A stretch of DNA of 64,000 bases from Rhodothermales bacterium (GTDB lineage Bacteria > Bacteroidota > Rhodothermia > Rhodothermales > Bin80): NCBI GenBank assembly GCA_965116685.1, contig OZ220707.1, forward strand, positions 787,655 through 851,654. Reading direction: 5' to 3'. The position numbers and the translations under genes are program-made. The notes under the pieces were generated by a model. The model searched no databases. It saw only the letters and a program-made list of their open reading frames with translations, and was not told where the DNA came from. This document shows, piece after piece, positions 1-64,000 of the stretch; position 1 is the stretch's first letter; each line of letters opens with the position of its first letter.

Positions 1-243
1 ACGCTCATCTCCCTGGACTTCCCCCTCGATCACCAGCGATGTCTCCTGAGTTGCAACAGATGCATTTTCCCATGAAGACGCATCTACATTCTGCTGATTC
101 ACCACACACTGAACCAGACCTGTCCCATCACGGAGGACCAAGAAGAATAGTCCCTTGGAACCACGCTTTTGCTGTAACCAGCCCCGCAGAGTCGCGGTCT
201 GCCCAATCTGCTCTGCTAGCGAGTCTATTGTTGTTGTTTCCAC
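1..243 (-). CDS. asnS: Asparagine--tRNA ligase, N-terminal part (gene continues beyond the window start)
   Basis: Hand translation of the minus strand from a GTG at 243-241 gives VETTTIDSLAEQIGQTATLRGWLQQKRGSKGLFFLVLRDGTGLVQCVVNQQ...SLVIEGEV. This is the OB-fold anticodon-binding N-terminus typical of AsnS/AspS class IIb synthetases. It is not in the ORF track because it is open-ended. Confidence 0.75.
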   Translation of the reverse strand, partial: METTTIDSLAEQIGQTATLRGWLQQKRGSKGLFFLVLRDGTGLVQCVVNQQNVDASSWENASVATQETSLVIEGEVQGDER

Positions 244-244
244 G

Positions 245-1672
245 TTAATACCTATCGGAAATTCTTTGAGGCCAGTCAGGAAGCTTCCGCTCACCCGCAA
301 CTGTAGAGTGAATCAATTCGAAATCGCCAAACCCATCTAAATCCGCAAATATAAACTCAGCCTGTCCCTCACCGGGAATGTTATTGTACTTCCATATCTC
401 GTATGGCTTTCGTCCTCGCTCATACATATTCGATTCAATATCTGTTGGCCTGCCATACCTTAGGAGAGTATTCCCGCGGTCCGTCTCCCACCCTTCGACT
501 CGCTGAGCAGAATAGCGTTCATTGGCATACGTCAGCAAGCGATAGAACTCATCCCGGAACTCATTCCCCCCTGCCCCCGGAGTTGGATCACGTACCTCCC
601 AGAAATTCATTAATAATCTTCTTCGCTCATCCAAATCTTCAACACGTCGAATCCGCCTGGACTCCTGTTCATTCGCAATGGCTTGAATATACTTCAATTC
701 CCTTTCTATTTCTTCCTCCGTCATAGTTACATAGCTGCTTGTCTCAAATGTCTCGTTACCCGCAATCGCGCTGGGCCGGGGAGCATCTACAGATGGATTG
801 AAAACAAAGAATTTTCGGCTCTCTTCTACCACAGCTTCATTGGTGCCACTCAGAATTGCCATGCGGAGAAAGTAGGTTCCCGATCCAAGGTCAGACAAAT
901 CAAATGAACCAACAAAAATATCTGTCTGACGCACCTTACGTTTCGATCGCTTCTCAAGCCCCGGAACCGAAATGGGACTGCTTGCTTCTGCCACATACAT
1001 GAGCACGGTATACTCACTTGAATCTGACGCAACACAACCGGTGTTGTAGGCTTCTGCATAATAGAATAGTTTTGCAGAACCCGCGCCGTACAATTGATTC
1101 GTATTCGGGAGGATCAATAATCCATTCTTGTAGTGGGGATCCTCGTTATCACCCGAATCCACAATACTGGAAGCCAAAATGATGTCTGAAAGCGAACAGC
1201 GTTCCTCTTGGCTGTAATCAGGTATGATCAGATCTCGGCGTGACTGGACCACTTCCTGCTCTGTAATCGACAGATCCACTTGCAGCTCATACTCACCTGG
1301 AACCGCCGTGAATCGAGTTTGGCGCAAAAAAACTTGCCCCTCAATCATGGAAGATGTGTCGGGCACGAAGAAGCGCAATTCATCTTCCTGCACCCACACG
1401 GGGCGATCTTTTGTCAGATCCCGGTTCGCATCTGCTGAGGAACGTGCCAAGCTCAAATGAAGTGGAATCTCGGCGCTGTACCCCGAGTCCTGTGCCGCAT
1501 ACGTGAGGGAACTCGCCTCCACCGCCATATAAAGCTCCACCAGGGACTCCTGCTCATCATAGGCGAAAGAAGCGTAATCAATCTCAATCTGAGGTGATCG
1601 TTGAGCCATTACGCTGGACACCACAAAGAGCAGACTACCAATTATCGCTGTTAGGCTGCGGATGCTGTGCAT
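245..1672 (-). CDS. GWxTD domain-containing secreted protein
   Basis: The ORF is 245..1741. The C-terminal region contains GWETDRG...YGRPTD...YEIWKY, the GWxTD signature. The internal Met at 1672 begins a signal-peptide-like MHSIRSLTAIIGSLLFVVSSVMAQ, so 1672 is the likelier start. Confidence 0.85.
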   Translation of the reverse strand: MHSIRSLTAIIGSLLFVVSSVMAQRSPQIEIDYASFAYDEQESLVELYMAVEASSLTYAAQDSGYSAEIPLHLSLARSSADANRDLTKDRPVWVQEDELRFFVPDTSSMIEGQVFLRQTRFTAVPGEYELQVDLSITEQEVVQSRRDLIIPDYSQEERCSLSDIILASSIVDSGDNEDPHYKNGLLILPNTNQLYGAGSAKLFYYAEAYNTGCVASDSSEYTVLMYVAEASSPISVPGLEKRSKRKVRQTDIFVGSFDLSDLGSGTYFLRMAILSGTNEAVVEESRKFFVFNPSVDAPRPSAIAGNETFETSSYVTMTEEEIERELKYIQAIANEQESRRIRRVEDLDERRRLLMNFWEVRDPTPGAGGNEFRDEFYRLLTYANERYSAQRVEGWETDRGNTLLRYGRPTDIESNMYERGRKPYEIWKYNNIPGEGQAEFIFADLDGFGDFELIHSTVAGERKLPDWPQRISDRY

Positions 1673-1826
1673 AAGTTTGCTCTCAACCAATACCCTGGGC
1701 TCTATGCACGATTCCATCAAAATTGATTTTGTGTTTCTCACTTATCGGTAAAATGGATAGGATACCATGCTGTTCAAAAGATCCCAAGAGTAAATCTATT
1801 GGATCTCTGCCCATCATGCCCCTGCC

Positions 1827-2267
1827 CTACTGATTCGCCAACACACCTGCTATATCTGGAGGAGTCCAATCTCGTGGTTTCATCCACTTGCCATCCTCAC
1901 GGGCGTAACTGCCGGGTCCAAACTTTCGCAAATTCGCTTCATCTACCTCACGGAGTAGCTCCTCATCATCTATCCCAAACGCAATTAAGGTGCCCACCGT
2001 TACGACAGATATGTCTGCACACCCATCCGCTACACCTTCTAGATCAATCAGCTTATCCGGCATAAACTCGCACGACTCTATATCTACTTCTCCCCCCTGA
2101 ACCTGAACCGAGATACCAAGGGCATCTATGGTTTCCAATGCTTCTTCAAGAATCAGACGAGCACGAAGCAGCCGTGTATGTTCATCTGGAACTACCACTT
2201 CTGTGGGGGTAGCTTGACCGACCTTCTCCATAAAAGTTTTTACACGCTGATAGTGTTCTGTTGACAT
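1827..2267 (-). CDS. All-alpha NTP pyrophosphohydrolase-like protein (MazG / PRA-PH-like superfamily)
   Basis: 146 aa. The pattern RLLRARLILEEALETIDALG ... DLEGVADGCADISVVTVGT ... EVDEANLRKF resembles the MazG-like four-helix pyrophosphohydrolase fold. Assigned by pattern only. Confidence 0.55.
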   Translation of the reverse strand: MSTEHYQRVKTFMEKVGQATPTEVVVPDEHTRLLRARLILEEALETIDALGISVQVQGGEVDIESCEFMPDKLIDLEGVADGCADISVVTVGTLIAFGIDDEELLREVDEANLRKFGPGSYAREDGKWMKPRDWTPPDIAGVLANQ

Positions 2268-2534
2268 AGTAGCTCATGATGGTTTTTACAAAAATAGGGA
2301 TTCCGTATCAGATTCGAATGAATGCAGGAAGTGCCTCTAAAATTTGCCCTGGAGCACTTTGTCCCCCTGGCAATGAATGCAGCCGGGCCAGCAGTACGCA
2401 GTCAGATCGCATTCTCAATGGCCCGACCACCGCATCTTTTGCAAAATCTGGCACACCACGACGCTTCCCCTCGGAACTGCTTCGCCTATTTCCTTCCTAT
2501 GCTCTCGCCCACACACAAGACAACCCCACCTCAC

Positions 2535-3653
2535 TCACACGAAAGACTCTATCAGAGCATCATATTGCTCTACATGGACCGACCAATCAAGACTCTCTAC
2601 GACTCCCCGAAGTGTTCTGGCGGGAAGTGGATGCTCCTCTCCGGTCAACATCCCCTTCAAAATTGTAAATAACTCTTCCTCCGTGTCATAAAGGATGGGC
2701 GCGTGCAGTAATGGTTTATGTAGATTTTCTGGAATCAATTCCGGATAACTCAAACGATTTGGTAACAGGGGATGACACCCACAATAGATCGCTTCCATGA
2801 TTGCGATTCCAAAAAATTCGTGAACCGCGGTTGACACGACAATATCTGCACGATGCAACAACCGGCTGTACTCCTCAAAATCCTCTGCATATCCGTAGTG
2901 TAGAATTCGCTCGGCATAACGTTCAAACGCAACATCGAATTCAGATGGCTGCTCTTCAAAACGCTTACCTGCAAGAATCAATCGAAACCGGCAACCTGCA
3001 TCATCCAAACGATTCATGATCCTAAAGAAAGCCTCTGGATTCTTATCATATTCCCAACGCTGATTCCAGAGCACAATCGGTGGACCATCTCTCGCATCCC
3101 CTGTGCTGGCATAGCGCGCATGTGCTTGAAGATCCATTCCCAGATGCATGACCTGACTCTTTGCACGAATTTCCGATACGGTGTGCAAATGAGTATAGTC
3201 TGGAAATACACGCAGCAGGCCAGGAAGAGCACGGATAAATTCTTTGTAATGGAACTCTGTATTGAAGACCACCTGATCCGCTGCTAGGCATGAGAGGTAA
3301 TTGATATATGCATACGATAAATCGCGCTTCTCCTCACTTGATAGCGGATAGGTCAGTTGATTCTCGTGCAAATAATAAATTACCGGCACGCTACCGATCT
3401 CTTTTCGGGCCAGGGCCAAAAACGCCGGCAGATTGACCATACTAGAAGCCAAAATTACGTCGGGCTGAAAGCCATCTGTAATCAGCTGCCTGGATTTTCG
3501 CGCAAGTGTCTGGGCTCCACCCTGAAGTCTCCACTTCCAAAATCTTGATGCCATGGTTACGAGTTGATACTCGTGACGGCTATTTTGAATGAGTCCGCTT
3601 ACAAAATTCCGATGCGAACCACCGTACCATGGCTCAAGTGCCAGTACTTTCAT
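2535..3653 (-). CDS. DUF3524-type glycosyltransferase (GT4-like; homologue family of tRNA-queuosine mannosyltransferase GTDC1/QTMAN)
   Basis: 372 aa. The N-terminus MKVLALEPWYGGSHRNF...RFWKWRLQGGA is characteristic of DUF3524. The C-terminal half has a GT-B motif (STAVHEFFGIAIMEAIYCGCHPLLPNRLSYPE). Confidence 0.8.
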   Translation of the reverse strand: MKVLALEPWYGGSHRNFVSGLIQNSRHEYQLVTMASRFWKWRLQGGAQTLARKSRQLITDGFQPDVILASSMVNLPAFLALARKEIGSVPVIYYLHENQLTYPLSSEEKRDLSYAYINYLSCLAADQVVFNTEFHYKEFIRALPGLLRVFPDYTHLHTVSEIRAKSQVMHLGMDLQAHARYASTGDARDGPPIVLWNQRWEYDKNPEAFFRIMNRLDDAGCRFRLILAGKRFEEQPSEFDVAFERYAERILHYGYAEDFEEYSRLLHRADIVVSTAVHEFFGIAIMEAIYCGCHPLLPNRLSYPELIPENLHKPLLHAPILYDTEEELFTILKGMLTGEEHPLPARTLRGVVESLDWSVHVEQYDALIESFV

Positions 3654-3913
3654 GAGCGTTTAGATTTTCTCGTCTTCTTCTTGCGGCCAAATTTCTCCTG
3701 CACTTCTTTGTTTTCCTCTTCTGTGAGCGGGCGAACGATCGCCAATTCACGAACTTGCAGCAAATCCCTTAATGCATTATCCATGACTTCCTGAGAAGTA
3801 ACGGGAACCATACCTCCGGCTGGAATCTCAATCTTACGCCCTTCCAGTTTAACGGAGATTGCCTTCTTGTTCGTGTTTTTGATGATCATGCCTTTACGGT
3901 GCCGGGCTATCAT
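3650..3913 (-). CDS. Hypothetical small protein with a Lys/Arg-rich C-terminal tail
   Basis: 87 aa ORF. Its stop overlaps the start of the downstream glycosyltransferase by 4 nt (operon-like). I recognise no family. Confidence 0.45.
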   Translation of the reverse strand: MIARHRKGMIIKNTNKKAISVKLEGRKIEIPAGGMVPVTSQEVMDNALRDLLQVRELAIVRPLTEEENKEVQEKFGRKKKTRKSKRS

Positions 3914-3948
3914 GATTTTATCATATTCGATTAGTTCAAAGTATACGA

Positions 3949-4611
3949 CTATTTATGTGAAGACCATGCAAAACGTCCAGTCTTTGGGGCATAATCCTCA
4001 ATACACAGAAGTTGATCTGCCATGGCAATTTCATCTTCCGAATTGGAAGCAATCACAACCAGGTGCCCGGATTGCTTCGCTCCAACTACCATCTTCCTGA
4101 AAATTTCTTTTCCTTTTAGATCCAGGCCCAACATTGGCTCATCCAGCAAAAGAACCTTGGGTTCATGGAATAAAGCCGCTGCAAGACGCACCCGCTGCTG
4201 CATGCCTGTTGAGTAGGTTCTTACCGGTTCGTCAATGTAAGCGATCAATCCAACGTCTGCGACCGTGGATTCTATCCGTGCTGGACTTGAGTCCATTGAT
4301 CGGGCCTTCCCTATAAATCTAAGATTCTCTCGCAACGTCAGATCCTCATATACATTCACATACGGTGCCACAAGCCCTATGTATAAAGCATGCTGTTCTC
4401 GTGGAATGACTTGTTCTGCAAGAATCAGTTTTACTTCACCGTTTGTCGGTCGGAGGATCCCTGCCAGCATCTTCAGCAAGGTTGACTTTCCCGAGCCATT
4501 TGCACCGGTGATTGCCAAGATATCCCCAGAGAACAATTCCAAGTCAATCCCGCTAAAAATTCGCCGGTATCCGTAGCTGTGTCCGCCGCCTTGTACCGTT
4601 AAATGGATCAT
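3949..4611 (-). CDS. ABC transporter ATP-binding protein (no adjacent permease)
   Basis: Walker A GANGSGKSTLLK, signature YSTGMQQRV, Walker B LLLDEPMLGLD. The ORF extends to 4650, but the Met at 4611 (MIHLTVQ...) fits the usual N-terminus. Confidence 0.85.
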   Translation of the reverse strand: MIHLTVQGGGHSYGYRRIFSGIDLELFSGDILAITGANGSGKSTLLKMLAGILRPTNGEVKLILAEQVIPREQHALYIGLVAPYVNVYEDLTLRENLRFIGKARSMDSSPARIESTVADVGLIAYIDEPVRTYSTGMQQRVRLAAALFHEPKVLLLDEPMLGLDLKGKEIFRKMVVGAKQSGHLVVIASNSEDEIAMADQLLCIEDYAPKTGRFAWSSHK

Positions 4612-4735
4612 TCTACTCGTGCATGAAGCATTTATCAATATCTGCACCACACTTCAAAACCATGATTCGGGTCAACTCCCAGATACAATGATAAAGTAAT
4701 TTCACGATGTGAACCGTTTGAAAATCATAACAAAT

Positions 4736-5479
4736 TCAAACCAGACCGAGAATTCGCAGGGCCATGATCAGTACAGCAACGACCATGACTCCTCGTATGA
4801 CTTTTTCGCCTCGCCGAATGGCGACCTTCACTGCGATAAACGCCCCCGTCGCGTTTCCCGCGGCCAAAGTCAATCCAAACCCCCAATCCACTTTACCCAA
4901 CATCGCAAATACAAAAAGTGTTGGAATCGTGTAAAGTAATACAACCGTGACTTTATGGACGGTGGTCGTCACCAAATCAAGATGCAATAAGTGGAAAAAT
5001 ACAGCCATAAATAAAAACCCGATGCCTATCTGAATAAATCCTCCATAGAATCCAATCAATAGAAGTGTCGGTCCCGTCCAGACTGATTTCCTCGCAATCT
5101 TATCAAAAGCCTCACTCCCTCGCGGAATAAGCATGGTCAGAACGACCACAACCAACAGGCCAGCAAGAATTTTTTCGAACAGGGCATCTTCAATCCTGGT
5201 AGCCATAAAAGCACCCGATATGGCTCCTGGGATCGTCCATAACCCATAGGATATACTTTTGCGTATGCAAGTCTTCTTCTCAGACGAAAACGTCAGCGTG
5301 GCCGATATATTCTGGACAAGAATCGCCACACGATTCGTCCCATTCGCTACACCGGCATCAAGTCCCAGTAAGACGAGCGCAGGTAGCGTAATCGTTGAGC
5401 CTCCCCCCGCCATCACGTTCATAATTCCTGCGGCCACCCCTGCGAAAAAGAGGATCAAGAGGGCATGCAACTCCGGCAT
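4736..5479 (-). CDS. TauE/SafE family sulfite/anion exporter (membrane protein)
   Basis: 247 aa and highly hydrophobic. AGGGSTITLPALVLLGL...GTNRV and a second repeat half are typical of TauE/SafE (DUF81). Confidence 0.85.
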   Translation of the reverse strand: MPELHALLILFFAGVAAGIMNVMAGGGSTITLPALVLLGLDAGVANGTNRVAILVQNISATLTFSSEKKTCIRKSISYGLWTIPGAISGAFMATRIEDALFEKILAGLLVVVVLTMLIPRGSEAFDKIARKSVWTGPTLLLIGFYGGFIQIGIGFLFMAVFFHLLHLDLVTTTVHKVTVVLLYTIPTLFVFAMLGKVDWGFGLTLAAGNATGAFIAVKVAIRRGEKVIRGVMVVAVLIMALRILGLV

Positions 5480-5488
5480 GAAGCTGTC

Positions 5489-6301
5489 TCAGCGGCGGAT
5501 CATGGCAATTGACTTCGTCCCACCCTCCAGACTTGACTGCCCGCGAGACAACCGAAAACCTCCCGGGTGGCGCCAATCATCTAGTGCATCCACATTGATC
5601 GCTGGATCGCGCACGATAAAATTCATGAGCTGCCCACGATAAACCGCATCCTCTTTCACGACACTTCCATCTCCATTGTAGAACCTCACCGTTGCTCGTG
5701 AAACATGAGATCCATCATCGTCCCATGCCTCGTGATAGGACTCTGGCAATAAATCCCATACAAAGCGATTCCGTACCACTTTATTCAGAAACGGGCTGAT
5801 ATATGGCTTCCAGAAAGTAGTCAGCAGACCGATTTCGGGAAGAGCGGCAGACATTTTGAGCTTGTATTCCGGCAACAGATCATCCGGGCGAAGCAGTCCG
5901 AATAGACCACTGAAAATGACACTGTTTTCCAATAGACGTCTCTGCGCCCCTGTAGGAAGTCCATCAAAGTCAACTGCACTGAAAAATGGATCTGGCACAA
6001 ACCGTTCACGTGCTGACATCAACGGTGCAGAATAAACAGCCTTTGCCAGTTTCACACTGTCTGAGAGTCCTTCGGGGCCAAAGACATCTTTTAGGGCCTC
6101 CGTTTCGTCACGTCGGATAAGCTCCAACAACTGATCTAAAATTTCCCGGCGTTGGGGGATCAACTGATGAAAATAGTTGAAGGTCGTCTTAGAGCGATAA
6201 TCGAAAACATCTGGAGCGAACGGATTCCCCCCGCTCGCCATGAAATTCGCCGACGCAACCAGCACTGCAAACCGATCGTCGATAATTCTCCTCCCTTTCA
6301 A
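5489..6301 (-). CDS. yaaA: YaaA/DUF328 family peroxide-stress protein
   Basis: The central motif FSGLFGLLRPDDLLPEYKLKMSAAL...LTTFWKPYI matches the E. coli YaaA pattern [20 protein letters not shown]...LYQFWGDII. Confidence 0.7.
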   Translation of the reverse strand: MKGRRIIDDRFAVLVASANFMASGGNPFAPDVFDYRSKTTFNYFHQLIPQRREILDQLLELIRRDETEALKDVFGPEGLSDSVKLAKAVYSAPLMSARERFVPDPFFSAVDFDGLPTGAQRRLLENSVIFSGLFGLLRPDDLLPEYKLKMSAALPEIGLLTTFWKPYISPFLNKVVRNRFVWDLLPESYHEAWDDDGSHVSRATVRFYNGDGSVVKEDAVYRGQLMNFIVRDPAINVDALDDWRHPGGFRLSRGQSSLEGGTKSIAMIRR

Positions 6302-6621
6302 GGTTCCGAACGTCCTGAAGACGCAGCCCCCATGATCTCTTCCATCTGCGAATTTATTTCCTGCGCCTGCTCATTTGCTTTTGCTACAAGCGCCTCCCCT
6401 TCAGACTTCGCGCCTGCATTTTCCGGGGGCTCTTTCATTGTATCTGTCAAGCTTCCAACCTGTTTAGCCAACTCCTCCAAGTGAAAGGTTACCCGACGAC
6501 GTAACCGACTACCTTCTTCAGGAGCCAGAAGAAGTCCCAGTGTAAAACCTACTCCTCCCCCCATCAGAAGCCCCCAACCTAGGGCGCGTGTCACATCTGC
6601 TAAACCATAATTCCTAGACAT
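6298..6621 (-). CDS. YtxH domain-containing protein
   Basis: 107 aa. It has an N-terminal TM/Gly-rich segment GWGLLMGGGVGFTLGLLLAPEEGSRLRRR followed by a helical acidic tail. There is a 4-nt overlap with the yaaA-like start. Confidence 0.6.
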   Translation of the reverse strand: MSRNYGLADVTRALGWGLLMGGGVGFTLGLLLAPEEGSRLRRRVTFHLEELAKQVGSLTDTMKEPPENAGAKSEGEALVAKANEQAQEINSQMEEIMGAASSGRSEP

Positions 6622-6700
6622 TGCTCTTGGACTGTATATAATGACTACCTACCGACCTCAATTCCAAGCCAGATCAAAGACCAGTATCAAATCGTCAAAC

Positions 6701-6796
6701 CTAACGATTTCGCTTTTTATGACGATTTTTACGCAGTCGTTTTTTGCGCTTATGTGTTGCGATCTTATGACGCTTCCTTTTCTTGCCACAGGGCAT
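6701..6796 (-). CDS. Very small, highly basic protein (31 aa), AURKAIP1/COX24-like motif
   Basis: Hand translation gives MPCGKKRKRHKIATHKRKKRLRKNRHKKRNR then stop (TAG at 6703-6701). It is below the ORF-track cutoff. The KRKRHK.ATHKRKKRLRKNRHKK pattern is a small conserved ORF I recognise from Bacteroidota annotations. Confidence 0.6.
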   Translation of the reverse strand: MPCGKKRKRHKIATHKRKKRLRKNRHKKRNR

Positions 6797-6932
6797 GTAA
6801 TGATTTATTTTCTAGTTAAGGTACAACAGGACCAACAAAGAACCATATTCTACTGGGAAGCGCACTGAGTAGTTCCATTCTCGTACTCTGTCCATTCCAT
6901 CAAAATAACTTATATTTCTTACACTCAGACTG

Positions 6933-7763
6933 GTGACTCTCATTTCTACCATAGACAATTACTTTATTCCGCCAAATCTACAATCTCACGAATCCGGCGG
7001 ATTCGAATATATTGATTCAGGTGACGATCTTGAGTGTCCGCCGATCCTTCTCCTGCATGGACTTCTAGGAAATCCAGAGGGCTGGTTTGATGCGGCTTCC
7101 GCACTGGTAGACAATGGGTATCGTGCAATCGTCCCCAATTTGAAGATGGATTATCTACCCCGTAGACAGTCCAATGTACAGGGGCTCGTAGACTACCTAC
7201 ATACATTTATCACTTTCCTGGGGCTGGAGGAAATGATCCTGGTTGGCAATTCTCTGGGCGGGCAAATTGCCATCAGATATATTACCTGTCACCCGGAACG
7301 TGTTGCTGGTCTGATACTATCCGCCTCTTCAGGGATTTACGAAACAGAAGTAGGGCATACAACTTTTCGACGTAATGATCGTGATTATATTCGAGTCAAA
7401 GCGGAAAAGACATTCTACGACCCAGCAATGGTAACCGAAGATCTGGTTAATCGCATATTTGATATTGCTACGAGCAGATCACGCGCACTTCGTTTTGTCT
7501 GGCTTGCTCGCAGCTCCATGAAGGATCTCGTGGTTGACGAACTCCACGAGATTAACGTACCCGCTTTCCTCATCTGGGGTTCAGAAGATCAGATCACCCC
7601 GCCTGATGTCGCCTACATGTTTCAGGAACTACTTCCTAATGCAAAATTGCAGTTCATCGAAAAATGTGGCCATGCTCCAATGATGGAGCATCCTGAGGCA
7701 TTCAACCAATTGATGATCGAATTCCTGGATTACTCGTTCAGCAAAATCACTGCTTCTGTCTAA
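6933..7763 (+). CDS. Alpha/beta-fold hydrolase
   Basis: 276 aa with a GTG start. Features are the HG oxyanion motif (LLLHGLLG), the nucleophile elbow GNSLGG, and a C-terminal GHAPMMEHPE. Confidence 0.85.
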   Translation: MTLISTIDNYFIPPNLQSHESGGFEYIDSGDDLECPPILLLHGLLGNPEGWFDAASALVDNGYRAIVPNLKMDYLPRRQSNVQGLVDYLHTFITFLGLEEMILVGNSLGGQIAIRYITCHPERVAGLILSASSGIYETEVGHTTFRRNDRDYIRVKAEKTFYDPAMVTEDLVNRIFDIATSRSRALRFVWLARSSMKDLVVDELHEINVPAFLIWGSEDQITPPDVAYMFQELLPNAKLQFIEKCGHAPMMEHPEAFNQLMIEFLDYSFSKITASV

Positions 7764-7774
7764 GCAACATCTCC

Positions 7775-8221
7775 GTGTACAAAAACCTTCTTGCGGTCTT
7801 GTTTCTGACCTTGACGGTGATCGGTTGCTCTCCTACGCTACATCCTCTTTACCGGGACTACGTGCACAATTACGATGGTGATATTCCGATTTTTCAGATT
7901 GAAGAAGCTCTGATAGAAGCGGGATGGGAATTGCTCCCGTCTTCCCCACCAAATACGGTTTCTACGGTGAATCGCGAAATTCGTGACTGGCTTCTATACA
8001 AAGTGGTCGTTCAGGTAGAGGCCGTACCGATCGGTGCTCGGCATGTACGCCTGTTTGTGCACCCCTATCGAATCTACCCAAGTGGTTCCCGCAGTAAAAT
8101 TCCCTTTCTGAAACGCAGTATCCGTCGCCGGACCATTCATGATATTGATCGGGTTTTTGAATCACATGGGCTCATCGCGTTCGGAACGGACATGTCCCGG
8201 GATCAAGTTCGTTCAAGGTAA
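7775..8221 (+). CDS. Hypothetical lipoprotein
   Basis: 148 aa with a GTG start. It has a signal peptide with a lipobox, LTLTVIGC. No family recognised. Confidence 0.55.
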   Translation: MYKNLLAVLFLTLTVIGCSPTLHPLYRDYVHNYDGDIPIFQIEEALIEAGWELLPSSPPNTVSTVNREIRDWLLYKVVVQVEAVPIGARHVRLFVHPYRIYPSGSRSKIPFLKRSIRRRTIHDIDRVFESHGLIAFGTDMSRDQVRSR

Positions 8222-8306
8222 TTTCCTTCCCTGAGTACCCGGCTTGGATTCGTCAAGATTACGATGATGCAACCTTTCTCTGACTGTTGGGTAAGCTACG
8301 TCCTAT

Positions 8307-8674
8307 GGGGATGATCAGGCTTCGACGGATTGCATCGCGCAACAAGCTGCGTGTCGAGTCAATCTGGCTTGGACTCGTAAAAATCACGTCAGAAAACCTG
8401 TAACTGCGAACGATTATTCGTACGCGATGGCGGCATAAACCCGCTATCTGTCTTCTATGCATACCCGCTCACAGGTGGTATAGAAGGCATCGCCAAGTGT
8501 GAGCACCCTATCCGGATTCCGGCTGGATCCCGATAGCGGTACCGATCAGCCTTTGCTGACACCCGGCTTTGGTCGCACGCCAAGGGTAGATGCAAGATAT
8601 TAAGGTGTGACCTACACACGTAGACGCTTGTCTGTCCGACCTTTCGGACCCGGGTTCGATTCCCGGCATCTCCA
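8307..8674 (+). ncRNA. ssrA: tmRNA (SsrA)
   Basis: The 5' GGGGATGATCAGGCTTCGACGG pairs with the 3' CATCTCC plus discriminator A, with a G3:U pair as in tRNA-Ala. A T-arm GGGTTCGATTCCCGG is present. An internal tag frame GCG AAC GAT TAT TCG TAC GCG ATG GCG GCA TAA (8406-8438) encodes ANDYSYAMAA. The 3' CCA is not encoded (genomic CAA). Confidence 0.9.
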
Positions 8675-8678
8675 CAAC

Positions 8679-8705
8679 AGAATGCCCGCTTCATGCGGGC
8701 ATTCT
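8679..8705. terminator. Bidirectional intrinsic terminator hairpin between ssrA and the convergent TIM-barrel gene
   Basis: An 11-bp perfect stem agaatgcccgc / gcgggcattct with a 5-nt loop, followed by a T-rich stretch. Confidence 0.6.
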
Positions 8706-8724
8706 TGGTTGATTCTGATTTGCT

Positions 8725-9591
8725 TCACTCCTGCTCGTACAATCTTAGCAGGGAATCAAACAATGAGCGTTGATGCCTGAGTGCATAAATCCGATCAGGG
8801 GGGGCCGTCCGTGCTTCCAACAAAATCCAACCGGCATATTCGGATTTCACGAGTAGTTCAAAAAGTTGTTTGTATGGGTACGCAGCACTGTTGAGTTCGC
8901 GGATGTGAACCGTCTGCCCGAAATACCCTCGGACAAGGTCAAAATTATGCGCGAGCCCCGGCTCATTCAAATCAGCCTCATTACAATTCCAACATACACG
9001 GACATTATGATGACTCGCGGCCTCCACGATTTGTCGGATAACGGGTAGCTCATCCGTGCGATATCCATGAACTTCAAGTCGGATTTCCTGTCCATAATCC
9101 TCACCGAATTGACCGAGCGTCCGCAGTGACCGCCCGATCTGGGCAATCGTCTGTTCTTCGGGAATACCATCGGGCAAGGCATCCGGCTTCACTTTGATTC
9201 CACTCGCTCCTACATCATGAGCCAGGATGATCGAAGCTTTTGCTTGACTGATTGCATGTGCTCGTTGGGCGGCTTCTACGTGATGAAATGACCAATTCAT
9301 TCCCAGCCCCACCAAAACCACATCACTATCCATAAATTGTGCCTGCACAGCTGCACGTTCTGCAGTGGATAAATGTATCTCTACACCATGTGCATGTTCG
9401 GTTCGCAATTCTACCCCTTCTACCCCCGTGTCCTGACAGTTCCGAATCAATGTTGAGAGATCCCAGTCCCGTCCCCAGAGATAGGTTACGAGGCCAAACC
9501 TCATATCCCCATTTCTTCGGATTATTGATTCAAACAACCCTCCGAGCGGGCGTCTAAAAAACTGACGACGAGATGAACGCATGGCAATCAT
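8725..9591 (-). CDS. Sugar phosphate isomerase/epimerase (xylose-isomerase-like TIM barrel)
   Basis: 288 aa. The N-terminus has an RR motif (SSRRQFFRR). The body matches the AP-endonuclease-2/xylose isomerase-like TIM barrel pattern (GVELR..., IRLEVHG..., CWNCN). Confidence 0.8.
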   Translation of the reverse strand: MIAMRSSRRQFFRRPLGGLFESIIRRNGDMRFGLVTYLWGRDWDLSTLIRNCQDTGVEGVELRTEHAHGVEIHLSTAERAAVQAQFMDSDVVLVGLGMNWSFHHVEAAQRAHAISQAKASIILAHDVGASGIKVKPDALPDGIPEEQTIAQIGRSLRTLGQFGEDYGQEIRLEVHGYRTDELPVIRQIVEAASHHNVRVCWNCNEADLNEPGLAHNFDLVRGYFGQTVHIRELNSAAYPYKQLFELLVKSEYAGWILLEARTAPPDRIYALRHQRSLFDSLLRLYEQE

Positions 9592-9890
9592 GGGGTTCTA
9601 TATTTATACAGAATACACCAAGAAGGATCCCCCGAATAAACTTATTCCTATATTTGAGCGGGAATGGTTGACTGTAGCCAATTGGTATTCGGGGATGGCT
9701 TCAATGGAGATGATGTCATGGTAAGCACTAGGTCGGATCATACTTCGGCATCGTGTATCCACTACTTGCAAAACGCTCGCGGAACTCGCTGCATTTACGT
9801 ACCTAGTCGCCAAAGATTTTGCATAATGTAAGTACATCCCCCCTAAACTTTCTTGCCTTTCGAAGCTTATTCCCTAACCCCAAGCCATAC

Positions 9891-11036
9891 ATGCACAGCC
9901 CTCCACCCGACTCACATAGATCAAGGACCATCCATGTCATTGGGCGTTATCCCCCTCCAATAGACGGTCAGAGTCTAGCGACTCAAAGTCTGGCGGATCT
10001 GCTTCAACCGGATTACGACATTCGGCGATTTAACATGATGTTCGCCGACCGGACTCTAATGCCCTCCGGCCTTTCGGGGACTCTACGTACAACGAGCCAC
10101 TATCTCAACCTAAAGCCTAAACTGCACGACCGACTCTCTGACGGAAATCCAGTACTGTGGGCAAATATTTCCAGTCAAACATCTGGACATTTGCGTGATC
10201 TTCTGACGATCATGCCCTGCTTACAGCCCACTCAGCCCCTGGTTGCAGTGGTCCATTGGGGAATTTTTTCTCGACTATTCACGCATTGGATTACAAGTAT
10301 CACTGCAAAACGCCTGATCCGCCGACTCAATCATGTTGTGGTTTTAAGTCATGAACTGGCAAGCCAGGTGGCACGCTGGATCCCGGCAGACAAACTTCTT
10401 GTCATTCCGAATTATGTTCAACCACTTGCCACAGAGGACGAACTTCGAATCAAGCATCAGAACTATCGCTCCTCAAAAACACTCAAAGTGCTCTTTCTGA
10501 GCCATATGATCAAAGAAAAAGGATGTTATGATCTCTTGCAGGGAGTTGCCATTGCAGCCAAACAGGGCCTTTCCATTGAAGCACATTTTGCCGGGCGATG
10601 GAATGACAACCATGACGAAGAGCATTTCCATCGTGCAATCAACCAGTTGGGACTGACAGAATGCGTCACCGTTCATGGCCCAATCTCAGATCGGACATTC
10701 GTTGCGGAGCTTCACCGAAAAGCGGATGTATTCGCCCTTCCAAGTGTACTTGTCCATGAGGCACAACCTTTGGCAATCATGGAAGCGATCAGTGCAGCAA
10801 CTCCAGTAATTATCACGAAGCGCCCGGTATTTGAGGCACTCGTTGGCGAAGAACGGGGGGCTTTTCTAGTCCCACCGCACGATCCCGCAACCATTGCAAA
10901 GGCTCTGCAATCTCTCAGTGACGAGAAAACATGGATAAGGTGCTCCTTGGCCGCGCACAAGCACTATCAAACCGCTTACAGCCCGGAAGCCGTTCGACAG
11001 CTATGGATTAATCTGATTGAAGGCATATCCACCTGA
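9891..11036 (+). CDS. Glycosyltransferase family 4 (GT-B, group 1)
   Basis: The ORF starts at 9819; the ATG at 9891 (MHSPPPD...IHVIGRYPPPIDGQS) is the likely start. The C-terminal motif ADVFALPSVLVHEAQPLAIMEAISAATPVIIT is the EX7E-type GT4 signature. Confidence 0.8.
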   Translation: MHSPPPDSHRSRTIHVIGRYPPPIDGQSLATQSLADLLQPDYDIRRFNMMFADRTLMPSGLSGTLRTTSHYLNLKPKLHDRLSDGNPVLWANISSQTSGHLRDLLTIMPCLQPTQPLVAVVHWGIFSRLFTHWITSITAKRLIRRLNHVVVLSHELASQVARWIPADKLLVIPNYVQPLATEDELRIKHQNYRSSKTLKVLFLSHMIKEKGCYDLLQGVAIAAKQGLSIEAHFAGRWNDNHDEEHFHRAINQLGLTECVTVHGPISDRTFVAELHRKADVFALPSVLVHEAQPLAIMEAISAATPVIITKRPVFEALVGEERGAFLVPPHDPATIAKALQSLSDEKTWIRCSLAAHKHYQTAYSPEAVRQLWINLIEGIST

Positions 11037-11411
11037 TTTTGATCCTACTTGACGTGGTCGGAATTGACCTGCATGCGGGCAGGCACTTGATTGCATAAGG
11101 TTGAGCGCCTTGAAGTACCGTTTGCGAGAAGAATGGGAATTCTGATTCCAACATAGCTTGAACCAGAGATTTTAGAAAATTGGCCTCTGCCTTGGTTGGT
11201 CACCTCCAAATTCTTGTGAACCCGAATATTCACAAGCTTGCAACATCATGCACCACCTCAGCATCAATGTTATTGCTGAGATTGCCAATGATTTCTTTCA
11301 GAGGGATTGACCTGACTGAATGTTAAATGTATTCGAAAATTTGTTATATTTAGGTTCCTGTCCGCTTTTGTGAAAGCGGTTCCACTTCCACAGCTAACTA
11401 TTATTTCATTC

Positions 11412-12809
11412 ATGCTAGGAGACAAGCAAAATTCTCGTCGTGACTTTATCAAGAAATCCGCTATTGGTACCGCCGCTGTCGTGGCCGGTGTGCAGGGTAC
11501 ACGGACTGTGCGTGCTTCAGCACCTGCAACTGGTTCGGTATTAGGAGCCAATGATGCGGTTGTATGCGGATTCATTGGTGTAGGTGGGCAGGGCTATAAC
11601 GCCCATTTACTGAATGTCACCAATCCAACAAACAACGGTAAGCCCCGTCATAATCTCCAACTGAATGCGATTGGCGCAGCAGCCTGTGATCTGTTCTCCA
11701 AGCGACGCGACCAAGCTCACGCCGCCCTGGATGCAGCGCGCCAGGAAGCTGGCCGCGAAGCAGCAGTAGAAGTCCATGAGGATTACCGGGCAGTTCTGGA
11801 TAACCCGGATATTGACGCGATATTTATTGGTACCGTTGACCACTGGCACACAAAGATTGCTGTGGATGCATTGGATGCAGGCAAGCATGTATACTGCGAA
11901 AAACCAATGACCCGGTATTTTTCTGAAGGATTCGAGATCTATGATAAGGTCAAGGAAACCGGCCATAAGTTCCAGATCGGTTCACAATTCTGTACCCAAG
12001 GCAAATGGCATGCAGCTGCAGAGTTGATTCGCGCCGGACGGATTGGTCCACTGGTGCTGGCACAGGATTCTTACTGCCGCAATACCCCCATCGGTGAATG
12101 GAATTATTACCAGCTCGAATCAGAACTCGAAGATGGGACTACGATTGACTGGCAAAAATGGCTGGGACCGGTATCCGCCCGCGAATTCAATGCACAACAT
12201 TACCATCGCTGGCGTAAATATTATCCGTACTGTGCAGGAATCCTAGGTGACCTCCTCGCACACCGAATCCATCCCCTTCTGATTGCAACAGGTGCCCCTG
12301 AGTTTCCAAAGCGGGTATGCTCGATCGGTAACAAAAAAATTGGAGATGCCAATCTTGGACCAGAAGACCGTGATGTAACCGATAACTGCCAAATCCTGAC
12401 CGAATTCCCGAGCGGACTCTGTATGGTCGTGACAGGAAGCAGTGTGAATGAGCAGGGACTGGGACAGGTGATTCGAGGCAATGAGGGGACCCTATACTTT
12501 AGCGGAGAAAGCCTGGAACTCCGTCCTGAGCGTCCTTTCGCAGACTTGGTTGATGGAGAGCAAATGGACAACCTCCTGCCTGGTGCAGATGTGCCTGCTC
12601 ACATTCACAATTTCTTTACGGCGATTCGTGAAGATGGACAAACGAATGGAAATATTGATGTTGCCATTCGGGCGCAAACCATCATCTCTATGGCAGAATT
12701 GAGTGAGCGCATGGGTGAAATGATCTACTATAATGAAGAAGATCGGTCTCTCCATACGGGTAGCGGGTCGAAGATTGAACCAATCACGTACTCCACCGAA
12801 ACTCACTAA
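11412..12809 (+). CDS. Gfo/Idh/MocA family oxidoreductase with twin-arginine (Tat) signal
   Basis: It has the Tat motif SRRDFIKKSAIGTAAVVAG, a Rossmann motif GFIGVGGQGYNAH, and the EKP motif YCEKPM. The ORF opens at a GTG at 11370, but the ATG at 11412 is preferred. Confidence 0.85.
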   Translation: MLGDKQNSRRDFIKKSAIGTAAVVAGVQGTRTVRASAPATGSVLGANDAVVCGFIGVGGQGYNAHLLNVTNPTNNGKPRHNLQLNAIGAAACDLFSKRRDQAHAALDAARQEAGREAAVEVHEDYRAVLDNPDIDAIFIGTVDHWHTKIAVDALDAGKHVYCEKPMTRYFSEGFEIYDKVKETGHKFQIGSQFCTQGKWHAAAELIRAGRIGPLVLAQDSYCRNTPIGEWNYYQLESELEDGTTIDWQKWLGPVSAREFNAQHYHRWRKYYPYCAGILGDLLAHRIHPLLIATGAPEFPKRVCSIGNKKIGDANLGPEDRDVTDNCQILTEFPSGLCMVVTGSSVNEQGLGQVIRGNEGTLYFSGESLELRPERPFADLVDGEQMDNLLPGADVPAHIHNFFTAIREDGQTNGNIDVAIRAQTIISMAELSERMGEMIYYNEEDRSLHTGSGSKIEPITYSTETH

Positions 12810-12886
12810 GTTTGGTAAGCTGCGCAGATATGGAAGGGGCTGTTTCCTGCCTCGTCCATGCCGGCTTACCCTAGATGTAACTGCTT

Positions 12887-13852
12887 ATGCAAACCGTTCG
12901 ACTGGCGCTTAACGCCATGGCGACACGGTTTGAGTTGGTAATTCATGGGGAGGATGCTGTGCTCCTGAGGGCAGCAGGTGAGGAGGCTCTGTCTGAAATC
13001 AAACGTTTGGACGAGCAACTGAGCTTCTATAATCCAACCAGCGAAGTCAGCCATATCAACGGTAACGCATCGACGTGCCCCGTACAGATCACCCCAGAGC
13101 TCTATTCCCTTCTGAAAATGGCCTCTGACCTTTACGATAAGACAGGTGGTGCATTTGATGTCACGGTGGGACCACTCATGCGCTGTTGGGGATTTGTGCG
13201 CGGCTCGGGTGCCTGGCCTGAAAAATCCGCAAGGGAAGAAGCCTTGAAAAAAACCGGGATGGATCAGGTCCTGCTGGATGAAGAAGACCGTACCGTCGCC
13301 TTCAAGCAGGATGGGATGGCCATTGACCTTGGCGCGATTGGAAAAGGATATGCCATTGGGGAGGCTGCCGATCTACTGCGGGAATGTGGAATCATGTCTG
13401 CCCTCCTTCACGGAGGCACAAGCACCATGGCAGCCATCGGATCCCCCTTCCCAAGCGATGAGGGATGGGCAATCGGAGTCGCCGATCCCCTGGACGAATC
13501 TCACATGTTGACATCAACGACCATTTGTGACGAAGCCTTCTCTGTGTCGGCCCCACACGGGAAGGCATTCAGGAAGGGGGATCAGACATGGGGGCATGTG
13601 ATTGATCCCCGTGTTGGCTATCCTGTACAAGGTGCTGTGGTTGCCGCAGTAATCCATTCATCGGCAACGGTCTGTGATGCAATCTCAACGGCACTTCTGG
13701 CCATGAATCGTACCGAAATAGATCAGATGGCACAGAAATTTCAGGATATACGTATACTTTGTGCATACTCCGATGGAAATAAACTAAACCTTGTTTCCAA
13801 TGGGTTCAATTCAGTAAACTCAATGATTCTCAATGACGAAAAAAACGGTTAG
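12887..13852 (+). CDS. apbE: FAD:protein FMN transferase (ApbE family)
   Basis: ApbE motifs are FDVTVGPLMRCWGF, IDLGAIGKGYAIGEAADLL and HVIDPRVGYP. No obvious signal peptide or lipobox at the N-terminus. Confidence 0.85.
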   Translation: MQTVRLALNAMATRFELVIHGEDAVLLRAAGEEALSEIKRLDEQLSFYNPTSEVSHINGNASTCPVQITPELYSLLKMASDLYDKTGGAFDVTVGPLMRCWGFVRGSGAWPEKSAREEALKKTGMDQVLLDEEDRTVAFKQDGMAIDLGAIGKGYAIGEAADLLRECGIMSALLHGGTSTMAAIGSPFPSDEGWAIGVADPLDESHMLTSTTICDEAFSVSAPHGKAFRKGDQTWGHVIDPRVGYPVQGAVVAAVIHSSATVCDAISTALLAMNRTEIDQMAQKFQDIRILCAYSDGNKLNLVSNGFNSVNSMILNDEKNG

Positions 13853-15089
13853 TAGGAGAGCTTTTCTCATGGGTGGCGCTGCCCTCAGCGGAGCAGGCTT
13901 GGTGCGTGCGGCCAACATCAAAACCAGGCCATGGCCCGGAAACCGCGATGAGGTTCATTGTGGCATCATTGGTTATGGTCCACAGGGACGAGAAATCACT
14001 GCTACACTTGCTCGTGTCCCTGGTGCAGTGGTCTCCGCCATCTGTGACACCTACGATCCTATGCTCCGCCGTGCACAGCGGAACGCACCAGATGCAACAC
14101 GACATGCGGACTACCGCGAAATTCTCGATAATCCAGATATCCAAGCCGTGATCGTAGCAACCCCCACACATCTGCATCGCGATATTGTACTTGATTCACT
14201 GCAGGCAGGCAAGAATGTATACTGTGAAGCTCCAATGGCATCCTCCATTGACGACGCAAAATCAATTGCACGTGCCGCACGGGATGCATCCAGTCAAATC
14301 TTCCAGGTTGGCCAGATTTATCGCTCAAACCCACAACACCGCTCGGTATTTCAATTCATGCGCAGTGGGGCAATCGGTAAGCCTGCAATGGCACGTGGGC
14401 AGTGGCATGCGAAAGAGAGTTGGCGACGAGCCTCCCCCAATGCTGAACGCGTTCGTGAACTGAACTGGCGCCTGGACCCCGAACTCAGTACCGGATTAAT
14501 TGGCGAAGCTGCATTACTGCAGATGGATGTTGCCTATTGGGTGCTCGACGAACTTCCTACCGCAGTTCATGGGTATGGACAGATCATGGGCTGGAATGAT
14601 GGTCGCCAGGTGCCCGACACGATTCAGGCAATCTTCGAGTTCCCAAGTGGTCTGCACATGCTCTTTGATGCAACTCTTGTGAGCTCCTATGAAGAGGCTT
14701 ATGAAGTTTACATGGGATCCGAAAGCACCATTGTGTTTCGTGACCGGGGTAAAGCATGGATGTTCAAGGAGGTTGACTCCCTGATGCTTGGCTGGGAGGT
14801 ATACGCAAGAAAAGACCGGTTCTATAAGGAAACCGGCATTGCCCTTTTAGCCAATGCAACCCAGTTGGATGCCCAAAATGTAGATCCAACTGAAGATGAT
14901 CCTAATGTCGAAACTCCCCTATGGTATGCAATGCAGGAGTTCATGGATAATCATGCCTTTGGGCCCTACCCGCCCGCTGCAAACTGGGAGAGGGGATTAG
15001 AGGCTGCCGCGATTGCAATTACTGCAAACCAAGCGATTATGGAGCGTACCCACAAGGAGATTGATCCGTTGTTGTATACACTGGATTAA
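13833..15089 (+). CDS. Gfo/Idh/MocA family oxidoreductase with Tat signal
   Basis: It has the Tat motif VSRRAFLMGGAALSGAGLV, a Rossmann motif GIIGYGPQGRE, and YCEAPM. Its start overlaps the apbE 3' end by 20 nt. Confidence 0.85.
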   Translation: MTKKTVSRRAFLMGGAALSGAGLVRAANIKTRPWPGNRDEVHCGIIGYGPQGREITATLARVPGAVVSAICDTYDPMLRRAQRNAPDATRHADYREILDNPDIQAVIVATPTHLHRDIVLDSLQAGKNVYCEAPMASSIDDAKSIARAARDASSQIFQVGQIYRSNPQHRSVFQFMRSGAIGKPAMARGQWHAKESWRRASPNAERVRELNWRLDPELSTGLIGEAALLQMDVAYWVLDELPTAVHGYGQIMGWNDGRQVPDTIQAIFEFPSGLHMLFDATLVSSYEEAYEVYMGSESTIVFRDRGKAWMFKEVDSLMLGWEVYARKDRFYKETGIALLANATQLDAQNVDPTEDDPNVETPLWYAMQEFMDNHAFGPYPPAANWERGLEAAAIAITANQAIMERTHKEIDPLLYTLD

Positions 15090-15098
15090 CTCAGGGCC

Positions 15099-17126
15099 AT
15101 GCTGACCCTGACGGAAAAAGCTCTCTTTACCTTGGCGGCACTTTTTGCCGTGTATGGTACTGGTTTGGGATTTTCCGCAGTATTCAAGATCATTCGGCGT
15201 GGGCAATCCCCTGTCCTGAAGCTAGACTGGAAACGTACGCTTCGTGCGACGGGAGCATGGATCACAATGGGAGGCATGTGGAAAGTGCGCCCTCTGATCA
15301 GCACAATCCATGCTGCGCTCGCATGGGGCTTCATCCTTTACCTCCTGGTGAATGTTGTTGATCTGGTACGAGGCTATTTCTCCGTACCGACCCTATTCCC
15401 GGACTGGATTACCCAAAGCTATCGTCTTGCCGTTGATCTTGCAAGCGGCACCGTACTACTTGCCATGGTACTGCTCCTGCTGCGACGCTTCATCCTGCCT
15501 GGGCGCGAGGCCCTGACTCAGCGAGACAATATCCTGCGCATCAAGGAGGTACGCCTCCCTTTCCTGCGTCAAACAATATCCCGCGATTCGGTAATCGTCG
15601 GTCTATTTATCCTGTTACATGTGGGATTCCGTTTGCTTGGAGAATCGGTTGCTATCGGGTTGCATGGCCCGGATCCATGGCAACCCCTGGCCTCATCCAT
15701 CACGCCACTCTGGTCAGGTCTCAGTTCAAATAGTCTCACGACCTGGCACCATGTGTGCTGGTGGGGAGCACTGGGATTGATTTTAGCCTTTGCCCCCTAC
15801 TTCCCGTATACAAAACATTTTCACTTCATTATGGCGGGAGTCAACTTCATCACACAGGTAAAACGATCCTCTCCCGGCGCTCTGGATCCCATTGATTTCG
15901 AAGACGAGGACGCGGATATTTTTGGAGCTCTCACGTTTGAACAACTTCCGCAATCAAGCATCGCTGATACATTCGCCTGCATCATGTGCAACCGCTGCCA
16001 GGATGTTTGTCCAGCTTATGCTACAGGGAAAGAATTATCGCCTGCAGCCCTTGAAATCAATAAGCGCTACTTCGTCAACGAGCATTTATCAGACCTTGCT
16101 GCGGGGGAAGCATCCACGGCTGGGCTTACAGAATACGCGATCACGGAGGCAGCGGTTTGGGCATGTACCGCATGCGGAGCATGTACAGAGATCTGCCCTG
16201 TTGCAAATGCTCCCATGCATGATATTCTGCAGATTCGACGCGGTCTGGTTCTCATGGAAGATCAATATCCGGAAACACTAGAATCCGTCTACCAGGGCAT
16301 GGAGCGTAATGGGAATCCATGGAATATGAGTGCGGGAGAGCGAATGGGTTGGGCGAAGGACTTGCAGGTTCCTACTGTTGAGGAAAATCCTGATGCCGAA
16401 CTACTCTGGTGGGTCGGCTGTGCTCCTTCCTATGATAAACGAGCCCAAGAAACTGCACGCGCACTCGTGCGCATCCTGCAAACTGCTGAGGTTTCGTTTT
16501 CTGTTCTGGGAAACCGTGAGCGATGCACCGGCGACTCCGCACGTAGAAGTGGTAACGAATATTTGTTCTCAGAACTTGCCGGGGCTAATATTGCAACGCT
16601 GAATCAGGTAGGGCCAAAGCGTATCATGACAACCTGCCCGCACTGCCTGCACACACTTGGCAAGGAGTATTCTGCCATGGGAGGGCATTATCGCGTGATT
16701 CACCATACGGAATTATTGTCTGAACTTGCAGAGCAGGGACGTATTCCCATGGAAGTGCTGCAAGAGGATGTCACGTTTCATGACCCGTGCTACCTGGGTC
16801 GACAGAATAATATTACCGAAGCCCCTCGATCCGTTCTGGAAAATGTTGGCGCAACCGTCACAGAAATGCCACGCAACAAGAAGAACTCCTTCTGCTGCGG
16901 TGCTGGAGGTGCCCAAATGTGGATGGAGGAGCCTGCGCCAAGAATCAATGATGCCCGTTATGCCGAAGCCACCGCTACCGGAGCGGATACCATCGCCACG
17001 GGATGCCCGTTCTGCCTGACAATGCTGCGTGACGCGGCGACAAAAGCCGACACGGACGGGCCAGCTATTAAAGATATTGCGGAAATTGTAGCGGAACGTC
17101 TTCCGGCTGAATCACCTCGCTCCTGA
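15099..17126 (+). CDS. Membrane-anchored Fe-S oxidoreductase (NarI/DsrM-like membrane domain fused to an HdrD/DsrK/GlpC-like 2x[4Fe-4S] plus CCG domain)
   Basis: The N-terminal ~270 aa are hydrophobic with multiple predicted TM helices. They are followed by CIMCNRCQDVCP and CTACGACTEICP ferredoxin motifs, then cysteine-rich CCG-type motifs (TTCPHCLHTLG, HDPCYLGR, FCCGAGG, GCPFCLTML). Confidence 0.85.
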   Translation: MLTLTEKALFTLAALFAVYGTGLGFSAVFKIIRRGQSPVLKLDWKRTLRATGAWITMGGMWKVRPLISTIHAALAWGFILYLLVNVVDLVRGYFSVPTLFPDWITQSYRLAVDLASGTVLLAMVLLLLRRFILPGREALTQRDNILRIKEVRLPFLRQTISRDSVIVGLFILLHVGFRLLGESVAIGLHGPDPWQPLASSITPLWSGLSSNSLTTWHHVCWWGALGLILAFAPYFPYTKHFHFIMAGVNFITQVKRSSPGALDPIDFEDEDADIFGALTFEQLPQSSIADTFACIMCNRCQDVCPAYATGKELSPAALEINKRYFVNEHLSDLAAGEASTAGLTEYAITEAAVWACTACGACTEICPVANAPMHDILQIRRGLVLMEDQYPETLESVYQGMERNGNPWNMSAGERMGWAKDLQVPTVEENPDAELLWWVGCAPSYDKRAQETARALVRILQTAEVSFSVLGNRERCTGDSARRSGNEYLFSELAGANIATLNQVGPKRIMTTCPHCLHTLGKEYSAMGGHYRVIHHTELLSELAEQGRIPMEVLQEDVTFHDPCYLGRQNNITEAPRSVLENVGATVTEMPRNKKNSFCCGAGGAQMWMEEPAPRINDARYAEATATGADTIATGCPFCLTMLRDAATKADTDGPAIKDIAEIVAERLPAESPRS

Positions 17127-17207
17127 GGAAATTCCAGATGCTTTCGCGCTCACGAAATCATTCAGGTCTCTGACCCGTAAATGTTTCTTGATGCGGTTTG
17201 AAGCGGA

Positions 17208-17969
17208 TCAAAAATCTGTGTCCGGCTCAATAAGATCAAGCTCATGGATCCAGATATTCCGATAGCGTACATCATGACCTTCGGCTTGCAATTTTAACCC
17301 GCCGGGGACATCTGTGATACCGCGTCCCTCATCATTTCCACCATCTATACCCGAATTGGGGCCTCCCCATACTTTCTGGATTGGCACATTCTCGTGAACC
17401 TTAACCCCATTAAAATAAAGTGTCACCATGGCGGGCTCTGTTCGCTCGTCCTCTGAAAAACGAGCAGCTCGGAATACCACATCATACGCGTTCCACTGCC
17501 CTGTGCCATTATACGGCCAGTATGAAGATGCCTTCTCATTGATGACTGCAGCCATACCATGTACCGTCGAATCACCATCCAGTACCTGGATCTCATAACG
17601 GTTCTGGAGATATACACCACTGTTCCCACCCGTTTCAGTAATCAAGAACTCGACGTGCATGCGGAAGTCACGGAATTTCTTCTTGGTTACAATATCCGCT
17701 GCACCATAGAGCCCCCCTATCGCTGCAGAATCCTTGCTGCTGACCACTGTCCCCTCATCCACTGGATCGTCGACAATTTTCCATTTTATGGGTAGCTCTA
17801 CTGCAAATCGGGGACCTTCCCAGTAGGTCCAATTCTCGTCAAGTGCCTCCCGGGTTCCGTCAAAAAGAACCATGGCCCCCTCTGGAGCAGGTGTACCAAC
17901 GCCGGTTTGAGCCTGCGCCGGAAGGGCAATAAGGATCAGAAGCAGAAAAGGGATGATTTTTTTATGCAT
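17208..17969 (-). CDS. DUF1080 (3-keto-disaccharide hydrolase-like, concanavalin-type) secreted protein
   Basis: It has a signal peptide MHKKIIPFLLLILIALPAQAQ. Motifs are FRMHVEF...GNSGVYLQNRYEIQVLD and a C-terminal LQAEGHDVRYRNIWIHEL, typical of DUF1080. Confidence 0.85.
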   Translation of the reverse strand: MHKKIIPFLLLILIALPAQAQTGVGTPAPEGAMVLFDGTREALDENWTYWEGPRFAVELPIKWKIVDDPVDEGTVVSSKDSAAIGGLYGAADIVTKKKFRDFRMHVEFLITETGGNSGVYLQNRYEIQVLDGDSTVHGMAAVINEKASSYWPYNGTGQWNAYDVVFRAARFSEDERTEPAMVTLYFNGVKVHENVPIQKVWGGPNSGIDGGNDEGRGITDVPGGLKLQAEGHDVRYRNIWIHELDLIEPDTDF

Positions 17970-18075
17970 GAGTTTACTTGTTTGAACAGTGGGACAAGGT
18001 AAGCATTATTTGTGATTTTAACAACCTGAACCTGATGCCTGGAGGACGGTAGGAAAGGTTAAACAATATCTGGCC

Positions 18076-18540
18076 ATGGAACAAGCAACCTTTGGAGCCG
18101 GCTGTTTTTGGGGAGTGGAATTGGTTTTCCAACAGACACCCGGTGTTATCGATACTGCAGTGGGCTATTCTGGCGGAGTCATAAAAAACCCAACCTATCG
18201 CGAGGTCTGTTCAAAACGTACGGGGCATGCGGAGGTTGTGAACATTACTTTTGACCCGACTGTGGTTGAATATGCGCAGCTGCTGGGTATTTTCTGGGAA
18301 AATCACAATCCCACAACCTTAAACCGCCAGGGACCAGACGTAGGCTCTCAGTATCGTTCCGTCATCTTCTATCACTCCGATTTACAAAAATCAGAAGCGG
18401 AAAAGTCATTGCTTCGGAGACAGATGCAGCTGGCCGATCCCATTGTAACGGAGATCGTTCCTGCATGCATGTTTTATCGTGCGGAGGAACACCACCAGCG
18501 ATATCTGGAAAAGCGTGGGCTGACCCACTGCCATGTGTAG
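18076..18540 (+). CDS. msrA: Peptide-methionine (S)-S-oxide reductase
   Basis: The catalytic motif is ATFGAGCFWGVE. GYSGG...NPTYREVCS..TGHAEVV and EHHQRYLEK are all canonical for MsrA. Confidence 0.95.
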   Translation: MEQATFGAGCFWGVELVFQQTPGVIDTAVGYSGGVIKNPTYREVCSKRTGHAEVVNITFDPTVVEYAQLLGIFWENHNPTTLNRQGPDVGSQYRSVIFYHSDLQKSEAEKSLLRRQMQLADPIVTEIVPACMFYRAEEHHQRYLEKRGLTHCHV

Positions 18541-18545
18541 GCCTG

Positions 18546-20426
18546 CTATAAAGTATAGCCAGTCACAAAGGCTTCGGCAGCATAAAATTCAGGTAACCCG
18601 AGGCGGTTCAGAGCTTCCGCTGTTGCCGTGTTACGATCCTGTGCCCTTTGCCAGAATTCTCGATCGTCGTGTGCGCCGGGGAACATTGCCCGATCCTTCT
18701 GACTCTCGTGCTTGAAAATGGCCTCAATCTTACGCGCCATCTCTGCTCTTGAGATAGGAGTAAATACATCGGCTTGGTGGATTTCCCATTCCTGCCATGC
18801 ACCACGGTAGAGCCAAACCATTGGCCCCTGTACTCCCCTTTCGCGATTGTAGTGCGCCAAGGCCATCTTGATCGCAACATAACAGACCCGATGGGTGCCA
18901 TGAGGGTCCGAAAGATCCCCAGCCACAAAAATATGATCGGGCTCCTGTTCGTTCATGAGCTCCAAGATAATCTGAGCATCTTCCTCCCCCACCGGTTTCT
19001 TCTTGATCCATCCGGTCTGGTAGAATGGCAAGTCAATAAACCGTGCATTCGACCGACTGAGTCCCATCACCTCAATCCCTGCAATCGCCTCCGCATATCG
19101 GATGGCAGACTTGATATGCTGCACGGAAGGAAGATCTATCTCGCCGGCGGACTTGTTTTTTAGAAATCTTAACAAATCCTCTCGGCATGCCCGGAAAACC
19201 TTCGCTGCTTCTCCGGTAATCCCAAGCTCATTCAGGCACATTTCTACAAACCCCAGATAACGGGATACATCCGCATCAAAAACAGCAACCGATCCATTGG
19301 TCATGTACGCAACAACAATCTCGTTCTGATTCCGAGTCAGCTTATCCAGCATTCCTCCCATGGAGATTACATCATCATCCGGGTGGGGGCTAAAGAGAAT
19401 CACGCGTTTGCCCTTGGGAAGCTGATTCTGATAACGAATCCTGTGACGCAAGTCTTCAAATACACGCAAGCATATCTCGTCAATTTCCGGATAGGCATAG
19501 ACCAGGCTGTGAAGGCGATTATTATGAAAATCTGCCTCCTCTAACTGAAGAATCGCTTTCCCGACACGATCAGATAGCCAGATGATCGCACGCTTGGCCA
19601 TTTCCAGGTCCCATTTCACATCAGAGACCAGCCACGGGGTCTGTTCCCTAGTCAGCCCACCTGCCGCAGCACGATCCAGATAGACCGCACTTTTCGGGTG
19701 TTCTCGTAAATAGGAGGCTGTTACCTCCTCATTAATCGAATCTTCAACTGCTCGTCGGATGATCTCGGCCTTGCCTTCCCCGGTGGCCATGAGGACGATT
19801 TCGCGGGAATCCAGGATCGTCCCTACACCGACCGTCAAACCTTGTCGGGGGACATGCTCATCTCCAAAGAAATGACTGGCAGCATCTTTTCGGGTAATTG
19901 AATCCAGGATTACCTTCCTGGTCCGATCACTCCGTGAGCTTCCCGGCTCATTGAACGCAATATGTCCACTTCGCCCAATCCGTAGCAAAACAAGGTCCAG
20001 CCCCCCGGCATCCTGAATCATTTCCTCATAGGAGTTGCACCATTCATCTACATGGTCTTCCACCAAATTCCCAGGCAATCCATGTGCCTGATCCGCTGGA
20101 ACATTGATGTGCTTCAGGAGATTTTCCCGAAGAAATCGGTAATGGCTTTGCATACGGCCTGGATCAATCGGGTAATACTCCGCCAAATCAAAGGTGATGA
20201 CCTTGGAAAAATCCAAGCCATCTTCCTGATGCATCCGAATCAACTCCTTGTATACATCCAGAGGGGTGGACCCGGTGGGAAGACCAAGAACCGTGTTCAG
20301 TCCCAGGGACGTACGCTCTTTGATGAGCGCCCCGATGTAGTGTGCAACCTCAAGTGCCAGAGACGCTGCGTCCTCGAAAATATGTACTGGTAAATGCTCA
20401 CGATACGAATCCATAGGAGTTGACAT
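18546..20426 (-). CDS. nagB: Glucosamine-6-phosphate deaminase, long form (NagB domain fused to a LmbE/PIG-L-like domain)
   Basis: The N-terminal NagB/6-PGL fold is LGLPTGSTPL...LLRIGRSGHIAFNEPGS. The C-terminal domain has the PIG-L motif SPHPDDDVISMGG and HPDH-like IFVAGDLSDPHGTHR. Confidence 0.9.
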   Translation of the reverse strand: MSTPMDSYREHLPVHIFEDAASLALEVAHYIGALIKERTSLGLNTVLGLPTGSTPLDVYKELIRMHQEDGLDFSKVITFDLAEYYPIDPGRMQSHYRFLRENLLKHINVPADQAHGLPGNLVEDHVDEWCNSYEEMIQDAGGLDLVLLRIGRSGHIAFNEPGSSRSDRTRKVILDSITRKDAASHFFGDEHVPRQGLTVGVGTILDSREIVLMATGEGKAEIIRRAVEDSINEEVTASYLREHPKSAVYLDRAAAGGLTREQTPWLVSDVKWDLEMAKRAIIWLSDRVGKAILQLEEADFHNNRLHSLVYAYPEIDEICLRVFEDLRHRIRYQNQLPKGKRVILFSPHPDDDVISMGGMLDKLTRNQNEIVVAYMTNGSVAVFDADVSRYLGFVEMCLNELGITGEAAKVFRACREDLLRFLKNKSAGEIDLPSVQHIKSAIRYAEAIAGIEVMGLSRSNARFIDLPFYQTGWIKKKPVGEEDAQIILELMNEQEPDHIFVAGDLSDPHGTHRVCYVAIKMALAHYNRERGVQGPMVWLYRGAWQEWEIHQADVFTPISRAEMARKIEAIFKHESQKDRAMFPGAHDDREFWQRAQDRNTATAEALNRLGLPEFYAAEAFVTGYTL

Positions 20427-20730
20427 GGGGAATTAAGGAGATCTGAGATCAGTCCACCAGCGTTTTACCCCGACGCAGCAACCCTGCTCCAGAAATCCCA
20501 AAATTTCATGCCACAACTGCGATTATCCACGGAAGCTACGCAATGTTGATGAGAAAAACTTGGAATTCTGACTGCTTTTTCGTACCTTGTACCTTAATGT
20601 ATTTGTGCCAAATTTCACACTGCACTGCCTGCACTGCTGGGCGAAATCCTGGTTTCCAACTTGGGAGATCGAGGATTTACAATGAAGCTTGTGGATAAAA
20701 AATTGCGAAGACAAATCTATTTCGGTGGTT

Positions 20731-21510
20731 ATGGCCCAACTGACCAATGTATTGTTCGTCACAGGAGAAATTGACCCATTTGCTAATGAAAGTGACATTG
20801 GAATATTAACGCGCTATTTACCCAAGGGGCTGAGTGAAGATGGTTCTTTTGCAACCAGGATTATGATGCCGCGCTATGGGACGATCAGTGAGCGGAAAAA
20901 TCGACTACACCAAGTGATTCGCCTCTGCGGTACAAAGGTGAGTATGGGCAGCCAGACAGAAACACTTGCCGTCAAGGTCGCAGCAATTCCCGGAACACGG
21001 TGCCAAGTCTACTTCATGGACAGCAAGCGCTTTTTTAAACGAAAAGGTTTGCACCAGGATAATTTGGGGAATACGTTTGACGATAATTCGGCACGTGCAC
21101 TCTTTTTTGCGCGCTCAACTCTGGAAACCGTGCGCAAGTTACAATGGAAACCCGATGTCGTCCATGCGTTCGGCTGGATCAGTGGCTTTTTGCCCTTACT
21201 CTTGGCGACGGAATACAAGAATGATGAATTATTTGAATCCGTTAAAACAGTAGTCTTTACTCCAGATCGTATTGAGGCGGATGCGGTCATTTCCAATGAC
21301 CTCATTAAGAATATGAAGCTTTCACTCAATGGGGATATTTCTGGAATGAGTCTGTCTGATCTGGGTGCCAAATTTTCGGATATTGTCGCGTACCCTCCCT
21401 CTCTGACCCCAGACTCTGAAACATCGGTACATTTCAGTACCGATACGCAGGAAATGATTTTGCAAGCCACGGATCTCTATCAAATGGCATGCAGTGCCGA
21501 ACCCGCCTGA
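20731..21510 (+). CDS. Short glycogen/starch-synthase-like protein (N-terminal catalytic-domain half only)
   Basis: MAQLTNVLFVTGEIDPFANESDIG...MPRYG matches the Glyco_transf_5 starch-synthase N-terminus. It is only about 260 aa, as in the short Bacteroidota form. The ORF opens at a GTG at 20689. Confidence 0.75.
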   Translation: MAQLTNVLFVTGEIDPFANESDIGILTRYLPKGLSEDGSFATRIMMPRYGTISERKNRLHQVIRLCGTKVSMGSQTETLAVKVAAIPGTRCQVYFMDSKRFFKRKGLHQDNLGNTFDDNSARALFFARSTLETVRKLQWKPDVVHAFGWISGFLPLLLATEYKNDELFESVKTVVFTPDRIEADAVISNDLIKNMKLSLNGDISGMSLSDLGAKFSDIVAYPPSLTPDSETSVHFSTDTQEMILQATDLYQMACSAEPA

Positions 21511-21630
21511 CCGGGAACATCAAGCCTGTCTTTGAGGGTATCTTCCCGTTGGCCGTGCTTTAGAGTGCCAATATCGTCGATTCCTCGTTCTTGGGCCACT
21601 ATCTTGCCCATCTCGATCATTTTATGCGTT
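21469..21630 (+). repeat. Left copy of a 162-bp imperfect direct repeat bounding the accessory island
   Basis: It aligns colinearly with 27599..27760 at an exact offset of 6130 bp. I count roughly 17-20 differences by eye, including two compensating 1-nt indels. It covers the last ~42 nt of the glycogen-synthase-like CDS, the intergenic region and ATGCGTT. Confidence 0.9.
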
Positions 21631-21863
21631 TAATGGCACCCCGGCGAAAGACCATACCTCTCCGCAACAAAAAAGGCGAAATTATCAACTTGGATCATCA
21701 CAATAATCATGATAAGACTCTTGAAATGCCACTTGATGTGGAGAACATCCTAAACCATTCTCCGGTTCTATGAACAGGTACCGCAGGATAGAATATCAAT
21801 ACAGGCGGCAAGGGAGTTTTTTGCGTTTATGTATTTTACGCAAAGTATGGAAATGAGGGCAAT

Positions 21864-23450
21864 ATGACGCAGAAAAAGAAGAAATCATCTAGAAAAAAAG
21901 CCGCATCTGAGGCAAACAGTGCTACCGTCGGATACGAAGCCGAGCTCTGGGATATGGCCAACGCGCTCCGGGGAAGTATGGACGCGGCCGAATACAAGCA
22001 CGTCGTTTTGGGACTCATATTTCTCAAGTACATATCCGATGCATTTGAGGAAAAACGGCGGGAGCTCGAAACACAGATATCCGAGGGAACGGATCCAAAT
22101 GACCCCGATGAATACCGTGCGGAAAACATATTCTGGGTGCCTCCTGAAGCCCGCTGGCAGGATATAAAGGCACAGGCAAGGCAGCCTACTATTGGGAAAC
22201 TCGTCGATGATGCCATGATGGGGATCGAGCGAGTGAACAGAGAGCTTAAGAGTGTCCTGCCAAAAAACTATGCCCGCCCAGCGCTGAATAAACAAAGACT
22301 TGGCCAGGTAATTGATCTTATAAGCAACATAAATGTCGGCGACAGAAATGCACGGTCAAAAGATGTTCTGGGGAGGGTCTACGAATATTTTCTCTCGCAA
22401 TTTGCAAATGCCGAAGGCAAGAAAGGGGGAGAGTTCTACACCCCCCGCTGTGTAGTGAAACTGCTGATGGAGATGCTTGAACCCTACGGGGGACGAGTTT
22501 ATGACCCATGCTGCGGCTCTTCAGGCATGTTTGTACAATCCATTGAATTCGCTGCAGCGCACGCGGGAGGAAGTGTCAGGGGAAGATCGAAGCTTCCTAA
22601 AGGCGTCAGACCTAATATTTCAATCTACGGACAGGAATCAAATTATACGACTTGGTGTCTCGCAAAAATGAATTTGGCCATTCGCGGCATTGAAGGCCAG
22701 ATTGCCCACGGAGACACTTTTCTCGATGATCGATTCCCCGATCTTAAGGCCAACTTCATTCTCGCTAATCCACCGTTCAACGTAAGTGACTGGGGAGGAG
22801 AAAGGCTTAGGGAAGACAAGCGCTGGAAATACGGCATTCCACCCAAGGGAAATGCGAATTTCGCGTGGGTGCAGCACATGGTTCACCACTTAGCACCCGG
22901 CGGTACGGCGGGTTTCGTGCTCGCAAACGGCTCTATGTCTTCTTCCCAGAATGCCGAGAGCGAAATCAGGAAAAACCTTGTAGAGGCGGGCATAGTCGAC
23001 TGCATCGTGGCACTTCCAGGACAGCTTTTCTATTCAACGCAGATTCCTGCGTGTCTCTGGTTTCTCTCGCGCCGGAAAGGAGAGAAAATTCTTTTTATTG
23101 ACGCGCGTATGCTCGGCCGCATGGTTGATCGCACACACAGGGAACTTACATATGAGGAAATCTGCCGCGTAGCCGAAACGTATCGTGCGTGGAGAGTCGA
23201 GAAAAATACTGGAGAATACAAAGATGTCTTGGGGCTTTGCAAAAGCGTGGATCTGGATGAGGTGCGGCGCCATGGCTATGTTCTCACTCCGGGGCGCTAC
23301 GTGGAAGCAGAGATCGAAAAAAATGACGACGAGTTATTTGAAGACAAGATGAAGCGTCTTACCTTAAAACTCCGCAAGCAGCGGGAAGAGGCAGTCAAGC
23401 TTGACGCAGCCATAACCTCCAATCTTAAAAAACTGGGATATGATACCTGA
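21864..23450 (+). CDS. hsdM: Type I restriction-modification system, DNA methyltransferase subunit M
   Basis: The HsdM N-terminal domain is [34 protein letters not shown]. The AdoMet motif is [12 protein letters not shown] and the catalytic motif is NPPFN. Confidence 0.95.
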
Positions 23451-23498
23451 TGACACAAATTTTATGTATTGTATATCGGAGGATACAATCGTAACACA

Positions 23499-23921
23499 AT
23501 GAAACTTGATGTTAGTTCACTCGAACGCGCAGTGGGGGAAATGGGAGATTTTCTGGAGAAATTTAGAGGATATGAAGCCTCCGACGACGTTCTGTTTTTT
23601 CGGATGCTCCAAGCAGGCGTTATTAAAGCATTTGAATTCACCTACGAACTGTCCGTCCGCTTCATCCGGCGACAATTGTCCCAAACATCTTTTAACATAG
23701 CTAATGTTGATGCCTTGGATTTTCGCAACATGATGCGGGTTGCGGCGGATGCAGGGCTGATCGCCGAACCCAAAAACTGGTTTAAGTACCGAGAGAAGCG
23801 CAACATCACAAGTCATACCTATGACGAGTATAAGGCTCAGGAAGTTCTTGCTATTGCAGGTGATTTCTTGGAAGATGCCCGTTTCCTGCTTGCCGAACTT
23901 ACGAGAAGAAATGCTCCATGA
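23499..23921 (+). CDS. HEPN-domain nucleotidyltransferase substrate-binding protein (HI0074/HepT-like)
   Basis: AGVIKAFEFTYELSVRFIRRQL and the Rx4-6H HEPN motif RNITSHTYDE are present. Its stop overlaps the next start (ATGA at 23918-23921). The ORF track opens at a TTG at 23469. Confidence 0.8.
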   Translation: MKLDVSSLERAVGEMGDFLEKFRGYEASDDVLFFRMLQAGVIKAFEFTYELSVRFIRRQLSQTSFNIANVDALDFRNMMRVAADAGLIAEPKNWFKYREKRNITSHTYDEYKAQEVLAIAGDFLEDARFLLAELTRRNAP

Positions 23922-25453
23922 ACGCACGCATTGACATCTCGCCGGACGATCTGGAAACCGTCCAGGAAATTCTTGTCAATCATGTTCCCGAGCTTGAAGT
24001 CCGGGCCTTTGGGTCTCGTGTTACTTGGACAGCGAGGCAATACTCGGACCTTGATTTGGTATTAATGACGGCAGACCCGCTCGATATCTCGCGTCTTGCC
24101 GACCTGTGCGAGACCTTTTCGCAATCCGATCTGCCATTTCAAGTAGATATAGTGGACTGGGCTTCCACTTCTGAGAGTTTTCGGGAGATAATCAAAAAAG
24201 AATGTGTGGTTGTTCAGGATAAACCTGAAGACAAGAATAATAATTGGCCAATCATAAAACTAGATTATTGTGCCACACTCAGTGGCCAGACAATCTTGCC
24301 GTCTAACGCAATAGATTTACCGTATATAGGCCTAGAACATATTGAAAAAGGCCAGCTGCATCTTACAGGACATGGGAAAGCGAGCAGTGTTTCTAGCGTG
24401 AAAACACATTTTCACTACAACGATATCCTTTTCGGAAAACTGCGTCCATATTTCCGAAAAATCATCATGGCCCCTTTTGAAGGAATCTGCTCAACCGATA
24501 TCTGGGTTATCAGATCGAAGGAACATGTAGACCAGTTATTCCTTTTCTATTGTCTAGCTTCTCAAGCCTTTGTAAATTTCGCAACCCGTTCATCCGAGGG
24601 TACACGAATGCCAAGAGCAAAATGGGATTATGTTTCTCAATACGAAATTCAGCTTCCCCCGCTCCCCGAACAACGCACCATCGCTCACATCCTCGGCATG
24701 TTGGACGACAAGATAGAACTGAACAGGCAGATGAACAAAACACTGGAGGCGACGGTACGGGCGCTGTTCAAGTCCTGGTTCATCGATTTCGAACCGGTCC
24801 GGGCAAAGATGGAAGGTTGGGATACGGGCTTCCCGCATGACATCGCCGACCTGTTTCCTGACCGGCTGGTGGATTCCGAGATGGGAGAGATTCCAGAAGG
24901 GTGGGAGGTAAAGTTGCTGAAGGACTGTATGAACCTAACTATGGGGCAGTCACCACCGGGTAACACCTACAACAACCACGGAGACGGCTTGCCCTTCTTC
25001 CAAGGCCGAGCGGAGTTTGGTTTCCGCTATCCTGAGAAACGAAGATTCTGTTTCGCACCGACTCGCGTTGCGGATCCAGAGGATACGCTGGTCAGCGTCC
25101 GGGCGCCCGTCGGGGACATCAACTTGGCTTGGGAACGGTGTTGTATCGGACGGAGCTTAGCAGCACTGAGACACAAGTCGGGCTCAAACTCATTCACTTA
25201 CCATTCAGCTTGGGCCTTGCGGCGAGAATTTGAGCAATACGAGCAAACGGGAACCGTGTTCGGTGCAATCAACAAAGGTCAGTTTGAAGTCTTAAAGGTG
25301 GTGGAGCCCGACGCTCGCGTTATTGAAGCGTTTGACACTATAGCCGTAAACCTGGACGCGCGGATCAGATCGAACGTTAGTGAATCTCACGCCCTCGCCA
25401 CACTTCGCGACACGCTGCTTCCCGAGCTTCTTTCTGGAGAAGTTCGACTCTAA
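23918..25453 (+). CDS. hsdS: Fusion ORF: minimal nucleotidyltransferase (MNT/MntA-like, ~100 aa) joined in frame to a complete Type I specificity subunit HsdS (two target-recognition domains, TRDs)
   Basis: The N-terminus AFGSRVTWTARQYSDLDLVLM...FQVDIVDW is the GSx..DxD MNT signature. From about residue 105 there is a full HsdS, with TRD1, the central conserved region LPPLPEQRTIAHILGMLDDKIELNRQMNKTLE, TRD2, and the C-terminal conserved region LRDTLLPELLSGEVRL. No stop codon separates the two parts. Confidence 0.85.
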   Translation: MNARIDISPDDLETVQEILVNHVPELEVRAFGSRVTWTARQYSDLDLVLMTADPLDISRLADLCETFSQSDLPFQVDIVDWASTSESFREIIKKECVVVQDKPEDKNNNWPIIKLDYCATLSGQTILPSNAIDLPYIGLEHIEKGQLHLTGHGKASSVSSVKTHFHYNDILFGKLRPYFRKIIMAPFEGICSTDIWVIRSKEHVDQLFLFYCLASQAFVNFATRSSEGTRMPRAKWDYVSQYEIQLPPLPEQRTIAHILGMLDDKIELNRQMNKTLEATVRALFKSWFIDFEPVRAKMEGWDTGFPHDIADLFPDRLVDSEMGEIPEGWEVKLLKDCMNLTMGQSPPGNTYNNHGDGLPFFQGRAEFGFRYPEKRRFCFAPTRVADPEDTLVSVRAPVGDINLAWERCCIGRSLAALRHKSGSNSFTYHSAWALRREFEQYEQTGTVFGAINKGQFEVLKVVEPDARVIEAFDTIAVNLDARIRSNVSESHALATLRDTLLPELLSGEVRL

Positions 25454-25458
25454 GATCC

Positions 25459-25710
25459 CGAATCGTTCGCTCCCGACACCTCTTCCGATGCAAAGAGAAC
25501 TCCAAGATGAGCGAGGCAGAGATGTTTGAACGACATTTTGACGGCATCTGCAATGCTCTTTGTCATGGACAGTCCAACGCCAAAGCATGCAACGGCAAAA
25601 TCCAGGAGGTCAAAACCATCGGTAGAGGATGCAGAACGTTTGAAAACTTTCGAGTTGCGATCCTTTTCTTCTGCGGAGGACTAGACCTCTATCCACAACA
25701 TTCGGGGTAG
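25459..25710 (+). pseudogene. C-terminal remnant of an ISL3-family transposase
   Basis: The frame reads ...HFDGICNALCHGQSNAKACNGKIQEVKTIGRGCRTFENFRVAILFFCGGLDLYPQ. This matches the conserved ISL3/IS1001-type C-terminus (sN...EG.N.KIk.iKr.a.GfRn.enF...i.f..GgLdLyP). Only about 60-80 codons are present and the catalytic domain is missing. Confidence 0.6.
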
Positions 25711-25754
25711 AACCAAATATTTTGAAGGAAATTGGAGTCTGTAGTGATAAGCCC

Positions 25755-26888
25755 ATGCCCCACATAAAGCATTTTTCCGTTCGCGGCTTCAAGTCAATTC
25801 GTGAGCTCGAAAATTTCGAATTGAAACCTCTGAATGTGCTGATCGGTGCCAACGGAGCCGGTAAAAGCAACCTTCTGAGTCTGTTTAAAATGCTCTCCGC
25901 CCTTTCGCAGAAGCGTCTTCAGCTTTTTGCCAAAAACGAGGGTGGCCCGAATGCATTGCTGTTCGGCGGACGAAAACTAACTTCAAAGCTTGAAATAGCC
26001 CTGTCATTTGAAAACAACCACTACGAATACGCGTTTTCACTCGAACCGACAACTGACTCAGTAGCCTTTTCCGGCGAGAAGCTCTTCCCAGGAGTCGCTG
26101 GAGATTTCAGCGCTGAAGATTTCAACACTGGCGGTTTCAAAACAGAGGCCGGTGCCTCAGTATGGCCCGGCGGATATAGCGAATCATGCGTGGCGGATAT
26201 TAAGTATGGGGAATTTGCATCTTATTTTTTGCCCAATATGAGACGCTGGCGCGTGTTTCACTTTCAGGACATGAGCGATACGGCTCACGTGCGAAATCAG
26301 TCGAAGGTACGCGACAACCTTCGACTAAGACCGGACGCTGGGAATCTTGCACCTTTTCTGCGCAATCTCCGTGAACATCATCCTGACCACTATCAAAGAA
26401 TCATAAATGTAGTCCGCCTCTCGGTTCCGTTTTTCGGAGACTTCGTCTACCGCAAGAATCTGGGCGACAGCATGGATCTTGAATGGTTTGAGGAATGGGG
26501 AGACTCGGACACACCGTTTGGTCCCCGACAGCTCTCAGGCGGTACGTTGCGTTTCATCTGTCTTGCTACTCTGTTAAATCAGCCGGAAAACCTCCAGCCG
26601 AACCTCATTCTCATTGACGAACCCGAGCTGGGGTTGCATCCATTTGCACTGACGCTACTGGCCGAAATGATCCAGCAGGCAGCCGACTTGCGACAGATTA
26701 TTGTCTCAACGCAATCCGCGGAACTTATAAGTCATTTTGAACCCGAAGATATCGTGGTCGTCGATCGCAAGAACGATGAATCCGTCTTTAAAAGGCTGGA
26801 CTCAGAATACCTTGCCGACTGGCTTGAAGATTACACGCTCGACGAGCTCTGGAAAATGAACGTGCTTGGTGGCAGACCCCGACCATGA
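25755..26888 (+). CDS. ABC/SMC-like AAA ATPase (AAA_21/AAA_15-type)
   Basis: Walker A LIGANGAGKSNL, ABC signature QLSGGTLRF, Walker B LILIDEPELGLHP. The H-loop position reads STQS. The ORF opens at a TTG at 25722, but the ATG at 25755 (MPHIKHFSVRGFKSI) is preferred. Confidence 0.85.
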   Translation: MPHIKHFSVRGFKSIRELENFELKPLNVLIGANGAGKSNLLSLFKMLSALSQKRLQLFAKNEGGPNALLFGGRKLTSKLEIALSFENNHYEYAFSLEPTTDSVAFSGEKLFPGVAGDFSAEDFNTGGFKTEAGASVWPGGYSESCVADIKYGEFASYFLPNMRRWRVFHFQDMSDTAHVRNQSKVRDNLRLRPDAGNLAPFLRNLREHHPDHYQRIINVVRLSVPFFGDFVYRKNLGDSMDLEWFEEWGDSDTPFGPRQLSGGTLRFICLATLLNQPENLQPNLILIDEPELGLHPFALTLLAEMIQQAADLRQIIVSTQSAELISHFEPEDIVVVDRKNDESVFKRLDSEYLADWLEDYTLDELWKMNVLGGRPRP

Positions 26889-27454
26889 AGACGGTCATTA
26901 TTGCCTGCGAAGGAGGAACTGAAGAAGCTTTTGTGAACAAATTTCTCTGTCATAAGCTCTGGCCAAAAGGAGTGTTTGCAGAACCACGCCTCATCCCGAC
27001 TTCGCGTCGTGAAAAAGGCGGTGCACTTAGCGGACAACGCGTACTCCGCTACCTTCGAAATACCCTTCGGGAACGGCAAAACACCTATGTCACGACATTT
27101 TTCGATCTGTTTTCCCTGCCGAAGAACTTCCCTGGGCTTGAGGACATCTCCGAGACGACGAACCCACTTAAACGCGCGACAGAAATCGAGACTGTATTTC
27201 GTGATGCCGTTATACGCGAAGCAAGATGTCGGCGCGAACGCTTTTTTCCTCACATTCAGCCCTATGAATTCGAAGCTCTGCTGTTTTCGGACACGACCGG
27301 TTTTGTGAAGGTGGAACCCGAATGGAAGGCATTTGCCGGGAAACTCGCGAGCATACGCGAAAATTTTGAAAGTCCTGAGTACATAAACGACGGAACCAAT
27401 ACGCATCCCTCAGCGCGACTTCAGAATCTTCGGTATTGTTTCAACTCAGAATGA
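26885..27454 (+). CDS. DUF4276-like protein (possible Toprim-like effector), possibly C-terminally truncated
   Basis: There is an ATGA overlap with the ATPase gene. The motifs IIACEGGTEEAFV, IQPYEFEALLFS and PEYINDGTNTHPSARL match my recollection of the DUF4276 family pattern. The protein stops shortly after the PS.RL motif, where family members usually continue for about 30-40 more residues. Confidence 0.65.
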   Translation: MKTVIIACEGGTEEAFVNKFLCHKLWPKGVFAEPRLIPTSRREKGGALSGQRVLRYLRNTLRERQNTYVTTFFDLFSLPKNFPGLEDISETTNPLKRATEIETVFRDAVIREARCRRERFFPHIQPYEFEALLFSDTTGFVKVEPEWKAFAGKLASIRENFESPEYINDGTNTHPSARLQNLRYCFNSE

Positions 27455-27464
27455 AACAATACCG
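27431..27464. terminator. Perfect 13-bp stem hairpin overlapping the DUF4276-like stop codon
   Basis: The sequence is cggtattgtttca actcagaa tgaaacaataccg. The stop TGA (27452-27454) lies inside the 3' arm. Confidence 0.5.
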
Positions 27465-27598
27465 CTTTCGAGCGTGCACATTACGTAGTACCGGGCGGTC
27501 ACCACCAAAGTAGGCGTCCTCCTGTAAAGGGCTCGAGTATACAATCAGCGGTAGATCGTGATGAGCACAGAACCGCCTCATGCCTTCAGTGATACAGA

Positions 27599-27760
27599 AC
27601 GGATCTCTATCAAATGGCATGCAGTGCTGAACCCGCCTGACTGGGAACATCGAGCATGTTTCGAGGGTACGCCTTTGTTGGTCGTGCTTTAGAATACCAA
27701 TATCGTCGGCTTCCTCGTTCTTGGGCTATTGTCTTGCCCATCTCGGTCATTTTATGCGTT
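27599..27760 (+). repeat. Right copy of the 162-bp imperfect direct repeat bounding the accessory island
   Basis: See the left copy. It contains a pseudo 3' end of the glycogen-synthase-like gene (TDLYQMACSAEPA-stop, one silent change) plus the functional upstream region and start codon of the next core gene. Confidence 0.9.
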
Positions 27761-28869
27761 CAATTCTTTTTTTCTTTCTACTGACTGCCCCACTGGTGAT
27801 GGTCTCCTGCTCGGATGCCGTCTCCGATGTCGGCTTGGACCTCCTGGGGAGCGAAGTAAATCTTCAGACAAAAACGGTGCGGGTCACCTCATTTTCAGCA
27901 TCTGAACTGGTTGATATCACGGGATCTGCACCCCGTGTGCTCGTGGGATCTGTTAACGATCCTCTGACTGGACAGATTGCAACCCATGGCTTTCTTGACT
28001 TTGCCGGCGATTTTTCTGGAGCCCCATCGGATAACATTAGTCGTGTCCAACTAAAACTTTCCCGTAATTATAATTTTGGAGATACCCTGGCGACGGTTCA
28101 ATTTGAGATCCATCAAATTCTCCAGGAATGGAATCATACCGGACGCCGATCCAATACCAGCCTAGACGTCGGTCCTGCTATTATGACCGTAACCACTGAG
28201 GATATGCTGACGATTGTGGATCTGCCGGACTCATGGATTAGTGAGAATGAAGATGTACTTCGGAGCGATGACTTTGAGACGGAATTTCACGGATTCGCCC
28301 TGATCGAAAATGGCAGTGGCCAGGTGATTGGCTTTACCTCTACCACGACCGTTTTGGAGGTAACCTCATCCGGCGGATTGACTACCTACAACGTAAGCAG
28401 TACCCATACACAGATTGAGCGTTCGCGCCCTTCTGACACACCAAGTGGATTTTTACTGTTCCAGGATGGCGCAGGACCTGCAATTGAGCTTAACTTTGCA
28501 TTTGATGAATTTGAGAACCAACCCATTAATGGCGTGGAGTTGATCTTCCGCGTGGATACCACTGCTAGTCAGGTCGCTCCAGAGAACTTTGTCCGCCCTC
28601 TTCCACGTGTCCTACAATTGGTTGCCGTTCCTATAGACGATACCGATCCTGCCGCCCTGGTTGGACAGGCGACGATCAATGATGGAAATTATCGCTTCTC
28701 GGAACGCGATGTTAGTGTCTTTTTCCAGCGTGTATTTTTTGGGTCACAGCAGTATAGCCGTCTGGAATTACGCGCTCCTATTGTAAATCATTCCCTGAAC
28801 GCTGTGCTGTTTTACGGTGCAGATGCCCAGGATTTATCTCCCCGGGCAACTATTATTTTGTCTCCATGA
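27754..28869 (+). CDS. Lipoprotein, possibly DUF4270 family
   Basis: It has a signal peptide and lipobox MRSILFFFLLTAPLVMVSC. Its position immediately downstream of the short glycogen-synthase gene is where a DUF4270 gene sits in many Bacteroidota. The family call rests on context rather than motifs. Confidence 0.55.
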   Translation: MRSILFFFLLTAPLVMVSCSDAVSDVGLDLLGSEVNLQTKTVRVTSFSASELVDITGSAPRVLVGSVNDPLTGQIATHGFLDFAGDFSGAPSDNISRVQLKLSRNYNFGDTLATVQFEIHQILQEWNHTGRRSNTSLDVGPAIMTVTTEDMLTIVDLPDSWISENEDVLRSDDFETEFHGFALIENGSGQVIGFTSTTTVLEVTSSGGLTTYNVSSTHTQIERSRPSDTPSGFLLFQDGAGPAIELNFAFDEFENQPINGVELIFRVDTTASQVAPENFVRPLPRVLQLVAVPIDDTDPAALVGQATINDGNYRFSERDVSVFFQRVFFGSQQYSRLELRAPIVNHSLNAVLFYGADAQDLSPRATIILSP

Positions 28870-30140
28870 GAAGGCATTGGCTACTTTTTGTATTCACGGC
28901 ATTCCTCCTAGCGCCTGCTGTTTACGGTCAGGGACGGGACGATGGCTCCTTCTATTCGCGGTATGGAATCGGTGAACTGAGCTCTTTTGCATCCAGTCAA
29001 GCACATGCTCTTGGGGGTGCAGGGGTTCCACTCTTTTCGTATGACTACATGAATTTCAGCAACCCTGCAACATGGAGCCGCCAAGCCCTGGTCCGCGTAG
29101 CTGTTGGAGCCCAATTTGATCAATTGCGTGCCCAAGATGCAGCCGGAAGAAGTGAGCAGTTCGTGCGTGGCAACTTTAATGCACTGCAGATTGGTGTCCC
29201 ACTTATGAATACGAAACTAGGGCTCGGACTTTCGTACGAACCCTACAGCCGAATGCATTACAAAATATCCACAAACAGTACCTTGGAATTACCGTCGGGC
29301 GAGGATCAATTGTACCAGATCAACCATGAAGGATCGGGGGGCTTACATATGGCACGAATCGGAATGGGCCTACAACTCACATCCTGGGCCTCCATTGGTG
29401 CCTCTGCTGACTTCCTGTATGGAATCACCGAAGAAGTGCGCCGTACTGCATTTGGAAATGCGGATCTCCTGGAAACAAATTTGGCAACCAGCACACGCAT
29501 GTCAGGCTTTACCTCTTCCATGGGGATCGCTATATCCCTTGATGGTGAAAATTATGAATTGGTTCTTGCTGCCAGCGGCCGCCTGCCGGTGACTCTGGAA
29601 GGTACCCGAACACTCACTCTGGGAGAGAGCCTGAACCTTGATACGCTTGGAACCGCACGTAGCGGAGACATCAAGCTTCCTTACCGGCTCAATGGAGGGG
29701 CGTCTTTTCGATATCAAAATCGCTGGCTGGTTAGTGCTGAGGTTCGACATGAGCCTTGGTCAACCGCATCCACTGCACTCCCCTTCGCAGCCTTTGAGTC
29801 AAATCACCTGCGTGACCGCACACGCTACTCCGGGGGAATTGAGTTTGTCCCGGCGGGTGCTTCCATGCAGGCAACCTACCTGCGCCGAACCGCATACCGC
29901 TTGGGGATCTACAGGGATAACCTGTATGTCAGCCCCGTTGCCGGAAGAGATATTGTAGTGTCTGCCATCACAGGAGGATTTGGACTACCTACATTGTTTT
30001 TAGGTAGCAGGCTTGACATATCCTTTGAAATCGGAACACGTGGCTCCACCAGTTATAATTTAATCCGAGATCGGTTTATCGGAGTTTCGGCCACTCTGAA
30101 CATTGGGGAACGCTGGTTCGTCAAGCGAAGACTTGGATAA
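28866..30140 (+). CDS. Putative outer-membrane beta-barrel protein
   Basis: It has a signal peptide (LLFVFTAFLLAPAVYGQ) and alternating-hydrophobic, Gly/Ser/Tyr-rich composition throughout. There is a 4-nt overlap with the upstream lipoprotein gene. Confidence 0.5.
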   Translation: MRRHWLLFVFTAFLLAPAVYGQGRDDGSFYSRYGIGELSSFASSQAHALGGAGVPLFSYDYMNFSNPATWSRQALVRVAVGAQFDQLRAQDAAGRSEQFVRGNFNALQIGVPLMNTKLGLGLSYEPYSRMHYKISTNSTLELPSGEDQLYQINHEGSGGLHMARIGMGLQLTSWASIGASADFLYGITEEVRRTAFGNADLLETNLATSTRMSGFTSSMGIAISLDGENYELVLAASGRLPVTLEGTRTLTLGESLNLDTLGTARSGDIKLPYRLNGGASFRYQNRWLVSAEVRHEPWSTASTALPFAAFESNHLRDRTRYSGGIEFVPAGASMQATYLRRTAYRLGIYRDNLYVSPVAGRDIVVSAITGGFGLPTLFLGSRLDISFEIGTRGSTSYNLIRDRFIGVSATLNIGERWFVKRRLG

Positions 30141-30197
30141 AGTGGCTTAATTATGTTTTCTTGCTTAAATTATCCACTTACTCAACCCCGAATTCTC

Positions 30198-31469
30198 ATG
30201 CACCGTACCCTTATTCCTCTCTCAACTGTCTTGGCAACCTTTATCCTATTGGTGCCAACCGTTCGGGCACAAGCCACTTCGGGTGACCAGGAGACGCGCA
30301 TCCATTACAGTCTCTATTATGAGAACTACAAGAATGAGAATTACCGGGACGCGGTATCCGACCTCGTATGGATACTCTACAATGCACCTGGATTCAGCCG
30401 CAACAGCGATGTAAACTTCAGGCGTGCAATTGAGACCTTCCAGGCTTTGGCCAACGAGGAGGATGATGAGGCAGCAAAACGTGTCTGGTTGGACTCGGCA
30501 TTGGTTCACTATGATCGAGTGATTCCCGTCCTTTCCGAACTTGAAGCTGATTTTGATCCCTTTATCTGGACTCGAAACAAGGGGCGTTTTATCCAAACCA
30601 ATATCAACGAACTCGCGGACCATCGTTCCAGTATGGTCGCGGCATATCGGGGAACGTATGAGATGGATCCGAAGCGAATCGATCCCTATTATCTTGATGT
30701 CATTATCTCAGATATGTATCAGTCAGGAGATATCGGAGGAGCACTGGATTTCTTGCGTGAACTTAGGAGTCAGCGGGGAGATGAGGAAAGCATTGATGGC
30801 CTGATCCACAAGTACTTTGTCGTCATTCCCCCCGATGAGCAGATTGCCTTCTTGGAAGAACAATATGAGGTCGAACCCGATAATGCGGAACTGGTCATAC
30901 AACTTTTTGAGTTGTATCAACAGGAAGCTTATCGTGAGAAAATGCTCGCTCTGGCAGATAAGGTTCTCTCTCTGGAACCGACTGCCGCAACGCTGCGGCT
31001 GCTGACCAGAATGTATGTGGAAGATGGGGATAATGAACGAGCCATCGAAACATTCCGCCAGATGGAAGCCATCCCAGACATTGAAATTCGTTCTCAGGAC
31101 TATTACAATTTGGGACTTGCCTATCAAGATATGGAAGATTTTCGTCAGGCAAGGGATTATTTTCGAGCAGCCTCAGATGCAGACACAGACTTTAAGCCTG
31201 CCCAGGTCGCGATTCCAAACCTCTATTCGACAGCCGTTGCCAGCTGTGGAGTCGCGGACCGCGAGCAAGCAGCCGTTTTTTGGATTATTGCGGACCAGTA
31301 CGCCCGGATTGGTGACCAGGATGGAGTGAGCCGAATGGCAACCGCGTTCCCAACCGCCGAAGATATTTTTTATGTTGCCGACTGGAGTAACGGTGAAAGT
31401 GCTCAGGTAAGTTATACATGCCGGGGGATGACAATCAGTGGGACAACGACCGTCCGACAGCGCCGCTAG
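30198..31469 (+). CDS. Tetratricopeptide-repeat (TPR) protein, secreted
   Basis: It has a signal peptide MHRTLIPLSTVLATFILLVPTVRAQ and several TPR-like helical repeats (e.g. YYNLGLAYQDMEDFRQARDYFRAA). The ORF opens at 30153. Confidence 0.65.
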   Translation: MHRTLIPLSTVLATFILLVPTVRAQATSGDQETRIHYSLYYENYKNENYRDAVSDLVWILYNAPGFSRNSDVNFRRAIETFQALANEEDDEAAKRVWLDSALVHYDRVIPVLSELEADFDPFIWTRNKGRFIQTNINELADHRSSMVAAYRGTYEMDPKRIDPYYLDVIISDMYQSGDIGGALDFLRELRSQRGDEESIDGLIHKYFVVIPPDEQIAFLEEQYEVEPDNAELVIQLFELYQQEAYREKMLALADKVLSLEPTAATLRLLTRMYVEDGDNERAIETFRQMEAIPDIEIRSQDYYNLGLAYQDMEDFRQARDYFRAASDADTDFKPAQVAIPNLYSTAVASCGVADREQAAVFWIIADQYARIGDQDGVSRMATAFPTAEDIFYVADWSNGESAQVSYTCRGMTISGTTTVRQRR

Positions 31470-31749
31470 CCGATCATGCAACTCCACCATGGCCCGTCTA
31501 TCGTTCTGTAATGAAAGACCCGGACGATCCATTCTCCTTGAAATCCTATTCTGTGCCTACTTCAATCCGTTGCCGATACATTGTGGTCATCGAACGATCA
31601 ATCAAATAGGTGCTTGAAGATTCTTTCATCCAGATTGCAAAATTCTTTGAGCGGGATTCTTTTGCCCAATGACGAACCTATTGATAACTCTCCCCTTTCA
31701 TACTCACTACCCATACTTCTATGGGTTGGGTGCAGGGGACTCATTGTAG

Positions 31750-33054
<1,305 letters not shown>

Positions 33055-33063
33055 AGAAAGTTC

Positions 33064-33375
33064 ATGATGGCCAAGACAAAACAACCGGGCTCAAAACGCA
33101 GACGGCTCTCGCCTCTGGTCCTGATTGGTTCTGCAATTGCAGTATGGCTACTGCTGCAATTTGTCTGGTTTGACAGCTATAGCTGGAGGCGCTATCAAGA
33201 TTGGCAGAAAGAACATGAGGAACTCCTCAAAGAAAATGCCCGGCTACAGTCTGAAATTATAGAGCTTCAGGCCTTGCTTGAAGCCCCACCAAGTGATGAA
33301 GTCATTGAAAAAATCGCACGTGAGCAATACGGCATGCGGCGCGAAGGAGAAACTGTTTATCGAGTAGAGGAATAA
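33064..33375 (+). CDS. Septum formation initiator family protein (FtsB/DivIC-like)
   Basis: 103 aa with one N-terminal TM helix, then a coiled coil (ELLKENARLQSEIIELQ) and IEKIAREQYGMRREGE. It follows eno, as in many bacteria. Confidence 0.7.
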   Translation: MMAKTKQPGSKRRRLSPLVLIGSAIAVWLLLQFVWFDSYSWRRYQDWQKEHEELLKENARLQSEIIELQALLEAPPSDEVIEKIAREQYGMRREGETVYRVEE

Positions 33376-34337
33376 TGCAAGCAATCGGTATTGATCTAGG
33401 CGGCACTTATATCAAGGCAGCACTGGTGCATAAAGCATTTGGTCTTGTCAAGACCAACTCCGTTGAGACGGGTGCCGACATGGGCAAAGACCATGTACTG
33501 TCACAAATCGCAGCGGCTGTAAAACCGTTGATGCGACGTAAAGGGCGTATTGCGGGGATTGGTATTGGAGCCCCCGGCTCCATTGATCTCGACAGAAAAA
33601 ATCTGATTCATCCTCCAAATATGCCAGGTTGGGGGGTGGTTGACCTACGCCAGGCCTTGAAAAAACGCTTAGGCCGACGTCTCAATGTCTTTGTTGAAAA
33701 TGATGCCAATGCAGCTGCGCTTGGATCTGGACGCTACGGGGCGGCGCGGAATCATGACCACTATATCATGGTCACACTCGGTACGGGGGTCGGCGGATCG
33801 ATTGTGTTTAACAAGCGGATTTTTCGTGGAGAGACTGGGGCAGCAGGCGAGATTGGACATGTATCTATTGATTACAATGGGCCACCCGACATGACCGGTG
33901 TGAACGGGGCCGTTGAAGCCTACCTTGGTCAGCGATTCCTGACCGGACATGCACGGGAGCAACTTGGACAATACCCAGACAGTATGCTGCACGCAGCTCC
34001 AGGTCTGGAAAACCTTACGCCAGCCACTATTACAGAAGCGGCCATGAATAACGACCCCGGGGCCATTGCGGTCCTTGAGTGGGCAGGCAAAAAGCTGGGC
34101 TGCGTTCTGGGGGGCATCGTCAATTTACTGGATATACGCACCATTGTGATTGGTGGCGGGGTTTCAAAAGCCGGAGATATGCTCCTGAAGCCTGCCCGGG
34201 ATGTCATCCTGTCCTACATTAAGCCCGGCATGCATGAAGATGTGACCGTAATCCAGGAAACGCTCGGGAATGAGGCTGGTATGCTTGGAGCAGCCTGCCT
34301 TGTGTTCGACCAAATTGATGACGAGAAGAAGAAATGA
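33375..34337 (+). CDS. ROK family sugar kinase (glucokinase-like)
   Basis: Motifs are GIDLGGTYIKAALV, VENDANAAALG and TLGTGVGGSIV, plus GEIGH. The usual ROK zinc-cysteine motif appears to be absent. Confidence 0.8.
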   Translation: MQAIGIDLGGTYIKAALVHKAFGLVKTNSVETGADMGKDHVLSQIAAAVKPLMRRKGRIAGIGIGAPGSIDLDRKNLIHPPNMPGWGVVDLRQALKKRLGRRLNVFVENDANAAALGSGRYGAARNHDHYIMVTLGTGVGGSIVFNKRIFRGETGAAGEIGHVSIDYNGPPDMTGVNGAVEAYLGQRFLTGHAREQLGQYPDSMLHAAPGLENLTPATITEAAMNNDPGAIAVLEWAGKKLGCVLGGIVNLLDIRTIVIGGGVSKAGDMLLKPARDVILSYIKPGMHEDVTVIQETLGNEAGMLGAACLVFDQIDDEKKK

Positions 34338-37002
34338 TCCTTTCTCCTCAGCCTGGCTAATCCAGACTGTCACGGTTTGCCTACTCACAGCGTTGCCTCA
34401 CATTGCAGAGGCGCAGGATGGGAAACCGATTGATGCTCCAATAAAATTCAGCGCCCGGGATTCTTTAGTCCTACACTTTGATTCGGAGGCCGGAGACCGT
34501 GGCACCTTAACCGGAAACGCCAGTGTCTCCTACGAAGCAGTCACCCTCAGTGCCTACTCTGTGGACCTGCTCCTAGATCAGGATGAGATCGCAGCTTATG
34601 GGCTCGCTACCGACTCTGGACTAGTAGGCACTCCCGTATTCTCTGAAGGGAGTGAGACCCTAACCGGCGCTCAATTGACCTATAATATCGGAACCGGCCG
34701 CGGACGAGTCACCGCAGCCAGAACCCAGTTTGAAGAAGGCTTCATTCAAGCCGGCATTGCAAAAGTCCGAGAGGACAGCACCATCTTCATTCAGGACGGA
34801 CTCTATACCACCTGTAACTGTGCTCCAGATGAGACACCTTCCTATTCGCTCAGAGCCCGGAGAATGAAGATCGTCGATCAGAAATGGGTCTACACAGGGC
34901 CGATTCAGCTCTATATCTTCAATATTCCGATGCCACTTTGGCTGCCCTTTGGGTTTCTACCCTATCAGGAAGGGCGTAGAAGCGGACTCCTGGCACCAGA
35001 GTATGGAGAAGACGAGCGGGGATTCTTCCTGCGAAACTGGGGCTGGTATTTTGCGCTCAGCGACAAGATGGATGCACAAGTCCGACTCGGCCTCTGGACA
35101 AAAGGAAGCTGGCAAGTCAATCCATCGTTTCGATATAATCGGCGGGACGCGTTCAGTGGAAACTTGAACGTAGATTATCTTCAGGAACGGAGCGGGGATC
35201 GTGATGACCCGGACCTAGTCAAGCGAAGGAATCTGAGCTTCCGCTGGAACCACAACCAAACTTTTTCTCCAAAATCACGACTCAGTGCAAATGTGAACCT
35301 GACCTCCAGTACCTATCTGCGCACCGTTTCCAATCAATACAGTGATAACGTTCGGCAGTCCATCGGCTCTTCGATCCAATTCAACCGTACATTCAGAGGG
35401 GGGCGATCCATCTCTCTGAGTATGCGGCAACAGCAAGTTGTATCCACTGGAAGCGTTGATCTGACATTCCCCCAGTTATCTTTTTCACAAAGCACGAAGT
35501 CCCCCTTCAAGCGTGAGATGAGTGGGCGAGATCAACGCTGGTATGAAAGACTGCAGTACAGCATCACCTCACGTATGAATAATCGATATGAGTTTCGTCC
35601 CATTTCTGATGAGGAATTAATTGCAAATGGAGATACTCTAGCCAATGGACAGCCAGTAGATTACCCTTGGTATGAGGCACTGTTCAATGAAGAAAAATAC
35701 CAGACGGCCACTGGTAAAACGGATGGACGAATTCGCTTTACTGCCCGACACCGTATCCCGATTGCCGCCCCATTTGCGATAAGGCGGATTCCGCTTTTAG
35801 GATCGGTACGTCTGAATCTTGCTCCAAACGCAAACTATACGGAAGAATGGTTCATCACCTCGGAACGACGACAATTGAAAGCGGATGGTTCGACCGAAAC
35901 CACGGCTGAACAGGGGTTCTTTGCGTTGCGGCAGTTTAATGCCGGCATGTCTGCCAATACGACCATTTATGGGCTTTTTCCTGTCAAACTTGGGGCCTAT
36001 GAGGGATTAAGACATACCCTGAGACCTCGCCTTGGGTTTTCGTATCGGCCAGACTTCGGCAGTGATGCCTGGGGATATACTCGTCCCCTGTTTGACGAAA
36101 CTGGGCAGCCCGTTGCAGACACACTCGCAACGGGAATCATGCCACGCCGCTACCCCATCGTACCCGGTGTACAGACCGGGCTTCAAAAAGCACTCAGTTT
36201 CGGACTTGACAACACATTCGAAACCAAACAAGTACAGATCGACTCTACAGGGTCCAATCAGACGCGTGTACTCAAATTATTTACCCTAAACCTGTCCAGC
36301 AGCTATAACCTTGCGGCAGATTCACTCCGAATGGCCCCAATCCGAATCAGTGCACGAACCAATATCCTCGGAAAATTCAACGTAAACTTCAGTTCCACCT
36401 TCTCGCCCTACAAACTCAGTGCGGACGGTCGCAGAACCATCAATGCCTATGTATTTTCCCCCCGGAATCTTGCGATTGCCCGGTTAACACAGTTGAGTGT
36501 ACGTGGCAGTATGCAACTTCGTGGAAGTGTGCGTACCCGTGCTGACAATACTTCTGCCCCCGCACCAACGATGCCGGAATTTGGGAGCTCCCCTCCCCCT
36601 TTCACAGGGGGAAGCAACAGTTCGTTTTCATCCACCGGCATGACGGGTGGAATGCAGAGCTGGTCGTTGAATTTGAGCTTTGTCTATCAGATTTCCCGTC
36701 CACAACTGGTGCTTCGCCGCTCGGCGACCATCAACACGGGATTTAATTTCACTTTAACCCCCACCTGGCGCGTGCAGGGGCAAACCGGATATGATTTTGA
36801 GCGGAAGCAACTTGTAACCACCACCCTCAATATAGCCAAGGAATTTGAGTGCTGGAATATGTCGTTCCGATGGATCCCGTTCGGTGCGTTTCAATCTTGG
36901 GGCTTCAATCTGCACGTAAAGAGCGGACGTTTAGCTGAATTCCTTCGTTTCCAGCAACCGCGTGCCGACCGTAATCGAGGGTTTCGGGGACGGGGAATCT
37001 AA
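34318..37002 (+). CDS. LptD-like outer-membrane LPS-assembly protein (long FCB-type)
   Basis: About 895 aa with a signal peptide ending HIAEAQ. It has an N-terminal OstA-like region (KFSARDSLVLHF...LTGNASVSYEAVTLSA) and a long beta-barrel-like C-terminus. The ORF opens at 34270. Confidence 0.7.
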   Translation: MTRRRNDPFSSAWLIQTVTVCLLTALPHIAEAQDGKPIDAPIKFSARDSLVLHFDSEAGDRGTLTGNASVSYEAVTLSAYSVDLLLDQDEIAAYGLATDSGLVGTPVFSEGSETLTGAQLTYNIGTGRGRVTAARTQFEEGFIQAGIAKVREDSTIFIQDGLYTTCNCAPDETPSYSLRARRMKIVDQKWVYTGPIQLYIFNIPMPLWLPFGFLPYQEGRRSGLLAPEYGEDERGFFLRNWGWYFALSDKMDAQVRLGLWTKGSWQVNPSFRYNRRDAFSGNLNVDYLQERSGDRDDPDLVKRRNLSFRWNHNQTFSPKSRLSANVNLTSSTYLRTVSNQYSDNVRQSIGSSIQFNRTFRGGRSISLSMRQQQVVSTGSVDLTFPQLSFSQSTKSPFKREMSGRDQRWYERLQYSITSRMNNRYEFRPISDEELIANGDTLANGQPVDYPWYEALFNEEKYQTATGKTDGRIRFTARHRIPIAAPFAIRRIPLLGSVRLNLAPNANYTEEWFITSERRQLKADGSTETTAEQGFFALRQFNAGMSANTTIYGLFPVKLGAYEGLRHTLRPRLGFSYRPDFGSDAWGYTRPLFDETGQPVADTLATGIMPRRYPIVPGVQTGLQKALSFGLDNTFETKQVQIDSTGSNQTRVLKLFTLNLSSSYNLAADSLRMAPIRISARTNILGKFNVNFSSTFSPYKLSADGRRTINAYVFSPRNLAIARLTQLSVRGSMQLRGSVRTRADNTSAPAPTMPEFGSSPPPFTGGSNSSFSSTGMTGGMQSWSLNLSFVYQISRPQLVLRRSATINTGFNFTLTPTWRVQGQTGYDFERKQLVTTTLNIAKEFECWNMSFRWIPFGAFQSWGFNLHVKSGRLAEFLRFQQPRADRNRGFRGRGI

Positions 37003-37433
37003 TTCGTCTGAGAATGCAGACGATAACGGGCATCCACAACCCAGGCATCTTCAACCGCCTTCAACCCTTCGTGCTTATGAAAACGTCCCAGTGTGCTGCG
37101 AAGAACCAACTCGGTCCCTTCGCAACGCTCCTGGACATGCCGCATCAGGCGTTTTCCAATCCCCAATCCCTGCACATCAGGCTCCACTGCTAAATCACAC
37201 AGATAGCTGTACACGACCCCGTCTGTAAGCACGCGTGCAATCCCTACAAGGCGCCCCATCTTCCATGCAGTGACCACAAGAGAGGCATTTTCAAACATCG
37301 CCCACAGGCGCTGTGGATCTGAAACTGGCCGACGTAATGGTGCCCGCCGATAAAGAATACGGATCAACTGCGGCGAAAGTCCCTCCAGACCTTCTCTGAT
37401 CTCAAGAGCATCCAATGTTTGTGTCTGGTCCAT
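36999..37433 (-). CDS. GNAT family N-acetyltransferase
   Basis: The acetyl-CoA binding motif region is LCDLAVEPDVQGLGIGKRLMRHV. 144 aa. Confidence 0.75.
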   Translation of the reverse strand: MDQTQTLDALEIREGLEGLSPQLIRILYRRAPLRRPVSDPQRLWAMFENASLVVTAWKMGRLVGIARVLTDGVVYSYLCDLAVEPDVQGLGIGKRLMRHVQERCEGTELVLRSTLGRFHKHEGLKAVEDAWVVDARYRLHSQTN

Positions 37434-37442
37434 TCTGATCCC

Positions 37443-38615
37443 TCAGGCAGCAAGCGCCTTACCTACTTTTTCTGCGGCCTGCTCAAATAATACGGCCGAT
37501 TCGAGTGTAATACCACTCTCCTGCAGCACTGCCTGTCCCTGCAACGCGTTCGTGCCCTGTAACCGCACAATCAGCGGAACTTTAATGCCAACATTTTTTG
37601 CCGCCTCAACCACCCCGCGGGCGACCCGGTCACAGCGTACAATCCCCCCAAAAATATTCACAAGTACTGCTTTTACATTCGGATCCTTCAGGATAATTCG
37701 AAATCCTGCCTCAACCGTCTCCACACTTGCAGTTCCTCCTACATCCAGAAAATTGGCTGGATTGCCGCCAGCCAATTTAATGATATCCATCGTGGCCATG
37801 GCCAACCCTGCTCCATTGACCATGCATCCCACATTCCCGTCAAGCTTCACATAATTCAGGTTTGATGCATGAGCCTCCACTTCCAAAGGATCTTCTTCAT
37901 GCAAATCTCTGAGCTCTGCCAGGTCTTTATGTCGGTACAGGGCGTTATCATCCAGATTGATCTTGGCATCAATTGCAACGACCTTCCCTTCTTCGGTGAG
38001 CACGAGTGGGTTAATTTCCGCCAACGATGCATCAACCCCCATGTATGCTTGAAAAAGTGCCATGATGAAGTTGGCTGCCTGACGTGCTGTTTTCCCCTCG
38101 AACCCAAGCCCATATGCCAACTCACGGGCCTGAAATGCCTGCAGTCCATAGGCCTGATCCGCCCAGACCTTGAGAATCTTGTCTGGTGTTTCGGCAGCCA
38201 CTTTCTCTATTTCGACACCACCTTCGGTCGATGCCATGATGACATGTTGGCTGCGTGCACGATCAAGCGTGACCCCGATATAATATTCCTTTGCAATATT
38301 CACTGCAGGTGCGATAAGGACTTTGCGGACCCGTTGTCCTTCGGGGCCTGTTTGGTGCGTAACCAAATTCATCCCGAGAATTTTCCCTGCAACCTCTTCA
38401 ACTGCATCCAGTCCCTGCGCCAGCTTCACTCCTCCCCCCTTGCCTCGTCCGCCTGCGTGAATTTGAGCCTTGATTACAAACAGATCACCATGAACCGGTA
38501 TCATATCTTTAGCTGCAGATACCGCTTCATCAACCGTTGAAGCAACTTCTCCCGGCTGCATGGCAACGCCATATTTTTCGAGAATTTCCTTTCCTTGGTA
38601 TTCGTGAACTTTCAT
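37443..38615 (-). CDS. sucC: Succinate--CoA ligase (ADP-forming) beta subunit
   Basis: [12 protein letters not shown]..., the ATP-grasp domain and the C-terminal ligase-CoA domain [18 protein letters not shown] are canonical. No sucD is adjacent. Confidence 0.95.
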
Positions 38616-38692
38616 GAGTTGTAGAACGATTTGCGTGAGGCAGGGTACACAGTTAAGGCCTGATTGTTCAGACTTCCAAACGGTATGATCCT

Positions 38693-39775
38693 ATGGCTTT
38701 GACGACCATGGACCGCCATGTTATCACACGGACGCTACTTGCGTACACATTCCTGATCGTGGTACTGGTCATCTTCTTTATCCTAATCCACTATTTGGAG
38801 CACATTGACGATTTTCTGGACCGAAACGCGTCCATGCGGAAAATCTATCTGGTTTACTATCCCAGTTTTATCCCGAACATTATCCTGCAGGTCTCCCCAC
38901 TGGCCCTGTTTTTGGCTGCCATCTTCACGACAAGCCGACTCGCACAGTCTCTGCAGATCATTGCACTACAGACCAGTGGCCTTGCGCTCCAACGCTTGGT
39001 CATCCCTTATGTTATTGTTGGCATTCTCGTGAGTGCGGTCATGTTTTTTGCCGGAGGATGGGTTGCACCACGCACCAACCAAACCGTACTCGCCTACGAT
39101 CAACTGTACATCCACAGCAGGGCACAGCACATCTACGTGAGCGAAATTCACCGTCGTAACGACCCGACTAGCGTCGTCACCGTGGGATATTTTGACCGCC
39201 ATACTGGTACTGCTCATCGTGTTCAGTTACAACGATTTAAGCCAGATGGTACGCTCTTCGAACGTGTGGACGGGCAACAGATGGTGTGGCATGATTCACT
39301 CTGGCATTTCACCTATGCTACGGTAAGGACCTTTGACTCCGGCCATGAAAAGCGTCGAATTATTGCGCCCCTTGATACGGTCCTACAGGTGCTGCCCAGA
39401 GATCTGGCACGCACAGAAAGGGATATTGAATCAATGACGATCCCGGTCGCTGCCGGTTATGTGGATGCACTAAGGCGCAGCGGCTTGGCTGATACTGGTC
39501 GTGATATGGTCGGATATTATTCCAAATATGCCTACCCCTTTGCCAACCTGACCGTCATGCTGATTGCGCTTCCCTTGGCATGCAGAAGACGGCGTGGCGG
39601 ACAGACCATGCAAATAGGGATTGGCTTGCTGGTGGCTTTTGTCTACCTCGCGGCCCAGAAGCTCACTGAACCCTTTGGGTATACAGAGGATCTGTCTCCC
39701 CTCTTGGCAGTCGTCCTGCCTCACACCGCGTTCTTGATTGGGGCCCTGGTCGCACTGGTGATGGCACGCAAGTAG
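38693..39775 (+). CDS. LptF/LptG family (YjgP/YjgQ) LPS export permease
   Basis: 360 aa. The topology is N-terminal TM helices, a periplasmic beta-jellyroll-like middle, and C-terminal TM helices. The start MDRHVITRTLLAYTF resembles the family N-terminus. Confidence 0.75.
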   Translation: MALTTMDRHVITRTLLAYTFLIVVLVIFFILIHYLEHIDDFLDRNASMRKIYLVYYPSFIPNIILQVSPLALFLAAIFTTSRLAQSLQIIALQTSGLALQRLVIPYVIVGILVSAVMFFAGGWVAPRTNQTVLAYDQLYIHSRAQHIYVSEIHRRNDPTSVVTVGYFDRHTGTAHRVQLQRFKPDGTLFERVDGQQMVWHDSLWHFTYATVRTFDSGHEKRRIIAPLDTVLQVLPRDLARTERDIESMTIPVAAGYVDALRRSGLADTGRDMVGYYSKYAYPFANLTVMLIALPLACRRRRGGQTMQIGIGLLVAFVYLAAQKLTEPFGYTEDLSPLLAVVLPHTAFLIGALVALVMARK

Positions 39776-40105
39776 CTATGCCTCACCCAATACTCCCCCA
39801 CCGAACTGCACGGGAAGATCCGGGCTATCGCTGTCCGAAATAGGCCCGTTCGCATCCTCAAACCGGTCAATATTTTCAGCCAGCGCACGCAAAAACCGCT
39901 TGGCATGCCTTGGAGTGACAATGATCCGACTTTTGACCCGTGCTGCCGGAACGCCGGGCATTACACGGATAAAGTCCAAGATAAACTCCTCCCGTGAGTG
40001 ACCAATCATCACTAGATTAGAGTATTCACCCTCCGCCATCTGCTCACTCAACTCAATGTTGAGTTTTGAGTCTGTCTCTTCCATTTCTGTGTCTTCGTGT
40101 TCCAT
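39776..40105 (-). CDS. DUF3467 domain-containing protein
   Basis: EGEYSNLVMIGHSREEFILDFIRVMPG...ARVKSRIIVTPRHAKRFLRAL matches the DUF3467 pattern. Confidence 0.7.
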   Translation of the reverse strand: MEHEDTEMEETDSKLNIELSEQMAEGEYSNLVMIGHSREEFILDFIRVMPGVPAARVKSRIIVTPRHAKRFLRALAENIDRFEDANGPISDSDSPDLPVQFGGGVLGEA

Positions 40106-40124
40106 AATATCGGGGTCCTGTGAA

Positions 40125-41111
40125 TCAGATAAAATTATTGTCCCTCATCCAGTCATCATTATACGTCTTACTGATGTACTTCATGCCGGAATCAGGTAGT
40201 AAAACGACCGCTAACGAGTTCCGACTGATTTCATGACGATGTTGTTCAAGCCACTGAAGGCTGCCAGCCAGAGCTAACCCACTCGACTGTCCTGCAAATA
40301 TACTCTCTTCTTTTGTCAGCCTTCGCGCCATCTTCATTGCATCCTGATCACTGACTCGCGTATAGTCGTTAATCAGTTCCATGTGCATATTCCCTGCCAG
40401 ATACTCCTTGCCCGCTCCTTCAATTTGATGCGAATAGATCTCATCGGGGTCAGTAACGCCCTCGTGGAAGTACTTAAAGTACGAAGAACCGTAGCAGTCA
40501 ATACCAATCACACGAATATCTGCATTCCTCTCTTTCAAGTACCTGGCGCTGCCGGATATCGTACCTCCGGTGCTCGCGGTCGCAAAAAAATGCGTCACTT
40601 GTCCCTTGGTCTGCTGCCAGATTTCGGGACCGGTCGTCTTATAGTGTGCCTGCACATTTGCTTCGTTGAAGTATTGATTGAGATAGACGGCTCCCGGGGT
40701 CTCTTCGGTAATTTTTTCTGCCACACTATAGTATGAGTGTGGATCTTCTGGAGCGACATCAGTCGGACATAATACCAGTTCCGCCCCATAGGCTGTGAGA
40801 AGATCTCGCTTCTCCTTGCTGACCTTCTCCGTTGCCGTAAAAATACAGCGATAGCCTTTTATTCTTGCGGCCTGCACGATACCGGTACCGGTATTCCCGC
40901 TTGTAGCTTCAACGATAACACCACCTGGCTTGAGTTGACTGGACTCTTCTGCCGCCTGGATCATCGCGTGACCAATTCGATCCTTCACCGAGCCACCTGG
41001 ATTGAACATCTCTAATTTAACTAAAACCGGACATGGCATATCTTCTGTCAACCGGTTCAATTGTACGAGCGGTGTATTACCGATGGTACCAATGATGTTC
41101 TGATGCCACAT
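40125..41111 (-). CDS. PLP-dependent cysteine synthase / cystathionine beta-synthase family enzyme
   Basis: Motifs are IGNTPLV, the PLP lysine motif NPGGSVKDRIG, and SGNTGTG. The ATG at 41111 is preferred over the TTG at 41132. Confidence 0.85.
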   Translation of the reverse strand: MWHQNIIGTIGNTPLVQLNRLTEDMPCPVLVKLEMFNPGGSVKDRIGHAMIQAAEESSQLKPGGVIVEATSGNTGTGIVQAARIKGYRCIFTATEKVSKEKRDLLTAYGAELVLCPTDVAPEDPHSYYSVAEKITEETPGAVYLNQYFNEANVQAHYKTTGPEIWQQTKGQVTHFFATASTGGTISGSARYLKERNADIRVIGIDCYGSSYFKYFHEGVTDPDEIYSHQIEGAGKEYLAGNMHMELINDYTRVSDQDAMKMARRLTKEESIFAGQSSGLALAGSLQWLEQHRHEISRNSLAVVLLPDSGMKYISKTYNDDWMRDNNFI

Positions 41112-41258
41112 TGCTTTTCGATAGTTAAACAATGTTCAACGAGAACACGGCCCAAATGATTACCAGCCTGGATAAATTTTTTATGGACACTTTGTCACCT
41201 GTTCATGGATTGGCCTAATTTTTGACACTTTACCGATTATTCTATAATTTTACTCTTC

Positions 41259-43739
41259 ATGAATACTTGGCCTCAAGTGCTATCCTCAGAGGAATCGCCT
41301 GAACAAATCATCCTCCCCCCTTCCGATATTGAAGAGGACGAGGACACCGTGACCGTGCCTGAAGAATTGCCCATTCTCGCTCTGCGGAACACGGTTCTTT
41401 TCCCCGAAGTCATGTTACCGATTACGGTGGGACGTGAAGCGTCTATTAATCTGGTACGCCAGGTTGCAAAGGAAAATAACCTAGTGGGGGTGATCTCCCA
41501 GCGTGAACGGAAAATGGATGAACCGGAGACCGATGATCTGTATGAGGTGGGGACCGTGGCAAAAATATTGAAATTGCTGAAGATGCCGGATGGCTCAAAG
41601 AGCATCATCATTCAGGGCAAACAACGATTCAGGGTAGAAGAGTTCACACAATCCAAACCCTATTTCAAAGCACGTATTGAAGTGCTGGATGAAGAAGGGG
41701 GGATTGATAATGATGTGGAGGAACGGGCCCTCATGCATTCGATCAAGGAGTCCGCCTGTGAGATGGTGAACCTCTCACCAAATCTTCCCAATGAGGCCAT
41801 TGAGGCCATCGAAAATATTGACTCTTTCCCATTCCTAATCCATTTTATTGCCTCCAATCTGCAGATTGATGTTCAGGAAAAACAACTGCTTCTGGAAACC
41901 ATGTCCCTGGGAGAGAGGGGGCGGCTTCTGATTGAGTATCTGAATAAAGAAATCCAGATCCTGCAACTCTCCGATGAACTTCGCTCACGAATGAAGAGTG
42001 ATGTGAATCAACAACAGCGGGAGTTCTTCCTCAGACAGCAGATGAAAATCATTCAGAATGAGCTGGGGGAGGGGAATGAGTCCAATGAACATGATGCGTT
42101 GCGGGAACGGGCGGAAGAAAAACAACTCCCCGAGCATGTGATGAAGACGTTTGAGAAGGAGATGAAAAAACTTGAGCGCACCAATCCATCCTTGCCAGAC
42201 TATGCGGTCACACGCAACTACATTGATTGGATTCTTGACCTCCCGTGGACAGAGTTCACAGAGGATCAACTGAACATTGAACGCGCAGAGAAGATTTTGG
42301 ACGAGGATCACCACGGGCTTGAGAAGGTCAAAAAACGAATCATTGAGTACTTAGCGGTCCTAAAGCTCAAAGGAGATATGAAAGCTCCCATTCTCTGCTT
42401 CTATGGCCCTCCCGGAGTTGGAAAGACGAGTCTGGGCAAGAGTATCGCTCGTGCGCTGGATCGTGAATTTGTTCGAATGAGCCTTGGTGGTGTGCATGAT
42501 GAAGCAGAGATCCGCGGACATCGCCGGACCTACATCGGCGCCCTTCCTGGCCGCATTCTGCAGGGACTCAAGAAAGCAGGTTCTGTGAACCCGGTCTTTA
42601 TGTTGGATGAAATTGACAAGGTTGGAGATCGCCACCGGGGAGATCCCTCCAGTGCACTTCTTGAAGTTCTTGACCCAGAGCAGAATAATGCTTTCAATGA
42701 TCATTATCTGGAATTGGATTATGATCTCTCCAAGGTGCTCTTTATTGCAACGGCAAATTCTCTTCAGACCATCCCCGCAGCACTAAGGGATCGTATGGAA
42801 GTCATCAATATATCCGGGTACACGCAGGAAGAGAAACTGGCAATTTCCCAAGGCTACCTGATCCCCCGTCAAATTGAACGTAATGGACTGAATGAAACGC
42901 AATTCACTATTGATGATGCTGCAGTATACTATGTCATCGATGGATATACGCGAGAGTCCGGCGTACGCAATCTTGAGCGTACGATTGGTAGCGTCGCCCG
43001 CGGCGTTGCCAAAAAAGTAGCTACGAAGGAAGTAGAGTCTCTAAATATTAAGAAAGATGATATTGAAGAGTACCTCGGGGCTCGTAAATTCTTCAATGAA
43101 ATCGCCGAACGGACAGAGGTGCCCGGCGTTGCCACCGGTCTTGCCTGGACCCCAACCGGAGGTGAAATTCTGTTTGTAGAAGTGTCCATCTCCCGAGGCA
43201 CTGGCAAACTTACCTTGACCGGCAGTTTGGGGGACATCATGCAGGAATCTGCCAAAGCTGCCCTCAGCTACGTCAAGGCACGTGCGGAGGAATTGGAAAT
43301 CCCCCAGAGTGCCTTCAAGTACTACGACGTGCATGTGCATGTGCCTGCGGGCGCTGTATCGAAAGATGGGCCGAGCGCAGGGGTTGCACTACTCTCCGCA
43401 CTCGTGTCCATCTACTCACAACGGAAAGTACATCACGACCTCGCCATGACGGGCGAAATCACACTCCGCGGCCTCGTTCTGCCCGTTGGTGGGATCAAAG
43501 AGAAGGTCTTGGCAGCAAAACGGGCGGGGATCAAGCACGTGCTGCTCCCTGCCAAGAATGAGAATGATATCAAAGATATCAAATCGAATCTACTGGAAGG
43601 ACTTGACATCAGCTATGTGCGTCGCATGAGTCAGGTACTTGACGTTACCCTGAGCAATACGCAAATCCAGAATCCTTCCGAGATATTTTCAACACCATCT
43701 CCCAGTAATGGGGTGGCACAGGATCCAACTGCACCCTAA
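41259..43739 (+). CDS. lon: ATP-dependent Lon protease (endopeptidase La)
   Basis: It has the LON N-domain ([19 protein letters not shown]), Walker [10 protein letters not shown], catalytic Ser in KDGPSAGVA, and Lys in [13 protein letters not shown]. Confidence 0.95.
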
Positions 43740-43969
43740 GCAGATTCGTCAGCGGAAGAATCTTTTTCCTCTTCACTGGCTGTCGCTGGAGTACTGAATA
43801 ACTCCGTGCATTCCTCGGCCACCACATCCACCAGGGTCGATACCGCCTCTACGGCCGTATTCATCGCCTGAGTGACCAAAAATGTCGCTTTCTGATCAAG
43901 TTCCAACTCACTGAATGCATCTTTTGCATCCGTGAATTGATCGCGGTCTGTGTCTTGTGCAGTATCCAT
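43736..43969 (-). CDS. Hypothetical small acidic protein
   Basis: 77 aa ORF, strongly acidic. It is convergent with lon, with a 4-nt overlap. No family recognised. Confidence 0.35.
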   Translation of the reverse strand: MDTAQDTDRDQFTDAKDAFSELELDQKATFLVTQAMNTAVEAVSTLVDVVAEECTELFSTPATASEEEKDSSADESA

Positions 43970-44051
43970 TTCGAGTGATCGGAGTAAATTAGCCTATTCC
44001 CTCGTACGAATGTGCTAACGTGCATGTTGCAACCATCCCATCTATGACCCA

Positions 44052-44987
44052 ATGCCGACCGGTATAATTGTTCGATCCACAGGAAGCTGGGTAGATGTTC
44101 TGGTTGATTCCAGCATCATCCCTTCACGTATTCGTGGTCGAATGCGACTGATGCACGGAGATGAGACGCAGCCTGTCGCGGTGGGAGATCATGTCCGCAT
44201 TCTGGCGCAAGAGGATGGAACGGGGCTCATCACTGAAATAGATGAGCGGCATAACTGTCTGTATCGCCGCGCGGCAGGCCGCAAGGTTGGTAAACGTCAG
44301 ATCCTTATCGCCAATGTTGACTACATCTGGATTGTGCAGGCTGCGGAGCAACCTTCATTGAATCCTGGGTTGATGGATCGTTTACTGGTTGCTTGTGAAG
44401 CACAGGATATTCCGGCAGGTCTGATCATCAATAAAATAGACCTGGTCTCCTCACAGCTTTTGTCCACCGTAAAAGAGCTCCGTATACGCTACACGCAACT
44501 GGGGTATCAGACGATACTCACCAGCGTGAAAAAACGAAAAAAAATGAATCTGCTGCGCCGCCAGCTTTCGGGCAAGATCAGTGTATTGCTGGGGCCTTCG
44601 GGAGTCGGAAAATCCTCCCTCCTGAATTCGATTGATCCGGGGATCAATGTTCCTGTGGACTCCGTCAGTCAAAAAACGAACAAAGGTCGCCACACCACTG
44701 CGCATACTGCATTGTACCCTCTATCCGGCGGTGGAAGTGTTGCAGATACACCAGGGATACGTGAATTTGGGTTACTGGACATTCAGCCTTGGGAGTTGGC
44801 ACATTACTTCCCTGACCTGAAGCCCCATCTTGACAAATGCCATTATTCCGCTTGCACACATGACCATGAGCCGAACTGTGGAGTGAAGGATGCTCGAAGG
44901 ATGCAAAAAATCAGTGGTGCACGCTACGACAGTTATCTGAATATCCTGCACTCGCTTCATTTAGGGGAGGCAGATACCGGCCGGTGA
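44052..44987 (+). CDS. rsgA: Ribosome small-subunit-dependent GTPase A
   Basis: It shows the circularly permuted GTPase order (INKIDL before GPSGVGKSSLLN) and a C-terminal zinc motif CHYSACTHDHEPNCGV. Confidence 0.9.
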   Translation: MPTGIIVRSTGSWVDVLVDSSIIPSRIRGRMRLMHGDETQPVAVGDHVRILAQEDGTGLITEIDERHNCLYRRAAGRKVGKRQILIANVDYIWIVQAAEQPSLNPGLMDRLLVACEAQDIPAGLIINKIDLVSSQLLSTVKELRIRYTQLGYQTILTSVKKRKKMNLLRRQLSGKISVLLGPSGVGKSSLLNSIDPGINVPVDSVSQKTNKGRHTTAHTALYPLSGGGSVADTPGIREFGLLDIQPWELAHYFPDLKPHLDKCHYSACTHDHEPNCGVKDARRMQKISGARYDSYLNILHSLHLGEADTGR

Positions 44988-45195
44988 TACTGCGATAGTT
45001 GCTGCCTTTGGGCTTGATTCCATTTGCAAATTCCTGTCCGGGTAGCCATAATAAGCATGCAGCGCTCGGTGCCCTGGATGCTCCATTGGCCTATAGTTGG
45101 GACATTATACATTTCGCTCTAATGTTTCATCTCATGAAGTACTGAGTTAAAACCGTATCTTTCGCAATTAGCAAACAATCATTTTCACTTTCGGT

Positions 45196-46428
45196 ATGTC
45201 TGTATATGATGCTGTTCCGGCACCATATCGCTTTTCCGCATCTCTGCGTAACGGCCAACTCCCCGATGATTTTGTTGACTATCTGATCAACCTGCGTCGG
45301 CATCTGCACCGTAACCCGGAAATTGGTTATCAGGAATTCGCTACCAGCCACCTGATCCGGAGCCACCTGGAAAGCCTTGGGCTTACCGTTTCCGGGCCTC
45401 ATGCCAAGACAGGATTATTCGTGGATATTGACGGCCTGCATCCCGGGCCCCATATCGGCTTTCGGTGCGACATTGATGCATTGAAGCTGCAGGATGCGAA
45501 AAAAACCGACTACGCTTCAAGGAATACGGGGGCTACGCATGCCTGCGGGCATGACGCTCATACGACCATTGGTATCGGGCTCGCAATGAATCTTCACCGA
45601 CTCCGTTCCCGCTTAAATGGCCGGGTTCGCGTTTTTTTTCAGCCGAATGAGGAGGGCAACCCAAGTGGTTCTGTTCCCATGATCAAGGCGGGTGTCTGTG
45701 ACCCGCTAGAAGCACTTTATTGCGTGCATGTAGACCCAACACTGGATGTTGGAGAGTTTGGGATCCCCGAAGGACAGGTCACTGCTTCTTCCGAACGCAT
45801 TCGGATTGAGATCCATGCGCAAAGCACCGGGCACTCAGCCCGGCCTCACAAGGTCAAAGACACCATCTGGATTGCAAGCCAACTGCTGTCCCAGTACTAC
45901 CAGTATATCGGACGCATCACGGACGCACGCAATCCATCTGTATTTACAGTGTGTATGATTGGGGGTGGGATGGCCCACAATGTCATTCCATCTGAAGCAT
46001 GGTTTGAGGGGGCACTTCGATGTCTTCATGATCCCGATCGAATTTTTTTACTGGACTATATGGAGCGTACTGCAAAAAAATTTGCAGAGATTCATGGCGT
46101 TGGTATTAAATTCACTCGCGTAGAAGGACTCCCTGCGGTGATCAATAACCCTGCCCTTGGCAAAAATGTACACACCTGTATTCGGGAATTGTTCAATGAG
46201 AATGCCTCCCTTGGCATCTGCGTACCCAGTATGGGGGCAGAAGATTTTGCAAATTACCTGGAACATGTTCCCGGAATGTTGATTCGGGTTGGGACGCGCA
46301 GCAGCGAATCAACCAGCTATCCTCTGCATGATGCTCATTTCGATATTGATGAGCAGGCACTGGCTGATTCCGTACAACTGATGACTCGTGTCATGATCCG
46401 TCACCTTGACCAAAAAATTACTCCCTAA
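45196..46428 (+). CDS. M20D family amidohydrolase (N-acyl-L-amino-acid amidohydrolase-like)
   Basis: Motifs are LHRNPEIGYQEF, HACGHDAHT, FQPNEEG and MGAEDFANY. Confidence 0.85.
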   Translation: MSVYDAVPAPYRFSASLRNGQLPDDFVDYLINLRRHLHRNPEIGYQEFATSHLIRSHLESLGLTVSGPHAKTGLFVDIDGLHPGPHIGFRCDIDALKLQDAKKTDYASRNTGATHACGHDAHTTIGIGLAMNLHRLRSRLNGRVRVFFQPNEEGNPSGSVPMIKAGVCDPLEALYCVHVDPTLDVGEFGIPEGQVTASSERIRIEIHAQSTGHSARPHKVKDTIWIASQLLSQYYQYIGRITDARNPSVFTVCMIGGGMAHNVIPSEAWFEGALRCLHDPDRIFLLDYMERTAKKFAEIHGVGIKFTRVEGLPAVINNPALGKNVHTCIRELFNENASLGICVPSMGAEDFANYLEHVPGMLIRVGTRSSESTSYPLHDAHFDIDEQALADSVQLMTRVMIRHLDQKITP

Positions 46429-46488
46429 AACGGAACCGGCTTGCACAGCCGGGGTATAGGTGGTGTTGCTCATCAAAATGACTCAGCC

Positions 46489-46830
46489 ATGGATGCGCCC
46501 GCAGCTCCGGTGACCTTAAGTCCGCGTGCTTCCGAGGAGGTACGTAGGATTTTGACCGACAAGACGATCCCCGAGGGATACGGACTCCGGGTTGGGGTTC
46601 GCGGTGGTGGATGTAGCGGTATGAGCTATATCCTGGGTTTTGACAAACTGCGCGAACATGACATGACCTTCAATATTAATGAAATTGTGCTGTACATTGA
46701 TAAGAGACAGGGACTATATCTTTTGGGAACAACGATTGATTATCATGCGGGCCTTGATGCACGAGGCTTTATATTCGAAAACCCGAATGCCACACAAACA
46801 TGTGGCTGCGGATCAAGCTTTGCAGCCTAA
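46489..46830 (+). CDS. Iron-sulfur cluster insertion/assembly protein (IscA/HesB/ErpA family)
   Basis: GLRVGVRGGGCSGMSY and the C-terminal CGCGSSF are present. The ORF opens at a TTG at 46441, but the ATG at 46489 is preferred. Confidence 0.85.
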   Translation: MDAPAAPVTLSPRASEEVRRILTDKTIPEGYGLRVGVRGGGCSGMSYILGFDKLREHDMTFNINEIVLYIDKRQGLYLLGTTIDYHAGLDARGFIFENPNATQTCGCGSSFAA

Positions 46831-46841
46831 AGCCGCCACCT

Positions 46842-49403
46842 ATGGATAGCCATAGCAATTTTTCCAATCGTGTACGAGACGTGATCTCATACAGCCGCGA
46901 TGAGGCTATCCGGCTTGGCCATGACTATATAGGAACCGAGCATCTGTTACTTGGCATTGTGCGTGAAGGAGAGGGGGTAGCCGTCCGGGTTCTTCGTAAT
47001 CTTGGCTGCAACCTGCAGAAACTCAAAAAAGTGATTGAGACCACCGTACGCGCCGGCGGGGGGACACTCACCATTGGAAATCTTCCGCTGACAAAGCAGG
47101 CAGAGAAGGTTCTACGCATTACCTACCTGGAAGCAAAACTTTATAAATCGGATGTGATTGGCACGGAGCACCTGTTACTGAGCTTGCTCCGGGATGACGA
47201 TAATATTGCTGCCCAGATTCTGCGTGATTCATTCTCGGTCACCTACGAATCTATGCGGGCCGAGCTAGACACCATCCTCACTGGGAGACCAACTCCCGCA
47301 AGTAAAAACAATCCCCGCAAAGGCCGAATCGCAGGCGGACGTAGTCGACAGGGGCAACCGCAGGAAAAAACAAAAACTCCTGTGCTGGACAATTTTGGGC
47401 GTGACCTGACCCGATTGGCAGACAAGGGAGAACTGGATCCTGTGATTGGTCGCCACAGAGAGATTGAACGTGTGGCCCAAGTACTTAGCCGCCGAAAAAA
47501 AAACAATCCGGTCTTGATTGGCGAGCCAGGTGTCGGAAAAACAGCCATTGCCGAAGGGCTGGCCATGCGGATTATCCAGCGTAAGGTTTCTCGTGTACTC
47601 CACGAAAAACGTATCGTGACCCTAGATATTGCCGCATTGGTCGCAGGGACCAAGTATCGTGGCCAGTTTGAAGAACGCCTCAAGGCGGTGATGAACGAAT
47701 TGGAAAAATCCCCGGAAGTGGTCCTCTTTATTGATGAGATCCACACGATTGTGGGGGCTGGAAGTGCATCCGGCTCCCTTGATGCATCCAATATGTTCAA
47801 GCCGGCCCTAGCCCGCGGAGAACTGCAATGTATCGGGGCGACGACATTGGATGAATACCGACAATACATCGAAAAAGATGGGGCCTTGGATCGACGATTT
47901 CAAAAAATTATGGTGGATCCCACTACACCGAAGGAAACCCTTGAAATCCTACTGCAGACCAAAGATCGCTATGAAAATCATCATGGCGTGATCTATGAAG
48001 AAGACGCCGTTGAGCTGGCGGTAACCCTCTCAGAGCGCTACATTACGGATCGCCATCTTCCCGACAAAGCCATTGATATTATTGATGAAGCTGGTGCACG
48101 CGTCCACTTGGGAAATATTCATGTGCCCGAAAATATCATTCAGCTTGAGACAGAGATTGAAGAAACACGCAACAAAAAAAATGAAGTTGTGAAGCGGCAA
48201 AAGTTTGAGGAAGCCGCCCGGTTGAGAGACATTGAGGAAAAGCTCCGAGAACAGCTTGACGAAGCAAAGCAGGATTGGAAAAGTCAATCGAAAGATATGC
48301 GCCACGCTGTTACCGTGGAAGATATCACGACCACGGTGTCCATGATGACCGGCATCCCACTCGAACGAATGACCAAGCCGGAGCAGAAAAAATTACTCGG
48401 GATGGAAGCTGCGCTTCGGGCACGCGTGATTGGGCAAGATGAGCCCATTGGAAAGCTCTCAAGAGCTATCCGCCGTACACGTGCTGGACTGAAAGATCCC
48501 AGCCGGCCGATTGGGTCCTTTATCTTCCTTGGGCCTACCGGCGTTGGAAAAACGGAATTGGCAAAAGTACTCACCGAGTATCTGTTTGACAGTATTGATT
48601 CGCTGGTTCGCGTTGACATGAGCGAGTACATGGAGAAATTCTCTGTGAGCCGCTTAGTCGGTGCCCCCCCTGGATATGTTGGTTACGACGAAGGGGGGCA
48701 ACTGACCGAAAAAGTCCGTCGTAAACCGTTCTCCGTCGTTCTTCTGGACGAGATTGAAAAAGCACATCCAGATGTATTCAATATTCTTTTACAGGTACTT
48801 GATGATGGGATTCTGACGGATGGCAGCGGTCGCCGGATTGACTTTCGGAATACCGTAATCATTATGACCAGCAATATCGGTGCACGGGGGATTCGGAATG
48901 CCAATTCCGGATTGGGATTCTCGCAGAGTAACGAGGCCTTTGACTACAAGGCAATGAAAGCGAAGGTCGAGACCGAGTTGAAGGATGTCTTCAATCCTGA
49001 GTTTTTGAACAGGGTGGACGATGTGATCGTCTTCCATTCCTTGGAGAAGTCCCATATTTACCAGATTATTGACCTGCTTTCCGAAGAACTTCTTGACCGG
49101 GCAATGGGGCTTGGTATTGCCATTGATGTGAAGGAATCGGCCAAAAACTTCCTAGTGGATTGGGGCTATGATGTCAAGTTTGGTGCCCGACCGCTTAAGC
49201 GTGCATTACAGCAGTACTTGGAAGATCCGCTGGCAGAAGCCATCCTGAGTAAAGGACTCGGGGAAGGGGATCGGATCGTCGTAAGTCACACTTCTGACGC
49301 GCATGACCTTTCCCTGAAAATTTCGAAAAAGAAAGTTTCGAAAAAGAAACGGGCCGCTGACTCAGAAGCGGAACAGACGCAAATAGAAGGAGCAGCCAAA
49401 TAG
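46842..49403 (+). CDS. clpC: ATP-dependent Clp protease ATP-binding subunit ClpC-type
   Basis: It has two Clp_N repeats (IGTEHLLLG twice), AAA-1 [15 protein letters not shown], a UVR-like linker [15 protein letters not shown], and AAA-2 [12 protein letters not shown]. Confidence 0.9.
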
Positions 49404-49418
49404 GCACCTGGATATTGA

Positions 49419-50519
49419 ATGGTTGAACGCGTTGCCATCATTGGCATCGGCGTGATTGGCGGATCGCTTGCTCTGGCTTGGAAGGAGCGATTACCCGGGT
49501 TGCACGTCACTGGCTACGACAGGCCAGATGTCCTCAAGCAAGCAATTCAACGAGGATTGATCCACCATGCCCCCCCATCGCTGAGCGATGCCGTGTGTCA
49601 GGCGGATGCCGTATTTCTGGCCGTACCATTGGATGCAATGGCGCCGGTGATGAAGTCAATCGCTCCGCACCTGAAACCCAACACACTTGTGACGGATGTA
49701 GGCTCTGTGAAGCAGCCGGTCATCAACCAGGCAAATACCCTTCTGCCCGATAATGTCTGCTTTATTGGAGGCCATCCAATGACCGGGTCGGAGCGAAGCG
49801 GGCTGGATGGAGCAGATGCGTTCCTATTTGAAAATGCATTCTATATCCTTTGCCCCAATGGGATCGAGGATTCAAAATACTACCCCGCCCTTACCGGTTT
49901 GGTCGAAGGTGCGGGAGCCCGAGTATTAAAGCTGGATGCACACCAGCATGATCGCATTGTAGCTTGTGTCAGTCATCTGCCACAACTGCTTGCCACTGCT
50001 CTGGTAAATATTGCAGCAGATCAAAACCAAACGAATCCTATCACACTCCAGCTAGCCGCTGGTGGATTCAGGGATATGACACGAATTGCGTCTTCTCCGT
50101 TCAGAATGTGGTCTGCGGTGCTTGAAGCAAATCGATCAGATGTGGGCCTGGCCCTCAATTCGATGATCGATACATTGACCCATATCCAGGAACAACTCCG
50201 TGAGGGAGGAAACGTCCAGGAATTGGAGCCGGTCTTTGAGAAAGCACGTGCAGTACGGGAAAAAATACCACGGGACTTTAAAGGATTTTTGCGCCCCCTG
50301 AGTGAGGTTTTCGTATATGCAAAAGATCAGCCAGGAGTCTTGGCACACATCACAGGGACACTATTCAGCCAGGGAATCAGTATCAAGGACATTGAATTGC
50401 TCAAGATTCGTGAAGGATCAGGGGGAGCATTCAGAATCAGCCTAGAGGATGAGCATGCAGCCGATGCTGCCGTGGTTGCGTTAAAGGCACACGGATGTAG
50501 AGCTCATCGACTTCAATAA
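49419..50519 (+). CDS. tyrA: Prephenate dehydrogenase with C-terminal ACT-like domain
   Basis: It has the Rossmann motif VAIIGIGVIGGSLA, GGHPMTGSE and SHLPQLLA. The C-terminal ~70 aa are ACT-like. Confidence 0.85.
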   Translation: MVERVAIIGIGVIGGSLALAWKERLPGLHVTGYDRPDVLKQAIQRGLIHHAPPSLSDAVCQADAVFLAVPLDAMAPVMKSIAPHLKPNTLVTDVGSVKQPVINQANTLLPDNVCFIGGHPMTGSERSGLDGADAFLFENAFYILCPNGIEDSKYYPALTGLVEGAGARVLKLDAHQHDRIVACVSHLPQLLATALVNIAADQNQTNPITLQLAAGGFRDMTRIASSPFRMWSAVLEANRSDVGLALNSMIDTLTHIQEQLREGGNVQELEPVFEKARAVREKIPRDFKGFLRPLSEVFVYAKDQPGVLAHITGTLFSQGISIKDIELLKIREGSGGAFRISLEDEHAADAAVVALKAHGCRAHRLQ

Positions 50520-50531
50520 TCATCAATATCC

Positions 50532-51641
50532 ATGATTTTGACCACCCCTCTCAACGAAACCCATATTGCTTTGGGAGCACGTATGGTTGACTTTGCAGGT
50601 TACCGGATGCCGCTCCAATACACCAGTATTCTGCAAGAGCACATGGCGGTTCGCGAATCTGCCGGGCTTTTCGACGTAAGCCACATGGGCGAAATCTTTG
50701 CCATGGGGCCAAATGCACAGGCGTTCGTGCAGCAACTAATCACCAATGATATTTCCCAGATTGACATCGGACAGGCCGTCTACACTTTGATGTGCAACGA
50801 AGCTGGTGGTATCCTTGATGACCTTCTCGTGTACAGAGTGAACGTGGAAGCATTCATGCTCGTGGTCAATGCCGCCAATACAGCGAAGGATTTTGAATGG
50901 ATGCAGGCACACAACCCCATGAAGGCAGATCTGTATGATGTGTCTGAGCAAATGGCTCTGCTGGCACTGCAGGGATCCAGTTCTTTAGACATCGCGACCA
51001 AACTTATTGGAGACGAGATTCTGCAGCTGCCAAGCTATCACTTCCTGAAGCCTTCCCCGGGAGATTTCATGGGGTTCAACAAAGTGATTGTCTCCCGCAC
51101 AGGCTATACTGGAGATATCGGCCTTGAATTTTATGTAGAATCCGAAAATGCCTGTGCACTTTGGGATGCGATCATGAGCGCAGGTAAAAACTGCGCCCTC
51201 TATCCGGCAGGACTTGGAGCTCGAGATACACTCCGAATGGAGGCAGGATTCTGTCTCTATGGAAATGATTTGTCTGAAACGATCAATCCCTATGAGGCAC
51301 GACTGGGTTGGGTCACTAAACTGGACAAAGAAAAATTTATCGGACAGGAGGCACTGAAAGGGATCAAGGGCAACGGACCCAAACGCAAGCTGATTGGACT
51401 CATCATGAACGAACGGGGAATCCCTCGACCAGATTACCAAGTTGTCTCCCCATCCGGTGAACCGATAGGTACAGTAACCAGTGGATCTCTATCCCCTACT
51501 CTCGGCTGTGGTATCGCGTTCGCGTATGTGCAAAATACTCCTGCATTCACGACTCCGGGGCATCAATTAGGGGTTCGTGTTCGATCTCGAACATTATCCG
51601 CATCCGTACATCCATTCCCTTTTTACCGTAGGTCGGCGTAA
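50532..51641 (+). CDS. gcvT: Glycine cleavage system aminomethyltransferase T
   Basis: Motifs are GARMVDFAGYRMPLQY, HMAVRESAGLFDVSHMGE, SRTGYTGDIGLE and GLGARDTLRMEAG. Confidence 0.93.
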   Translation: MILTTPLNETHIALGARMVDFAGYRMPLQYTSILQEHMAVRESAGLFDVSHMGEIFAMGPNAQAFVQQLITNDISQIDIGQAVYTLMCNEAGGILDDLLVYRVNVEAFMLVVNAANTAKDFEWMQAHNPMKADLYDVSEQMALLALQGSSSLDIATKLIGDEILQLPSYHFLKPSPGDFMGFNKVIVSRTGYTGDIGLEFYVESENACALWDAIMSAGKNCALYPAGLGARDTLRMEAGFCLYGNDLSETINPYEARLGWVTKLDKEKFIGQEALKGIKGNGPKRKLIGLIMNERGIPRPDYQVVSPSGEPIGTVTSGSLSPTLGCGIAFAYVQNTPAFTTPGHQLGVRVRSRTLSASVHPFPFYRRSA

Positions 51642-51981
51642 CCAGGGCACCTATCTGTACTTTGTAAAATCTTTACAACCGCCGAATAGAGGCACATGAA
51701 TTTGGATGGATATTCGCAATAACTCTGGCATCCCTCGCACTGACCACCCAAACTGCGACGATCTTGCTTATGCAACTTCAAGAACATTAACCCTGGCCAC
51801 CAGAGAGTGAAAATCTTTCCTGTACTGTCCACCTACCCAAGTCATCGTAGAATTTGTTGATTCAACAGAGAGAAAACTACAATCCACCCAAGTATATTTT
51901 GCCTGCAATAGTCATCTTCCAGCAAAAAATTGCTATTTTGGTGCGATTTCCTAACCCGATGAATCACTCTGCTGCTCTTTA

Positions 51982-54378
51982 ATGGCTACTCCTAAAACCA
52001 ACCGGAGACGAAGCGATGCAGCTCCGTCCAAACCTAAAGCAAATCCTCGCACTGGACGCACAAAAGAGGTTCTCGGTGTGCTCATTCTACTATTGGGAAT
52101 CCTCCTTGGAACCAGTGGGATTACCTATTCAGCGTCAGATGATGCCCTGATTCAGGGTAGATCATTCTTTGAATTACTCTTCCCTGTTGAAACGATACCC
52201 CTCAACAACGCTGTCGGCCCGATCGGTGCATGGCTTGCATATGTGATCGTGCCTTCGTTCTTCGGATATGTCTCTCTGCTGCTGGTTCTCCACGTATTCC
52301 TCTATGGTTATATGGTCCTGAGGAAGCGTCCCCTGCGAGGTCTCGTGCCCTCAACTATACATTTGATTTGGATTGTCGCCCTGCTGGGGATTCTGCTTGG
52401 GCGTATCCATTTATCAGATCCGAACCTTGGAGTGGCAATATGGGCCGGTCAGTATGGCCAGTTAGCCGCCTCTTGGCTAAACAATGTTCTGGGCTGGCTG
52501 GGATCATGGATTATTCTCGGCGCCATCCTATTCATTGGACTACTACTGATGATTGACCAGGATATTCAGCACTGGCTGGATCGCGTGGAACGACTTTGGA
52601 AAGCCATTCCGAACGCCTTTCGCGAGCGCAAACAAAAAGATAAGACGGCACCGAAGACCAAGAAACCAGAAAAAGCCCGCCTGCGATCCACCTGGGAAAG
52701 TCTGGATAAAAAAATCCAATCCTCAACTAAACCTTCTCCAGACGATCAGGAGAGCGACTCGGAGCCCGTCGAAGATTCCAATGCCACATCGCAACAACCA
52801 TCTGCAGAAGAGACGGCCAAACTGGAACTGAGTGTCACCGGACAGATCACGGAGCAGACAGGGCGTAGCTCCCGGCCTCGACGCACGAAAATCGAGGGGG
52901 GACGCAAGTATAAATTCCCCCATTTCGATCTTCTGGATGCACCTTTGAAAACTGAGCAGGAGATTGATTATGATGAACTGGAGGAGAACAAGACGAAACT
53001 CGTTGAAAAACTTGCCCGCTACAAGATTGAAATTATTGCTGTAAATGCAAAAGTGGGACCTACAGTCACGCTTTATGAACTCACTCCTGCACCAGGTGTG
53101 AAGGTGAGCCGAATCAAGTCACTGGAAGACGATCTGGCAATGGTCATGGCTGCGCAAGGGATTCGGATGATTATCCCTATCCCGGGGAAATCTGCGGTGG
53201 GCGTCGAAATTCCCAATAGCCGCCGAGAACTCGTACGGGTCCAGTCCGTGCTGAATACAACTCGTTTCCAGCAATCAGAGATGGAACTGCCTGTCGTTCT
53301 AGGTAAAACCATTGAAGGCGAGATCTTTATAGAGGACCTGGCGAAAATGCCGCATCTCTTGATTGCAGGAGCTACTGGGTCTGGGAAATCTGTTGGCCTG
53401 AATACCCTGATTACCGGCCTCCTATATGCATGCGATCCATCTGACTTGAAATTTGTCATGGTGGACCCAAAAAAGATTGAGCTTCAACAGTACAAAGAGC
53501 TTGAGCAACATTTTCTTGCGATTCCAGAGGAAGGAACCGAAGCGATTATTACTGAAATTGCAGATGCTCTCGACATCCTTCGAGCCTGTGAGCGCGAAAT
53601 GAGCATCCGCTATGATCTCCTGAAAGAAGCTGGAGTCCGTGGAGTCAAGGATTATAATACCCGACTCGCGGAAGGAGAGTTTGATGCGGACAATGGCCAT
53701 AAACATCTCCCCTACATTGTCATCATTATTGATGAGCTGGCTGATCTCATGATGACGGCCGGCAAGGATGTTGAGGCTCCCATTGCGAGGCTCGCACAGA
53801 TGGCCCGTGCCGTGGGGATCCACTTGATCCTTGCTACGCAGCGCCCTTCGGTTGACGTGATTACCGGTCTCATAAAGGCAAATTTTCCCGCAAGGATTGC
53901 ATTTCAGGTTGCCTCCAAGGTCGATGCACGTACCATCCTTGATCAAAATGGGGCAGAGCAGCTGGTTGGCAATGGAGATATGTTGTATATGAAAGGCAGT
54001 AAGGTCCTGAGATTGCAAGGCCCTTTTGTTTCTGTTAAAGAGATTGATCGTCTTATGCACTACATCCAGGAACAGCCGGGACCGGGCCCCTATCGACTGC
54101 CGAAAGTCGAAGATGAACTTGTTGTGCCTTCCTCAGATCAAGCATCCAGCAATGGAGACGTGGATGAACTCTTCGAAGAAGCAGCAAGAATCATTGTGCG
54201 TAGCCAACAAGGCTCCGTTTCACTGATTCAACGTAAGTTATCGATTGGCTATACGCGGGCTGCCCGTATTGTTGATCAACTCGAACAGGCTGGAATCGTT
54301 GGAACCTTTGCCGGGGGCAAAGCCCGTGAAGTACTTGTACCCGACGAAGTCACGCTTGAAAGACTTTTGCGTAATTGA
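51982..54378 (+). CDS. ftsK: DNA translocase FtsK
   Basis: It has N-terminal TM helices, a Pro/Ser/Lys-rich linker, the motor domain with Walker A GATGSGKSVGLN and Walker B IVIIIDELADL, and a C-terminal gamma domain SVSLIQRKLSIGYTRAARIVDQLE. Confidence 0.93.
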   Translation: MATPKTNRRRSDAAPSKPKANPRTGRTKEVLGVLILLLGILLGTSGITYSASDDALIQGRSFFELLFPVETIPLNNAVGPIGAWLAYVIVPSFFGYVSLLLVLHVFLYGYMVLRKRPLRGLVPSTIHLIWIVALLGILLGRIHLSDPNLGVAIWAGQYGQLAASWLNNVLGWLGSWIILGAILFIGLLLMIDQDIQHWLDRVERLWKAIPNAFRERKQKDKTAPKTKKPEKARLRSTWESLDKKIQSSTKPSPDDQESDSEPVEDSNATSQQPSAEETAKLELSVTGQITEQTGRSSRPRRTKIEGGRKYKFPHFDLLDAPLKTEQEIDYDELEENKTKLVEKLARYKIEIIAVNAKVGPTVTLYELTPAPGVKVSRIKSLEDDLAMVMAAQGIRMIIPIPGKSAVGVEIPNSRRELVRVQSVLNTTRFQQSEMELPVVLGKTIEGEIFIEDLAKMPHLLIAGATGSGKSVGLNTLITGLLYACDPSDLKFVMVDPKKIELQQYKELEQHFLAIPEEGTEAIITEIADALDILRACEREMSIRYDLLKEAGVRGVKDYNTRLAEGEFDADNGHKHLPYIVIIIDELADLMMTAGKDVEAPIARLAQMARAVGIHLILATQRPSVDVITGLIKANFPARIAFQVASKVDARTILDQNGAEQLVGNGDMLYMKGSKVLRLQGPFVSVKEIDRLMHYIQEQPGPGPYRLPKVEDELVVPSSDQASSNGDVDELFEEAARIIVRSQQGSVSLIQRKLSIGYTRAARIVDQLEQAGIVGTFAGGKAREVLVPDEVTLERLLRN

Positions 54379-54398
54379 CCTATTTTTGAACTATTGTC

Positions 54399-54908
54399 AT
54401 GTCCTCTGTAACCTCTCCTCTGGTAGGAATCTTAATGGGAAGTGATTCTGATCTTCCCGTCATGCGTAAAGCAACAGATATTCTGAAATCATTCGATATC
54501 CCCTTCGAAATACGCGTAATGAGCGCCCATCGTACGCCTGATCGTGCACACGAATACGCAACGACTGCACATACCCGTGGAATCAAAGTTTTGATTGCCG
54601 GTGCAGGTGTAGCAGCCCATCTCGCGGGAGTTCTGGCTGCCAATACACCACTGCCTGTACTTGGTGTCCCGATTAACTCAGGTGCACTCCAGGGGCTCGA
54701 TGCCCTCCTGGCTACCGTCCAGATGCCGAGTGGGATTCCTGTAGCCTCCCTTGCGATTGACGGCTCAAAAAATGCAGCTCTCCTGGCGGTTCAGATCCTT
54801 GCCACTTCGGATGTCGTGCTTCAAAAGCGTTTCCTCGACTACAAAGCAGCGATGCTTGATGAAGTGAGTGCGAAAGATCAGCGAGTTCAGGAATTGATCT
54901 TTGGTTGA
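54399..54908 (+). CDS. purE: 5-(carboxyamino)imidazole ribonucleotide mutase
   Basis: VGILMGSDSDLPVM, SAHRTPD and AGVAAHLAGVLAANT..PVLGVP are canonical PurE motifs. Confidence 0.95.
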   Translation: MSSVTSPLVGILMGSDSDLPVMRKATDILKSFDIPFEIRVMSAHRTPDRAHEYATTAHTRGIKVLIAGAGVAAHLAGVLAANTPLPVLGVPINSGALQGLDALLATVQMPSGIPVASLAIDGSKNAALLAVQILATSDVVLQKRFLDYKAAMLDEVSAKDQRVQELIFG

Positions 54909-54968
54909 TTCTATCTGCTTCGTGCGCTTAGTACTACGGATTCGAAACAGGCTCAGGAGCCAGATTCC

Positions 54969-54997
54969 ACAAAGCGTGGGAAGGCTCTAGGTTATAT
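54969..54997. repeat. 29-bp target site duplication, left copy, flanking the IS1634-family element
   Basis: acaaagcgtgggaaggctctaggttatat is repeated exactly at 59713..59741. It contains the stop codon and last codons of mgtE (minus strand). Confidence 0.85.
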
Positions 54998-55146
54998 CCT
55001 GACTTTGACGGTTTCGATTTTTCCAGGTACAAAACCACTGTTTCCGTGCTTTCTGGGAGGTTTTTTTTTGGCCTTCCTGTGTAGTGTTCAGTCTTGCTTT
55101 TTAATTGTATTTTTCGTATCTTTGTAATTCACCAACCAACTGTGTC

Positions 55147-56666
55147 ATGTGGGTCCGAGAACTCAAACGAAAAACCACGAAAAACATCTCTGTCCAGATT
55201 GTTGAGAGCTACCGTAATAAGGAAAGAAAGCCGCGGGTTCGTATCGTCCGACACATGGGAAGCGTTCACCCGGATGCAGTGGACGGTCTGGTTAAAATTG
55301 CCTATCTGGAATTAGCTCGGATCCAAGAAGACCTGCAACCCTCCTTATTTCCTGCAGAGTCTTATGTAGACGAGGTGGTGGCTGCCCGCAGAAAAAAACG
55401 GGAGTCGAAGGCACTGGTGATCAAAGATGCACGGAAGCTGGAGGAAATACGGCGCATCTGTCTGGGCTTTCACGAGGTCATGGGGGCCCTGTATCACCAG
55501 ATGCGGTTTACAGAGGTCTTTGATCGCCGTCAGAAGATGTCTCGTCGTCTGTTCAAGCAAGCGGTTTTACTTCGTCTGGCTGCACCTGGGGATAGTAAAC
55601 TGGCCCATGCACGGCAGATGTCCAAGGATGCGGGGGTGGACGTTCCGGTGGAGAAGTTCTATCGGATGATGGATGCCGTCACGGACGACCGAATTGAACA
55701 GATGAAGCAGCTGGTCTCCAACGAGACGCTCGGCATGCTTGGCGGGAAACTGAAGGTGCTGTTTTTTGATGTGACGACATTGAGCTTTGCCAGTGAGTTG
55801 CCGGATGAGCTACGCAAGAAAGGGTTTAGCAAGGATGGGAAGCCCAAAAAGGTTCAGTTGGTCTTGGCATTGATCCAAACCCAAGAAGGGCTTCCGGTCA
55901 CGTACGAACTCTTTCCCGGCAATACCACCGATGTAAAGACGCTTGAACCGGCGATGACGCGCCTCAAAGAATGTTTTGATTTGGATCGGATGATTGTCGT
56001 TGCCGATTCAGGGATGTTGAGCAAGGAGAATTTAGCGTTGTTGCAAAGTCTGGGCTGTGACTATATCGTGGCTGCACGTTTACGGTCATTAAATCAACTC
56101 CACACCAAGACGATTCTCGGGGCACAGTCTTGGAAGGTTTTAACGACGGGTCGTAAGGTTACCGAACACAAACTTGGTGGTCGACGCTTGATTTTGCGCT
56201 ATTGTCCAAAGAAGGCAGCTCGGGATGTACATTCACGGGAGAAGGCAATTGAGAAGGTGAAGAATCGTTTGAAACAGGGGGTCAAGGGCACCGGCAGAAG
56301 TGGTCGATTTCTGAAGGTGAAGCAGGATGGAGTGAGCTTAGATCAAGCAGCGATTGTTCGGGATGAGAAGTTTGATGGGCTGCATGGGGTCTGGACGAGT
56401 CTGGAGGATCTGACTCCAGAACAAGTCTATCAACATTATGGAGAGTTATGGCGAATTGAAGAAGGTTTTCGTGTGATGAAACACACCATGGCGATCCGGC
56501 CCATCTTTCACTGGGTCGAGCGTCGGGTGCGTGCCCATATTGCAATCTGTTTTGTTGCATTTGCCCTGTTACGGATCTTCCGACACCGATATAATGCGAG
56601 GTTTGGTTCAAAACATCGCCTGAGTGAAGGGCAGATTTTAGCAGAACTTGGTGCGGTGGAAACCTC
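55147..56666 (+). pseudogene. IS1634-family transposase, N-terminal ~507 codons (interrupted by IS21 insertion)
   Basis: MWVRELKRKTTKNISVQIVESYRNKERKPRVRIVRHMGS is the typical IS1634-family N-terminus. It also carries a DDE-type IS4-like core (VVADSGMLS, YGELWRIEEGFRVMK). The frame runs into the IS21 end and stops at TAA 56671-56673. Confidence 0.85.
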
Positions 56667-56966
56667 TGTTTAACGACAATTAAAATTTACTTCAACGACA
56701 ATTAAAAGTTTCCTAAAAGTTTCCTTTCAGTTCTATTGGAGGCGGGCGCGCAACGAAGCGGAGCAGCGAGCTGCGGAGCGAAGTTGCGCGCGATAAATCC
56801 CACGAGTTTCGTCTGCGCCCGGACTGACAAATTGTCAGTTCTAGGTGGACACGAACCAGGTGCGATGGAGGTGAATTTATGTTCGAGAGATTCATCAATT
56901 GTACATTCAGGAGGTCTCGGTTTCTGGTCAATCCCGCCTGATGGTATTTGGATTTGATTTGGGACT

Positions 56967-57843
56967 TTAAACTGGCGCGATCCCGCGTAAAACGCAAATA
57001 CTGTTGCACCCCAATCTTAAAGAATTCGCCTTCTGCCGCTGTTGCGCCGCTTCAAGTCGATAGCTCGGCAGGTTGAGTTCGAGGATCACACTGTGATGCA
57101 CAAACCGGTCCACGGCCGCCGTTGTGACCGTGGGGTCCTGGAAGATCTTGCACAAACCGGTCCACGGCCGCCGTTGTGACCGTGGGGTCCTGGAAGATCT
57201 TCTCCCACTGGGAGAAGGCCAAGTGACTGGTAATCAACAGGCTTCCGCGTTCGTAGCGCTCCGCCAGTACGTGAAAAAACAGGTCCATCTCCTGGCGACT
57301 GTGCTGCATATAGCCCAACCCGTCCACGATGAGGGCTTCGTAGCGCAGGAGCTGTTTCATGAACTCTGACAGGCGCTGCTCACGCTTGGACTGGACCAAT
57401 TCCTCCACCAGCGTACTGCATCCATAAAAGCGTACGCGCCGACCTTGAAGCACGAGCGCATGCCCCAGCGCACAGACCAGATGCGTCTTTCCACTGCCCG
57501 GCGGACCCACGGCCAACACGTTTTCGCTTCGATCCAGGAACCCGCCTTCCAGCAGCATACTAAACTGATGATTGATCTTCAGAGGCAATCGGGTTCGGTC
57601 AAACAGGTCCAGGGTCTTTTCCAGAGGTAAGCCGGAGTTACGAAGCCCGCGTTGAATGCGATTGTGGGTCCGCACTTGCTGTTCCCGTTCCACGAGTGAC
57701 AATAAAAAGCGCTCAAAGCTCAACGATTCCTGCCGCGCGAGCTGGGCCGCATCCTGAAAAGAATTCCGAATGCCCGGCATCCGGAGTTCTTTCAGTCCAG
57801 TCCACAAGGCATGCTCCAGTTCTTGGGTCGTTTGCGTCTTCAT
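56967..57843 (-). pseudogene. istB: IS21-family helper ATPase IstB, frameshifted by a 52-bp tandem duplication
   Basis: Walker A is GPPGSGKTH. Walker B reads LIVDGLGY (Gly where Glu is usual). After ...AAVDRFV the listed ORF leaves the family frame. The authentic C-terminus HHSVILELNLPSYRLEAA is in the separate ORF 56967..57155. Confidence 0.85.
57098..57201. repeat. Perfect tandem duplication, 2 x 52 bp, inside istB
   Basis: gcacaaaccggtccacggccgccgttgtgaccgtggggtcctggaagatctt occurs at 57098-57149 and again at 57150-57201. 52 is not a multiple of 3. Confidence 0.95.
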
Positions 57844-59324
57844 TGCACACCTCCCACCGCCGCAGGTTGATCCAGCAACTGGTCATATACGGCCACCTTC
57901 ACAATGGATGAGGCAGGAGTCGGGGCATCTAACCACGCCTGCACCTGCGCCGTGGTCAGGGGCTTCTTGTCATTCAGCAGCCGGTCCAGGGCATGGGTCA
58001 CCCCGGATTCGCTCTCGGTTGCAGCCAGAACCAAAATGGCCAGATAGGCCCGGTCGGCCCGGATCGAAGCCGTATGCGTGCGTCGGAGTGCGTCATACGC
58101 CCTGCGAAATGTTGAATTGGGGAATAACTCGGCACGATAGCGATAATCTGCAAAGGCCCCGGGCTTACGGACCAGGCTATGCACAATATGACGATAGTCA
58201 ATCTGAGTCTCGCCTTCTCCGTGCAGACGCGGCATCCACACCATCTGTTTTTGGGCGTACCACACCTCAATCCATTCACCATACACGCGGACTTCAACCT
58301 GAACCCCAATCAGTCGACTTGGGACCGAATACCGGTTCTTCTGTACACGAATCGTGCTGCCGTTGGAGACCCGTACCGTCGCGCGCCGATGGAACCTCAA
58401 AGGTCGAAAAGGCAATGCACGCAAGTGCGCCTGTTCTTCTTTGAAACGTGCCTGCCGGGACGCATTCAACTGCTGAAACAGTGTATCCAAAAATGCGCTA
58501 TAGTCCTTCCGACTGGCAAAATTGCGACTCCCACGCAGAATCAGCTGATTCTCCAGCGCGCGCTTGAATCGATGATGCCGCTGTTCAATCTTGCCATTCT
58601 CATGCGGACTCCGCGGCTGCGTATGCCGGATCTCTATACCGTAATGACGCGCCAGCGCTTCATAGTGCTGCGTGAAACTGCCCCGTTCGGCGCCTCGGTG
58701 GTTGCGGACCGCACAACTCATGGAGTCCGTCTGGTGTAGCCGCGGGACTCCACCCAGTTGCGAGAACGCCTTCTGCAGTCCTGCACTGAGCGCTTCAAAA
58801 CTCTCGGACCGGCAGATCATGCCGGATTCCCAATTGGAATACGCCAGCACAAAGTGATACAGCAAATGGGGAAAGGGTTCGCCCTGGATCGTCACGCCCA
58901 GATGGTTCATCCACGTGAAATCGGACTGGGCCCGATCCCCAGGTGCATACACCTGCTCGAAATAGACTTCTTTCGGGGGGCCTTCCTGCGCCCTCCATAC
59001 CTTCACACGACGTTGCAGGGTGCGCAACTGTCCCGGCTTGAACTGACCGGGGTACGTGCGTTGCAAATGGGTAAACAGAGCGTTCACCTCAAGCCCCGGG
59101 TTCGCCTGCAAGTATCCCACGACTTCGTCCCAAACCTGGGCAAATGCATCCGTACGCGTTCGATGCGTACGACGATAATCTCGCTCGCTCGGAAGCTTCT
59201 GCGAACGAAGATATTTGCGCGCCGTCGGCGCGCTCATGCCCGCCTTTGCAGCGGATGTTTTGACTGACATGTTGTCTTCTTGTACCAATTTTCTTAAAAG
59301 TTTTGCTTGCTGATCTGTAATCAT
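57840..59324 (-). CDS. istA: IS21-family transposase IstA
   Basis: 494 aa. It has an N-terminal HTH (MSVKTSAAKAGMSAPTARKYL) and a DDE integrase-core region (DFTWMN...HQTDSMS...). There is a 4-nt overlap with istB. Confidence 0.9.
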   Translation of the reverse strand: MITDQQAKLLRKLVQEDNMSVKTSAAKAGMSAPTARKYLRSQKLPSERDYRRTHRTRTDAFAQVWDEVVGYLQANPGLEVNALFTHLQRTYPGQFKPGQLRTLQRRVKVWRAQEGPPKEVYFEQVYAPGDRAQSDFTWMNHLGVTIQGEPFPHLLYHFVLAYSNWESGMICRSESFEALSAGLQKAFSQLGGVPRLHQTDSMSCAVRNHRGAERGSFTQHYEALARHYGIEIRHTQPRSPHENGKIEQRHHRFKRALENQLILRGSRNFASRKDYSAFLDTLFQQLNASRQARFKEEQAHLRALPFRPLRFHRRATVRVSNGSTIRVQKNRYSVPSRLIGVQVEVRVYGEWIEVWYAQKQMVWMPRLHGEGETQIDYRHIVHSLVRKPGAFADYRYRAELFPNSTFRRAYDALRRTHTASIRADRAYLAILVLAATESESGVTHALDRLLNDKKPLTTAQVQAWLDAPTPASSIVKVAVYDQLLDQPAAVGGVQ

Positions 59325-59449
59325 CGCCAGAGACTGAATGGAAAATAATTCGCACGTTCACGCACGAAAACTCCATTCGTCCCAACGAAACTGAAAGGAA
59401 ACTTTTAATTGTCGCCGGTGAAACTTTTAATTGTCGTTGGACAAACCTC

Positions 59450-59588
59450 CATGATTTGTGATCGAGGCAATCGGGCAGAATACCTTCTTCCATCGAAGGT
59501 TACCGAAACGAGCGGGCGCCTATACCAGGCAATCGGTTTGACGATACAGCGCCAGACCGTGCTGTTCAAAGAGGGGACGACCTCCTAA
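59450..59588 (+). pseudogene. IS1634-family transposase, displaced C-terminal ~46 codons
   Basis: Removing 56667..59449 (the IS21 element plus one TSD copy) joins ...AVET-S to MICDRGNRAEYLLPSKVTETSGRLYQAIGLTIQRQTVLFKEGTTS-stop in the same frame. Checked by hand. Confidence 0.75.
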
Positions 59589-59712
59589 ATCAAGCGTCCC
59601 ATTCGGTCTCAATCTTCATCATTCCGCCCTGAAAAGGGGGATTGGTAGTGTTCAGTTTTCCCGGAAATCCCACTCCAGAACCCCTCTGACGGAGGTAACC
59701 GTCGAAGTCAAG

Positions 59713-59741
59713 ACAAAGCGTGGGAAGGCTCTAGGTTATAT
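59713..59741. repeat. 29-bp target site duplication, right copy
   Basis: It is an exact copy of 54969..54997 and overlaps the functional 3' end and stop codon (59736-59738) of mgtE. Confidence 0.85.
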
Positions 59742-61166
59742 GAACGGCAGGTAAAGAACTGCTGCCAGCATAAAAAACACCAAGAGCCCGATTATATCGT
59801 TACTGGTGGTAATAAAGGGGCCGGTAGCCAAGGCCGGATCAACTCCAATCCGGTCCAGCATCAGCGGGATTGTTGCCCCAATGACCGCTGCTAGAATGAC
59901 TACGACAAAGAGCGATAACCCCGCTGTTGCGGCCAGACGCCAAGGATCCGGAGCTTGAATGACGACGGATGGCCACATACTTGCCATCCAACCAAATACG
60001 ACTAATACTGCCACGATCATCACGGCAGCCAGAGCCAGTCCATTGGCTATGGCTACATAGACTTCTTTACCCATGCGCCGAAGCATATTGGCCGACCATA
60101 CCTCTCCCGATGCCAATCCCTGAACAATGATCGCTGAACTTTGAATGCCAGCATTTCCCGCCATGGCCATCACGACAGGAATGAATGCTGCGAGCACCGA
60201 GGCACGCCGAATATTTTCTTCGTACATGCCGATGACGCTCCCCGCAAATACGGCCCCAATCAGGCCTAACAGTAGCCAGGGCAGACGGCCGCGGGTGATG
60301 CTGAACACGGTGTCTGTTTGATCTTCATCGCTAGTGATACCACTAAGCCGCAGGTAATCTTCTTCGGCCTCCTCACGAATAACATCCACTGCATCATCAA
60401 TCGTTACGTGCCCAATCAAATGCTGCTCATCGTCTACGACCGCTAAGGAAACCAGATCATACCTTTCCATTATCCTAACGACTTCTTCCTGATCGACCTC
60501 TGCCGTCACGTAACGAATATCTGTTCGCATCACATCACCAATCACCGCATCCGACGGGGATAATAACAGGCGACGAATCGTCACGAATCCTTTTAGTTTT
60601 TTTGCCTCGTCAATCACGAAAACCACATACAGGTCTTGCGTATTCTCCGCATTTCGGCGGATTTCTTCCGTGGCCTCTGCAACGGTCCAACTTGCTAGAG
60701 CTAAAACCACTTCGGCAGCCATGATGCCACCTGCTGTTTCCTCTCCATATTCGAGAAGTCCCTTGACGGACTCACGATCCTCTAAAACCCGGAGAACCCT
60801 TTGACGTACAGTCTCATCCAGGTTGCTCAGGACATCCGCTGCATCGTCGGATTCCAGTTCATTGAGAAGAGCGGTAATGCGCTCAGTCGGAACCTCCGAG
60901 AGTAGATCTGCACAAAACGCCTCATCCAACTCTGCCAATACATTTGCACCTGTTATGGTTGGGAGCGCAAGGGTTAGGGAAGCCGCATGGTCGCGTCCCA
61001 ACTCCGTAACGAGTCGGGCGATATCCGCTGGATGCAGTTGCTGCAGTAAATCCAGTGCAGCCGCAAAATCATTTTCCTCAAGCCGCAGCTCCACTTCCTG
61101 GGCGATTGCCTCATCCAACTCTATGGGAGCCGGATTTTCGTTTGATCTGGCACTGAAAATAGACAT
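59736..61166 (-). CDS. mgtE: Magnesium transporter MgtE
   Basis: It has the MgtE N-domain, a tandem CBS pair (…IMAAEVVLA…, …VMRTDIRYV…) and a C-terminal 5-TM MgtE domain (AGNAGIQSSAIIVQGLA, PFITTSNDIIGL). Confidence 0.93.
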   Translation of the reverse strand: MSIFSARSNENPAPIELDEAIAQEVELRLEENDFAAALDLLQQLHPADIARLVTELGRDHAASLTLALPTITGANVLAELDEAFCADLLSEVPTERITALLNELESDDAADVLSNLDETVRQRVLRVLEDRESVKGLLEYGEETAGGIMAAEVVLALASWTVAEATEEIRRNAENTQDLYVVFVIDEAKKLKGFVTIRRLLLSPSDAVIGDVMRTDIRYVTAEVDQEEVVRIMERYDLVSLAVVDDEQHLIGHVTIDDAVDVIREEAEEDYLRLSGITSDEDQTDTVFSITRGRLPWLLLGLIGAVFAGSVIGMYEENIRRASVLAAFIPVVMAMAGNAGIQSSAIIVQGLASGEVWSANMLRRMGKEVYVAIANGLALAAVMIVAVLVVFGWMASMWPSVVIQAPDPWRLAATAGLSLFVVVILAAVIGATIPLMLDRIGVDPALATGPFITTSNDIIGLLVFFMLAAVLYLPFI

Positions 61167-61181
61167 TCGATCACTGGTTGT

Positions 61182-61961
61182 CTAAAGAGTCTCGGACGAT
61201 TGCGAACGGTCCTGAAAATAGCGCGCAAGCATCACATAATCAGCGGGTGACAATTCTTCTGCGCGACACCGCCTCCAGCGATCAGGGATATCAGCAGCCC
61301 ACTGCCGGAGACTATTTCGAAGTACCTTCCGCCGCATCCCAAACCCTGCACGAACCACTGCATGCAGCAGCCCCGTATCCACATCCGGGGCTTCTATCCC
61401 TTCAAAATCAAGTCGAATTACCGTACTTTCCACGGCTGGCTTGGGTTCAAATACGTTGCGGCTGACCTTGAATAATATACTTGGGCGGGCATATAGCTGC
61501 GCAAATACACTTGGAATTCCATATGCCTTGGTGCGGGGCTCTGCCACGATTCGCTCAGCGACCTCTCTTTGGACCATCAAAATCGCCTGACTCATGACAT
61601 CATGTGCAGCCAGTAGCCCAAATAGAATGGGGCTGGTAATATTGTAGGGCAAGTTGCCGATAATGTGTAGCGGTAGATTACCTAGGCTCTGCCAGTCTAT
61701 CTCAAGTACATCCGCCTGCCGCATATTCAAGTCTGGATAACATTCACGAAGATGTATGACTGCCCGGGAATCTACTTCAATCGCTTCAAAATTTTCATAA
61801 CGTTCATGCAGAATCCCCGTCAAAGCACCGACACCTGGACCGATCTCCACTACATGTGCATCCACTGGTGCTTCCAGTGCCCCAACGATACGACGGGCAG
61901 TATTGGGGTCGTTCAGGAAATGCTGCCCCAGGCTCTTTTTAGGTAGAATCGACGATTTCAC
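61182..61961 (-). CDS. rsmA: 16S rRNA (adenine1518/1519-N6)-dimethyltransferase
   Basis: Motifs are KSLGQHFLNDPN, the SAM motif VVEIGPGVGALT, and NLPYNITSPILF. Confidence 0.93.
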   Translation of the reverse strand: MKSSILPKKSLGQHFLNDPNTARRIVGALEAPVDAHVVEIGPGVGALTGILHERYENFEAIEVDSRAVIHLRECYPDLNMRQADVLEIDWQSLGNLPLHIIGNLPYNITSPILFGLLAAHDVMSQAILMVQREVAERIVAEPRTKAYGIPSVFAQLYARPSILFKVSRNVFEPKPAVESTVIRLDFEGIEAPDVDTGLLHAVVRAGFGMRRKVLRNSLRQWAADIPDRWRRCRAEELSPADYVMLARYFQDRSQSSETL

Positions 61962-61975
61962 AATACTCAGCTCTC

Positions 61976-63076
61976 CTAATGCAGATGCTTGCGCCGGTTG
62001 CGCACATAATCTTCAAACAGAAACTCTCCCAGATTATCCAGGTCTGCGTAGTATGCCCGCCCATGGTTTGCATCCGTGAGCTGCCGAACAAATCCCTGCA
62101 GATATGGGTCTCTTGCAATCATAAAGGTTGTAATTGAGATTCCCTCCCGACGACAAATAACCGCCTCATCCAGCACCTTGTTCACGATTTTCCGATCCAG
62201 TCCAAATACATTCTTGTAAAGCTTTCCCTGTTCAAAATGACAGCTTGGCTTCCCATCGGTAATCATAAATATCTGCTTATTCCGATTTTTCCGTCGGCGA
62301 AGAATTTCGCGTGCACGGCGTAGCCCGGCATGCGTATTCGTATGATACGGTCCCACCTGCAGGTACGGCAAATCCTTGATGGATACCTCCCATGCATCAT
62401 CTCCAAATGCTACAATATCAAGCGTATCCTTTGCATAGCGACGCAGGATCAATTCTGCTAAAGCCATTGCCGTTTTACGGGCAGGAGTAATGCGATCCTC
62501 TCCATACAAGATCATTGAATGACTCAGGTCAATCATCAGCACCGTGGACTGATTCGACTTGTGATCGGTCTCGTGAACTGCATAATCTTCTTCTAATAAC
62601 GACCAGTCGTCAATCCCGCCGCGCCGATATGAGTTTGAGAGCGTATCCGTCACATTCAAAAGGTGCGGATCATCCCCAAACCTCCAGGGTCTTGTTTCGG
62701 GTAAACGCTCGTCCCCAATACCTTCGTATGGGGTTCGGTGTTGTCCTTTACCAGCTTTACGGAGCTGCCGAAAAATTTCCTCTAGGGAACGATCCCGCAG
62801 ACTCCGTTCTGTCTTGGCCGTCATCTGTAGAGTTTCCTGCCTATCCTCTCGAAGGTATCCCCTTGATTTAAGCTCTTCAATAAAGTCCCCAATCCCGGAT
62901 TGCGAATCTGTAAGATTATAGCGCTGATCCAGTTGCGTGAGCCAATTCAATGCTTCCGTGGCATCGCCGGCTGTAAATTGAAGCAGCTGTTGAAAAAGAT
63001 CAAGCAACTGTTCAAACGTAGTGGGCTTCCCACCATGTTTTACTTCATCCCACTGCACATATTTGTAGGGAATCAT
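61976..63076 (-). CDS. von Willebrand factor type A (VWA) domain protein
   Basis: The MIDAS motif is VLMIDLSHSM, with a downstream FMITDGKPS. The N-terminal ~170 aa are helical with no recognised family. No MoxR-type ATPase is adjacent in this window. Confidence 0.7.
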   Translation of the reverse strand: MIPYKYVQWDEVKHGGKPTTFEQLLDLFQQLLQFTAGDATEALNWLTQLDQRYNLTDSQSGIGDFIEELKSRGYLREDRQETLQMTAKTERSLRDRSLEEIFRQLRKAGKGQHRTPYEGIGDERLPETRPWRFGDDPHLLNVTDTLSNSYRRGGIDDWSLLEEDYAVHETDHKSNQSTVLMIDLSHSMILYGEDRITPARKTAMALAELILRRYAKDTLDIVAFGDDAWEVSIKDLPYLQVGPYHTNTHAGLRRAREILRRRKNRNKQIFMITDGKPSCHFEQGKLYKNVFGLDRKIVNKVLDEAVICRREGISITTFMIARDPYLQGFVRQLTDANHGRAYYADLDNLGEFLFEDYVRNRRKHLH

Positions 63077-63591
63077 ACTTCAAGCCACTCCATTAAGGAC
63101 TACCTCGGACCAAATACTACAAAATCCGCCCCCTTCGAGGCGAAAACGCGGGGAACGGATTAATCCACTTTGACACTCCGCTTACTCCTGTGGTTCCTCA
63201 GGCATCTTTCATGCATAAACAAAGCCTTAGGAAAGATGAGCTTAAAATTCTATCCGTTGGCGTTGCCACGAGTTCTTGAAGTACTTCTAATCGCTCTGGA
63301 TCAGACCTCATTCCCGGCACTGTCGAACTGATCATCTACGTCTTTGATCGCCGTGCCTGGTGAATCTCGGAATTCATAGATTTTCTTGCAGGCCCCCTGC
63401 TCATGCATCATAGCCTATATTCTTGCTCGGGCCTATATTTGGGTATTGGCATGTTCTCTGAGAGTCCTGCCATGCTCGAACTTTTGCATGCCACCTCCTG
63501 ACATGTCTGTCAGTGTGTTCGTTTATTCACTATTGTAAGCACAAATGTCCTGTGTTAAACGTACAAGTATCCGTCACAAGTGTAATCTTGA

Positions 63592-64000
63592 ATGCAACGA
63601 CCCCGAAGAGATTCCCGCCCTGTACAGGTAGGACCGGTCCAGATTGGTGGTCATGCACCGATTGCGGTGCAGTCCATGACCGTATCCAAGACTCATAAAG
63701 TTGAAGAAACCCTTCATGAGATCGCCCAACTGGCAGAAGCCGGGGCGGATATCGTTCGTGTCGCCGTACCACGACCGGAAGACGCTGAAGCACTTCCTGA
63801 CATCGTACAGGGATCCAGTGTCCCGATCGTAGCAGATATTCACTTCAATCATACCTATGCCTTGAAAGCGATTGAAGCAGGGATCGCAAAAGTTAGAATC
63901 AACCCGGGCAATATTGGGAAGCAAGAATGGGAGCGTGAAGTCCTTCTGGCGGCCAAGGAGGCAGGCATCCCAATTCGTATCGGTGTGAACAGCGGCTCAC
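63592..64000 (+). CDS. ispG: 4-hydroxy-3-methylbut-2-en-1-yl diphosphate synthase, N-terminal part (continues past the window end)
   Basis: Hand translation from the ATG at 63592 gives MQRPRRDSRPVQVGPVQIGGHAPIAVQSMTVSKTHKVEETLHEIAQLAEAGADIVRVAVP...PIVADIHFNHTYALKAIEAGIAKVRINPGNIG...RIGVNSGS, a canonical IspG/GcpE sequence. It is open-ended, so it is absent from the ORF track. Confidence 0.9.
   Translation, partial: MQRPRRDSRPVQVGPVQIGGHAPIAVQSMTVSKTHKVEETLHEIAQLAEAGADIVRVAVPRPEDAEALPDIVQGSSVPIVADIHFNHTYALKAIEAGIAKVRINPGNIGKQEWEREVLLAAKEAGIPIRIGVNSGS

What the first reader, a model, noticed from the sequence alone, without database searches (positions are those of the whole stretch)
21469..27760. 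6.1 kb accessory island bracketed by diverged 162-bp direct repeats that duplicate a whole core intergenic region
**Seen in sequence.**
- 21469-21630 and 27599-27760 align end to end at a constant 6130-bp offset. I estimate roughly 85-90% identity by eye.
- Each copy contains the last ~14 codons and stop of the glycogen-synthase-like gene. In the right copy the only difference in this part is a silent GCC to GCT change.
- Each copy also contains the complete intergenic region and the first 7 nt (ATGCGTT) of the next core gene.
- Everything between the copies is accessory: hsdM, HEPN, MNT-hsdS, an ISL3 remnant and the ATPase/DUF4276 pair.

**Inference.**
- The two repeat copies are not identical, so this is not a simple target duplication made at insertion. 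It looks more like an attL/attR pair in which one copy came in with the element from a related genome, or a recombination hot spot where cassettes are swapped by homologous exchange.
- No integrase or recombinase is present, so the island is probably immobilised or was acquired by homologous recombination.
Basis: partly seen in the sequence, partly recalled or inferred. Interest (0 to 1): 0.7.

Follow-up and report, generated by a model that had tools for sequence, protein, structure and literature searches.

The report
Old restriction-modification island with duplicated insertion site
A decayed phage-defence gene cluster sits between two housekeeping genes and is bracketed by two diverged copies of its 166-base insertion site, a pattern already described for restriction-modification genes, so this is a clear but ordinary new example.

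Summary
Window 21469-21634 and 27599-27764 are a two-copy direct repeat of 166 nt with 87% identity (blastn E=3e-52). Each copy holds the last 13 codons and stop of the glgA-like gene, the whole intergenic region, and the first 11 nt of the DUF4270-like gene.

The cargo is a degraded type I restriction-modification (R-M) island:
- hsdM, HEPN, and an MNT::HsdS fusion;
- an ISL3 transposase remnant;
- the HEC-01 ATPase/DUF4276 pair.

hsdR and the 3' end of HEC-01B were lost in a 3.5-kb deletion.

Related Rhodothermales assemblies carry fuller versions of the same island (11-17.5 kb, with hsdR) at the same site. They share end sequences with the window. None has an integrase. Other relatives, including strains of the same species as island carriers, have empty sites with one copy.

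The redundant half of each copy decays. The left-copy intergenic part evolves at about the neutral rate, while the right copy and the empty sites stay conserved. Age and unequal constraint therefore explain the divergence, with no need for a foreign att site.

Presence/absence looks driven by homologous recombination. This matches the known "insertion with long target duplication" of R-M systems (Furuta et al. 2010). It is a new member of a known kind, of low to moderate interest.

The parts
20731..21510 (+). Left core gene: short glgA-like glycogen/starch synthase with only the N-terminal GT5 domain. The ORF is open from TTG 20689, but homologues are called at 259 aa.
   Evidence: Pfam PF08323, E=1e-34. 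Homologues are 259 aa. The gene is syntenic in all 14 genome loci.
21469..21634 (+). Left repeat copy. It holds the functional last 13 codons plus stop of glgA (21469-21510), then a redundant, decaying copy of the intergenic region and of the first 11 nt of the DUF4270-like gene.
   Evidence: The intergenic part has 15 changes private to the left copy, against 4 private to the right copy. Left copies of different lineages are only 58-69% identical to each other.
21635..21863 (+). Left end of the island, the non-coding region upstream of hsdM. I infer that it carries the operon's promoter.
   Evidence: Homologous in L002 throughout, in L003 up to window 21787, and in L031.
21864..23450 (+). hsdM, the type I methyltransferase subunit. 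It is full length.
   Evidence: Pfam N6_Mtase E=4e-103 plus HsdM_N. PADLOC MTase_I E=1e-201. 90% amino-acid identity to the L002 copy.
23469..23921 (+). HEPN-type protein (NTase_sub_bind), the presumed toxin half of a HEPN/MNT pair embedded in the operon.
   Evidence: Pfam PF08780, E=5e-28. Its stop overlaps the next gene's start by 4 nt.
23918..25453 (+). In-frame fusion of an MNT nucleotidyltransferase (about aa 13-101) to a full-length HsdS specificity subunit (about aa 87-511).
   Evidence: Pfam Polbeta E=2e-9 and Methylase_S E=4e-20. PADLOC Specificity_I matches aa 87-511 to profile positions 7-446 of 458. The same fusion is called in L023 (646 aa) and L031 (630 aa). The target-recognition-domain regions differ from L002.
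25507..25710 (+). Remnant encoding the C-terminal 67 aa of an ISL3-family transposase. It lies in the slot that holds variable cargo in relatives.
   Evidence: Pfam DDE_Tnp_ISL3, profile positions 190-240 of 240, E=5e-8. No counterpart at this position in the other islands. Homology to them resumes at 25714-25725.
25722..26888 (+). HEC-01A, an ABC-type ATPase (AAA_21) of a candidate defence pair.
   Evidence: PADLOC HEC-01A E=6e-129. Pfam AAA_21 E=1e-27. 91% DNA identity to L021.
26885..27454 (+). HEC-01B, a DUF4276 (TOPRIM-like) protein. It is truncated: the last ~48 residues are replaced by 7.
   Evidence: PADLOC HEC-01B E=1e-52. Alignment with the 230-aa and 226-aa versions in L021 and L023.
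27430..27465 (.). Scar of a ~3.5-kb deletion that removed the 3' end of HEC-01B, all of hsdR and about 250 bp downstream of it. It contains a perfect palindrome with a 12-bp stem and 8-nt loop at 27432-27463.
   Evidence: Window 25725-27429 matches L021 4473-6192, and window 27466-27899 matches L021 9712-10146. tblastn finds no HsdR anywhere in the window. The palindrome is unique in the window and absent from the 143 loci fetched by then.
27466..27598 (+). Right end of the island: non-coding sequence that lies downstream of hsdR in relatives.
   Evidence: 94% identical to L021 9712-9844. From window 27521 rightward, the stretch through the right copy is 84% identical to L023. L016 aligns with L023 and L021 through this region, apart from a secondary 174-bp deletion.
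27599..27764 (+). Right repeat copy. It holds a redundant pseudo 3' end of glgA (27599-27640), then the functional intergenic/upstream region and the start of the DUF4270-like gene.
   Evidence: Identity to other copies: 96% to L021's right copy, 91% to the L015/L028 empty site, 88% to the L001 empty site.
27754..28869 (+). Right core gene, DUF4270-like (371 aa).
   Evidence: Weak Pfam DUF4270 hit. 36 homologues. The gene directly follows glgA at the empty sites.

Best explanation
The segment is a degraded copy of an old type I restriction-modification (R-M) operon with other defence genes embedded in it. The operon was inserted once, without any recombinase of its own, between the glgA-like gene and the DUF4270-like gene in an ancestor of this Rhodothermales species group.

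**The duplication (shown).** The insertion duplicated about 166 bp of the target. As a result both neighbouring genes stayed intact:
- the left copy supplies the end of glgA;
- the right copy supplies the upstream region and start of the DUF4270-like gene.

**Divergence of the copies (shown).** Since then the half of each copy that is not needed has decayed, and the needed half has been conserved. This asymmetry, plus some gene conversion between the copies, gives the 87% identity seen today.

**Gain and loss (inferred).** The island is now polymorphic.
- It is lost by recombination between the two copies, or by replacement with an empty allele.
- It moves between strains by homologous recombination in the flanking core genes.

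**State of the window's copy (shown).** One 3.5-kb deletion removed hsdR and the tail of HEC-01B. An ISL3 insertion with an adjacent deletion emptied the variable slot. What remains is a methyltransferase (M plus S), a HEPN/MNT pair and a damaged HEC-01 pair.

**Not resolved.** How the original long duplication was made, whether by staggered breaks with fill-in or by single-crossover integration of a circle carrying a captured target segment.
For: **One island at one site, in many assemblies**
- L002+L021, L027+L023, L031/L032 and L016/L018 carry hsdM-HEPN-MNT::hsdS-(variable)-HEC-01A-HEC-01B-hsdR between the same two genes. L017 shows the right part of the island, from HEC-01A to the right copy. 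Both repeat copies are seen wherever both junctions were fetched.
- The left-end sequence (window 21635-21787) and the right-end sequence (27466-27598) are shared.
- The shorter right copy in L016 is a secondary 174-bp deletion across the junction.
- No version has an integrase.

**Unequal constraint on the two copies**
- Left copies are 58-69% identical to each other in the intergenic part. The exception is window against L002, at 94%.
- Right copies and empty sites are 86-95% identical.
- Fourfold-site identity of flanking core genes is 73-74% to those same genomes and 85.5% to L002.
- Against the consensus of six other right/empty copies, the window's left copy has 15 private changes and the right copy has 4.

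**Empty sites within island-bearing species**
- L028 has the identical GlgA protein to L027. Its left flank is 98-100% identical per 100-nt step over the last 2.8 kb, right up to the glgA stop.
- Its right flank is 92-98% identical for about 3.5 kb, then 99-100%.
- L146 is 98.4-99.0% identical to L002/L021 in both flanks. Its single copy is left-type at position 54 and carries L021R-specific variants from position 61 onward.

**Gene conversion**
- Three derived states (positions 33, 56, 107) are shared by the left and right copies in the window/L002 group only.

**Foreign origin of the cargo**
- The island's tetranucleotide distance is 0.216, against 0.128 +/- 0.019 for 93 other segments of the same size. 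None of them reaches it. GC content is unremarkable.

**Precedent**
- Furuta et al. 2010 (PMC2853133) list R-M systems of types I-IV flanked by direct repeats of 24-423 bp. Left-right identity there goes as low as 83/96.
- Those cases have empty sites, no mobility genes, and repeats that often span a start or stop codon.
Against: - The original insertion event is not observed, and its mechanism is unknown even in the literature.
- The left-by-right deletion reading of the L146 empty site rests on one informative site (position 54). That state is also the ancestral one, so gain of the island by recombination with a crossover inside the right copy is not excluded.
- The left copy of the window/L002 group is better preserved (82% to the right copy in the intergenic part) than left copies elsewhere (65-69%). 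This needs gene conversion, or a younger re-duplication, as an extra assumption.
- The pseudo-glgA part of the right copies (positions 19-42) is more conserved than neutral. I explain this only by assuming it overlaps upstream control sequence of the DUF4270-like gene.
- I could find no strain of the window's own species.
Confidence: 0.7

Rival explanations
1. The repeats are attL and attR of a site-specific integrative element that targets the 3' end of glgA and carries a replacement gene end. The integrase was lost, or acts in trans, as with cis-mobilisable elements derived from integrative conjugative elements.
For: - The repeat starts inside the 3' end of a gene, as with many integrase-driven islands.
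- The first 29 nt of the two window copies are identical, which could hide a core site.
- The window's left copy is closer to L002's left copy (94.7%) than to any empty site (83-86%).
Against: - The fuller island versions seen in other lineages have no integrase, and the ends are too short to hold one.
- The intergenic part of the left copy decays at about the neutral rate, differently in each lineage.
- L003's left copy is native-like yet abuts the same island end.
- Right copies in L016, L017 and L022 lack part of the putative core.
- Identity of the first 29 nt is already explained by coding constraint on glgA in the left copy.
Confidence: 0.08
2. The island is an integrase-free element that still moves. 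It repeatedly loops out as a circle by RecA recombination between the two copies. It then re-enters the same site in other cells by a single crossover with the one-copy site. This is the 'virus-like life cycle' that Kobayashi and colleagues proposed for repeat-flanked R-M units.
For: - Chimeric empty site in L146.
- Shared derived states in the left and right copies of the window/L002 group.
- Presence/absence polymorphism within two species.
- The hypothesis is stated in PMC2853133.
Against: - No circular or tandemly amplified form was seen in any contig.
- The 3.5 kb of raised divergence in the right flank of L023 against L028 points to double-crossover exchange through flanking genes, not a single crossover in the repeat.
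- Most left copies are too decayed (about 65% identity in the intergenic part) for efficient recombination.
Confidence: 0.12
3. The duplication is recent. The left copy looks diverged because it arrived from a ~13% divergent donor, together with the island, through a single homologous recombination event into the window's lineage.
For: - Both the island and the left copy resemble those of L002.
- The island's tetranucleotide composition is atypical for the window.
Against: - Double-crossover import does not create a duplication. The duplication is already present in every island-bearing lineage.
- Window against L002 identity is about the same in the core flanks (93-94%) as in the two repeat copies (94.7% and 95.8%). 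So the island region shows no sign of a more recent transfer.
Confidence: 0.07
4. The second copy is an assembly artefact.
For: None, beyond the general risk in metagenome assemblies.
Against: - The copies differ at 22 of the 169 aligned columns.
- The same two-copy structure is present in independent assemblies from different samples and projects. One is a single 102-kb scaffold that spans the whole island.
Confidence: 0.01

Closest known systems
Insertion of restriction-modification gene complexes with long target duplication (Nobusato et al. 2000, cited as ref. 37 in Furuta, Abe and Kobayashi 2010, Nucleic Acids Res 38:2428, PMC2853133)
   Same: - An R-M operon under 20 kb with no mobility gene of its own.
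- Flanking direct repeats far longer than transposon target duplications.
- Both repeats align with a single copy at an empty site in related genomes.
- The repeat spans a stop codon and a start codon, so both neighbouring genes stay intact.
- The copies are imperfect. The published range goes as low as 83/96, about 86%.
- A published type I case in Haemophilus influenzae also has unrelated genes embedded in the operon.
- One relative (the L003 genome) has a large rearrangement next to the R-M locus.
   Different: - The published cases are mostly Proteobacteria, especially Helicobacter, Campylobacter, Haemophilus and Neisseria. This one is in uncultured Rhodothermales.
- The insertion here is old enough to show what happens afterwards: unequal decay of the redundant halves, erosion of one boundary, gene conversion, loss of hsdR, and turnover of embedded cargo.
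- The window's own copy no longer meets the published criterion of holding both R and M genes.
Defence genes embedded inside type I R-M, BREX, DISARM and Hma operons ('guilt by embedding', Payne et al., bioRxiv 10.1101/2024.01.29.577857). This includes HEC-01, and also the HEPN/MNT pairs often seen in type I operons (the latter from my own knowledge).
   Same: - HEC-01A/B lies between hsdS and hsdR.
- HEPN/MNT lies between hsdM and hsdS.
- The slot between hsdS and HEC-01A holds different genes in different strains: SIR2_2, SLFN_AlbA_2/HATPase_c_4, and an unknown 276-aa protein.
   Different: - HEC-01 was defined from Hma systems and gave no protection in the published assays.
- Here MNT is fused in frame to HsdS.
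- The HEC-01B of the window is truncated.
Cassette-like allelic variation at a fixed chromosomal restriction locus, for example the E. coli hsd 'immigration control region' mentioned in PMC2853133. Exchange there is by homologous recombination in conserved framework genes.
   Same: - A fixed site between conserved core genes.
- Strains of one species differ in presence and content.
- Raised divergence in the adjacent flank marks recombination imports.
   Different: - Here the confirmed alleles are only 'empty' or derivatives of one island. L003 is a possible but unconfirmed exception.
- The site is marked by a long duplicated target, which the E. coli locus lacks as far as I know.
Integrase-driven genomic islands, and cis-mobilisable elements that insert in the 3' end of a gene and carry a surrogate gene end
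   Same: - Direct repeats that begin inside the 3' end of a gene.
- The gene end is restored by the copy next to the gene.
   Different: - No integrase in any version seen.
- The repeat runs through the whole intergenic region into the next gene.
- The supposedly element-borne copy decays freely, and the repeat boundaries erode.

Membership tests
R-M insertion with long target duplication (criteria of Furuta et al. 2010) | Direct repeats longer than 30 bp flank the inserted segment | tested here: met
   166 nt, 87% identical, E=3e-52.
R-M insertion with long target duplication (criteria of Furuta et al. 2010) | A related genome has an empty site whose single copy aligns with both repeats | tested here: met
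   L001, L015/L028, L144, L145 and L146.
R-M insertion with long target duplication (criteria of Furuta et al. 2010) | The inserted segment contains both R and M gene homologues | tested here: not met
   The window has hsdM and hsdS but no hsdR anywhere. The criterion is met in the fuller copies of the same island in L021, L023, L016 and L031. The window's lack of hsdR is a secondary 3.5-kb deletion.
R-M insertion with long target duplication (criteria of Furuta et al. 2010) | Insert shorter than 20 kb | tested here: met
   5,964 bp between the copies in the window. About 12 kb in L027+L023 and about 17.5 kb in L002+L021.
R-M insertion with long target duplication (criteria of Furuta et al. 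2010) | No integrase, transposase or phage genes that could account for the insertion | tested here: met
   No integrase in any version. L027+L023 has no mobility gene at all. The ISL3 remnant in the window and the IS4 in L002 are internal and lineage-specific.
R-M insertion with long target duplication (criteria of Furuta et al. 2010) | The repeat is not a multi-copy genomic repeat | tested here: inconclusive
   Only two copies in the 64-kb window, and at most one or two per related locus. The rest of the genome was not available.
Integrase-mediated genomic island (attL/attR) | A tyrosine or serine recombinase gene lies inside the element, next to an att site | tested here: not met
   Pfam scans of all island ORFs in the window, and of ORFs in L002, L003 and L004. 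Precomputed Pfam lists for L016-L032.
Integrase-mediated genomic island (attL/attR) | A conserved core crossover site is present in both repeats of every copy | tested here: inconclusive
   Positions 1-29 are identical in the window, but that is glgA coding sequence. The right copies of L017, L016 and L022 start only at positions 13, 19 and 22.
Integrase-mediated genomic island (attL/attR) | Excision to a circle with regeneration of attB | not testable with these tools
   This needs reads or PCR.
Type I restriction-modification system | HsdM, HsdS and HsdR are all present | tested here: not met
   HsdM and HsdS are present and full length. HsdR is absent from the window. At most, M plus S methyltransferase activity is possible (inferred).
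HEC-01 candidate defence pair (PADLOC) | HEC-01A ABC ATPase next to a HEC-01B TOPRIM-like/DUF4276 protein | tested here: met
   HEC-01A E=6e-129, HEC-01B E=1e-52, overlapping genes. HEC-01B lacks its last ~48 residues. Defence activity has not been shown for this family.
HEPN/MNT toxin-antitoxin pair | Adjacent HEPN-fold and minimal nucleotidyltransferase genes | tested here: met
   PF08780 E=5e-28 and PF18765 E=2e-9, with a 4-nt overlap. Toxin-antitoxin activity was not tested.

The most novel reading that the evidence does not exclude
The repeat-flanked R-M operon is a recombinase-free mobile unit that is still active. It loops out through its 166-bp repeats, may amplify, and re-enters the one-copy site of related cells by a single RecA crossover. 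This would give the first population-level support for the 'virus-like life cycle' proposed for R-M systems. The chimeric empty site in L146 and the shared derived states in the left and right copies would be footprints of such cycles.
Probability: 0.12. Interest if true: 0.6.

Novelty: new member of a known kind. Interest (0 to 1): 0.3.

Why it matters
This finding does not change what is known. It adds a well-resolved example, from an uncultured Rhodothermales group, of R-M operons inserted with a long duplication of the target.

Many related assemblies are available, so the later history of such an insertion can be read directly:
- each copy keeps only the half that a neighbouring gene needs;
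- the other halves decay at about the neutral rate;
- boundaries erode, and the copies occasionally convert each other;
- the island is lost and exchanged by homologous recombination;
- the operon serves as a docking place where other defence genes come and go.

The practical lesson for genome scans is that diverged long direct repeats around an island need not be att sites.

Tried and rejected
1. **tRNA or known RNA in the repeat.** None found. The window holds only a tmRNA at 8307-8675.
2. **Promoter and terminator scans of both copies.** Nothing above shuffle expectation. The scan does not cover Bacteroidota-type promoters.
3. **Was the original duplication longer on the left?** The right copies of L016 and L022 looked as if they continued into glgA. 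Local alignments of the 120 nt upstream of five right copies against the glgA 3' region score no better than shuffles (p = 0.16-0.98). Rejected.
4. **Are the different right-copy boundaries independent insertions?** Rejected for L016. There the boundary is a 174-bp secondary deletion within otherwise collinear island sequence.
5. **L003 and L004 as 'alternative cargo'.**
   - In L003 the locus is split. glgA and DUF4270 lie 1.09 Mb apart on opposite strands.
   - A simple inversion between the two identical IS4 copies does not fit their orientation.
   - L004 is a synteny break inside the intergenic region, followed by housekeeping genes.
6. **Search for the island elsewhere.**
   - hsdM relatives in JGI metagenomes and IMG/VR reach only 75% identity or less.
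   - None has these flanks or HEC-01, and only 1 of 109 has HEPN/MNT.
7. **Strains of the window's own species.** Exact look-ups of its GlgA and DUF4270 proteins found nothing on record.
8. **GC content as a marker of foreign origin.** No contrast (0.491 against 0.500). Only the tetranucleotide profile stands out.
9. **Terminal inverted repeats at the island ends.** None found.

Full report

Yes.
- Window 21469-21634 and 27599-27764 align over their whole length: 166 nt each, 147 identities in 169 aligned columns (87%), three small indels.
- Similarity stops sharply at both ends.
- A blastn of the left copy against the whole window finds the right copy at E=3e-52 and nothing else better than a 14-mer. 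It is therefore a two-copy repeat, not a dispersed element.
- Positions 1-42 are the last 13 codons and the stop of the glgA-like gene. The only difference between the copies here is a silent GCC/GCT.
- Positions 43-155 are the complete intergenic region. Positions 156-166 are ATGCGTT(T/C)AAT of the next gene, whose true start is ATG 27754.
- No tRNA or Rfam family lies in or near the repeat.

**2. What lies between the copies?**

Pfam and PADLOC give:
- hsdM (21864-23450);
- a HEPN-type NTase_sub_bind protein (23469-23921);
- an in-frame MNT::HsdS fusion (23918-25453);
- the last 67 codons of an ISL3 transposase (25507-25710);
- the HEC-01 pair, an ABC-type AAA_21 ATPase (25722-26888) and a DUF4276 protein (26885-27454).

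There is no integrase. There is also no hsdR, here or anywhere else in the window. GC content equals that of the flanks (0.491 against 0.500). The tetranucleotide profile is the most deviant of 94 same-size segments of the window: 0.216 against 0.128 +/- 0.019. The cargo is therefore of foreign origin but not recent.

**3. Relatives**

The glgA-like protein retrieves 14 loci from uncultured Rhodothermales genomes. Protein searches, cluster look-ups and contig look-ups added about 20 more loci from ENA, NCBI and Logan assemblies.

Three kinds of site appear.

(a) Empty sites, where glgA is followed about 115 bp later by DUF4270:
- all distant relatives that keep the synteny (L005-L010, L012-L014; 70-80% DNA identity to the window);
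- also close relatives: L001, L015/L028, L144, L145 and L146 (87-94% identity).

(b) Occupied sites:
- L002+L021, one 579-kb contig: about 17.5 kb, hsdM-HEPN-MNT::hsdS(split)-two unknown genes-IS4-SIR2_2-HEC-01A-HEC-01B-hsdR.
- L027+L023, one 102-kb scaffold: DUF3644-hsdM-HEPN-MNT::hsdS-276 aa-HEC-01A-HEC-01B-hsdR.
- L031/L032: a SLFN_AlbA_2/HATPase_c_4 gene in the slot.
- L016/L018: right part, with hsdR.
- L017: right part, HEC-01A followed by a UvrD-type helicase on the other strand.

(c) Rearranged sites:
- In the L003 genome, glgA with its left copy and 150 bp of island left end lies 1.09 Mb from DUF4270 with its right copy, on the opposite strand.
- L004 has a synteny break inside the intergenic region.

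**4. One insertion event**
- Every occupied site seen at its left junction has a left copy, and every one seen at its right junction has a right copy.
- The left copies all end within a few bases of ATGCGTT.
- The island sequence that follows (window 21635-21787) is shared by the window, L002, L003 and L031.
- The window's right-end sequence (27466-27598) is the sequence found downstream of hsdR in L021 (94%) and L023.
- L016 is collinear with L023 and L021 through hsdR and beyond, apart from a 174-bp deletion. That deletion removed the island's last ~160 bp and the first 18 nt of the right copy.
- The differing left limits of right copies (positions 1, 4, 13, 19, 22) are therefore most simply erosion, as shown directly for L016, not independent events.
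- I found no evidence that the duplication was ever longer.

**5. Why the copies differ**

I split the repeat into its coding part (positions 1-42) and the rest.
- In the intergenic part, right copies and empty sites are 86-95% identical across the close lineages.
- Left copies are only 58-69% identical to each other and 62-69% to the window's left copy. The exception is the closest relative, L002, at 94%.
- As a yardstick I used fourfold-degenerate sites of four flanking core genes. Their identity to the window is 85.5% for L002, 73-74% for L003, L027, L031, L028 and L001, and 49% for L005.
- The redundant intergenic half of the left copy thus evolves at about the neutral rate, and differently in each lineage. 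The same sequence in the right copy, where it precedes a live gene, is conserved.
- Measured against the consensus of six other right/empty copies, the window's left copy has 15 private changes and the right copy has 4.
No foreign att site is needed.
- Three derived states (positions 33, 56, 107) are shared by left and right copies of the window, L002/L021 and L146 only. This points to some gene conversion between the copies in that group. It also fits its left copy being better preserved than the others.

**6. How the island comes and goes**

Two within-species comparisons are informative.

L027/L023 (occupied) against L028 (empty):
- They encode the identical GlgA protein.
- Over the last 2.8 kb of the left flank, identity per 100-nt step is 98-100% up to the glgA stop. 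It then drops to 63% in the left-copy intergenic part.
- The right flank is 92-98% identical for about 3.5 kb and 99-100% beyond.
- That tract of raised divergence is the mark of an allele imported by homologous recombination. It does not say which of the two strains received it.

L146 (empty) against L002/L021 (occupied):
- The flanks are 98.4% and 99.0% identical.
- Its single copy carries the left-type base at position 54. From position 61 onward it carries the variants specific to L021's right copy.
- This is the chimera expected from recombination between the two copies. It rests on one informative site, which is also the ancestral state, so gain with a crossover inside the right copy remains possible.

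**7. State of the window's copy**
- Compared with L021, the window lacks L021 6193-9711: the last ~48 codons of HEC-01B, all of hsdR and about 250 bp beyond.
- In their place is a 36-bp filler (27430-27465) containing a perfect palindrome with a 12-bp stem.
- The ISL3 remnant occupies the slot that holds SIR2_2, a SLFN_AlbA_2/HATPase_c_4 gene or a 276-aa gene in relatives. Homology to the other islands resumes at 25714-25725.
- What is left is a methyltransferase (M plus MNT::S), a HEPN/MNT pair and a damaged HEC-01 pair.
- Whether any of these is active is not known. It is only an inference that the HEPN/MNT pair could favour retention of the remnant.

**8. Comparison with what is known**

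Furuta, Abe and Kobayashi (2010, PMC2853133), extending Nobusato et al. (2000), describe exactly this pattern as 'insertion with long target duplication':
- R-M systems of types I-IV;
- no mobility genes;
- direct repeats of 24-423 bp, with left-right identity down to 83/96;
- empty sites in related genomes;
- repeats that often span a start or stop codon, so that the target genes survive.

They note that the mechanism is unknown, perhaps linked to DNA breakage. They also propose an untested cycle of insertion, amplification and release.

The present case meets their criteria, except that the window's copy has secondarily lost hsdR. Its relatives meet all of them.

Embedding of other defence genes in type I operons, and HEC-01 itself, are described by Payne et al. 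(bioRxiv 10.1101/2024.01.29.577857). HEC-01 gave no protection in their assays.

The integrase-island reading fails its defining test, because no recombinase is present in any version.

**9. Verdict**

The preferred attL/attR interpretation is not supported.

It is a new member of a known kind. Its value is as an unusually well-documented example of what happens to a long target duplication over time. Interest is low to moderate (0.3). The most novel reading not excluded is that the unit still cycles in and out through its repeats by RecA alone. I give that about 0.12.

Noticed in passing
window 23918-25453; also L023 1153-3093, L031 13283-15175, L002 13215-14363: The MNT nucleotidyltransferase of the embedded HEPN/MNT pair is fused in frame to a full-length HsdS specificity subunit. 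This holds in several lineages (511, 646 and 630 aa; split in L002). The HEPN stop overlaps the fusion's start by 4 nt. Among 109 loci with HsdM relatives from other environments, only one had HEPN/MNT at all. I did not check whether such fusions are described.
   Followed up: partly
window 27432-27463: A perfect palindrome, GGTATTGTTTCA-ACTCAGAA-TGAAACAATACC, sits exactly at the junction of the 3.5-kb deletion that removed hsdR. It is unique in the window and absent from the 143 loci fetched by then. Its origin is unknown. It could be a repair filler or the remnant of an element end.
   Followed up: partly
L021 409-4173; L031 15255-17009; L023 3090-3920; L027 10938-11927; L017 893-2851: The type I operon acts as a docking place for other genes, and these differ between strains. 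Between hsdS and HEC-01A: SIR2_2 (1254 aa), SLFN_AlbA_2/HATPase_c_4 (584 aa), or an unknown 276-aa protein. Between the left copy and hsdM: DUF3644. In place of HEC-01B and hsdR: a UvrD-type helicase on the opposite strand.
   Followed up: partly
L003 (OZ244823.1 about 1.786 Mb) and L022 (same chromosome, about 2.872 Mb): In this genome the locus is split. glgA with its left copy, and DUF4270 with its right copy, lie 1.09 Mb apart on opposite strands. Identical (99.95%) 2151-bp IS4-family copies lie 7.3 kb and 2.7 kb from the two junctions. Their relative orientation does not fit a simple inversion between them. A type III-like methylase/helicase pair lies upstream of the IS on the DUF4270 side.
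   Followed up: partly
L023 9850-13350 against L028 10742-14240: Within one species, the DUF4270-like gene and the next two genes (424 aa unknown, 423 aa TPR) are 92-98% identical, while the surrounding genes are 99-100% identical. The tract could be a recombination import or a fast-evolving gene block. The DUF4270-like protein is also much less conserved between species than GlgA (89% against 96%).
   Followed up: partly
window 21624-21776: The duplicated start codon in the left copy opens a 50-codon reading frame that runs into the island's left end. It is probably not a gene, since the left-copy promoter region decays freely. I did not test whether it is conserved.
   Followed up: no
window 24162-24668 and 24906-25453: The two target-recognition-domain regions of hsdS have no DNA similarity to those of L002, although hsdM and the central hsdS segment are 79-87% identical. 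This suggests that the recognition specificity has been swapped between close relatives.
   Followed up: no
window 8307-8675: tmRNA gene with tag peptide ANDYSYAMAA. It is unrelated to the finding.
   Followed up: no
L004 10864 onward: In this more distant relative (79% identity), synteny ends inside the glgA-DUF4270 intergenic region. Housekeeping genes follow: cobalamin adenosyltransferase, an M23 peptidase, thymidylate kinase. Together with the L003 split, this makes a second rearrangement breakpoint at this short locus.
   Followed up: partly

Follow-up and report, generated by a model that had tools for sequence, protein, structure and literature searches.

The forward-strand reading frame at 23918-25453 of the window (the whole 64,000-nucleotide stretch of DNA analysed here) is open throughout and encodes a 511-residue protein consisting of an HI0073-type minimal nucleotidyltransferase (MNT), a short linker and a complete two-TRD HsdS. 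Comparison with related loci shows that this MNT::HsdS fusion is a real single-frame architecture that occurs in many phyla and is under purifying selection. It is apparently undescribed, as a literature search confined to the searchable library found no paper describing an MNT-HsdS fusion. The locus is probably the remnant of a type I R-M operon, hsdM - hepT-like HEPN - mntA::hsdS, with a built-in type VII toxin-antitoxin (TA) pair of the HI0074/HI0073 subfamily, the antitoxin enzyme forming the N-terminal domain of HsdS. Its components are as follows.

21864-23450, + strand: hsdM, type I N6-adenine DNA methyltransferase subunit, 528 residues (HsdM_N 1e-26, N6_Mtase 3.8e-103, MTase_I 1e-201)
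23499-23921, + strand: HI0074-type HEPN protein, putative HepT-like RNase toxin, 140 residues (PF08780, TIGR01987, 1JOG)
23918-24220, + strand: MNT domain, residues 1-~101 of the fusion
24221-24241, + strand: linker KPEDKNN, residues 102-108; short, charged and variable
24242-25453 including the stop codon, + strand: complete HsdS, residues ~109-511, comprising TRD1, a central conserved helix, TRD2 and a C-terminal conserved helix

The fusion protein and its HEPN partner

Both parts of the fusion are recognized by several methods. The MNT part matches Pfam Polbeta/NTP_transf_2 over residues 14-101 (Polbeta 2e-09), and residues 3-104 match HI0073 in the PDB (1NO5; E = 3.8e-26). The HsdS part matches Pfam Methylase_S over residues 162-277 and, in the PDB, the S subunits 5YBB_D and 3OKG (E = 1e-43), while PADLOC Specificity_I profiles span residues ~87-511, several of them near end to end (E = 7e-97). 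An AF2 model built on a 40-sequence alignment places long helices at residues 249-289 and 466-506; its pLDDT is mostly high in the HsdS part, where most 10-residue blocks exceed 80, and poor in the MNT part (34-81). The PADLOC and PDB matches and the modelled helices thus describe two TRDs, each followed by a conserved helical region. The claim of an earlier note on this DNA, that a complete MNT runs without a stop codon into a two-TRD HsdS, is borne out by the 511-residue frame and by the Pfam, PADLOC and PDB matches.

The MNT domain carries the catalytic residues G32-S33-x10-D44-L-D46 and D77, and G32, S33, R34, D44, D46, D77 and W81 are invariant in an alignment of 40 fusion proteins. With the NCBIfam MntA_antitoxin equivalog it scores 30.8 bits, under the cut-off of 60, and it therefore represents a distant HI0073-type subfamily rather than an MntA equivalog. 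The linker, about 5-8 residues long, contains neither a stop codon nor a methionine. The sole nearby in-frame alternative start is a GTG at 24206-24208, which the earlier note had placed near 24205; it encodes V97, within the final MNT strand. In an alignment of 70 of 120 fusion proteins, neither an internal Met nor a start codon is conserved at the MNT/HsdS junction, and unfused HsdS homologues (e.g. locus L013) begin to align at fusion residues ~105-110.

For the upstream HEPN gene, the ATG at 23499 is backed by homologues as the start, with TTG 23469 as a possible alternative. The product scores 98.4 bits against PF08780 (cut-off 31.8) and 80.8 bits against TIGR01987, the HI0074 family (cut-off 55.8), and matches the HI0074 structure 1JOG with E = 6.5e-25, RNITSHTYD included. 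Its motif R101-N-I-T-S-H106-T-Y108 (Rx4HxY) is encoded at 23799-23822, and R..T.H.Y is at least 90% conserved among 47 HEPN homologues. The TGA stop codon overlaps the ATG of the fusion as ATGA (23918-23921), and in related loci the HEPN frame often closes a few bases beyond the fusion start. An ATGA-coupled HI0074/HepT-type protein with RNITSHTY, as first read from the sequence, is therefore confirmed.

The RX4HXY motif with Tyr as acceptor was defined in the Legionella system (PMC11586414), and the functional elements of characterized systems are GS-x10-DxD and a Tyr acceptor beside the RNase motif (PMC13000451, PMC11586414). The present pair has an Rx4-6H motif, an acceptor Tyr two residues past the His, a GS-x10-DxD MNT and adjacent, co-directional and overlapping genes. 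It departs from type VII systems in one respect, the small free-standing antitoxin: here the MNT makes up residues 1-101 of a 511-residue HsdS. The two partners also share a history. Pairwise distances of HEPN and MNT are strongly correlated (Mantel r = 0.82, p <= 0.0005), whereas those of HsdM correlate with HEPN and MNT at r of only 0.15 and 0.14, which shows that HEPN and MNT co-diverge as a cognate cassette independently of HsdM. Identity to the window as a proxy for co-evolution gave no significant correlation (rho = 0.24), and the pairwise-distance Mantel test was used instead.

Spread and lability of the join

The locus set comprised 80 loci from GTDB species representatives, with 51 MNT matches. 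The earlier note had allowed for orthologous loci made up uniformly of two genes; our search for fusions elsewhere found MNT and HsdS in one frame in 46 of the 51 related loci, which span more than 12 phyla. A HEPN gene lies immediately upstream in 45 of these 46, with hsdM upstream of HEPN. The N-terminal 135 residues of the fusion match 245 protein clusters (90% identity) of 281-894 residues, and PF18765 together with PF01420 is found in nearly all of 120 clusters among the matches listed. When the MNT domain alone served as query, 126 of the 150 nearest cluster representatives (50% identity) also contained HsdS sequence. Among congeners, the MNT lies within a 400-668-residue frame in eight of 18. 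The TRDs are freely shuffled across these phyla while the fusion persists. In viral contigs, the matches to all 38 HsdS relatives start at residue 82 or later, and a phage-borne MNT-fused copy was not found.

This spread bears on whether the continuous frame could be an assembly or sequencing error, or recent decay in a dying operon already without hsdR. An A6 run at 24192-24197, 20 nt upstream of the junction, and the deletion of hsdR would suit such an origin. Nevertheless, 46 independent assemblies share this join, as do complete RefSeq records (e.g. Zymomonas mobilis pZMOB01 and Xanthomonas spp.), and the architecture of the closest relative (L030) is identical. None of hsdM, HEPN, MNT and HsdS is truncated, and their motifs are intact; we regard error or decay as highly improbable.

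The join is not universal. In five of the 51 MNT matches the MNT is not joined to HsdS, and the Acetobacter pasteurianus plasmid pAP1342-3 (NZ_CP021512.1) carries a split operon, hsdM-HEPN-MNT-hsdS-hsdR, with the gene order and families of the window. There the MNT (101 residues) and HsdS (423 residues) are separate products in different frames, the MNT stop and hsdS start overlapping by 8 nt; the arrangement of separate HEPN and MNT genes between hsdM and hsdS, cited in the earlier note, thus does exist. In an MNT tree of only 103 columns, which is poorly resolved, stand-alone MNTs are interspersed among fused ones, at least five changes are needed, and the fused state does not form one clean clade in a single-origin test. 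The scattered stand-alone MNTs and a split form that differs by reading frame indicate that the join is evolutionarily labile.

These same observations favour a functionally neutral join, in which a 1-nt indel fuses overlapping MNT and hsdS genes, the two parts act as if separate and control of the toxin is unlinked to the state of the R-M complex. MntA is catalytic in known systems (PMC13000451), which agrees with neutrality and makes tethering not obviously necessary, and so counts against coupling. On the other side, the fused state dominates the nearest relatives, the junction lacks a conserved internal start, and the persistence of the fusion in more than 12 phyla despite TRD shuffling is hard to reconcile with neutrality; we consider a neutral join unlikely.

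Variation is also seen in individual members. The congener G003 has GP in place of GS in its MNT motif and a frameshift in hsdS, and it retains a HEPN with RNITSHVY; if these changes are not a MAG error, HEPN is tolerated there without an intact MNT::HsdS. In loci L001 and L002 the R..H motif is gone from HEPN and the fusion is still present.

A genomic island without hsdR

The operon lies in a 6.1 kb island that also carries the candidate defence system HEC-01 and is flanked by direct repeats, as listed below.

21469-21634, no strand: left copy of a ~166-bp direct repeat bracketing the island (three collinear blocks)
25722-26888, + strand: HEC-01A, AAA_21 ABC-type ATPase, candidate defence system (PDLC04175 6e-129; AAA_21 1.3e-27)
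26885-27454, + strand: HEC-01B, DUF4276 protein, partner of HEC-01A (PDLC04188 1e-52; DUF4276 8.6e-32)
27430-27465, no strand: deletion scar at the position of hsdR in the sister species (alignment to G003 L097)
27599-27764, no strand: right copy of the ~166-bp direct repeat (same repeat comparison)

In the left repeat the 3' end of the core gene upstream is duplicated, together with the intergenic region and the beginning of the core gene downstream. The repeats form three collinear blocks that are 91-93% identical at a spacing of 6129-6130 bp, and they are also present in G003. Within the island, hsdM is intact and adjacent to the HEPN gene, with the motifs NPPF and DPCCGSSG. HEC-01A and HEC-01B overlap by ATGA and have the order of the PADLOC HEC-01 system, ATPase then DUF4276; L002, L030, L062, L063 and G003 have this pair between their hsdS and hsdR genes. 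A scan of the island for promoters and terminators gave sites no more numerous than in shuffled sequence, and an Rfam scan of 21000-28000 found nothing.

A full-length hsdR lies downstream in most related loci and at the same site in the sister species G003, while in G017 the site is empty. Window positions 27300-27429 correspond to 6245-6116 of G003 L097 and positions 27466-27899 to 2596-2162, and the ~3.5 kb missing relative to G003 includes full-length hsdR (L097 2851-5967). The gene was removed from this island by a ~3.5-kb deletion. The complete 3.76-Mb genome contains no TIGR00348 match and no tblastn match at E <= 0.01 to five HsdR proteins of related loci. Since the genome has no hsdR, the fusion can sit here only in an M2S methyltransferase and not in a restriction complex, and the restriction-complex setting envisaged in the earlier note does not apply to this genome.

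Known systems and a possible role of the fusion

HI0073 and HI0074 of Haemophilus influenzae (1NO5, 1JOG), two small free-standing proteins, are the nearest relatives of known structure for the two parts, whereas the MNT of the window is the N-terminal domain of an HsdS in a type I R-M operon. Legionella pneumophila lpg2920 (HEPN) and lpg2921 (MNT) resemble the window in having HEPN first, with an overlap of 8 bp, in the RX4HXY motif with Tyr as NMP acceptor, and in a short MNT without the C-terminal alpha4 helix (PMC11586414); the window HEPN matches the Legionella structure 8XDJ with E = 6.8e-07. Unlike in the window, the Legionella MNT is a separate protein, and an R-M context is unmentioned in that paper (PMC11586414). 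Shewanella oneidensis HepT/MntA (SO_3166/SO_3165; 5YEP) shares the GS-x10-DxD antitoxin and the Rx4-6H HEPN RNase, and HepT is neutralized through oligo-AMPylation of the adjacent Tyr (PMC4621449, PMC13000451). It differs in having MNT first (PMC4621449) and no fusion to HsdS, its MntA additionally represses its own promoter, and the likeness in sequence to 5YEP is distant (E = 0.0058). The HEPN-then-MNT order of the window, described earlier as reversed, is indeed opposite to that of Shewanella; it is not unusual for the HI0073/HI0074-type family, being found in Legionella, in 45 of the 46 fused loci and in a second, unfused pair of this genome.

Covalent joining of an MNT is known from FhepTA, a fused MNT-HEPN of Shewanella in which the MNT serves as a built-in regulatory domain (PMC13000451), although there the MNT is joined to its own toxin, whereas here it is joined to an R-M specificity subunit and the toxin is separate. 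PrrC of EcoprrI (type Ic) is likewise a HEPN RNase inside a type I hsd operon; it is kept latent by the R-M proteins and acts as a second line of defence once a phage disables restriction (PMC3710099). PrrC, however, combines an ABC ATPase with HEPN in one protein and is kept silent by binding EcoprrI non-covalently, whereas silencing in the window would be enzymatic, by AMPylation through an HsdS-fused domain. According to the same review, the fusion partners of HEPN domains in R-M systems are nucleases, helicases and ATPases, and no MNT-HsdS fusion is mentioned there (PMC3710099).

By analogy with characterized HepT/MntA systems, the MNT domain would use ATP to oligo-AMPylate Tyr108 beside R101-x4-H106 and so keep the HEPN RNase off, and the ATGA overlap would couple translation of the fusion to that of the toxin. 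A different view is that the pair is not a TA module here. As in the first interpretation of HI0073/HI0074, the two proteins would be the subunits of one nucleotidyltransferase, nucleotides being bound by the HI0073 part and the substrate by the HI0074 part, and HsdS would direct this enzyme to DNA or the R-M complex for nucleotidylation of another target (an R-M subunit, a nucleic acid or a phage factor). The solved relatives 1NO5 and 1JOG and the NCBI family name 'nucleotidyltransferase substrate-binding subunit' point in that direction. The Rx4HxY RNase and acceptor motif is nevertheless complete in the HEPN, and all tested homologues (Shewanella, Aphanizomenon and Legionella) are toxins neutralized by AMPylation of Tyr (PMC13000451, PMC11586414), which makes this alternative improbable.

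If the locus is a TA-bearing R-M remnant as proposed, we would tentatively suggest that, with the antitoxin covalently built into HsdS, restraint of the RNase depends on continued production of intact HsdS and probably of the M2S core. From this we infer a guard or addiction role; the earlier note had likewise proposed that tethering might link the R-M complex to release of the RNase, or recruit the RNase to it. One possible consequence would be a PrrC-like back-up that is freed once a phage has inactivated or depleted the R-M core; another would be addiction guarding hsdS against loss, and this would fit the island, which has shed hsdR with hsdM, HEPN and MNT::hsdS left intact. The fully specified guard is more doubtful: MNT::HsdS might act as its sensor arm, the HEPN RNase being docked on the type I M2S(R2) core and constantly AMPylated by the HsdS-fused domain, and being freed if an anti-restriction factor (a DNA mimic or an Stp-like peptide), proteolysis or loss of hsdS removes or distorts HsdS, so that infection is aborted or the segregant killed. 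Counted against the overall explanation are the GP motif and frameshift of G003, the loss of the HEPN motif in L001 and L002, the lability of the join, the low MntA score and the poor AF2 model of the MNT.

A case from the literature may be relevant. Deletion of hsdSp in Z. mobilis ZM4 caused no growth defect, and in the HsdRMSp paper two CDD superfamilies are given for HsdSp, while the gene x027, located between hsdMp and hsdSp, is passed over (PMC8432527). ZM4 hsdSp may be an MNT::HsdS-type fusion; the primers of PMC8432527 gave no match in pZMOB01 or in Zymomonas-like Logan contigs.

Few TA pairs are as abundant as HepT/MntA (type VII) modules, and to our knowledge their natural trigger is unsettled. 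The conserved covalent link between antitoxin enzyme and HsdS hints strongly at the state of the R-M core as the trigger in this large clade. If true, the guard reading would give type VII TA systems a defined physiological input and would represent an enzymatic analogue of PrrC-EcoprrI across many phyla. Hundreds of proteins annotated only as 'restriction endonuclease subunit S', with examples in Xanthomonas, Zymomonas and Pseudomonas mendocina, carry an extra predicted catalytic domain and have an upstream putative toxin partner, and deletion of hsdS for better transformability may also remove an antitoxin. The R-less island offers a natural example of lost restriction with hsdM, the putative toxin and the antitoxin-S fusion retained.

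The MNT::HsdS protein and its gene neighbourhood

The features discussed here lie in the window as follows.

21469-21634 and 27599-27764: direct repeats of the island, ~166 bp, 91-93% identical
21864-23450: hsdM, 48 bp upstream of the HEPN gene, catalytic motifs present
23499-23921: HEPN gene of the HI0074 family, with ATG 23499 as the homologue-supported start
23918-25453, + strand: MNT::HsdS, an uninterrupted frame of 511 aa
25722-27454: HEC-01A/B, a candidate defence pair (AAA_21 ATPase and DUF4276)

The first ~100 aa of the fusion form a minimal nucleotidyltransferase (MNT; Pfam Polbeta, aa 14-101, 2e-09; also NTP_transf_2), which scores 30.8 bits against NCBIfam MntA_antitoxin, under the cut-off of 60, and is closest, among solved structures, to H. 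influenzae HI0073 (1NO5; E = 3.8e-26, aa 3-104). A complete type I specificity subunit follows. PADLOC Specificity_I profiles match it, beginning at about aa 87-110 and running to 511 (best E = 7e-97), as do the S-subunit structures 5YBB_D and 3OKG (1e-43). The AlphaFold2 model places two long conserved helices at residues 249-289 and 466-506, and its pLDDT is mostly high in the HsdS part. Because unfused HsdS homologues align only from residue ~105-110, the linker KPEDKNN comprises only some 5-8 residues.

The HEPN protein is assigned to its family by PF08780 (98.4 bits), TIGR01987 (80.8 bits) and 1JOG (E = 6.5e-25). It carries the motif R101-NITS-H106-T-Y108, and its stop codon overlaps the start of the fusion as ATGA. 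In characterised systems, MntA adds its AMP units to the Tyr beside the RNase motif (PMC13000451; RX4HXY motif, PMC11586414). The earlier note regarded the order HEPN then MNT as reversed, which holds only against the Shewanella pair, whose MNT gene precedes the HEPN gene (PMC4621449); the experimentally studied L. pneumophila pair is HEPN-first, lpg2920 (HEPN) overlapping lpg2921 (MNT) by 8 bp (PMC11586414). A second, unfused pair in the window's own genome is likewise HEPN-first (C1:3013042-3012292, minus strand, beyond the window); it comprises a HEPN of 140 aa with RNDTAHDY and an MNT of 113 aa, overlapping by 14 nt, and shares about 29-35% identity with the pair of the island.

Distribution of fused and split forms

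The reality of the fusion was judged by comparison across proteins and genomes. Its first 135 residues, searched against a 5.8-billion-protein collection (proteins of 281-894 aa only, E <= 1e-3), matched 245 clusters, and nearly all of the 120 among the matches listed contained PF18765 and PF01420. In an alignment of 70 of these 120 the MNT part was 55-77% identical to that of the window, the TRD after it varied freely, the join was a short variable stretch and no conserved Met was present there. Residues G32, S33, R34, D44, D46, D77 and W81 were invariant in a 40-protein alignment; among them falls GS-x10-DxD, identified as catalytic in the FhepTA/MntA work (PMC13000451).

Scanning GTDB with a single genome for each species yielded 80 loci, in which 46 of 51 MNT matches shared ORF and frame with HsdS. 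When the MNT domain alone was searched against 1.84 billion cluster representatives, HsdS sequence followed it in 126 of the best 150, and 15 were no longer than 140 aa. The in-frame fusion proposed in the earlier note is thus borne out, and with such counts it is highly improbable that the joined frame is an artefact or a decay product. Within the window's genus, MNT lies inside an open frame of 400-668 aa in 8 of 18 other species. The bacterial hosts belong to Gemmatimonadota, Latescibacterota, Poribacteria, Acidobacteriota, Chloroflexota, Thermodesulfobacteriota, Alpha- and Gammaproteobacteria, Actinomycetota, Nitrospinota and Spirochaetia, and Nitrosopumilus is the one archaeal host; no fused copy was found in IMG/VR viral contigs. 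Cultured hosts are among the carriers: plasmid pZMOB01 of Zymomonas mobilis ATCC 10988 has, in this order, an HI0074-family CDS, a gene for a 527-aa 'restriction endonuclease subunit S' and hsdR, and proteins of the same architecture bear that label in several Xanthomonas species, Pseudomonas (Ectopseudomonas) mendocina, Methylolobus aquaticus and Ferrovum. To judge from these sequences, MNT::HsdS is a standard, widespread architecture under generic database labels.

Several elaborations were observed. In a ~700-aa variant (P0011, P0019, P0020, P0022, P0024-P0027, P0030 and other database proteins; locus L060, 9842-12148), PF04480/PF18741 (DUF559/MTES_1575, Vsr-like endonuclease fold) is appended C-terminally, giving an S subunit that carries an antitoxin domain plus a nuclease domain. 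Duplicated modules (P0002-P0004; loci L053, L062, L067, L069) show tandem MNT domains within one protein, a free MNT before MNT::HsdS, or two or three consecutive HEPN genes 5' of the fusion. In a Zymomonas-like Logan contig (L106, 13031-16442), two reverse-transcriptase genes (RVT_1) come after an M-HEPN-MNT::S-R operon and PIN/antitoxin pairs lie on its flanks, which makes a dense defence island.

In related loci the HEPN gene begins about 20-450 bp after hsdM and abuts or overlaps the fusion start. It was found immediately 5' of the fusion in 41 of 46 fused loci by tblastn, and an HMM built from these HEPNs recovered four of the remaining five, giving 45/46. The R..H motif is degenerate in two of those 45 (L001 and L002); across 47 HEPN sequences every one of the four residues named in R-x-x-T-x-H-x-Y reaches 90% conservation or more, and a two-subunit nucleotidyltransferase with some other substrate is an improbable reading of the pair.

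A split form occurs on Acetobacter pasteurianus pAP1342-3, in the order hsdM, HEPN, 101-aa MNT (6001-6306), hsdS (6299-7570) and hsdR, where MNT and hsdS overlap by 8 nt in different frames. In the MNT tree (103 columns, resolution poor) stand-alone proteins are scattered among fused ones, with at least five changes forced by well-supported branches. The join is therefore readily made and unmade, probably through 1-nt indels. Despite the labile join, the fused state predominates in the clade; a neutral fusion is nevertheless an alternative to which we give some, if low, probability. Both the split operon (L102, 3990-10746) and the fused one of pZMOB01 (L101, 3-5154) reside on plasmids of culturable Alphaproteobacteria and are convenient experimental material.

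Co-divergence of HEPN and MNT, and loss of hsdR

Pairwise distance matrices from 35 loci, including the window, were compared by the Mantel procedure. HEPN and MNT distances correlated strongly (r = 0.82, p <= 0.0005), whereas HsdM correlated weakly with HEPN (r = 0.15, p = 0.052) and MNT (r = 0.14, p = 0.041). HEPN and the MNT domain are therefore a cassette that travels and diverges jointly, neither following the adjacent hsdM, although tight linkage alone could also give the correlation. The sister species G003 offers a local example of this cassette diverging apart from hsdM: its island is 90% identical to that of the window in HsdM and 89% in HEC-01A, but only 48% in HEPN and 72% in MNT.

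In most related loci a full-length HsdR (HSDR_N, SWI2_SNF2 and T1RH-like_C; 60-80% identity among themselves) lies downstream. In the window HEC-01A/B belongs to the same operon as the fusion. As the pair stands between hsdS and hsdR in L002, L030, L062, L063 and G003, it is a passenger that recurs with this type I family; two more HEC-01-like pairs are present in the window's genome (C1:12550-14357 and C1:223858-225277).

In the window, hsdM, HEPN, MNT::hsdS, HEC-01A and HEC-01B form a 6.1-kb island between the two direct repeats, which are copies of one stretch running from the end of the upstream core gene across the intergenic region into the start of the downstream gene. The site is empty in the congener G017; in G003 the island is larger, is bracketed by the same repeats and has hsdR directly after HEC-01B. 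Relative to G003 the window is without a ~3.5-kb segment (L097 of G003, 2597-6115) that includes hsdR, a clean deletion with its scar at about 27430-27465. Restriction has therefore been lost, while hsdM, HEPN and MNT::hsdS remained intact. The complete one-contig genome contains no TIGR00348 match, no tblastn match to five HsdR queries at E <= 0.01 and no second hsdM or hsdS; with no hsdR anywhere, all that is left of the type I system here is its methyltransferase. The G003 copy (L097, 15800-17900) looks decayed, with GP for the invariant GS of MNT and a frameshifted, split hsdS, while its HEPN keeps RNITSHVY; additional DNA of about 8 kb comes after it. This decay could be a MAG error or a real, tolerated antitoxin loss.

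Precedents and possible role

No account of an MNT-HsdS fusion turned up in our literature search. A HEPN survey describes, in R-M systems, HEPN fused to nucleases, helicases and ATPases, and HEPN-M fused to MNT, REase-like resolvase and methylase domains; the MNT-HsdS architecture is not reported in it (PMC3710099). For the plasmid HsdRMSp system of Z. mobilis ZM4, which is a candidate member only, two CDD superfamilies are given for HsdSp, hsdMp is separated from hsdSp by an unnamed gene, and the ΔhsdSp mutant grows normally (PMC8432527). The known kinds behind MNT::HsdS are the type VII TA module and the HEPN gene embedded in an R-M operon, and the fusion is a variant of both.

We favour, with reasonable though far from full confidence, a type VII TA pair of the HI0074/HI0073 subfamily inside a type I R-M operon, with the N-terminal domain of HsdS serving as the AMPylating antitoxin. 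The sequences show the architecture, how it is conserved, that the motifs are intact, that HEPN and MNT co-diverge and that hsdR was lost; by analogy with homologues, HEPN would act as an RNase and the MNT domain would oligo-AMPylate its Tyr108. Because the antitoxin forms part of HsdS, the RNase might, more tentatively, report whether the R-M core is present or intact, either as addiction protecting hsdS or as a back-up like PrrC-EcoprrI (PMC3710099). Against the favoured mechanism as a whole stand the catalytic action of MntA in known systems, the evolutionary lability of the join, the degenerate motifs of L001 and L002, and the altered GS and broken hsdS of G003 beside an intact HEPN motif, which a MAG error could explain.

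Follow-up and report, generated by a model that had tools for sequence, protein, structure and literature searches.

The 64,000-nt stretch of Rhodothermales DNA analysed here (hereafter, the window) carries a small island that is bracketed by an imperfect 166-bp direct repeat, located by repeat search and pairwise alignment. The left copy (21469..21634) takes in the 3′-terminal part of the host gene upstream, the intergenic DNA and the opening codons of the host gene downstream; the right copy (27599..27764) leads into the latter gene in its intact form (27721-28869). The copies (repeat families D1-D3) lie at a spacing of 6130 nt, and their pairwise similarity stops at 21634 and 27764. All genes of the island are on the forward strand. 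The first of them, hsdM (21864..23450), encodes an apparently intact Type I restriction-modification (R-M) methyltransferase of 528 aa (Pfam N6_Mtase, 3.8e-103, and HsdM_N, 1e-26; PADLOC MTase_I, 1e-201), and a HEPN-type (HI0074/NTase_sub_bind) gene within the R-M operon follows at 23469..23921 (Pfam NTase_sub_bind, 4.8e-28; NCBIfam HI0074, 9.7e-23). Overlapping this HEPN gene by 4 nt is a fusion gene (23918..25453) in which an MNT-type nucleotidyltransferase (residues 1-105; Pfam Polbeta, 2e-09) is joined in frame to a full-length HsdS (Pfam Methylase_S, 4.4e-20; PADLOC Specificity_I, 7e-97); the same MNT::hsdS fusion was called in two related loci (L002 and L003), and 20 of 20 related loci have its frame uninterrupted. 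Beyond it lies a remnant of an ISL3-family transposase, reduced to its last ~50 residues (25507..25710; Pfam DDE_Tnp_ISL3, 4.9e-08, profile positions 190-240 of 240), and the sequence between hsdS and the next gene, which encodes an ATPase, was lost by an IS-associated rearrangement. The defence-island context of Type I R-M plus HEPN-MNT genes, which an earlier note had recognised without database searches, was borne out by Pfam, PADLOC and the related loci.

The last two genes of the island, an ATPase gene (gene 1; ORF 25722/25755-26888) and a DUF4276 gene (gene 2; ORF 26885-27454), are joined by the ATGA stop/start overlap (26885-26888) reported in that note. The likely start of gene 1 is the ATG at 25755, the family profile for the ATPase (HEC-01A, see below) aligning from residue 14 of the longer, TTG-started ORF. 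For comparison we sampled 80 related loci, with overlap and motif counts made over 79 of them and hsdR counts over 75. The ATPase gene stands immediately upstream of the DUF4276 gene in all 80, and because the same -4 geometry recurs in 65 of 79 pairs, the 4-nt overlap is a family trait and not a chance arrangement. Every motif that had been quoted for the two products was found, i.e., GANGAGKSN, QLSGGTLRF, LILIDEPELGLHP and IIVSTQS in the first, and IIACEGGTEEAF, FEALLF and PEYINDGTNTHPSARL in the second.

The pair had been put forward as an uncharacterised system without a name. It maps at full strength to the PADLOC models HEC-01A and HEC-01B, so that the absence of a named counterpart in PADLOC, on which the proposal of novelty depended, largely falls away. 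The product of gene 1 (25755..26888; 377 aa from the ATG, full length) matches HEC-01A (PDLC04175) at 6.2e-129, with residues 14-386 of the longer ORF on profile positions 5-362 of 363, and at least nine further HEC-01A models stand among the 25 best PADLOC matches listed for it. Gene 2 (26885..27454; 189 aa) matches HEC-01B (PDLC04188) at 9.9e-53 and is adjacent to and co-oriented with gene 1. Judged by these profile matches, the pair is a member of the HEC-01 family (ABC ATPase plus DUF4276), a candidate anti-phage pair that is already catalogued and known. Payne et al. (bioRxiv 10.1101/2024.01.29.577857) described this family, which they defined from Hma-embedded cassettes, and their tests in RM-less E. 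coli showed no protection. The cassette studied here resembles those of HEC-01 in being a two-gene, co-oriented unit within a methylation-based defence operon; it differs in that the host operon is Type I R-M, as it is in two thirds of the relatives, and in that its B protein is without the last ~45 residues.

The earlier identification of gene 1 as an SMC/ABC-like ATPase can be sharpened to a soluble, OLD-like ABC ATPase of a defence-associated family (Pfam AAA_21, 1.3e-27, and AAA_15, 3.7e-16). Its motifs are Walker A (G31-N39), the signature (S261-G262-G263), Walker B and D-loop (I287-DEPELGLHP-296) and a glutamine at the H-loop position (T319-Q320-S321). The reading of STQS where a histidine is usual was accurate; because the glutamine is invariant in 79 of 79 relatives, it is, on this alignment, a family trait and not a lesion. 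In the signature, the window ATPase has S-G-G where the 79 relatives have invariant S-D-G. The best matches of this ATPase are by far to defence-family models (HEC-01, mad3, AriA, AbiLi, Old and GajA in PADLOC). That the pair might instead serve DNA repair or chromosome maintenance, as an SMC/RecF-like ATPase with a nuclease whose defence context is incidental, draws on weak matches to SMC_N (Pfam, 3.9e-13) and RecF (NCBIfam, 8.9e-06) and on stand-alone pairs located among metabolic genes, but these matches are confined to the ATPase motifs, the family is patchily distributed and linked to R-M operons across phyla, and the island is bracketed by direct repeats and holds an IS remnant, and we consider such a housekeeping role extremely improbable.

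The second protein was correctly assigned to DUF4276 (Pfam PF14103, 8.6e-32; 111.4 bits against a cut-off of 30.2), a family of about 4,000 clusters at 50% identity (E up to 0.001); a search of 50,697 phage records turned up no relative of it. It is, however, truncated at its 3′ end. Full-length relatives cover positions 1-192 of 192 of the Pfam profile, and the protein in the window covers only 1-154; likewise, only positions 12-187 of 230 of the HEC-01B profile are matched because the gene is truncated. Its residues 1-182 are homologous to the relatives, after which it diverges from all of them. The relatives measure 224-242 aa in the aligned set and mostly 221-240 aa over the 80 loci, among which only two ORFs fall below 221 aa. 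The lost segment holds two of the nine invariant positions (F212 and W215) and five of the 23 near-invariant ones (Y187, K189, G193, I200 and C209), and in an AF2 model of a full-length relative with 85% identity (pLDDT 90.6) it forms four confident helices. Reading on past 27454 in the remaining two frames, we found no trace of this C-terminus. A zinc site of C8, C115, C209 and H211, proposed from the alignment of close relatives, was rejected, only C209 being near-invariant in a diverse alignment.

The cause of the truncation is evident from comparison (blastn) with a syntenic Rhodothermales locus, L001. Positions 25725-27429 of the window correspond to L001 8826-10545 and positions 27466-34000 to L001 14065-20606, and the intervening part of L001 (10546-14064), which includes hsdR at 10784-13816, is absent. 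At the junction (27430..27465), ~36 bp of filler replaces ~3.5 kb made up of the 3′ end of the DUF4276 gene, the whole of hsdR and 250 bp, and the last seven residues of the truncated protein (RYCFNSE) and its stop codon are read from this filler. One deletion of ~3.5 kb thus took the last ~45 DUF4276 codons together with all of hsdR. A tblastn search over the 64-kb window detected no HsdR, and the Type I system is incomplete, with hsdM and hsdS present and hsdR absent. The filler contains a hairpin with a perfect 13-bp stem, CGGTATTGTTTCA-N8-TGAAACAATACCG, of fold energy -22.1 kcal/mol (z -4.7). It is unique in the window, where no other copy was found that would mark it as a repeat element or IS end, and the possibility that it is an intrinsic terminator was dismissed, as terminator prediction did not call it.

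In intact relatives the operon order is hsdM, HEPN, MNT::hsdS, variable cargo, ATPase, DUF4276 and hsdR, seen directly in L001-L003, and this was the ancestral layout of the present operon. Across many phyla the order ATPase-DUF4276-hsdR is fixed: hsdR lies immediately downstream of the pair in 49 of 75 related loci, and the gap to it is no more than 168 nt in 49 of the 50 loci with hsdR. About a third of the pairs adjoin no R-M gene and so speak against an obligatory tie to Type I restriction; in ~24 of the 75 loci the pair sits amid housekeeping genes with no R-M gene nearby, and no other defence system recurred as a family among the neighbours of these non-R-M loci. In addition, 13 plasmids carry the pair.

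Given this deletion, the locus is very likely a decayed HEC-01 member within an hsdR-less Type I remnant, and this, together with the mechanism set out below for the family, is in our view the best explanation. Both the cassette and the restriction arm of the window copy are probably inactive, as judged from the lesions in their genes, and hsdM and MNT::hsdS may act as an orphan methylase. Some observations sit less easily with decay. Measured against L001, the ATPase has a dN/dS of 0.32 and residues 1-182 of the DUF4276 protein one of 0.20, values near those of the flanking genes and with no sign of long-term decay; similarly, in a leave-one-out comparison of conserved positions the ATPase deviates at 2 of 57 and the DUF4276 protein at 1 of 35, and neither is an outlier. 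Relaxed selection on the pair was rejected on these unremarkable ratios and few deviations. Because the dN/dS of the pair is similar to that of the flanking genes, the deletion may be recent. Moreover, the four invariant acidic residues (E9, D74, E128 and E165) are all retained in the truncated protein, which may on that account keep some residual activity.

The assignment of DUF4276 to the Toprim-like enzymes, which the earlier note had offered as a possibility, bears on what intact members of the family do. It agrees with two papers (bioRxiv 10.1101/2024.01.29.577857 and PMC12065111), the latter having already named DUF4276 a Toprim member and a homologue of Mad4. In the AF2 model of the full-length relative, strand 1 (residues 2-8) is followed by a helix (11-28) and by strands at 30-36, 68-74 and ~120-124, and the conserved glutamate directly after strand 1 of a beta-alpha-beta-alpha-beta-alpha-beta core is present; this residue, E9, is invariant in 130 diverse members and lies in an EGxTE motif that is the same as that of the Old Toprim domain (E398-G-K-T-E402). 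D74 ends strand 3. Of a DxD after that strand, however, the family keeps one invariant residue, D74 (in D-L-F/Y), and no second Asp, and the other invariant acidic residues, E128 and E165, are located elsewhere. Fold and profile searches were less favourable than motif and strand order. Foldseek with the confident model returned no significant match to known folds (best E 0.03 against PDB and BFVD, with no Toprim in the top 50), a sequence-profile search of the PDB gave spurious MIF matches only, and the Pfam matches up to E 10 included neither Toprim nor RloB. With hhalign, probabilities were very low both against a single P2 Old sequence and against an Old alignment; comparisons with the Old family gave 0.8% and 6.9%, and in the second of these the EGxTE motifs were aligned with each other. 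A Toprim-like nature is consistent with the literature, and the support that our own tests add is weak.

How intact members of the family might work can be approached through several named systems that share some of these features. The clade of the window ATPase and the P2 Old family, along with class 1 OLD proteins and Gabija GajA, have in common the Walker B/D-loop motif DEPEL.LHP, and the nuclease of P2 Old and GajA likewise has EG.TE after strand 1 and an Asp that ends strand 3. In P2 Old and class 1 OLD proteins, though, ATPase and nuclease are not separate proteins as they are here; the Old alignment has an invariant His in the H-loop (H332, in T-H-S) where the present family has Gln in 79 of 79 relatives (T-Q-S), and DUF4276 has a single invariant Asp and not DxD. 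In PARIS, too, a small putative Toprim nuclease is partnered by an ABC ATPase of the AAA_15/21 clade that is a protein of its own, and the way in which this system guards restriction against anti-restriction proteins offers a plausible parallel. The AriA models match the window ATPase at 4.4e-27 and 5.5e-17, far below HEC-01A, and the partner in PARIS is DUF4435 and not DUF4276, there being no match of gene 2 to the AriB/DUF4435 models in Pfam or PADLOC.

Flanked by hsdS and hsdR within a Type I operon, the pair is placed much as prrC is, which invites comparison with PrrC/RloC, RloA-RloB and AbiLi-AbiLii. PrrC itself occurs almost only inside Type I R-M loci (Payne et al., bioRxiv 10.1101/2024.01.29.577857), but it is one polypeptide, and its anticodon-nuclease domain is unrelated. 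As for the two-gene systems, the AbiLi model matches the window ATPase at 2.2e-24 (PADLOC), and the RloB and AbiLii models in Pfam and PADLOC do not match gene 2. MADS resembles the pair in that Mad3 and Mad4, an AAA_15/21-type ATPase and a DUF4276 homologue, are encoded in an operon with a methylase and a specificity subunit. The relationship is distant: the window ATPase reaches 95 bits with the NCBIfam MAD3 model, whose equivalog cut-off is 420, and is not a MADS orthologue. Furthermore, gene 2 matched nothing in NCBIfam and none of the mad models in PADLOC, and the family-assigned ORFs between the flanking repeats comprise only hsdM, HEPN, MNT::hsdS, the IS remnant and the pair, with none of mad6-8, which MADS requires, among them.

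According to the mechanism that we favour for intact members of HEC-01, the ATPase would bind and hold the DUF4276 nuclease, which would be a Toprim-like, metal-dependent enzyme with the four invariant acidic residues. The ATPase would serve as an ATP-dependent sensor or switch, and the glutamine in place of the H-loop histidine could make it a slow or regulatory ATPase. A phage cue would then release or activate the nuclease against nucleic acid. By analogy with PrrC and PARIS, this cue may consist in interference with the Type I enzyme encoded alongside. Against this account stand the doubtful Toprim fold of DUF4276 and the failure of HEC-01 to protect in the assays of Payne et al.

The fixed order of ATPase, DUF4276 and hsdR suggests, by analogy, a PrrC- or PARIS-like guard of Type I restriction. 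It is possible, if doubtful, that in intact relatives the pair is wired to HsdR as such a guard, in which the Gln-switch ATPase would monitor the restriction complex, or the phage anti-restriction proteins that block it, and would set the DUF4276 nuclease free once restriction has been put out of action. Equally tentative is the view that the two proteins belong to the Type I enzyme as accessory subunits, comparable to Mad3 and Mad4, and modulate loading, translocation or cleavage by HsdR. The tight spacing and fixed order upstream of hsdR would suit such a role, as would the lack of protection by HEC-01 alone in RM-less cells. Genetic results from MADS point the same way, in that deletion of mad3 or mad4 weakens defence, both being needed for full defence, and mad5 could not be deleted unless mad2 or mad3 was removed as well (Maestri et al.; bioRxiv 10.1101/2023.03.30.534895). 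But an accessory role is hard to reconcile with the pairs that lie amid housekeeping genes or on plasmids and with the distance from MADS, and in E. coli B a cold-seep HEC-01, cloned as one or both genes, conferred protection from one or more of T4, T5 and T7 (PMC12881386).

Less probable still is that the window pair remains a working two-gene abortive-infection system, its 189-aa DUF4276 protein retaining the catalytic core and the C-terminus being dispensable or regulatory. The full-length ATPase, the surviving acidic residues and the low dN/dS (0.2-0.3) all favour continued function, and about one third of related pairs persist, and perhaps work, without R-M neighbours. If the C-terminus were expendable, however, it would be difficult to account for the near-absence of short DUF4276 ORFs among the relatives and for the conserved positions and confidently modelled helices in the lost segment; the end of the ORF is, besides, junction filler, and the ATPase has a glycine at the otherwise invariant Asp of its signature.

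On the preferred reading of a decayed HEC-01 member, the appropriate annotation is that of a decayed HEC-01 cassette and not of a new system, and by itself the locus matters little. The by-products of the comparison are modestly useful for the study of HEC-01, the four invariant acidic residues being obvious targets for mutagenesis. If the pair does guard Type I restriction in intact relatives, the deletion described here removed guard and guardee together; and if the pair needs an R-M partner or an anti-restriction trigger, this might explain the conflicting phage assays of HEC-01.

The ATPase gene (25722/25755-26888) and the DUF4276 gene (26885-27454) that the earlier note had paired are both open reading frames on the same strand, translationally coupled through an ATGA at 26885-26888 in which the stop of the first overlaps the start of the second, and every motif that had been quoted for them was found. 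The ATPase likely starts at the ATG at 25755, since family profiles begin to align at residue 14 of the longer, TTG-initiated frame. Its Pfam matches are to AAA_21 (1.3e-27), AAA_15 (3.7e-16) and SMC_N (3.9e-13), and the assignment of its partner to DUF4276 was borne out (8.6e-32; 111 bits vs. a gathering score of 30.2). The view of the pair as an uncharacterised system did not survive comparison with PADLOC-DB: the ATPase matches HEC-01A (PDLC04175; 6.2e-129) over the full profile, with the AriA, AbiLi, Old, GajA and PtuA models matching it far more weakly, and the DUF4276 protein matches HEC-01B (PDLC04188; 9.9e-53), whose models were its only matches. Since the pair is PADLOC HEC-01, previously tested in two studies, it is not novel; the earlier interpretation holds in that the system is of a defence type and plausibly Toprim-like, but its novelty is lost to a named system, of which this instance is a decayed copy.

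Payne et al. (bioRxiv 10.1101/2024.01.29.577857) described HEC-01 as an ABC ATPase with a TOPRIM-like partner, carried within Hma systems, and saw no protection of E. coli from any phage in their tests. In a later study, a cold-seep HEC-01 cloned into E. coli B protected it from one or more of T7, T5 and T4 (PMC12881386). DUF4276 has been assigned to Toprim and described as homologous to Mad4 (PMC12065111), and deletion of either mad3 or mad4 reduces defence by MADS (bioRxiv 10.1101/2023.03.30.534895). Orthology of our ATPase to MAD3 was considered and rejected (95 bits against an NCBIfam cut-off of 420).

We scanned one genome per species and obtained 80 loci from many phyla, including Rhodothermales, Thermodesulfobacteriota, Spirochaetia, Acidobacteriota, Gamma-, Beta- and Alphaproteobacteria, as well as Chloroflexota, Deinococcota, Planctomycetota and Actinomycetota. 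The ATPase lies immediately 5' of DUF4276 in all 80, with a 4-nt overlap in 65 of 79. The pair is also consistently placed before hsdR, which follows DUF4276 immediately in 49 of the 75 loci whose downstream sequence extends for 1.5 kb or more, and starts within 168 nt of the DUF4276 stop in 49 of 50; hsdM occurs within 8 kb upstream in 36/80. Around the remaining ~24 loci we found no recurrent defence family, the neighbours being miscellaneous housekeeping genes. Thirteen plasmids carry relatives, usually with an AAA family ATPase annotated beside them, and 50,697 phage records contained none. Among 1.84 billion representatives, a profile search picked up 4,017 clusters with E <=0.001 and 970 with E <=1e-30. 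At one locus (L042, 7365-10157) the DUF4276-containing frame extends to about 718-930 aa, possibly as a fusion to a protein encoded downstream. DUF4276 deviates most in L083 and L056, with 8-9 changes at conserved positions, and tblastn matches that of L083 in two overlapping pieces.

The window DUF4276 gene is truncated. Its product has 189 aa vs. 214-242 aa in almost all of the 119 closest database relatives, and covers positions 1-154 of a 192-position Pfam profile that full-length relatives span entirely. In alignment it follows its relatives through HPSARLQNL (residue 182) and then ends in seven unrelated residues and a stop, lacking ~45 conserved residues (LRPRYKKV.HG..VS..IG...MRSEC.HFD.WL) of which no trace was found in other frames downstream. 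Nine residues are invariant across a diverse alignment of 130 members: E9, G10, F16, D74, E128, E165, P175, F212 and W215. The lost part holds the last two, together with five near-invariant positions, and forms four confident helices in an AF2 model (pLDDT 90.6) of a full-length relative with 85% identity.

The truncation lies at the edge of a 3.5-kb deletion. In the three closest loci (L001-L003) the order is hsdM, HEPN, MNT::hsdS (a nucleotidyltransferase domain fused to the specificity subunit), variable genes, ATPase, DUF4276 and hsdR, and L001, from a Rhodothermales MAG, is syntenic with the right side of the window (four shared genes followed by enolase, DivIC and ROK). Two blastn blocks connect them, 25725-27429 with L001 8826-10545 (91% identity) and 27466-34000 with 14065-20606 (94%); therefore, L001 10546-14064 is absent from the window, and with it the last 148 bp of DUF4276, the whole of hsdR (10784-13816) and ~250 bp beyond. 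A tblastn search found no hsdR across the 64-kb window. In place of the deleted DNA stand ~36 bp (27430-27465) containing a hairpin with a perfect 13-bp stem and an 8-nt loop (CGGTATTGTTTCA ACTCAGAA TGAAACAATACCG; -22.1 kcal/mol, z -4.7), which is unique within the window.

The ~6-kb island is flanked by imperfect 166-bp direct repeats (21469-21634 and 27599-27764; ~91% identity), each reaching from the 3' end of one host gene across the intergenic DNA into the first codons of the next, with no integrase between them. Between hsdS and the ATPase, a 67-aa frame (25507-25710) is an IS remnant, its match to an ISL3 transposase profile being confined to the final ~50 positions; relatives hold other cargo there, such as the 1254-aa SIR2_2 protein and DDE transposase of L001. 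At 23469-25453, HsdS carries an MNT-type nucleotidyltransferase as an in-frame N-terminal fusion and is preceded, with a 4-nt overlap, by a HEPN (NTase_sub_bind) gene. The arrangement recurs in L002 (4466-6518), L003 (5187-7584) and 20 of loci L005-L061, and the frame is open in 20/20 related loci, from several phyla, with an MNT match within 700 nt upstream of HsdS; a specificity subunit carrying a toxin-antitoxin-like antitoxin domain may merit a separate look. A tmRNA gene (8307-8675; tag peptide ANDYSYAMAA) is unconnected with the pair.

The ATPase remains full length, with the Walker A Lys, Walker B and D-loop (DEPELGLHP) conserved. Its 'H-loop' reads T-Q-S in 79 of 79 members, so the Gln is a family hallmark and not a lesion; P2 Old relatives also have DEPEL.LHP, but in them T-H-S is invariant. 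At residue 262 (from ATG 25755; 26538-26540) the signature reads S-G-G vs. S-D-G in 79/79 relatives, so that this otherwise intact protein alone departs from the invariant residue. Values of dN/dS against L001 (0.32 for the ATPase, 0.20 for DUF4276 residues 1-182) argue against long decay, and the damage may be recent. The window cassette is most likely inactive; hsdM and MNT::hsdS, which survive, may still function as an orphan methylase.

That DUF4276 supplies a Toprim-like effector, as the earlier note proposed, agrees with an EG.TE motif equivalent to Old E398-G-K-T-E402 and with the AF2 model, in which strands 1-4 (2-8, 30-36, 68-74 and ~120-124) are separated by single helices, with further helices after strand 4, and E9 lies after strand 1 and D74 at the end of strand 3, the Toprim arrangement described in PMC12065111. 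However, Foldseek of the model against PDB and BFVD gave no significant match, hhalign against the Old family gave probabilities of 0.8% (shallow profile) and 6.9% (diverse profile, pairing both EGxTE motifs), and the family has one invariant Asp where Toprim has DxD. Toprim membership is therefore likely on published grounds, our own formal tests being weak.

The two proteins would act as a complex, with a metal-dependent nuclease under the control of an ATP-dependent switch. PARIS, like HEC-01, is an ABC-ATPase/Toprim pair, and its trigger is an anti-restriction protein; prrC, of the classical Type I-linked anticodon-nuclease system, likewise sits between hsdS and hsdR. For these reasons, a role for the pair as a guard of restriction is attractive. 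That a third of loci stand alone argues that any link to Type I restriction is not obligatory. We think it rather unlikely that HEC-01 is functionally coupled to HsdR in intact relatives. Such a guard role could reconcile the conflicting phage assays on HEC-01.
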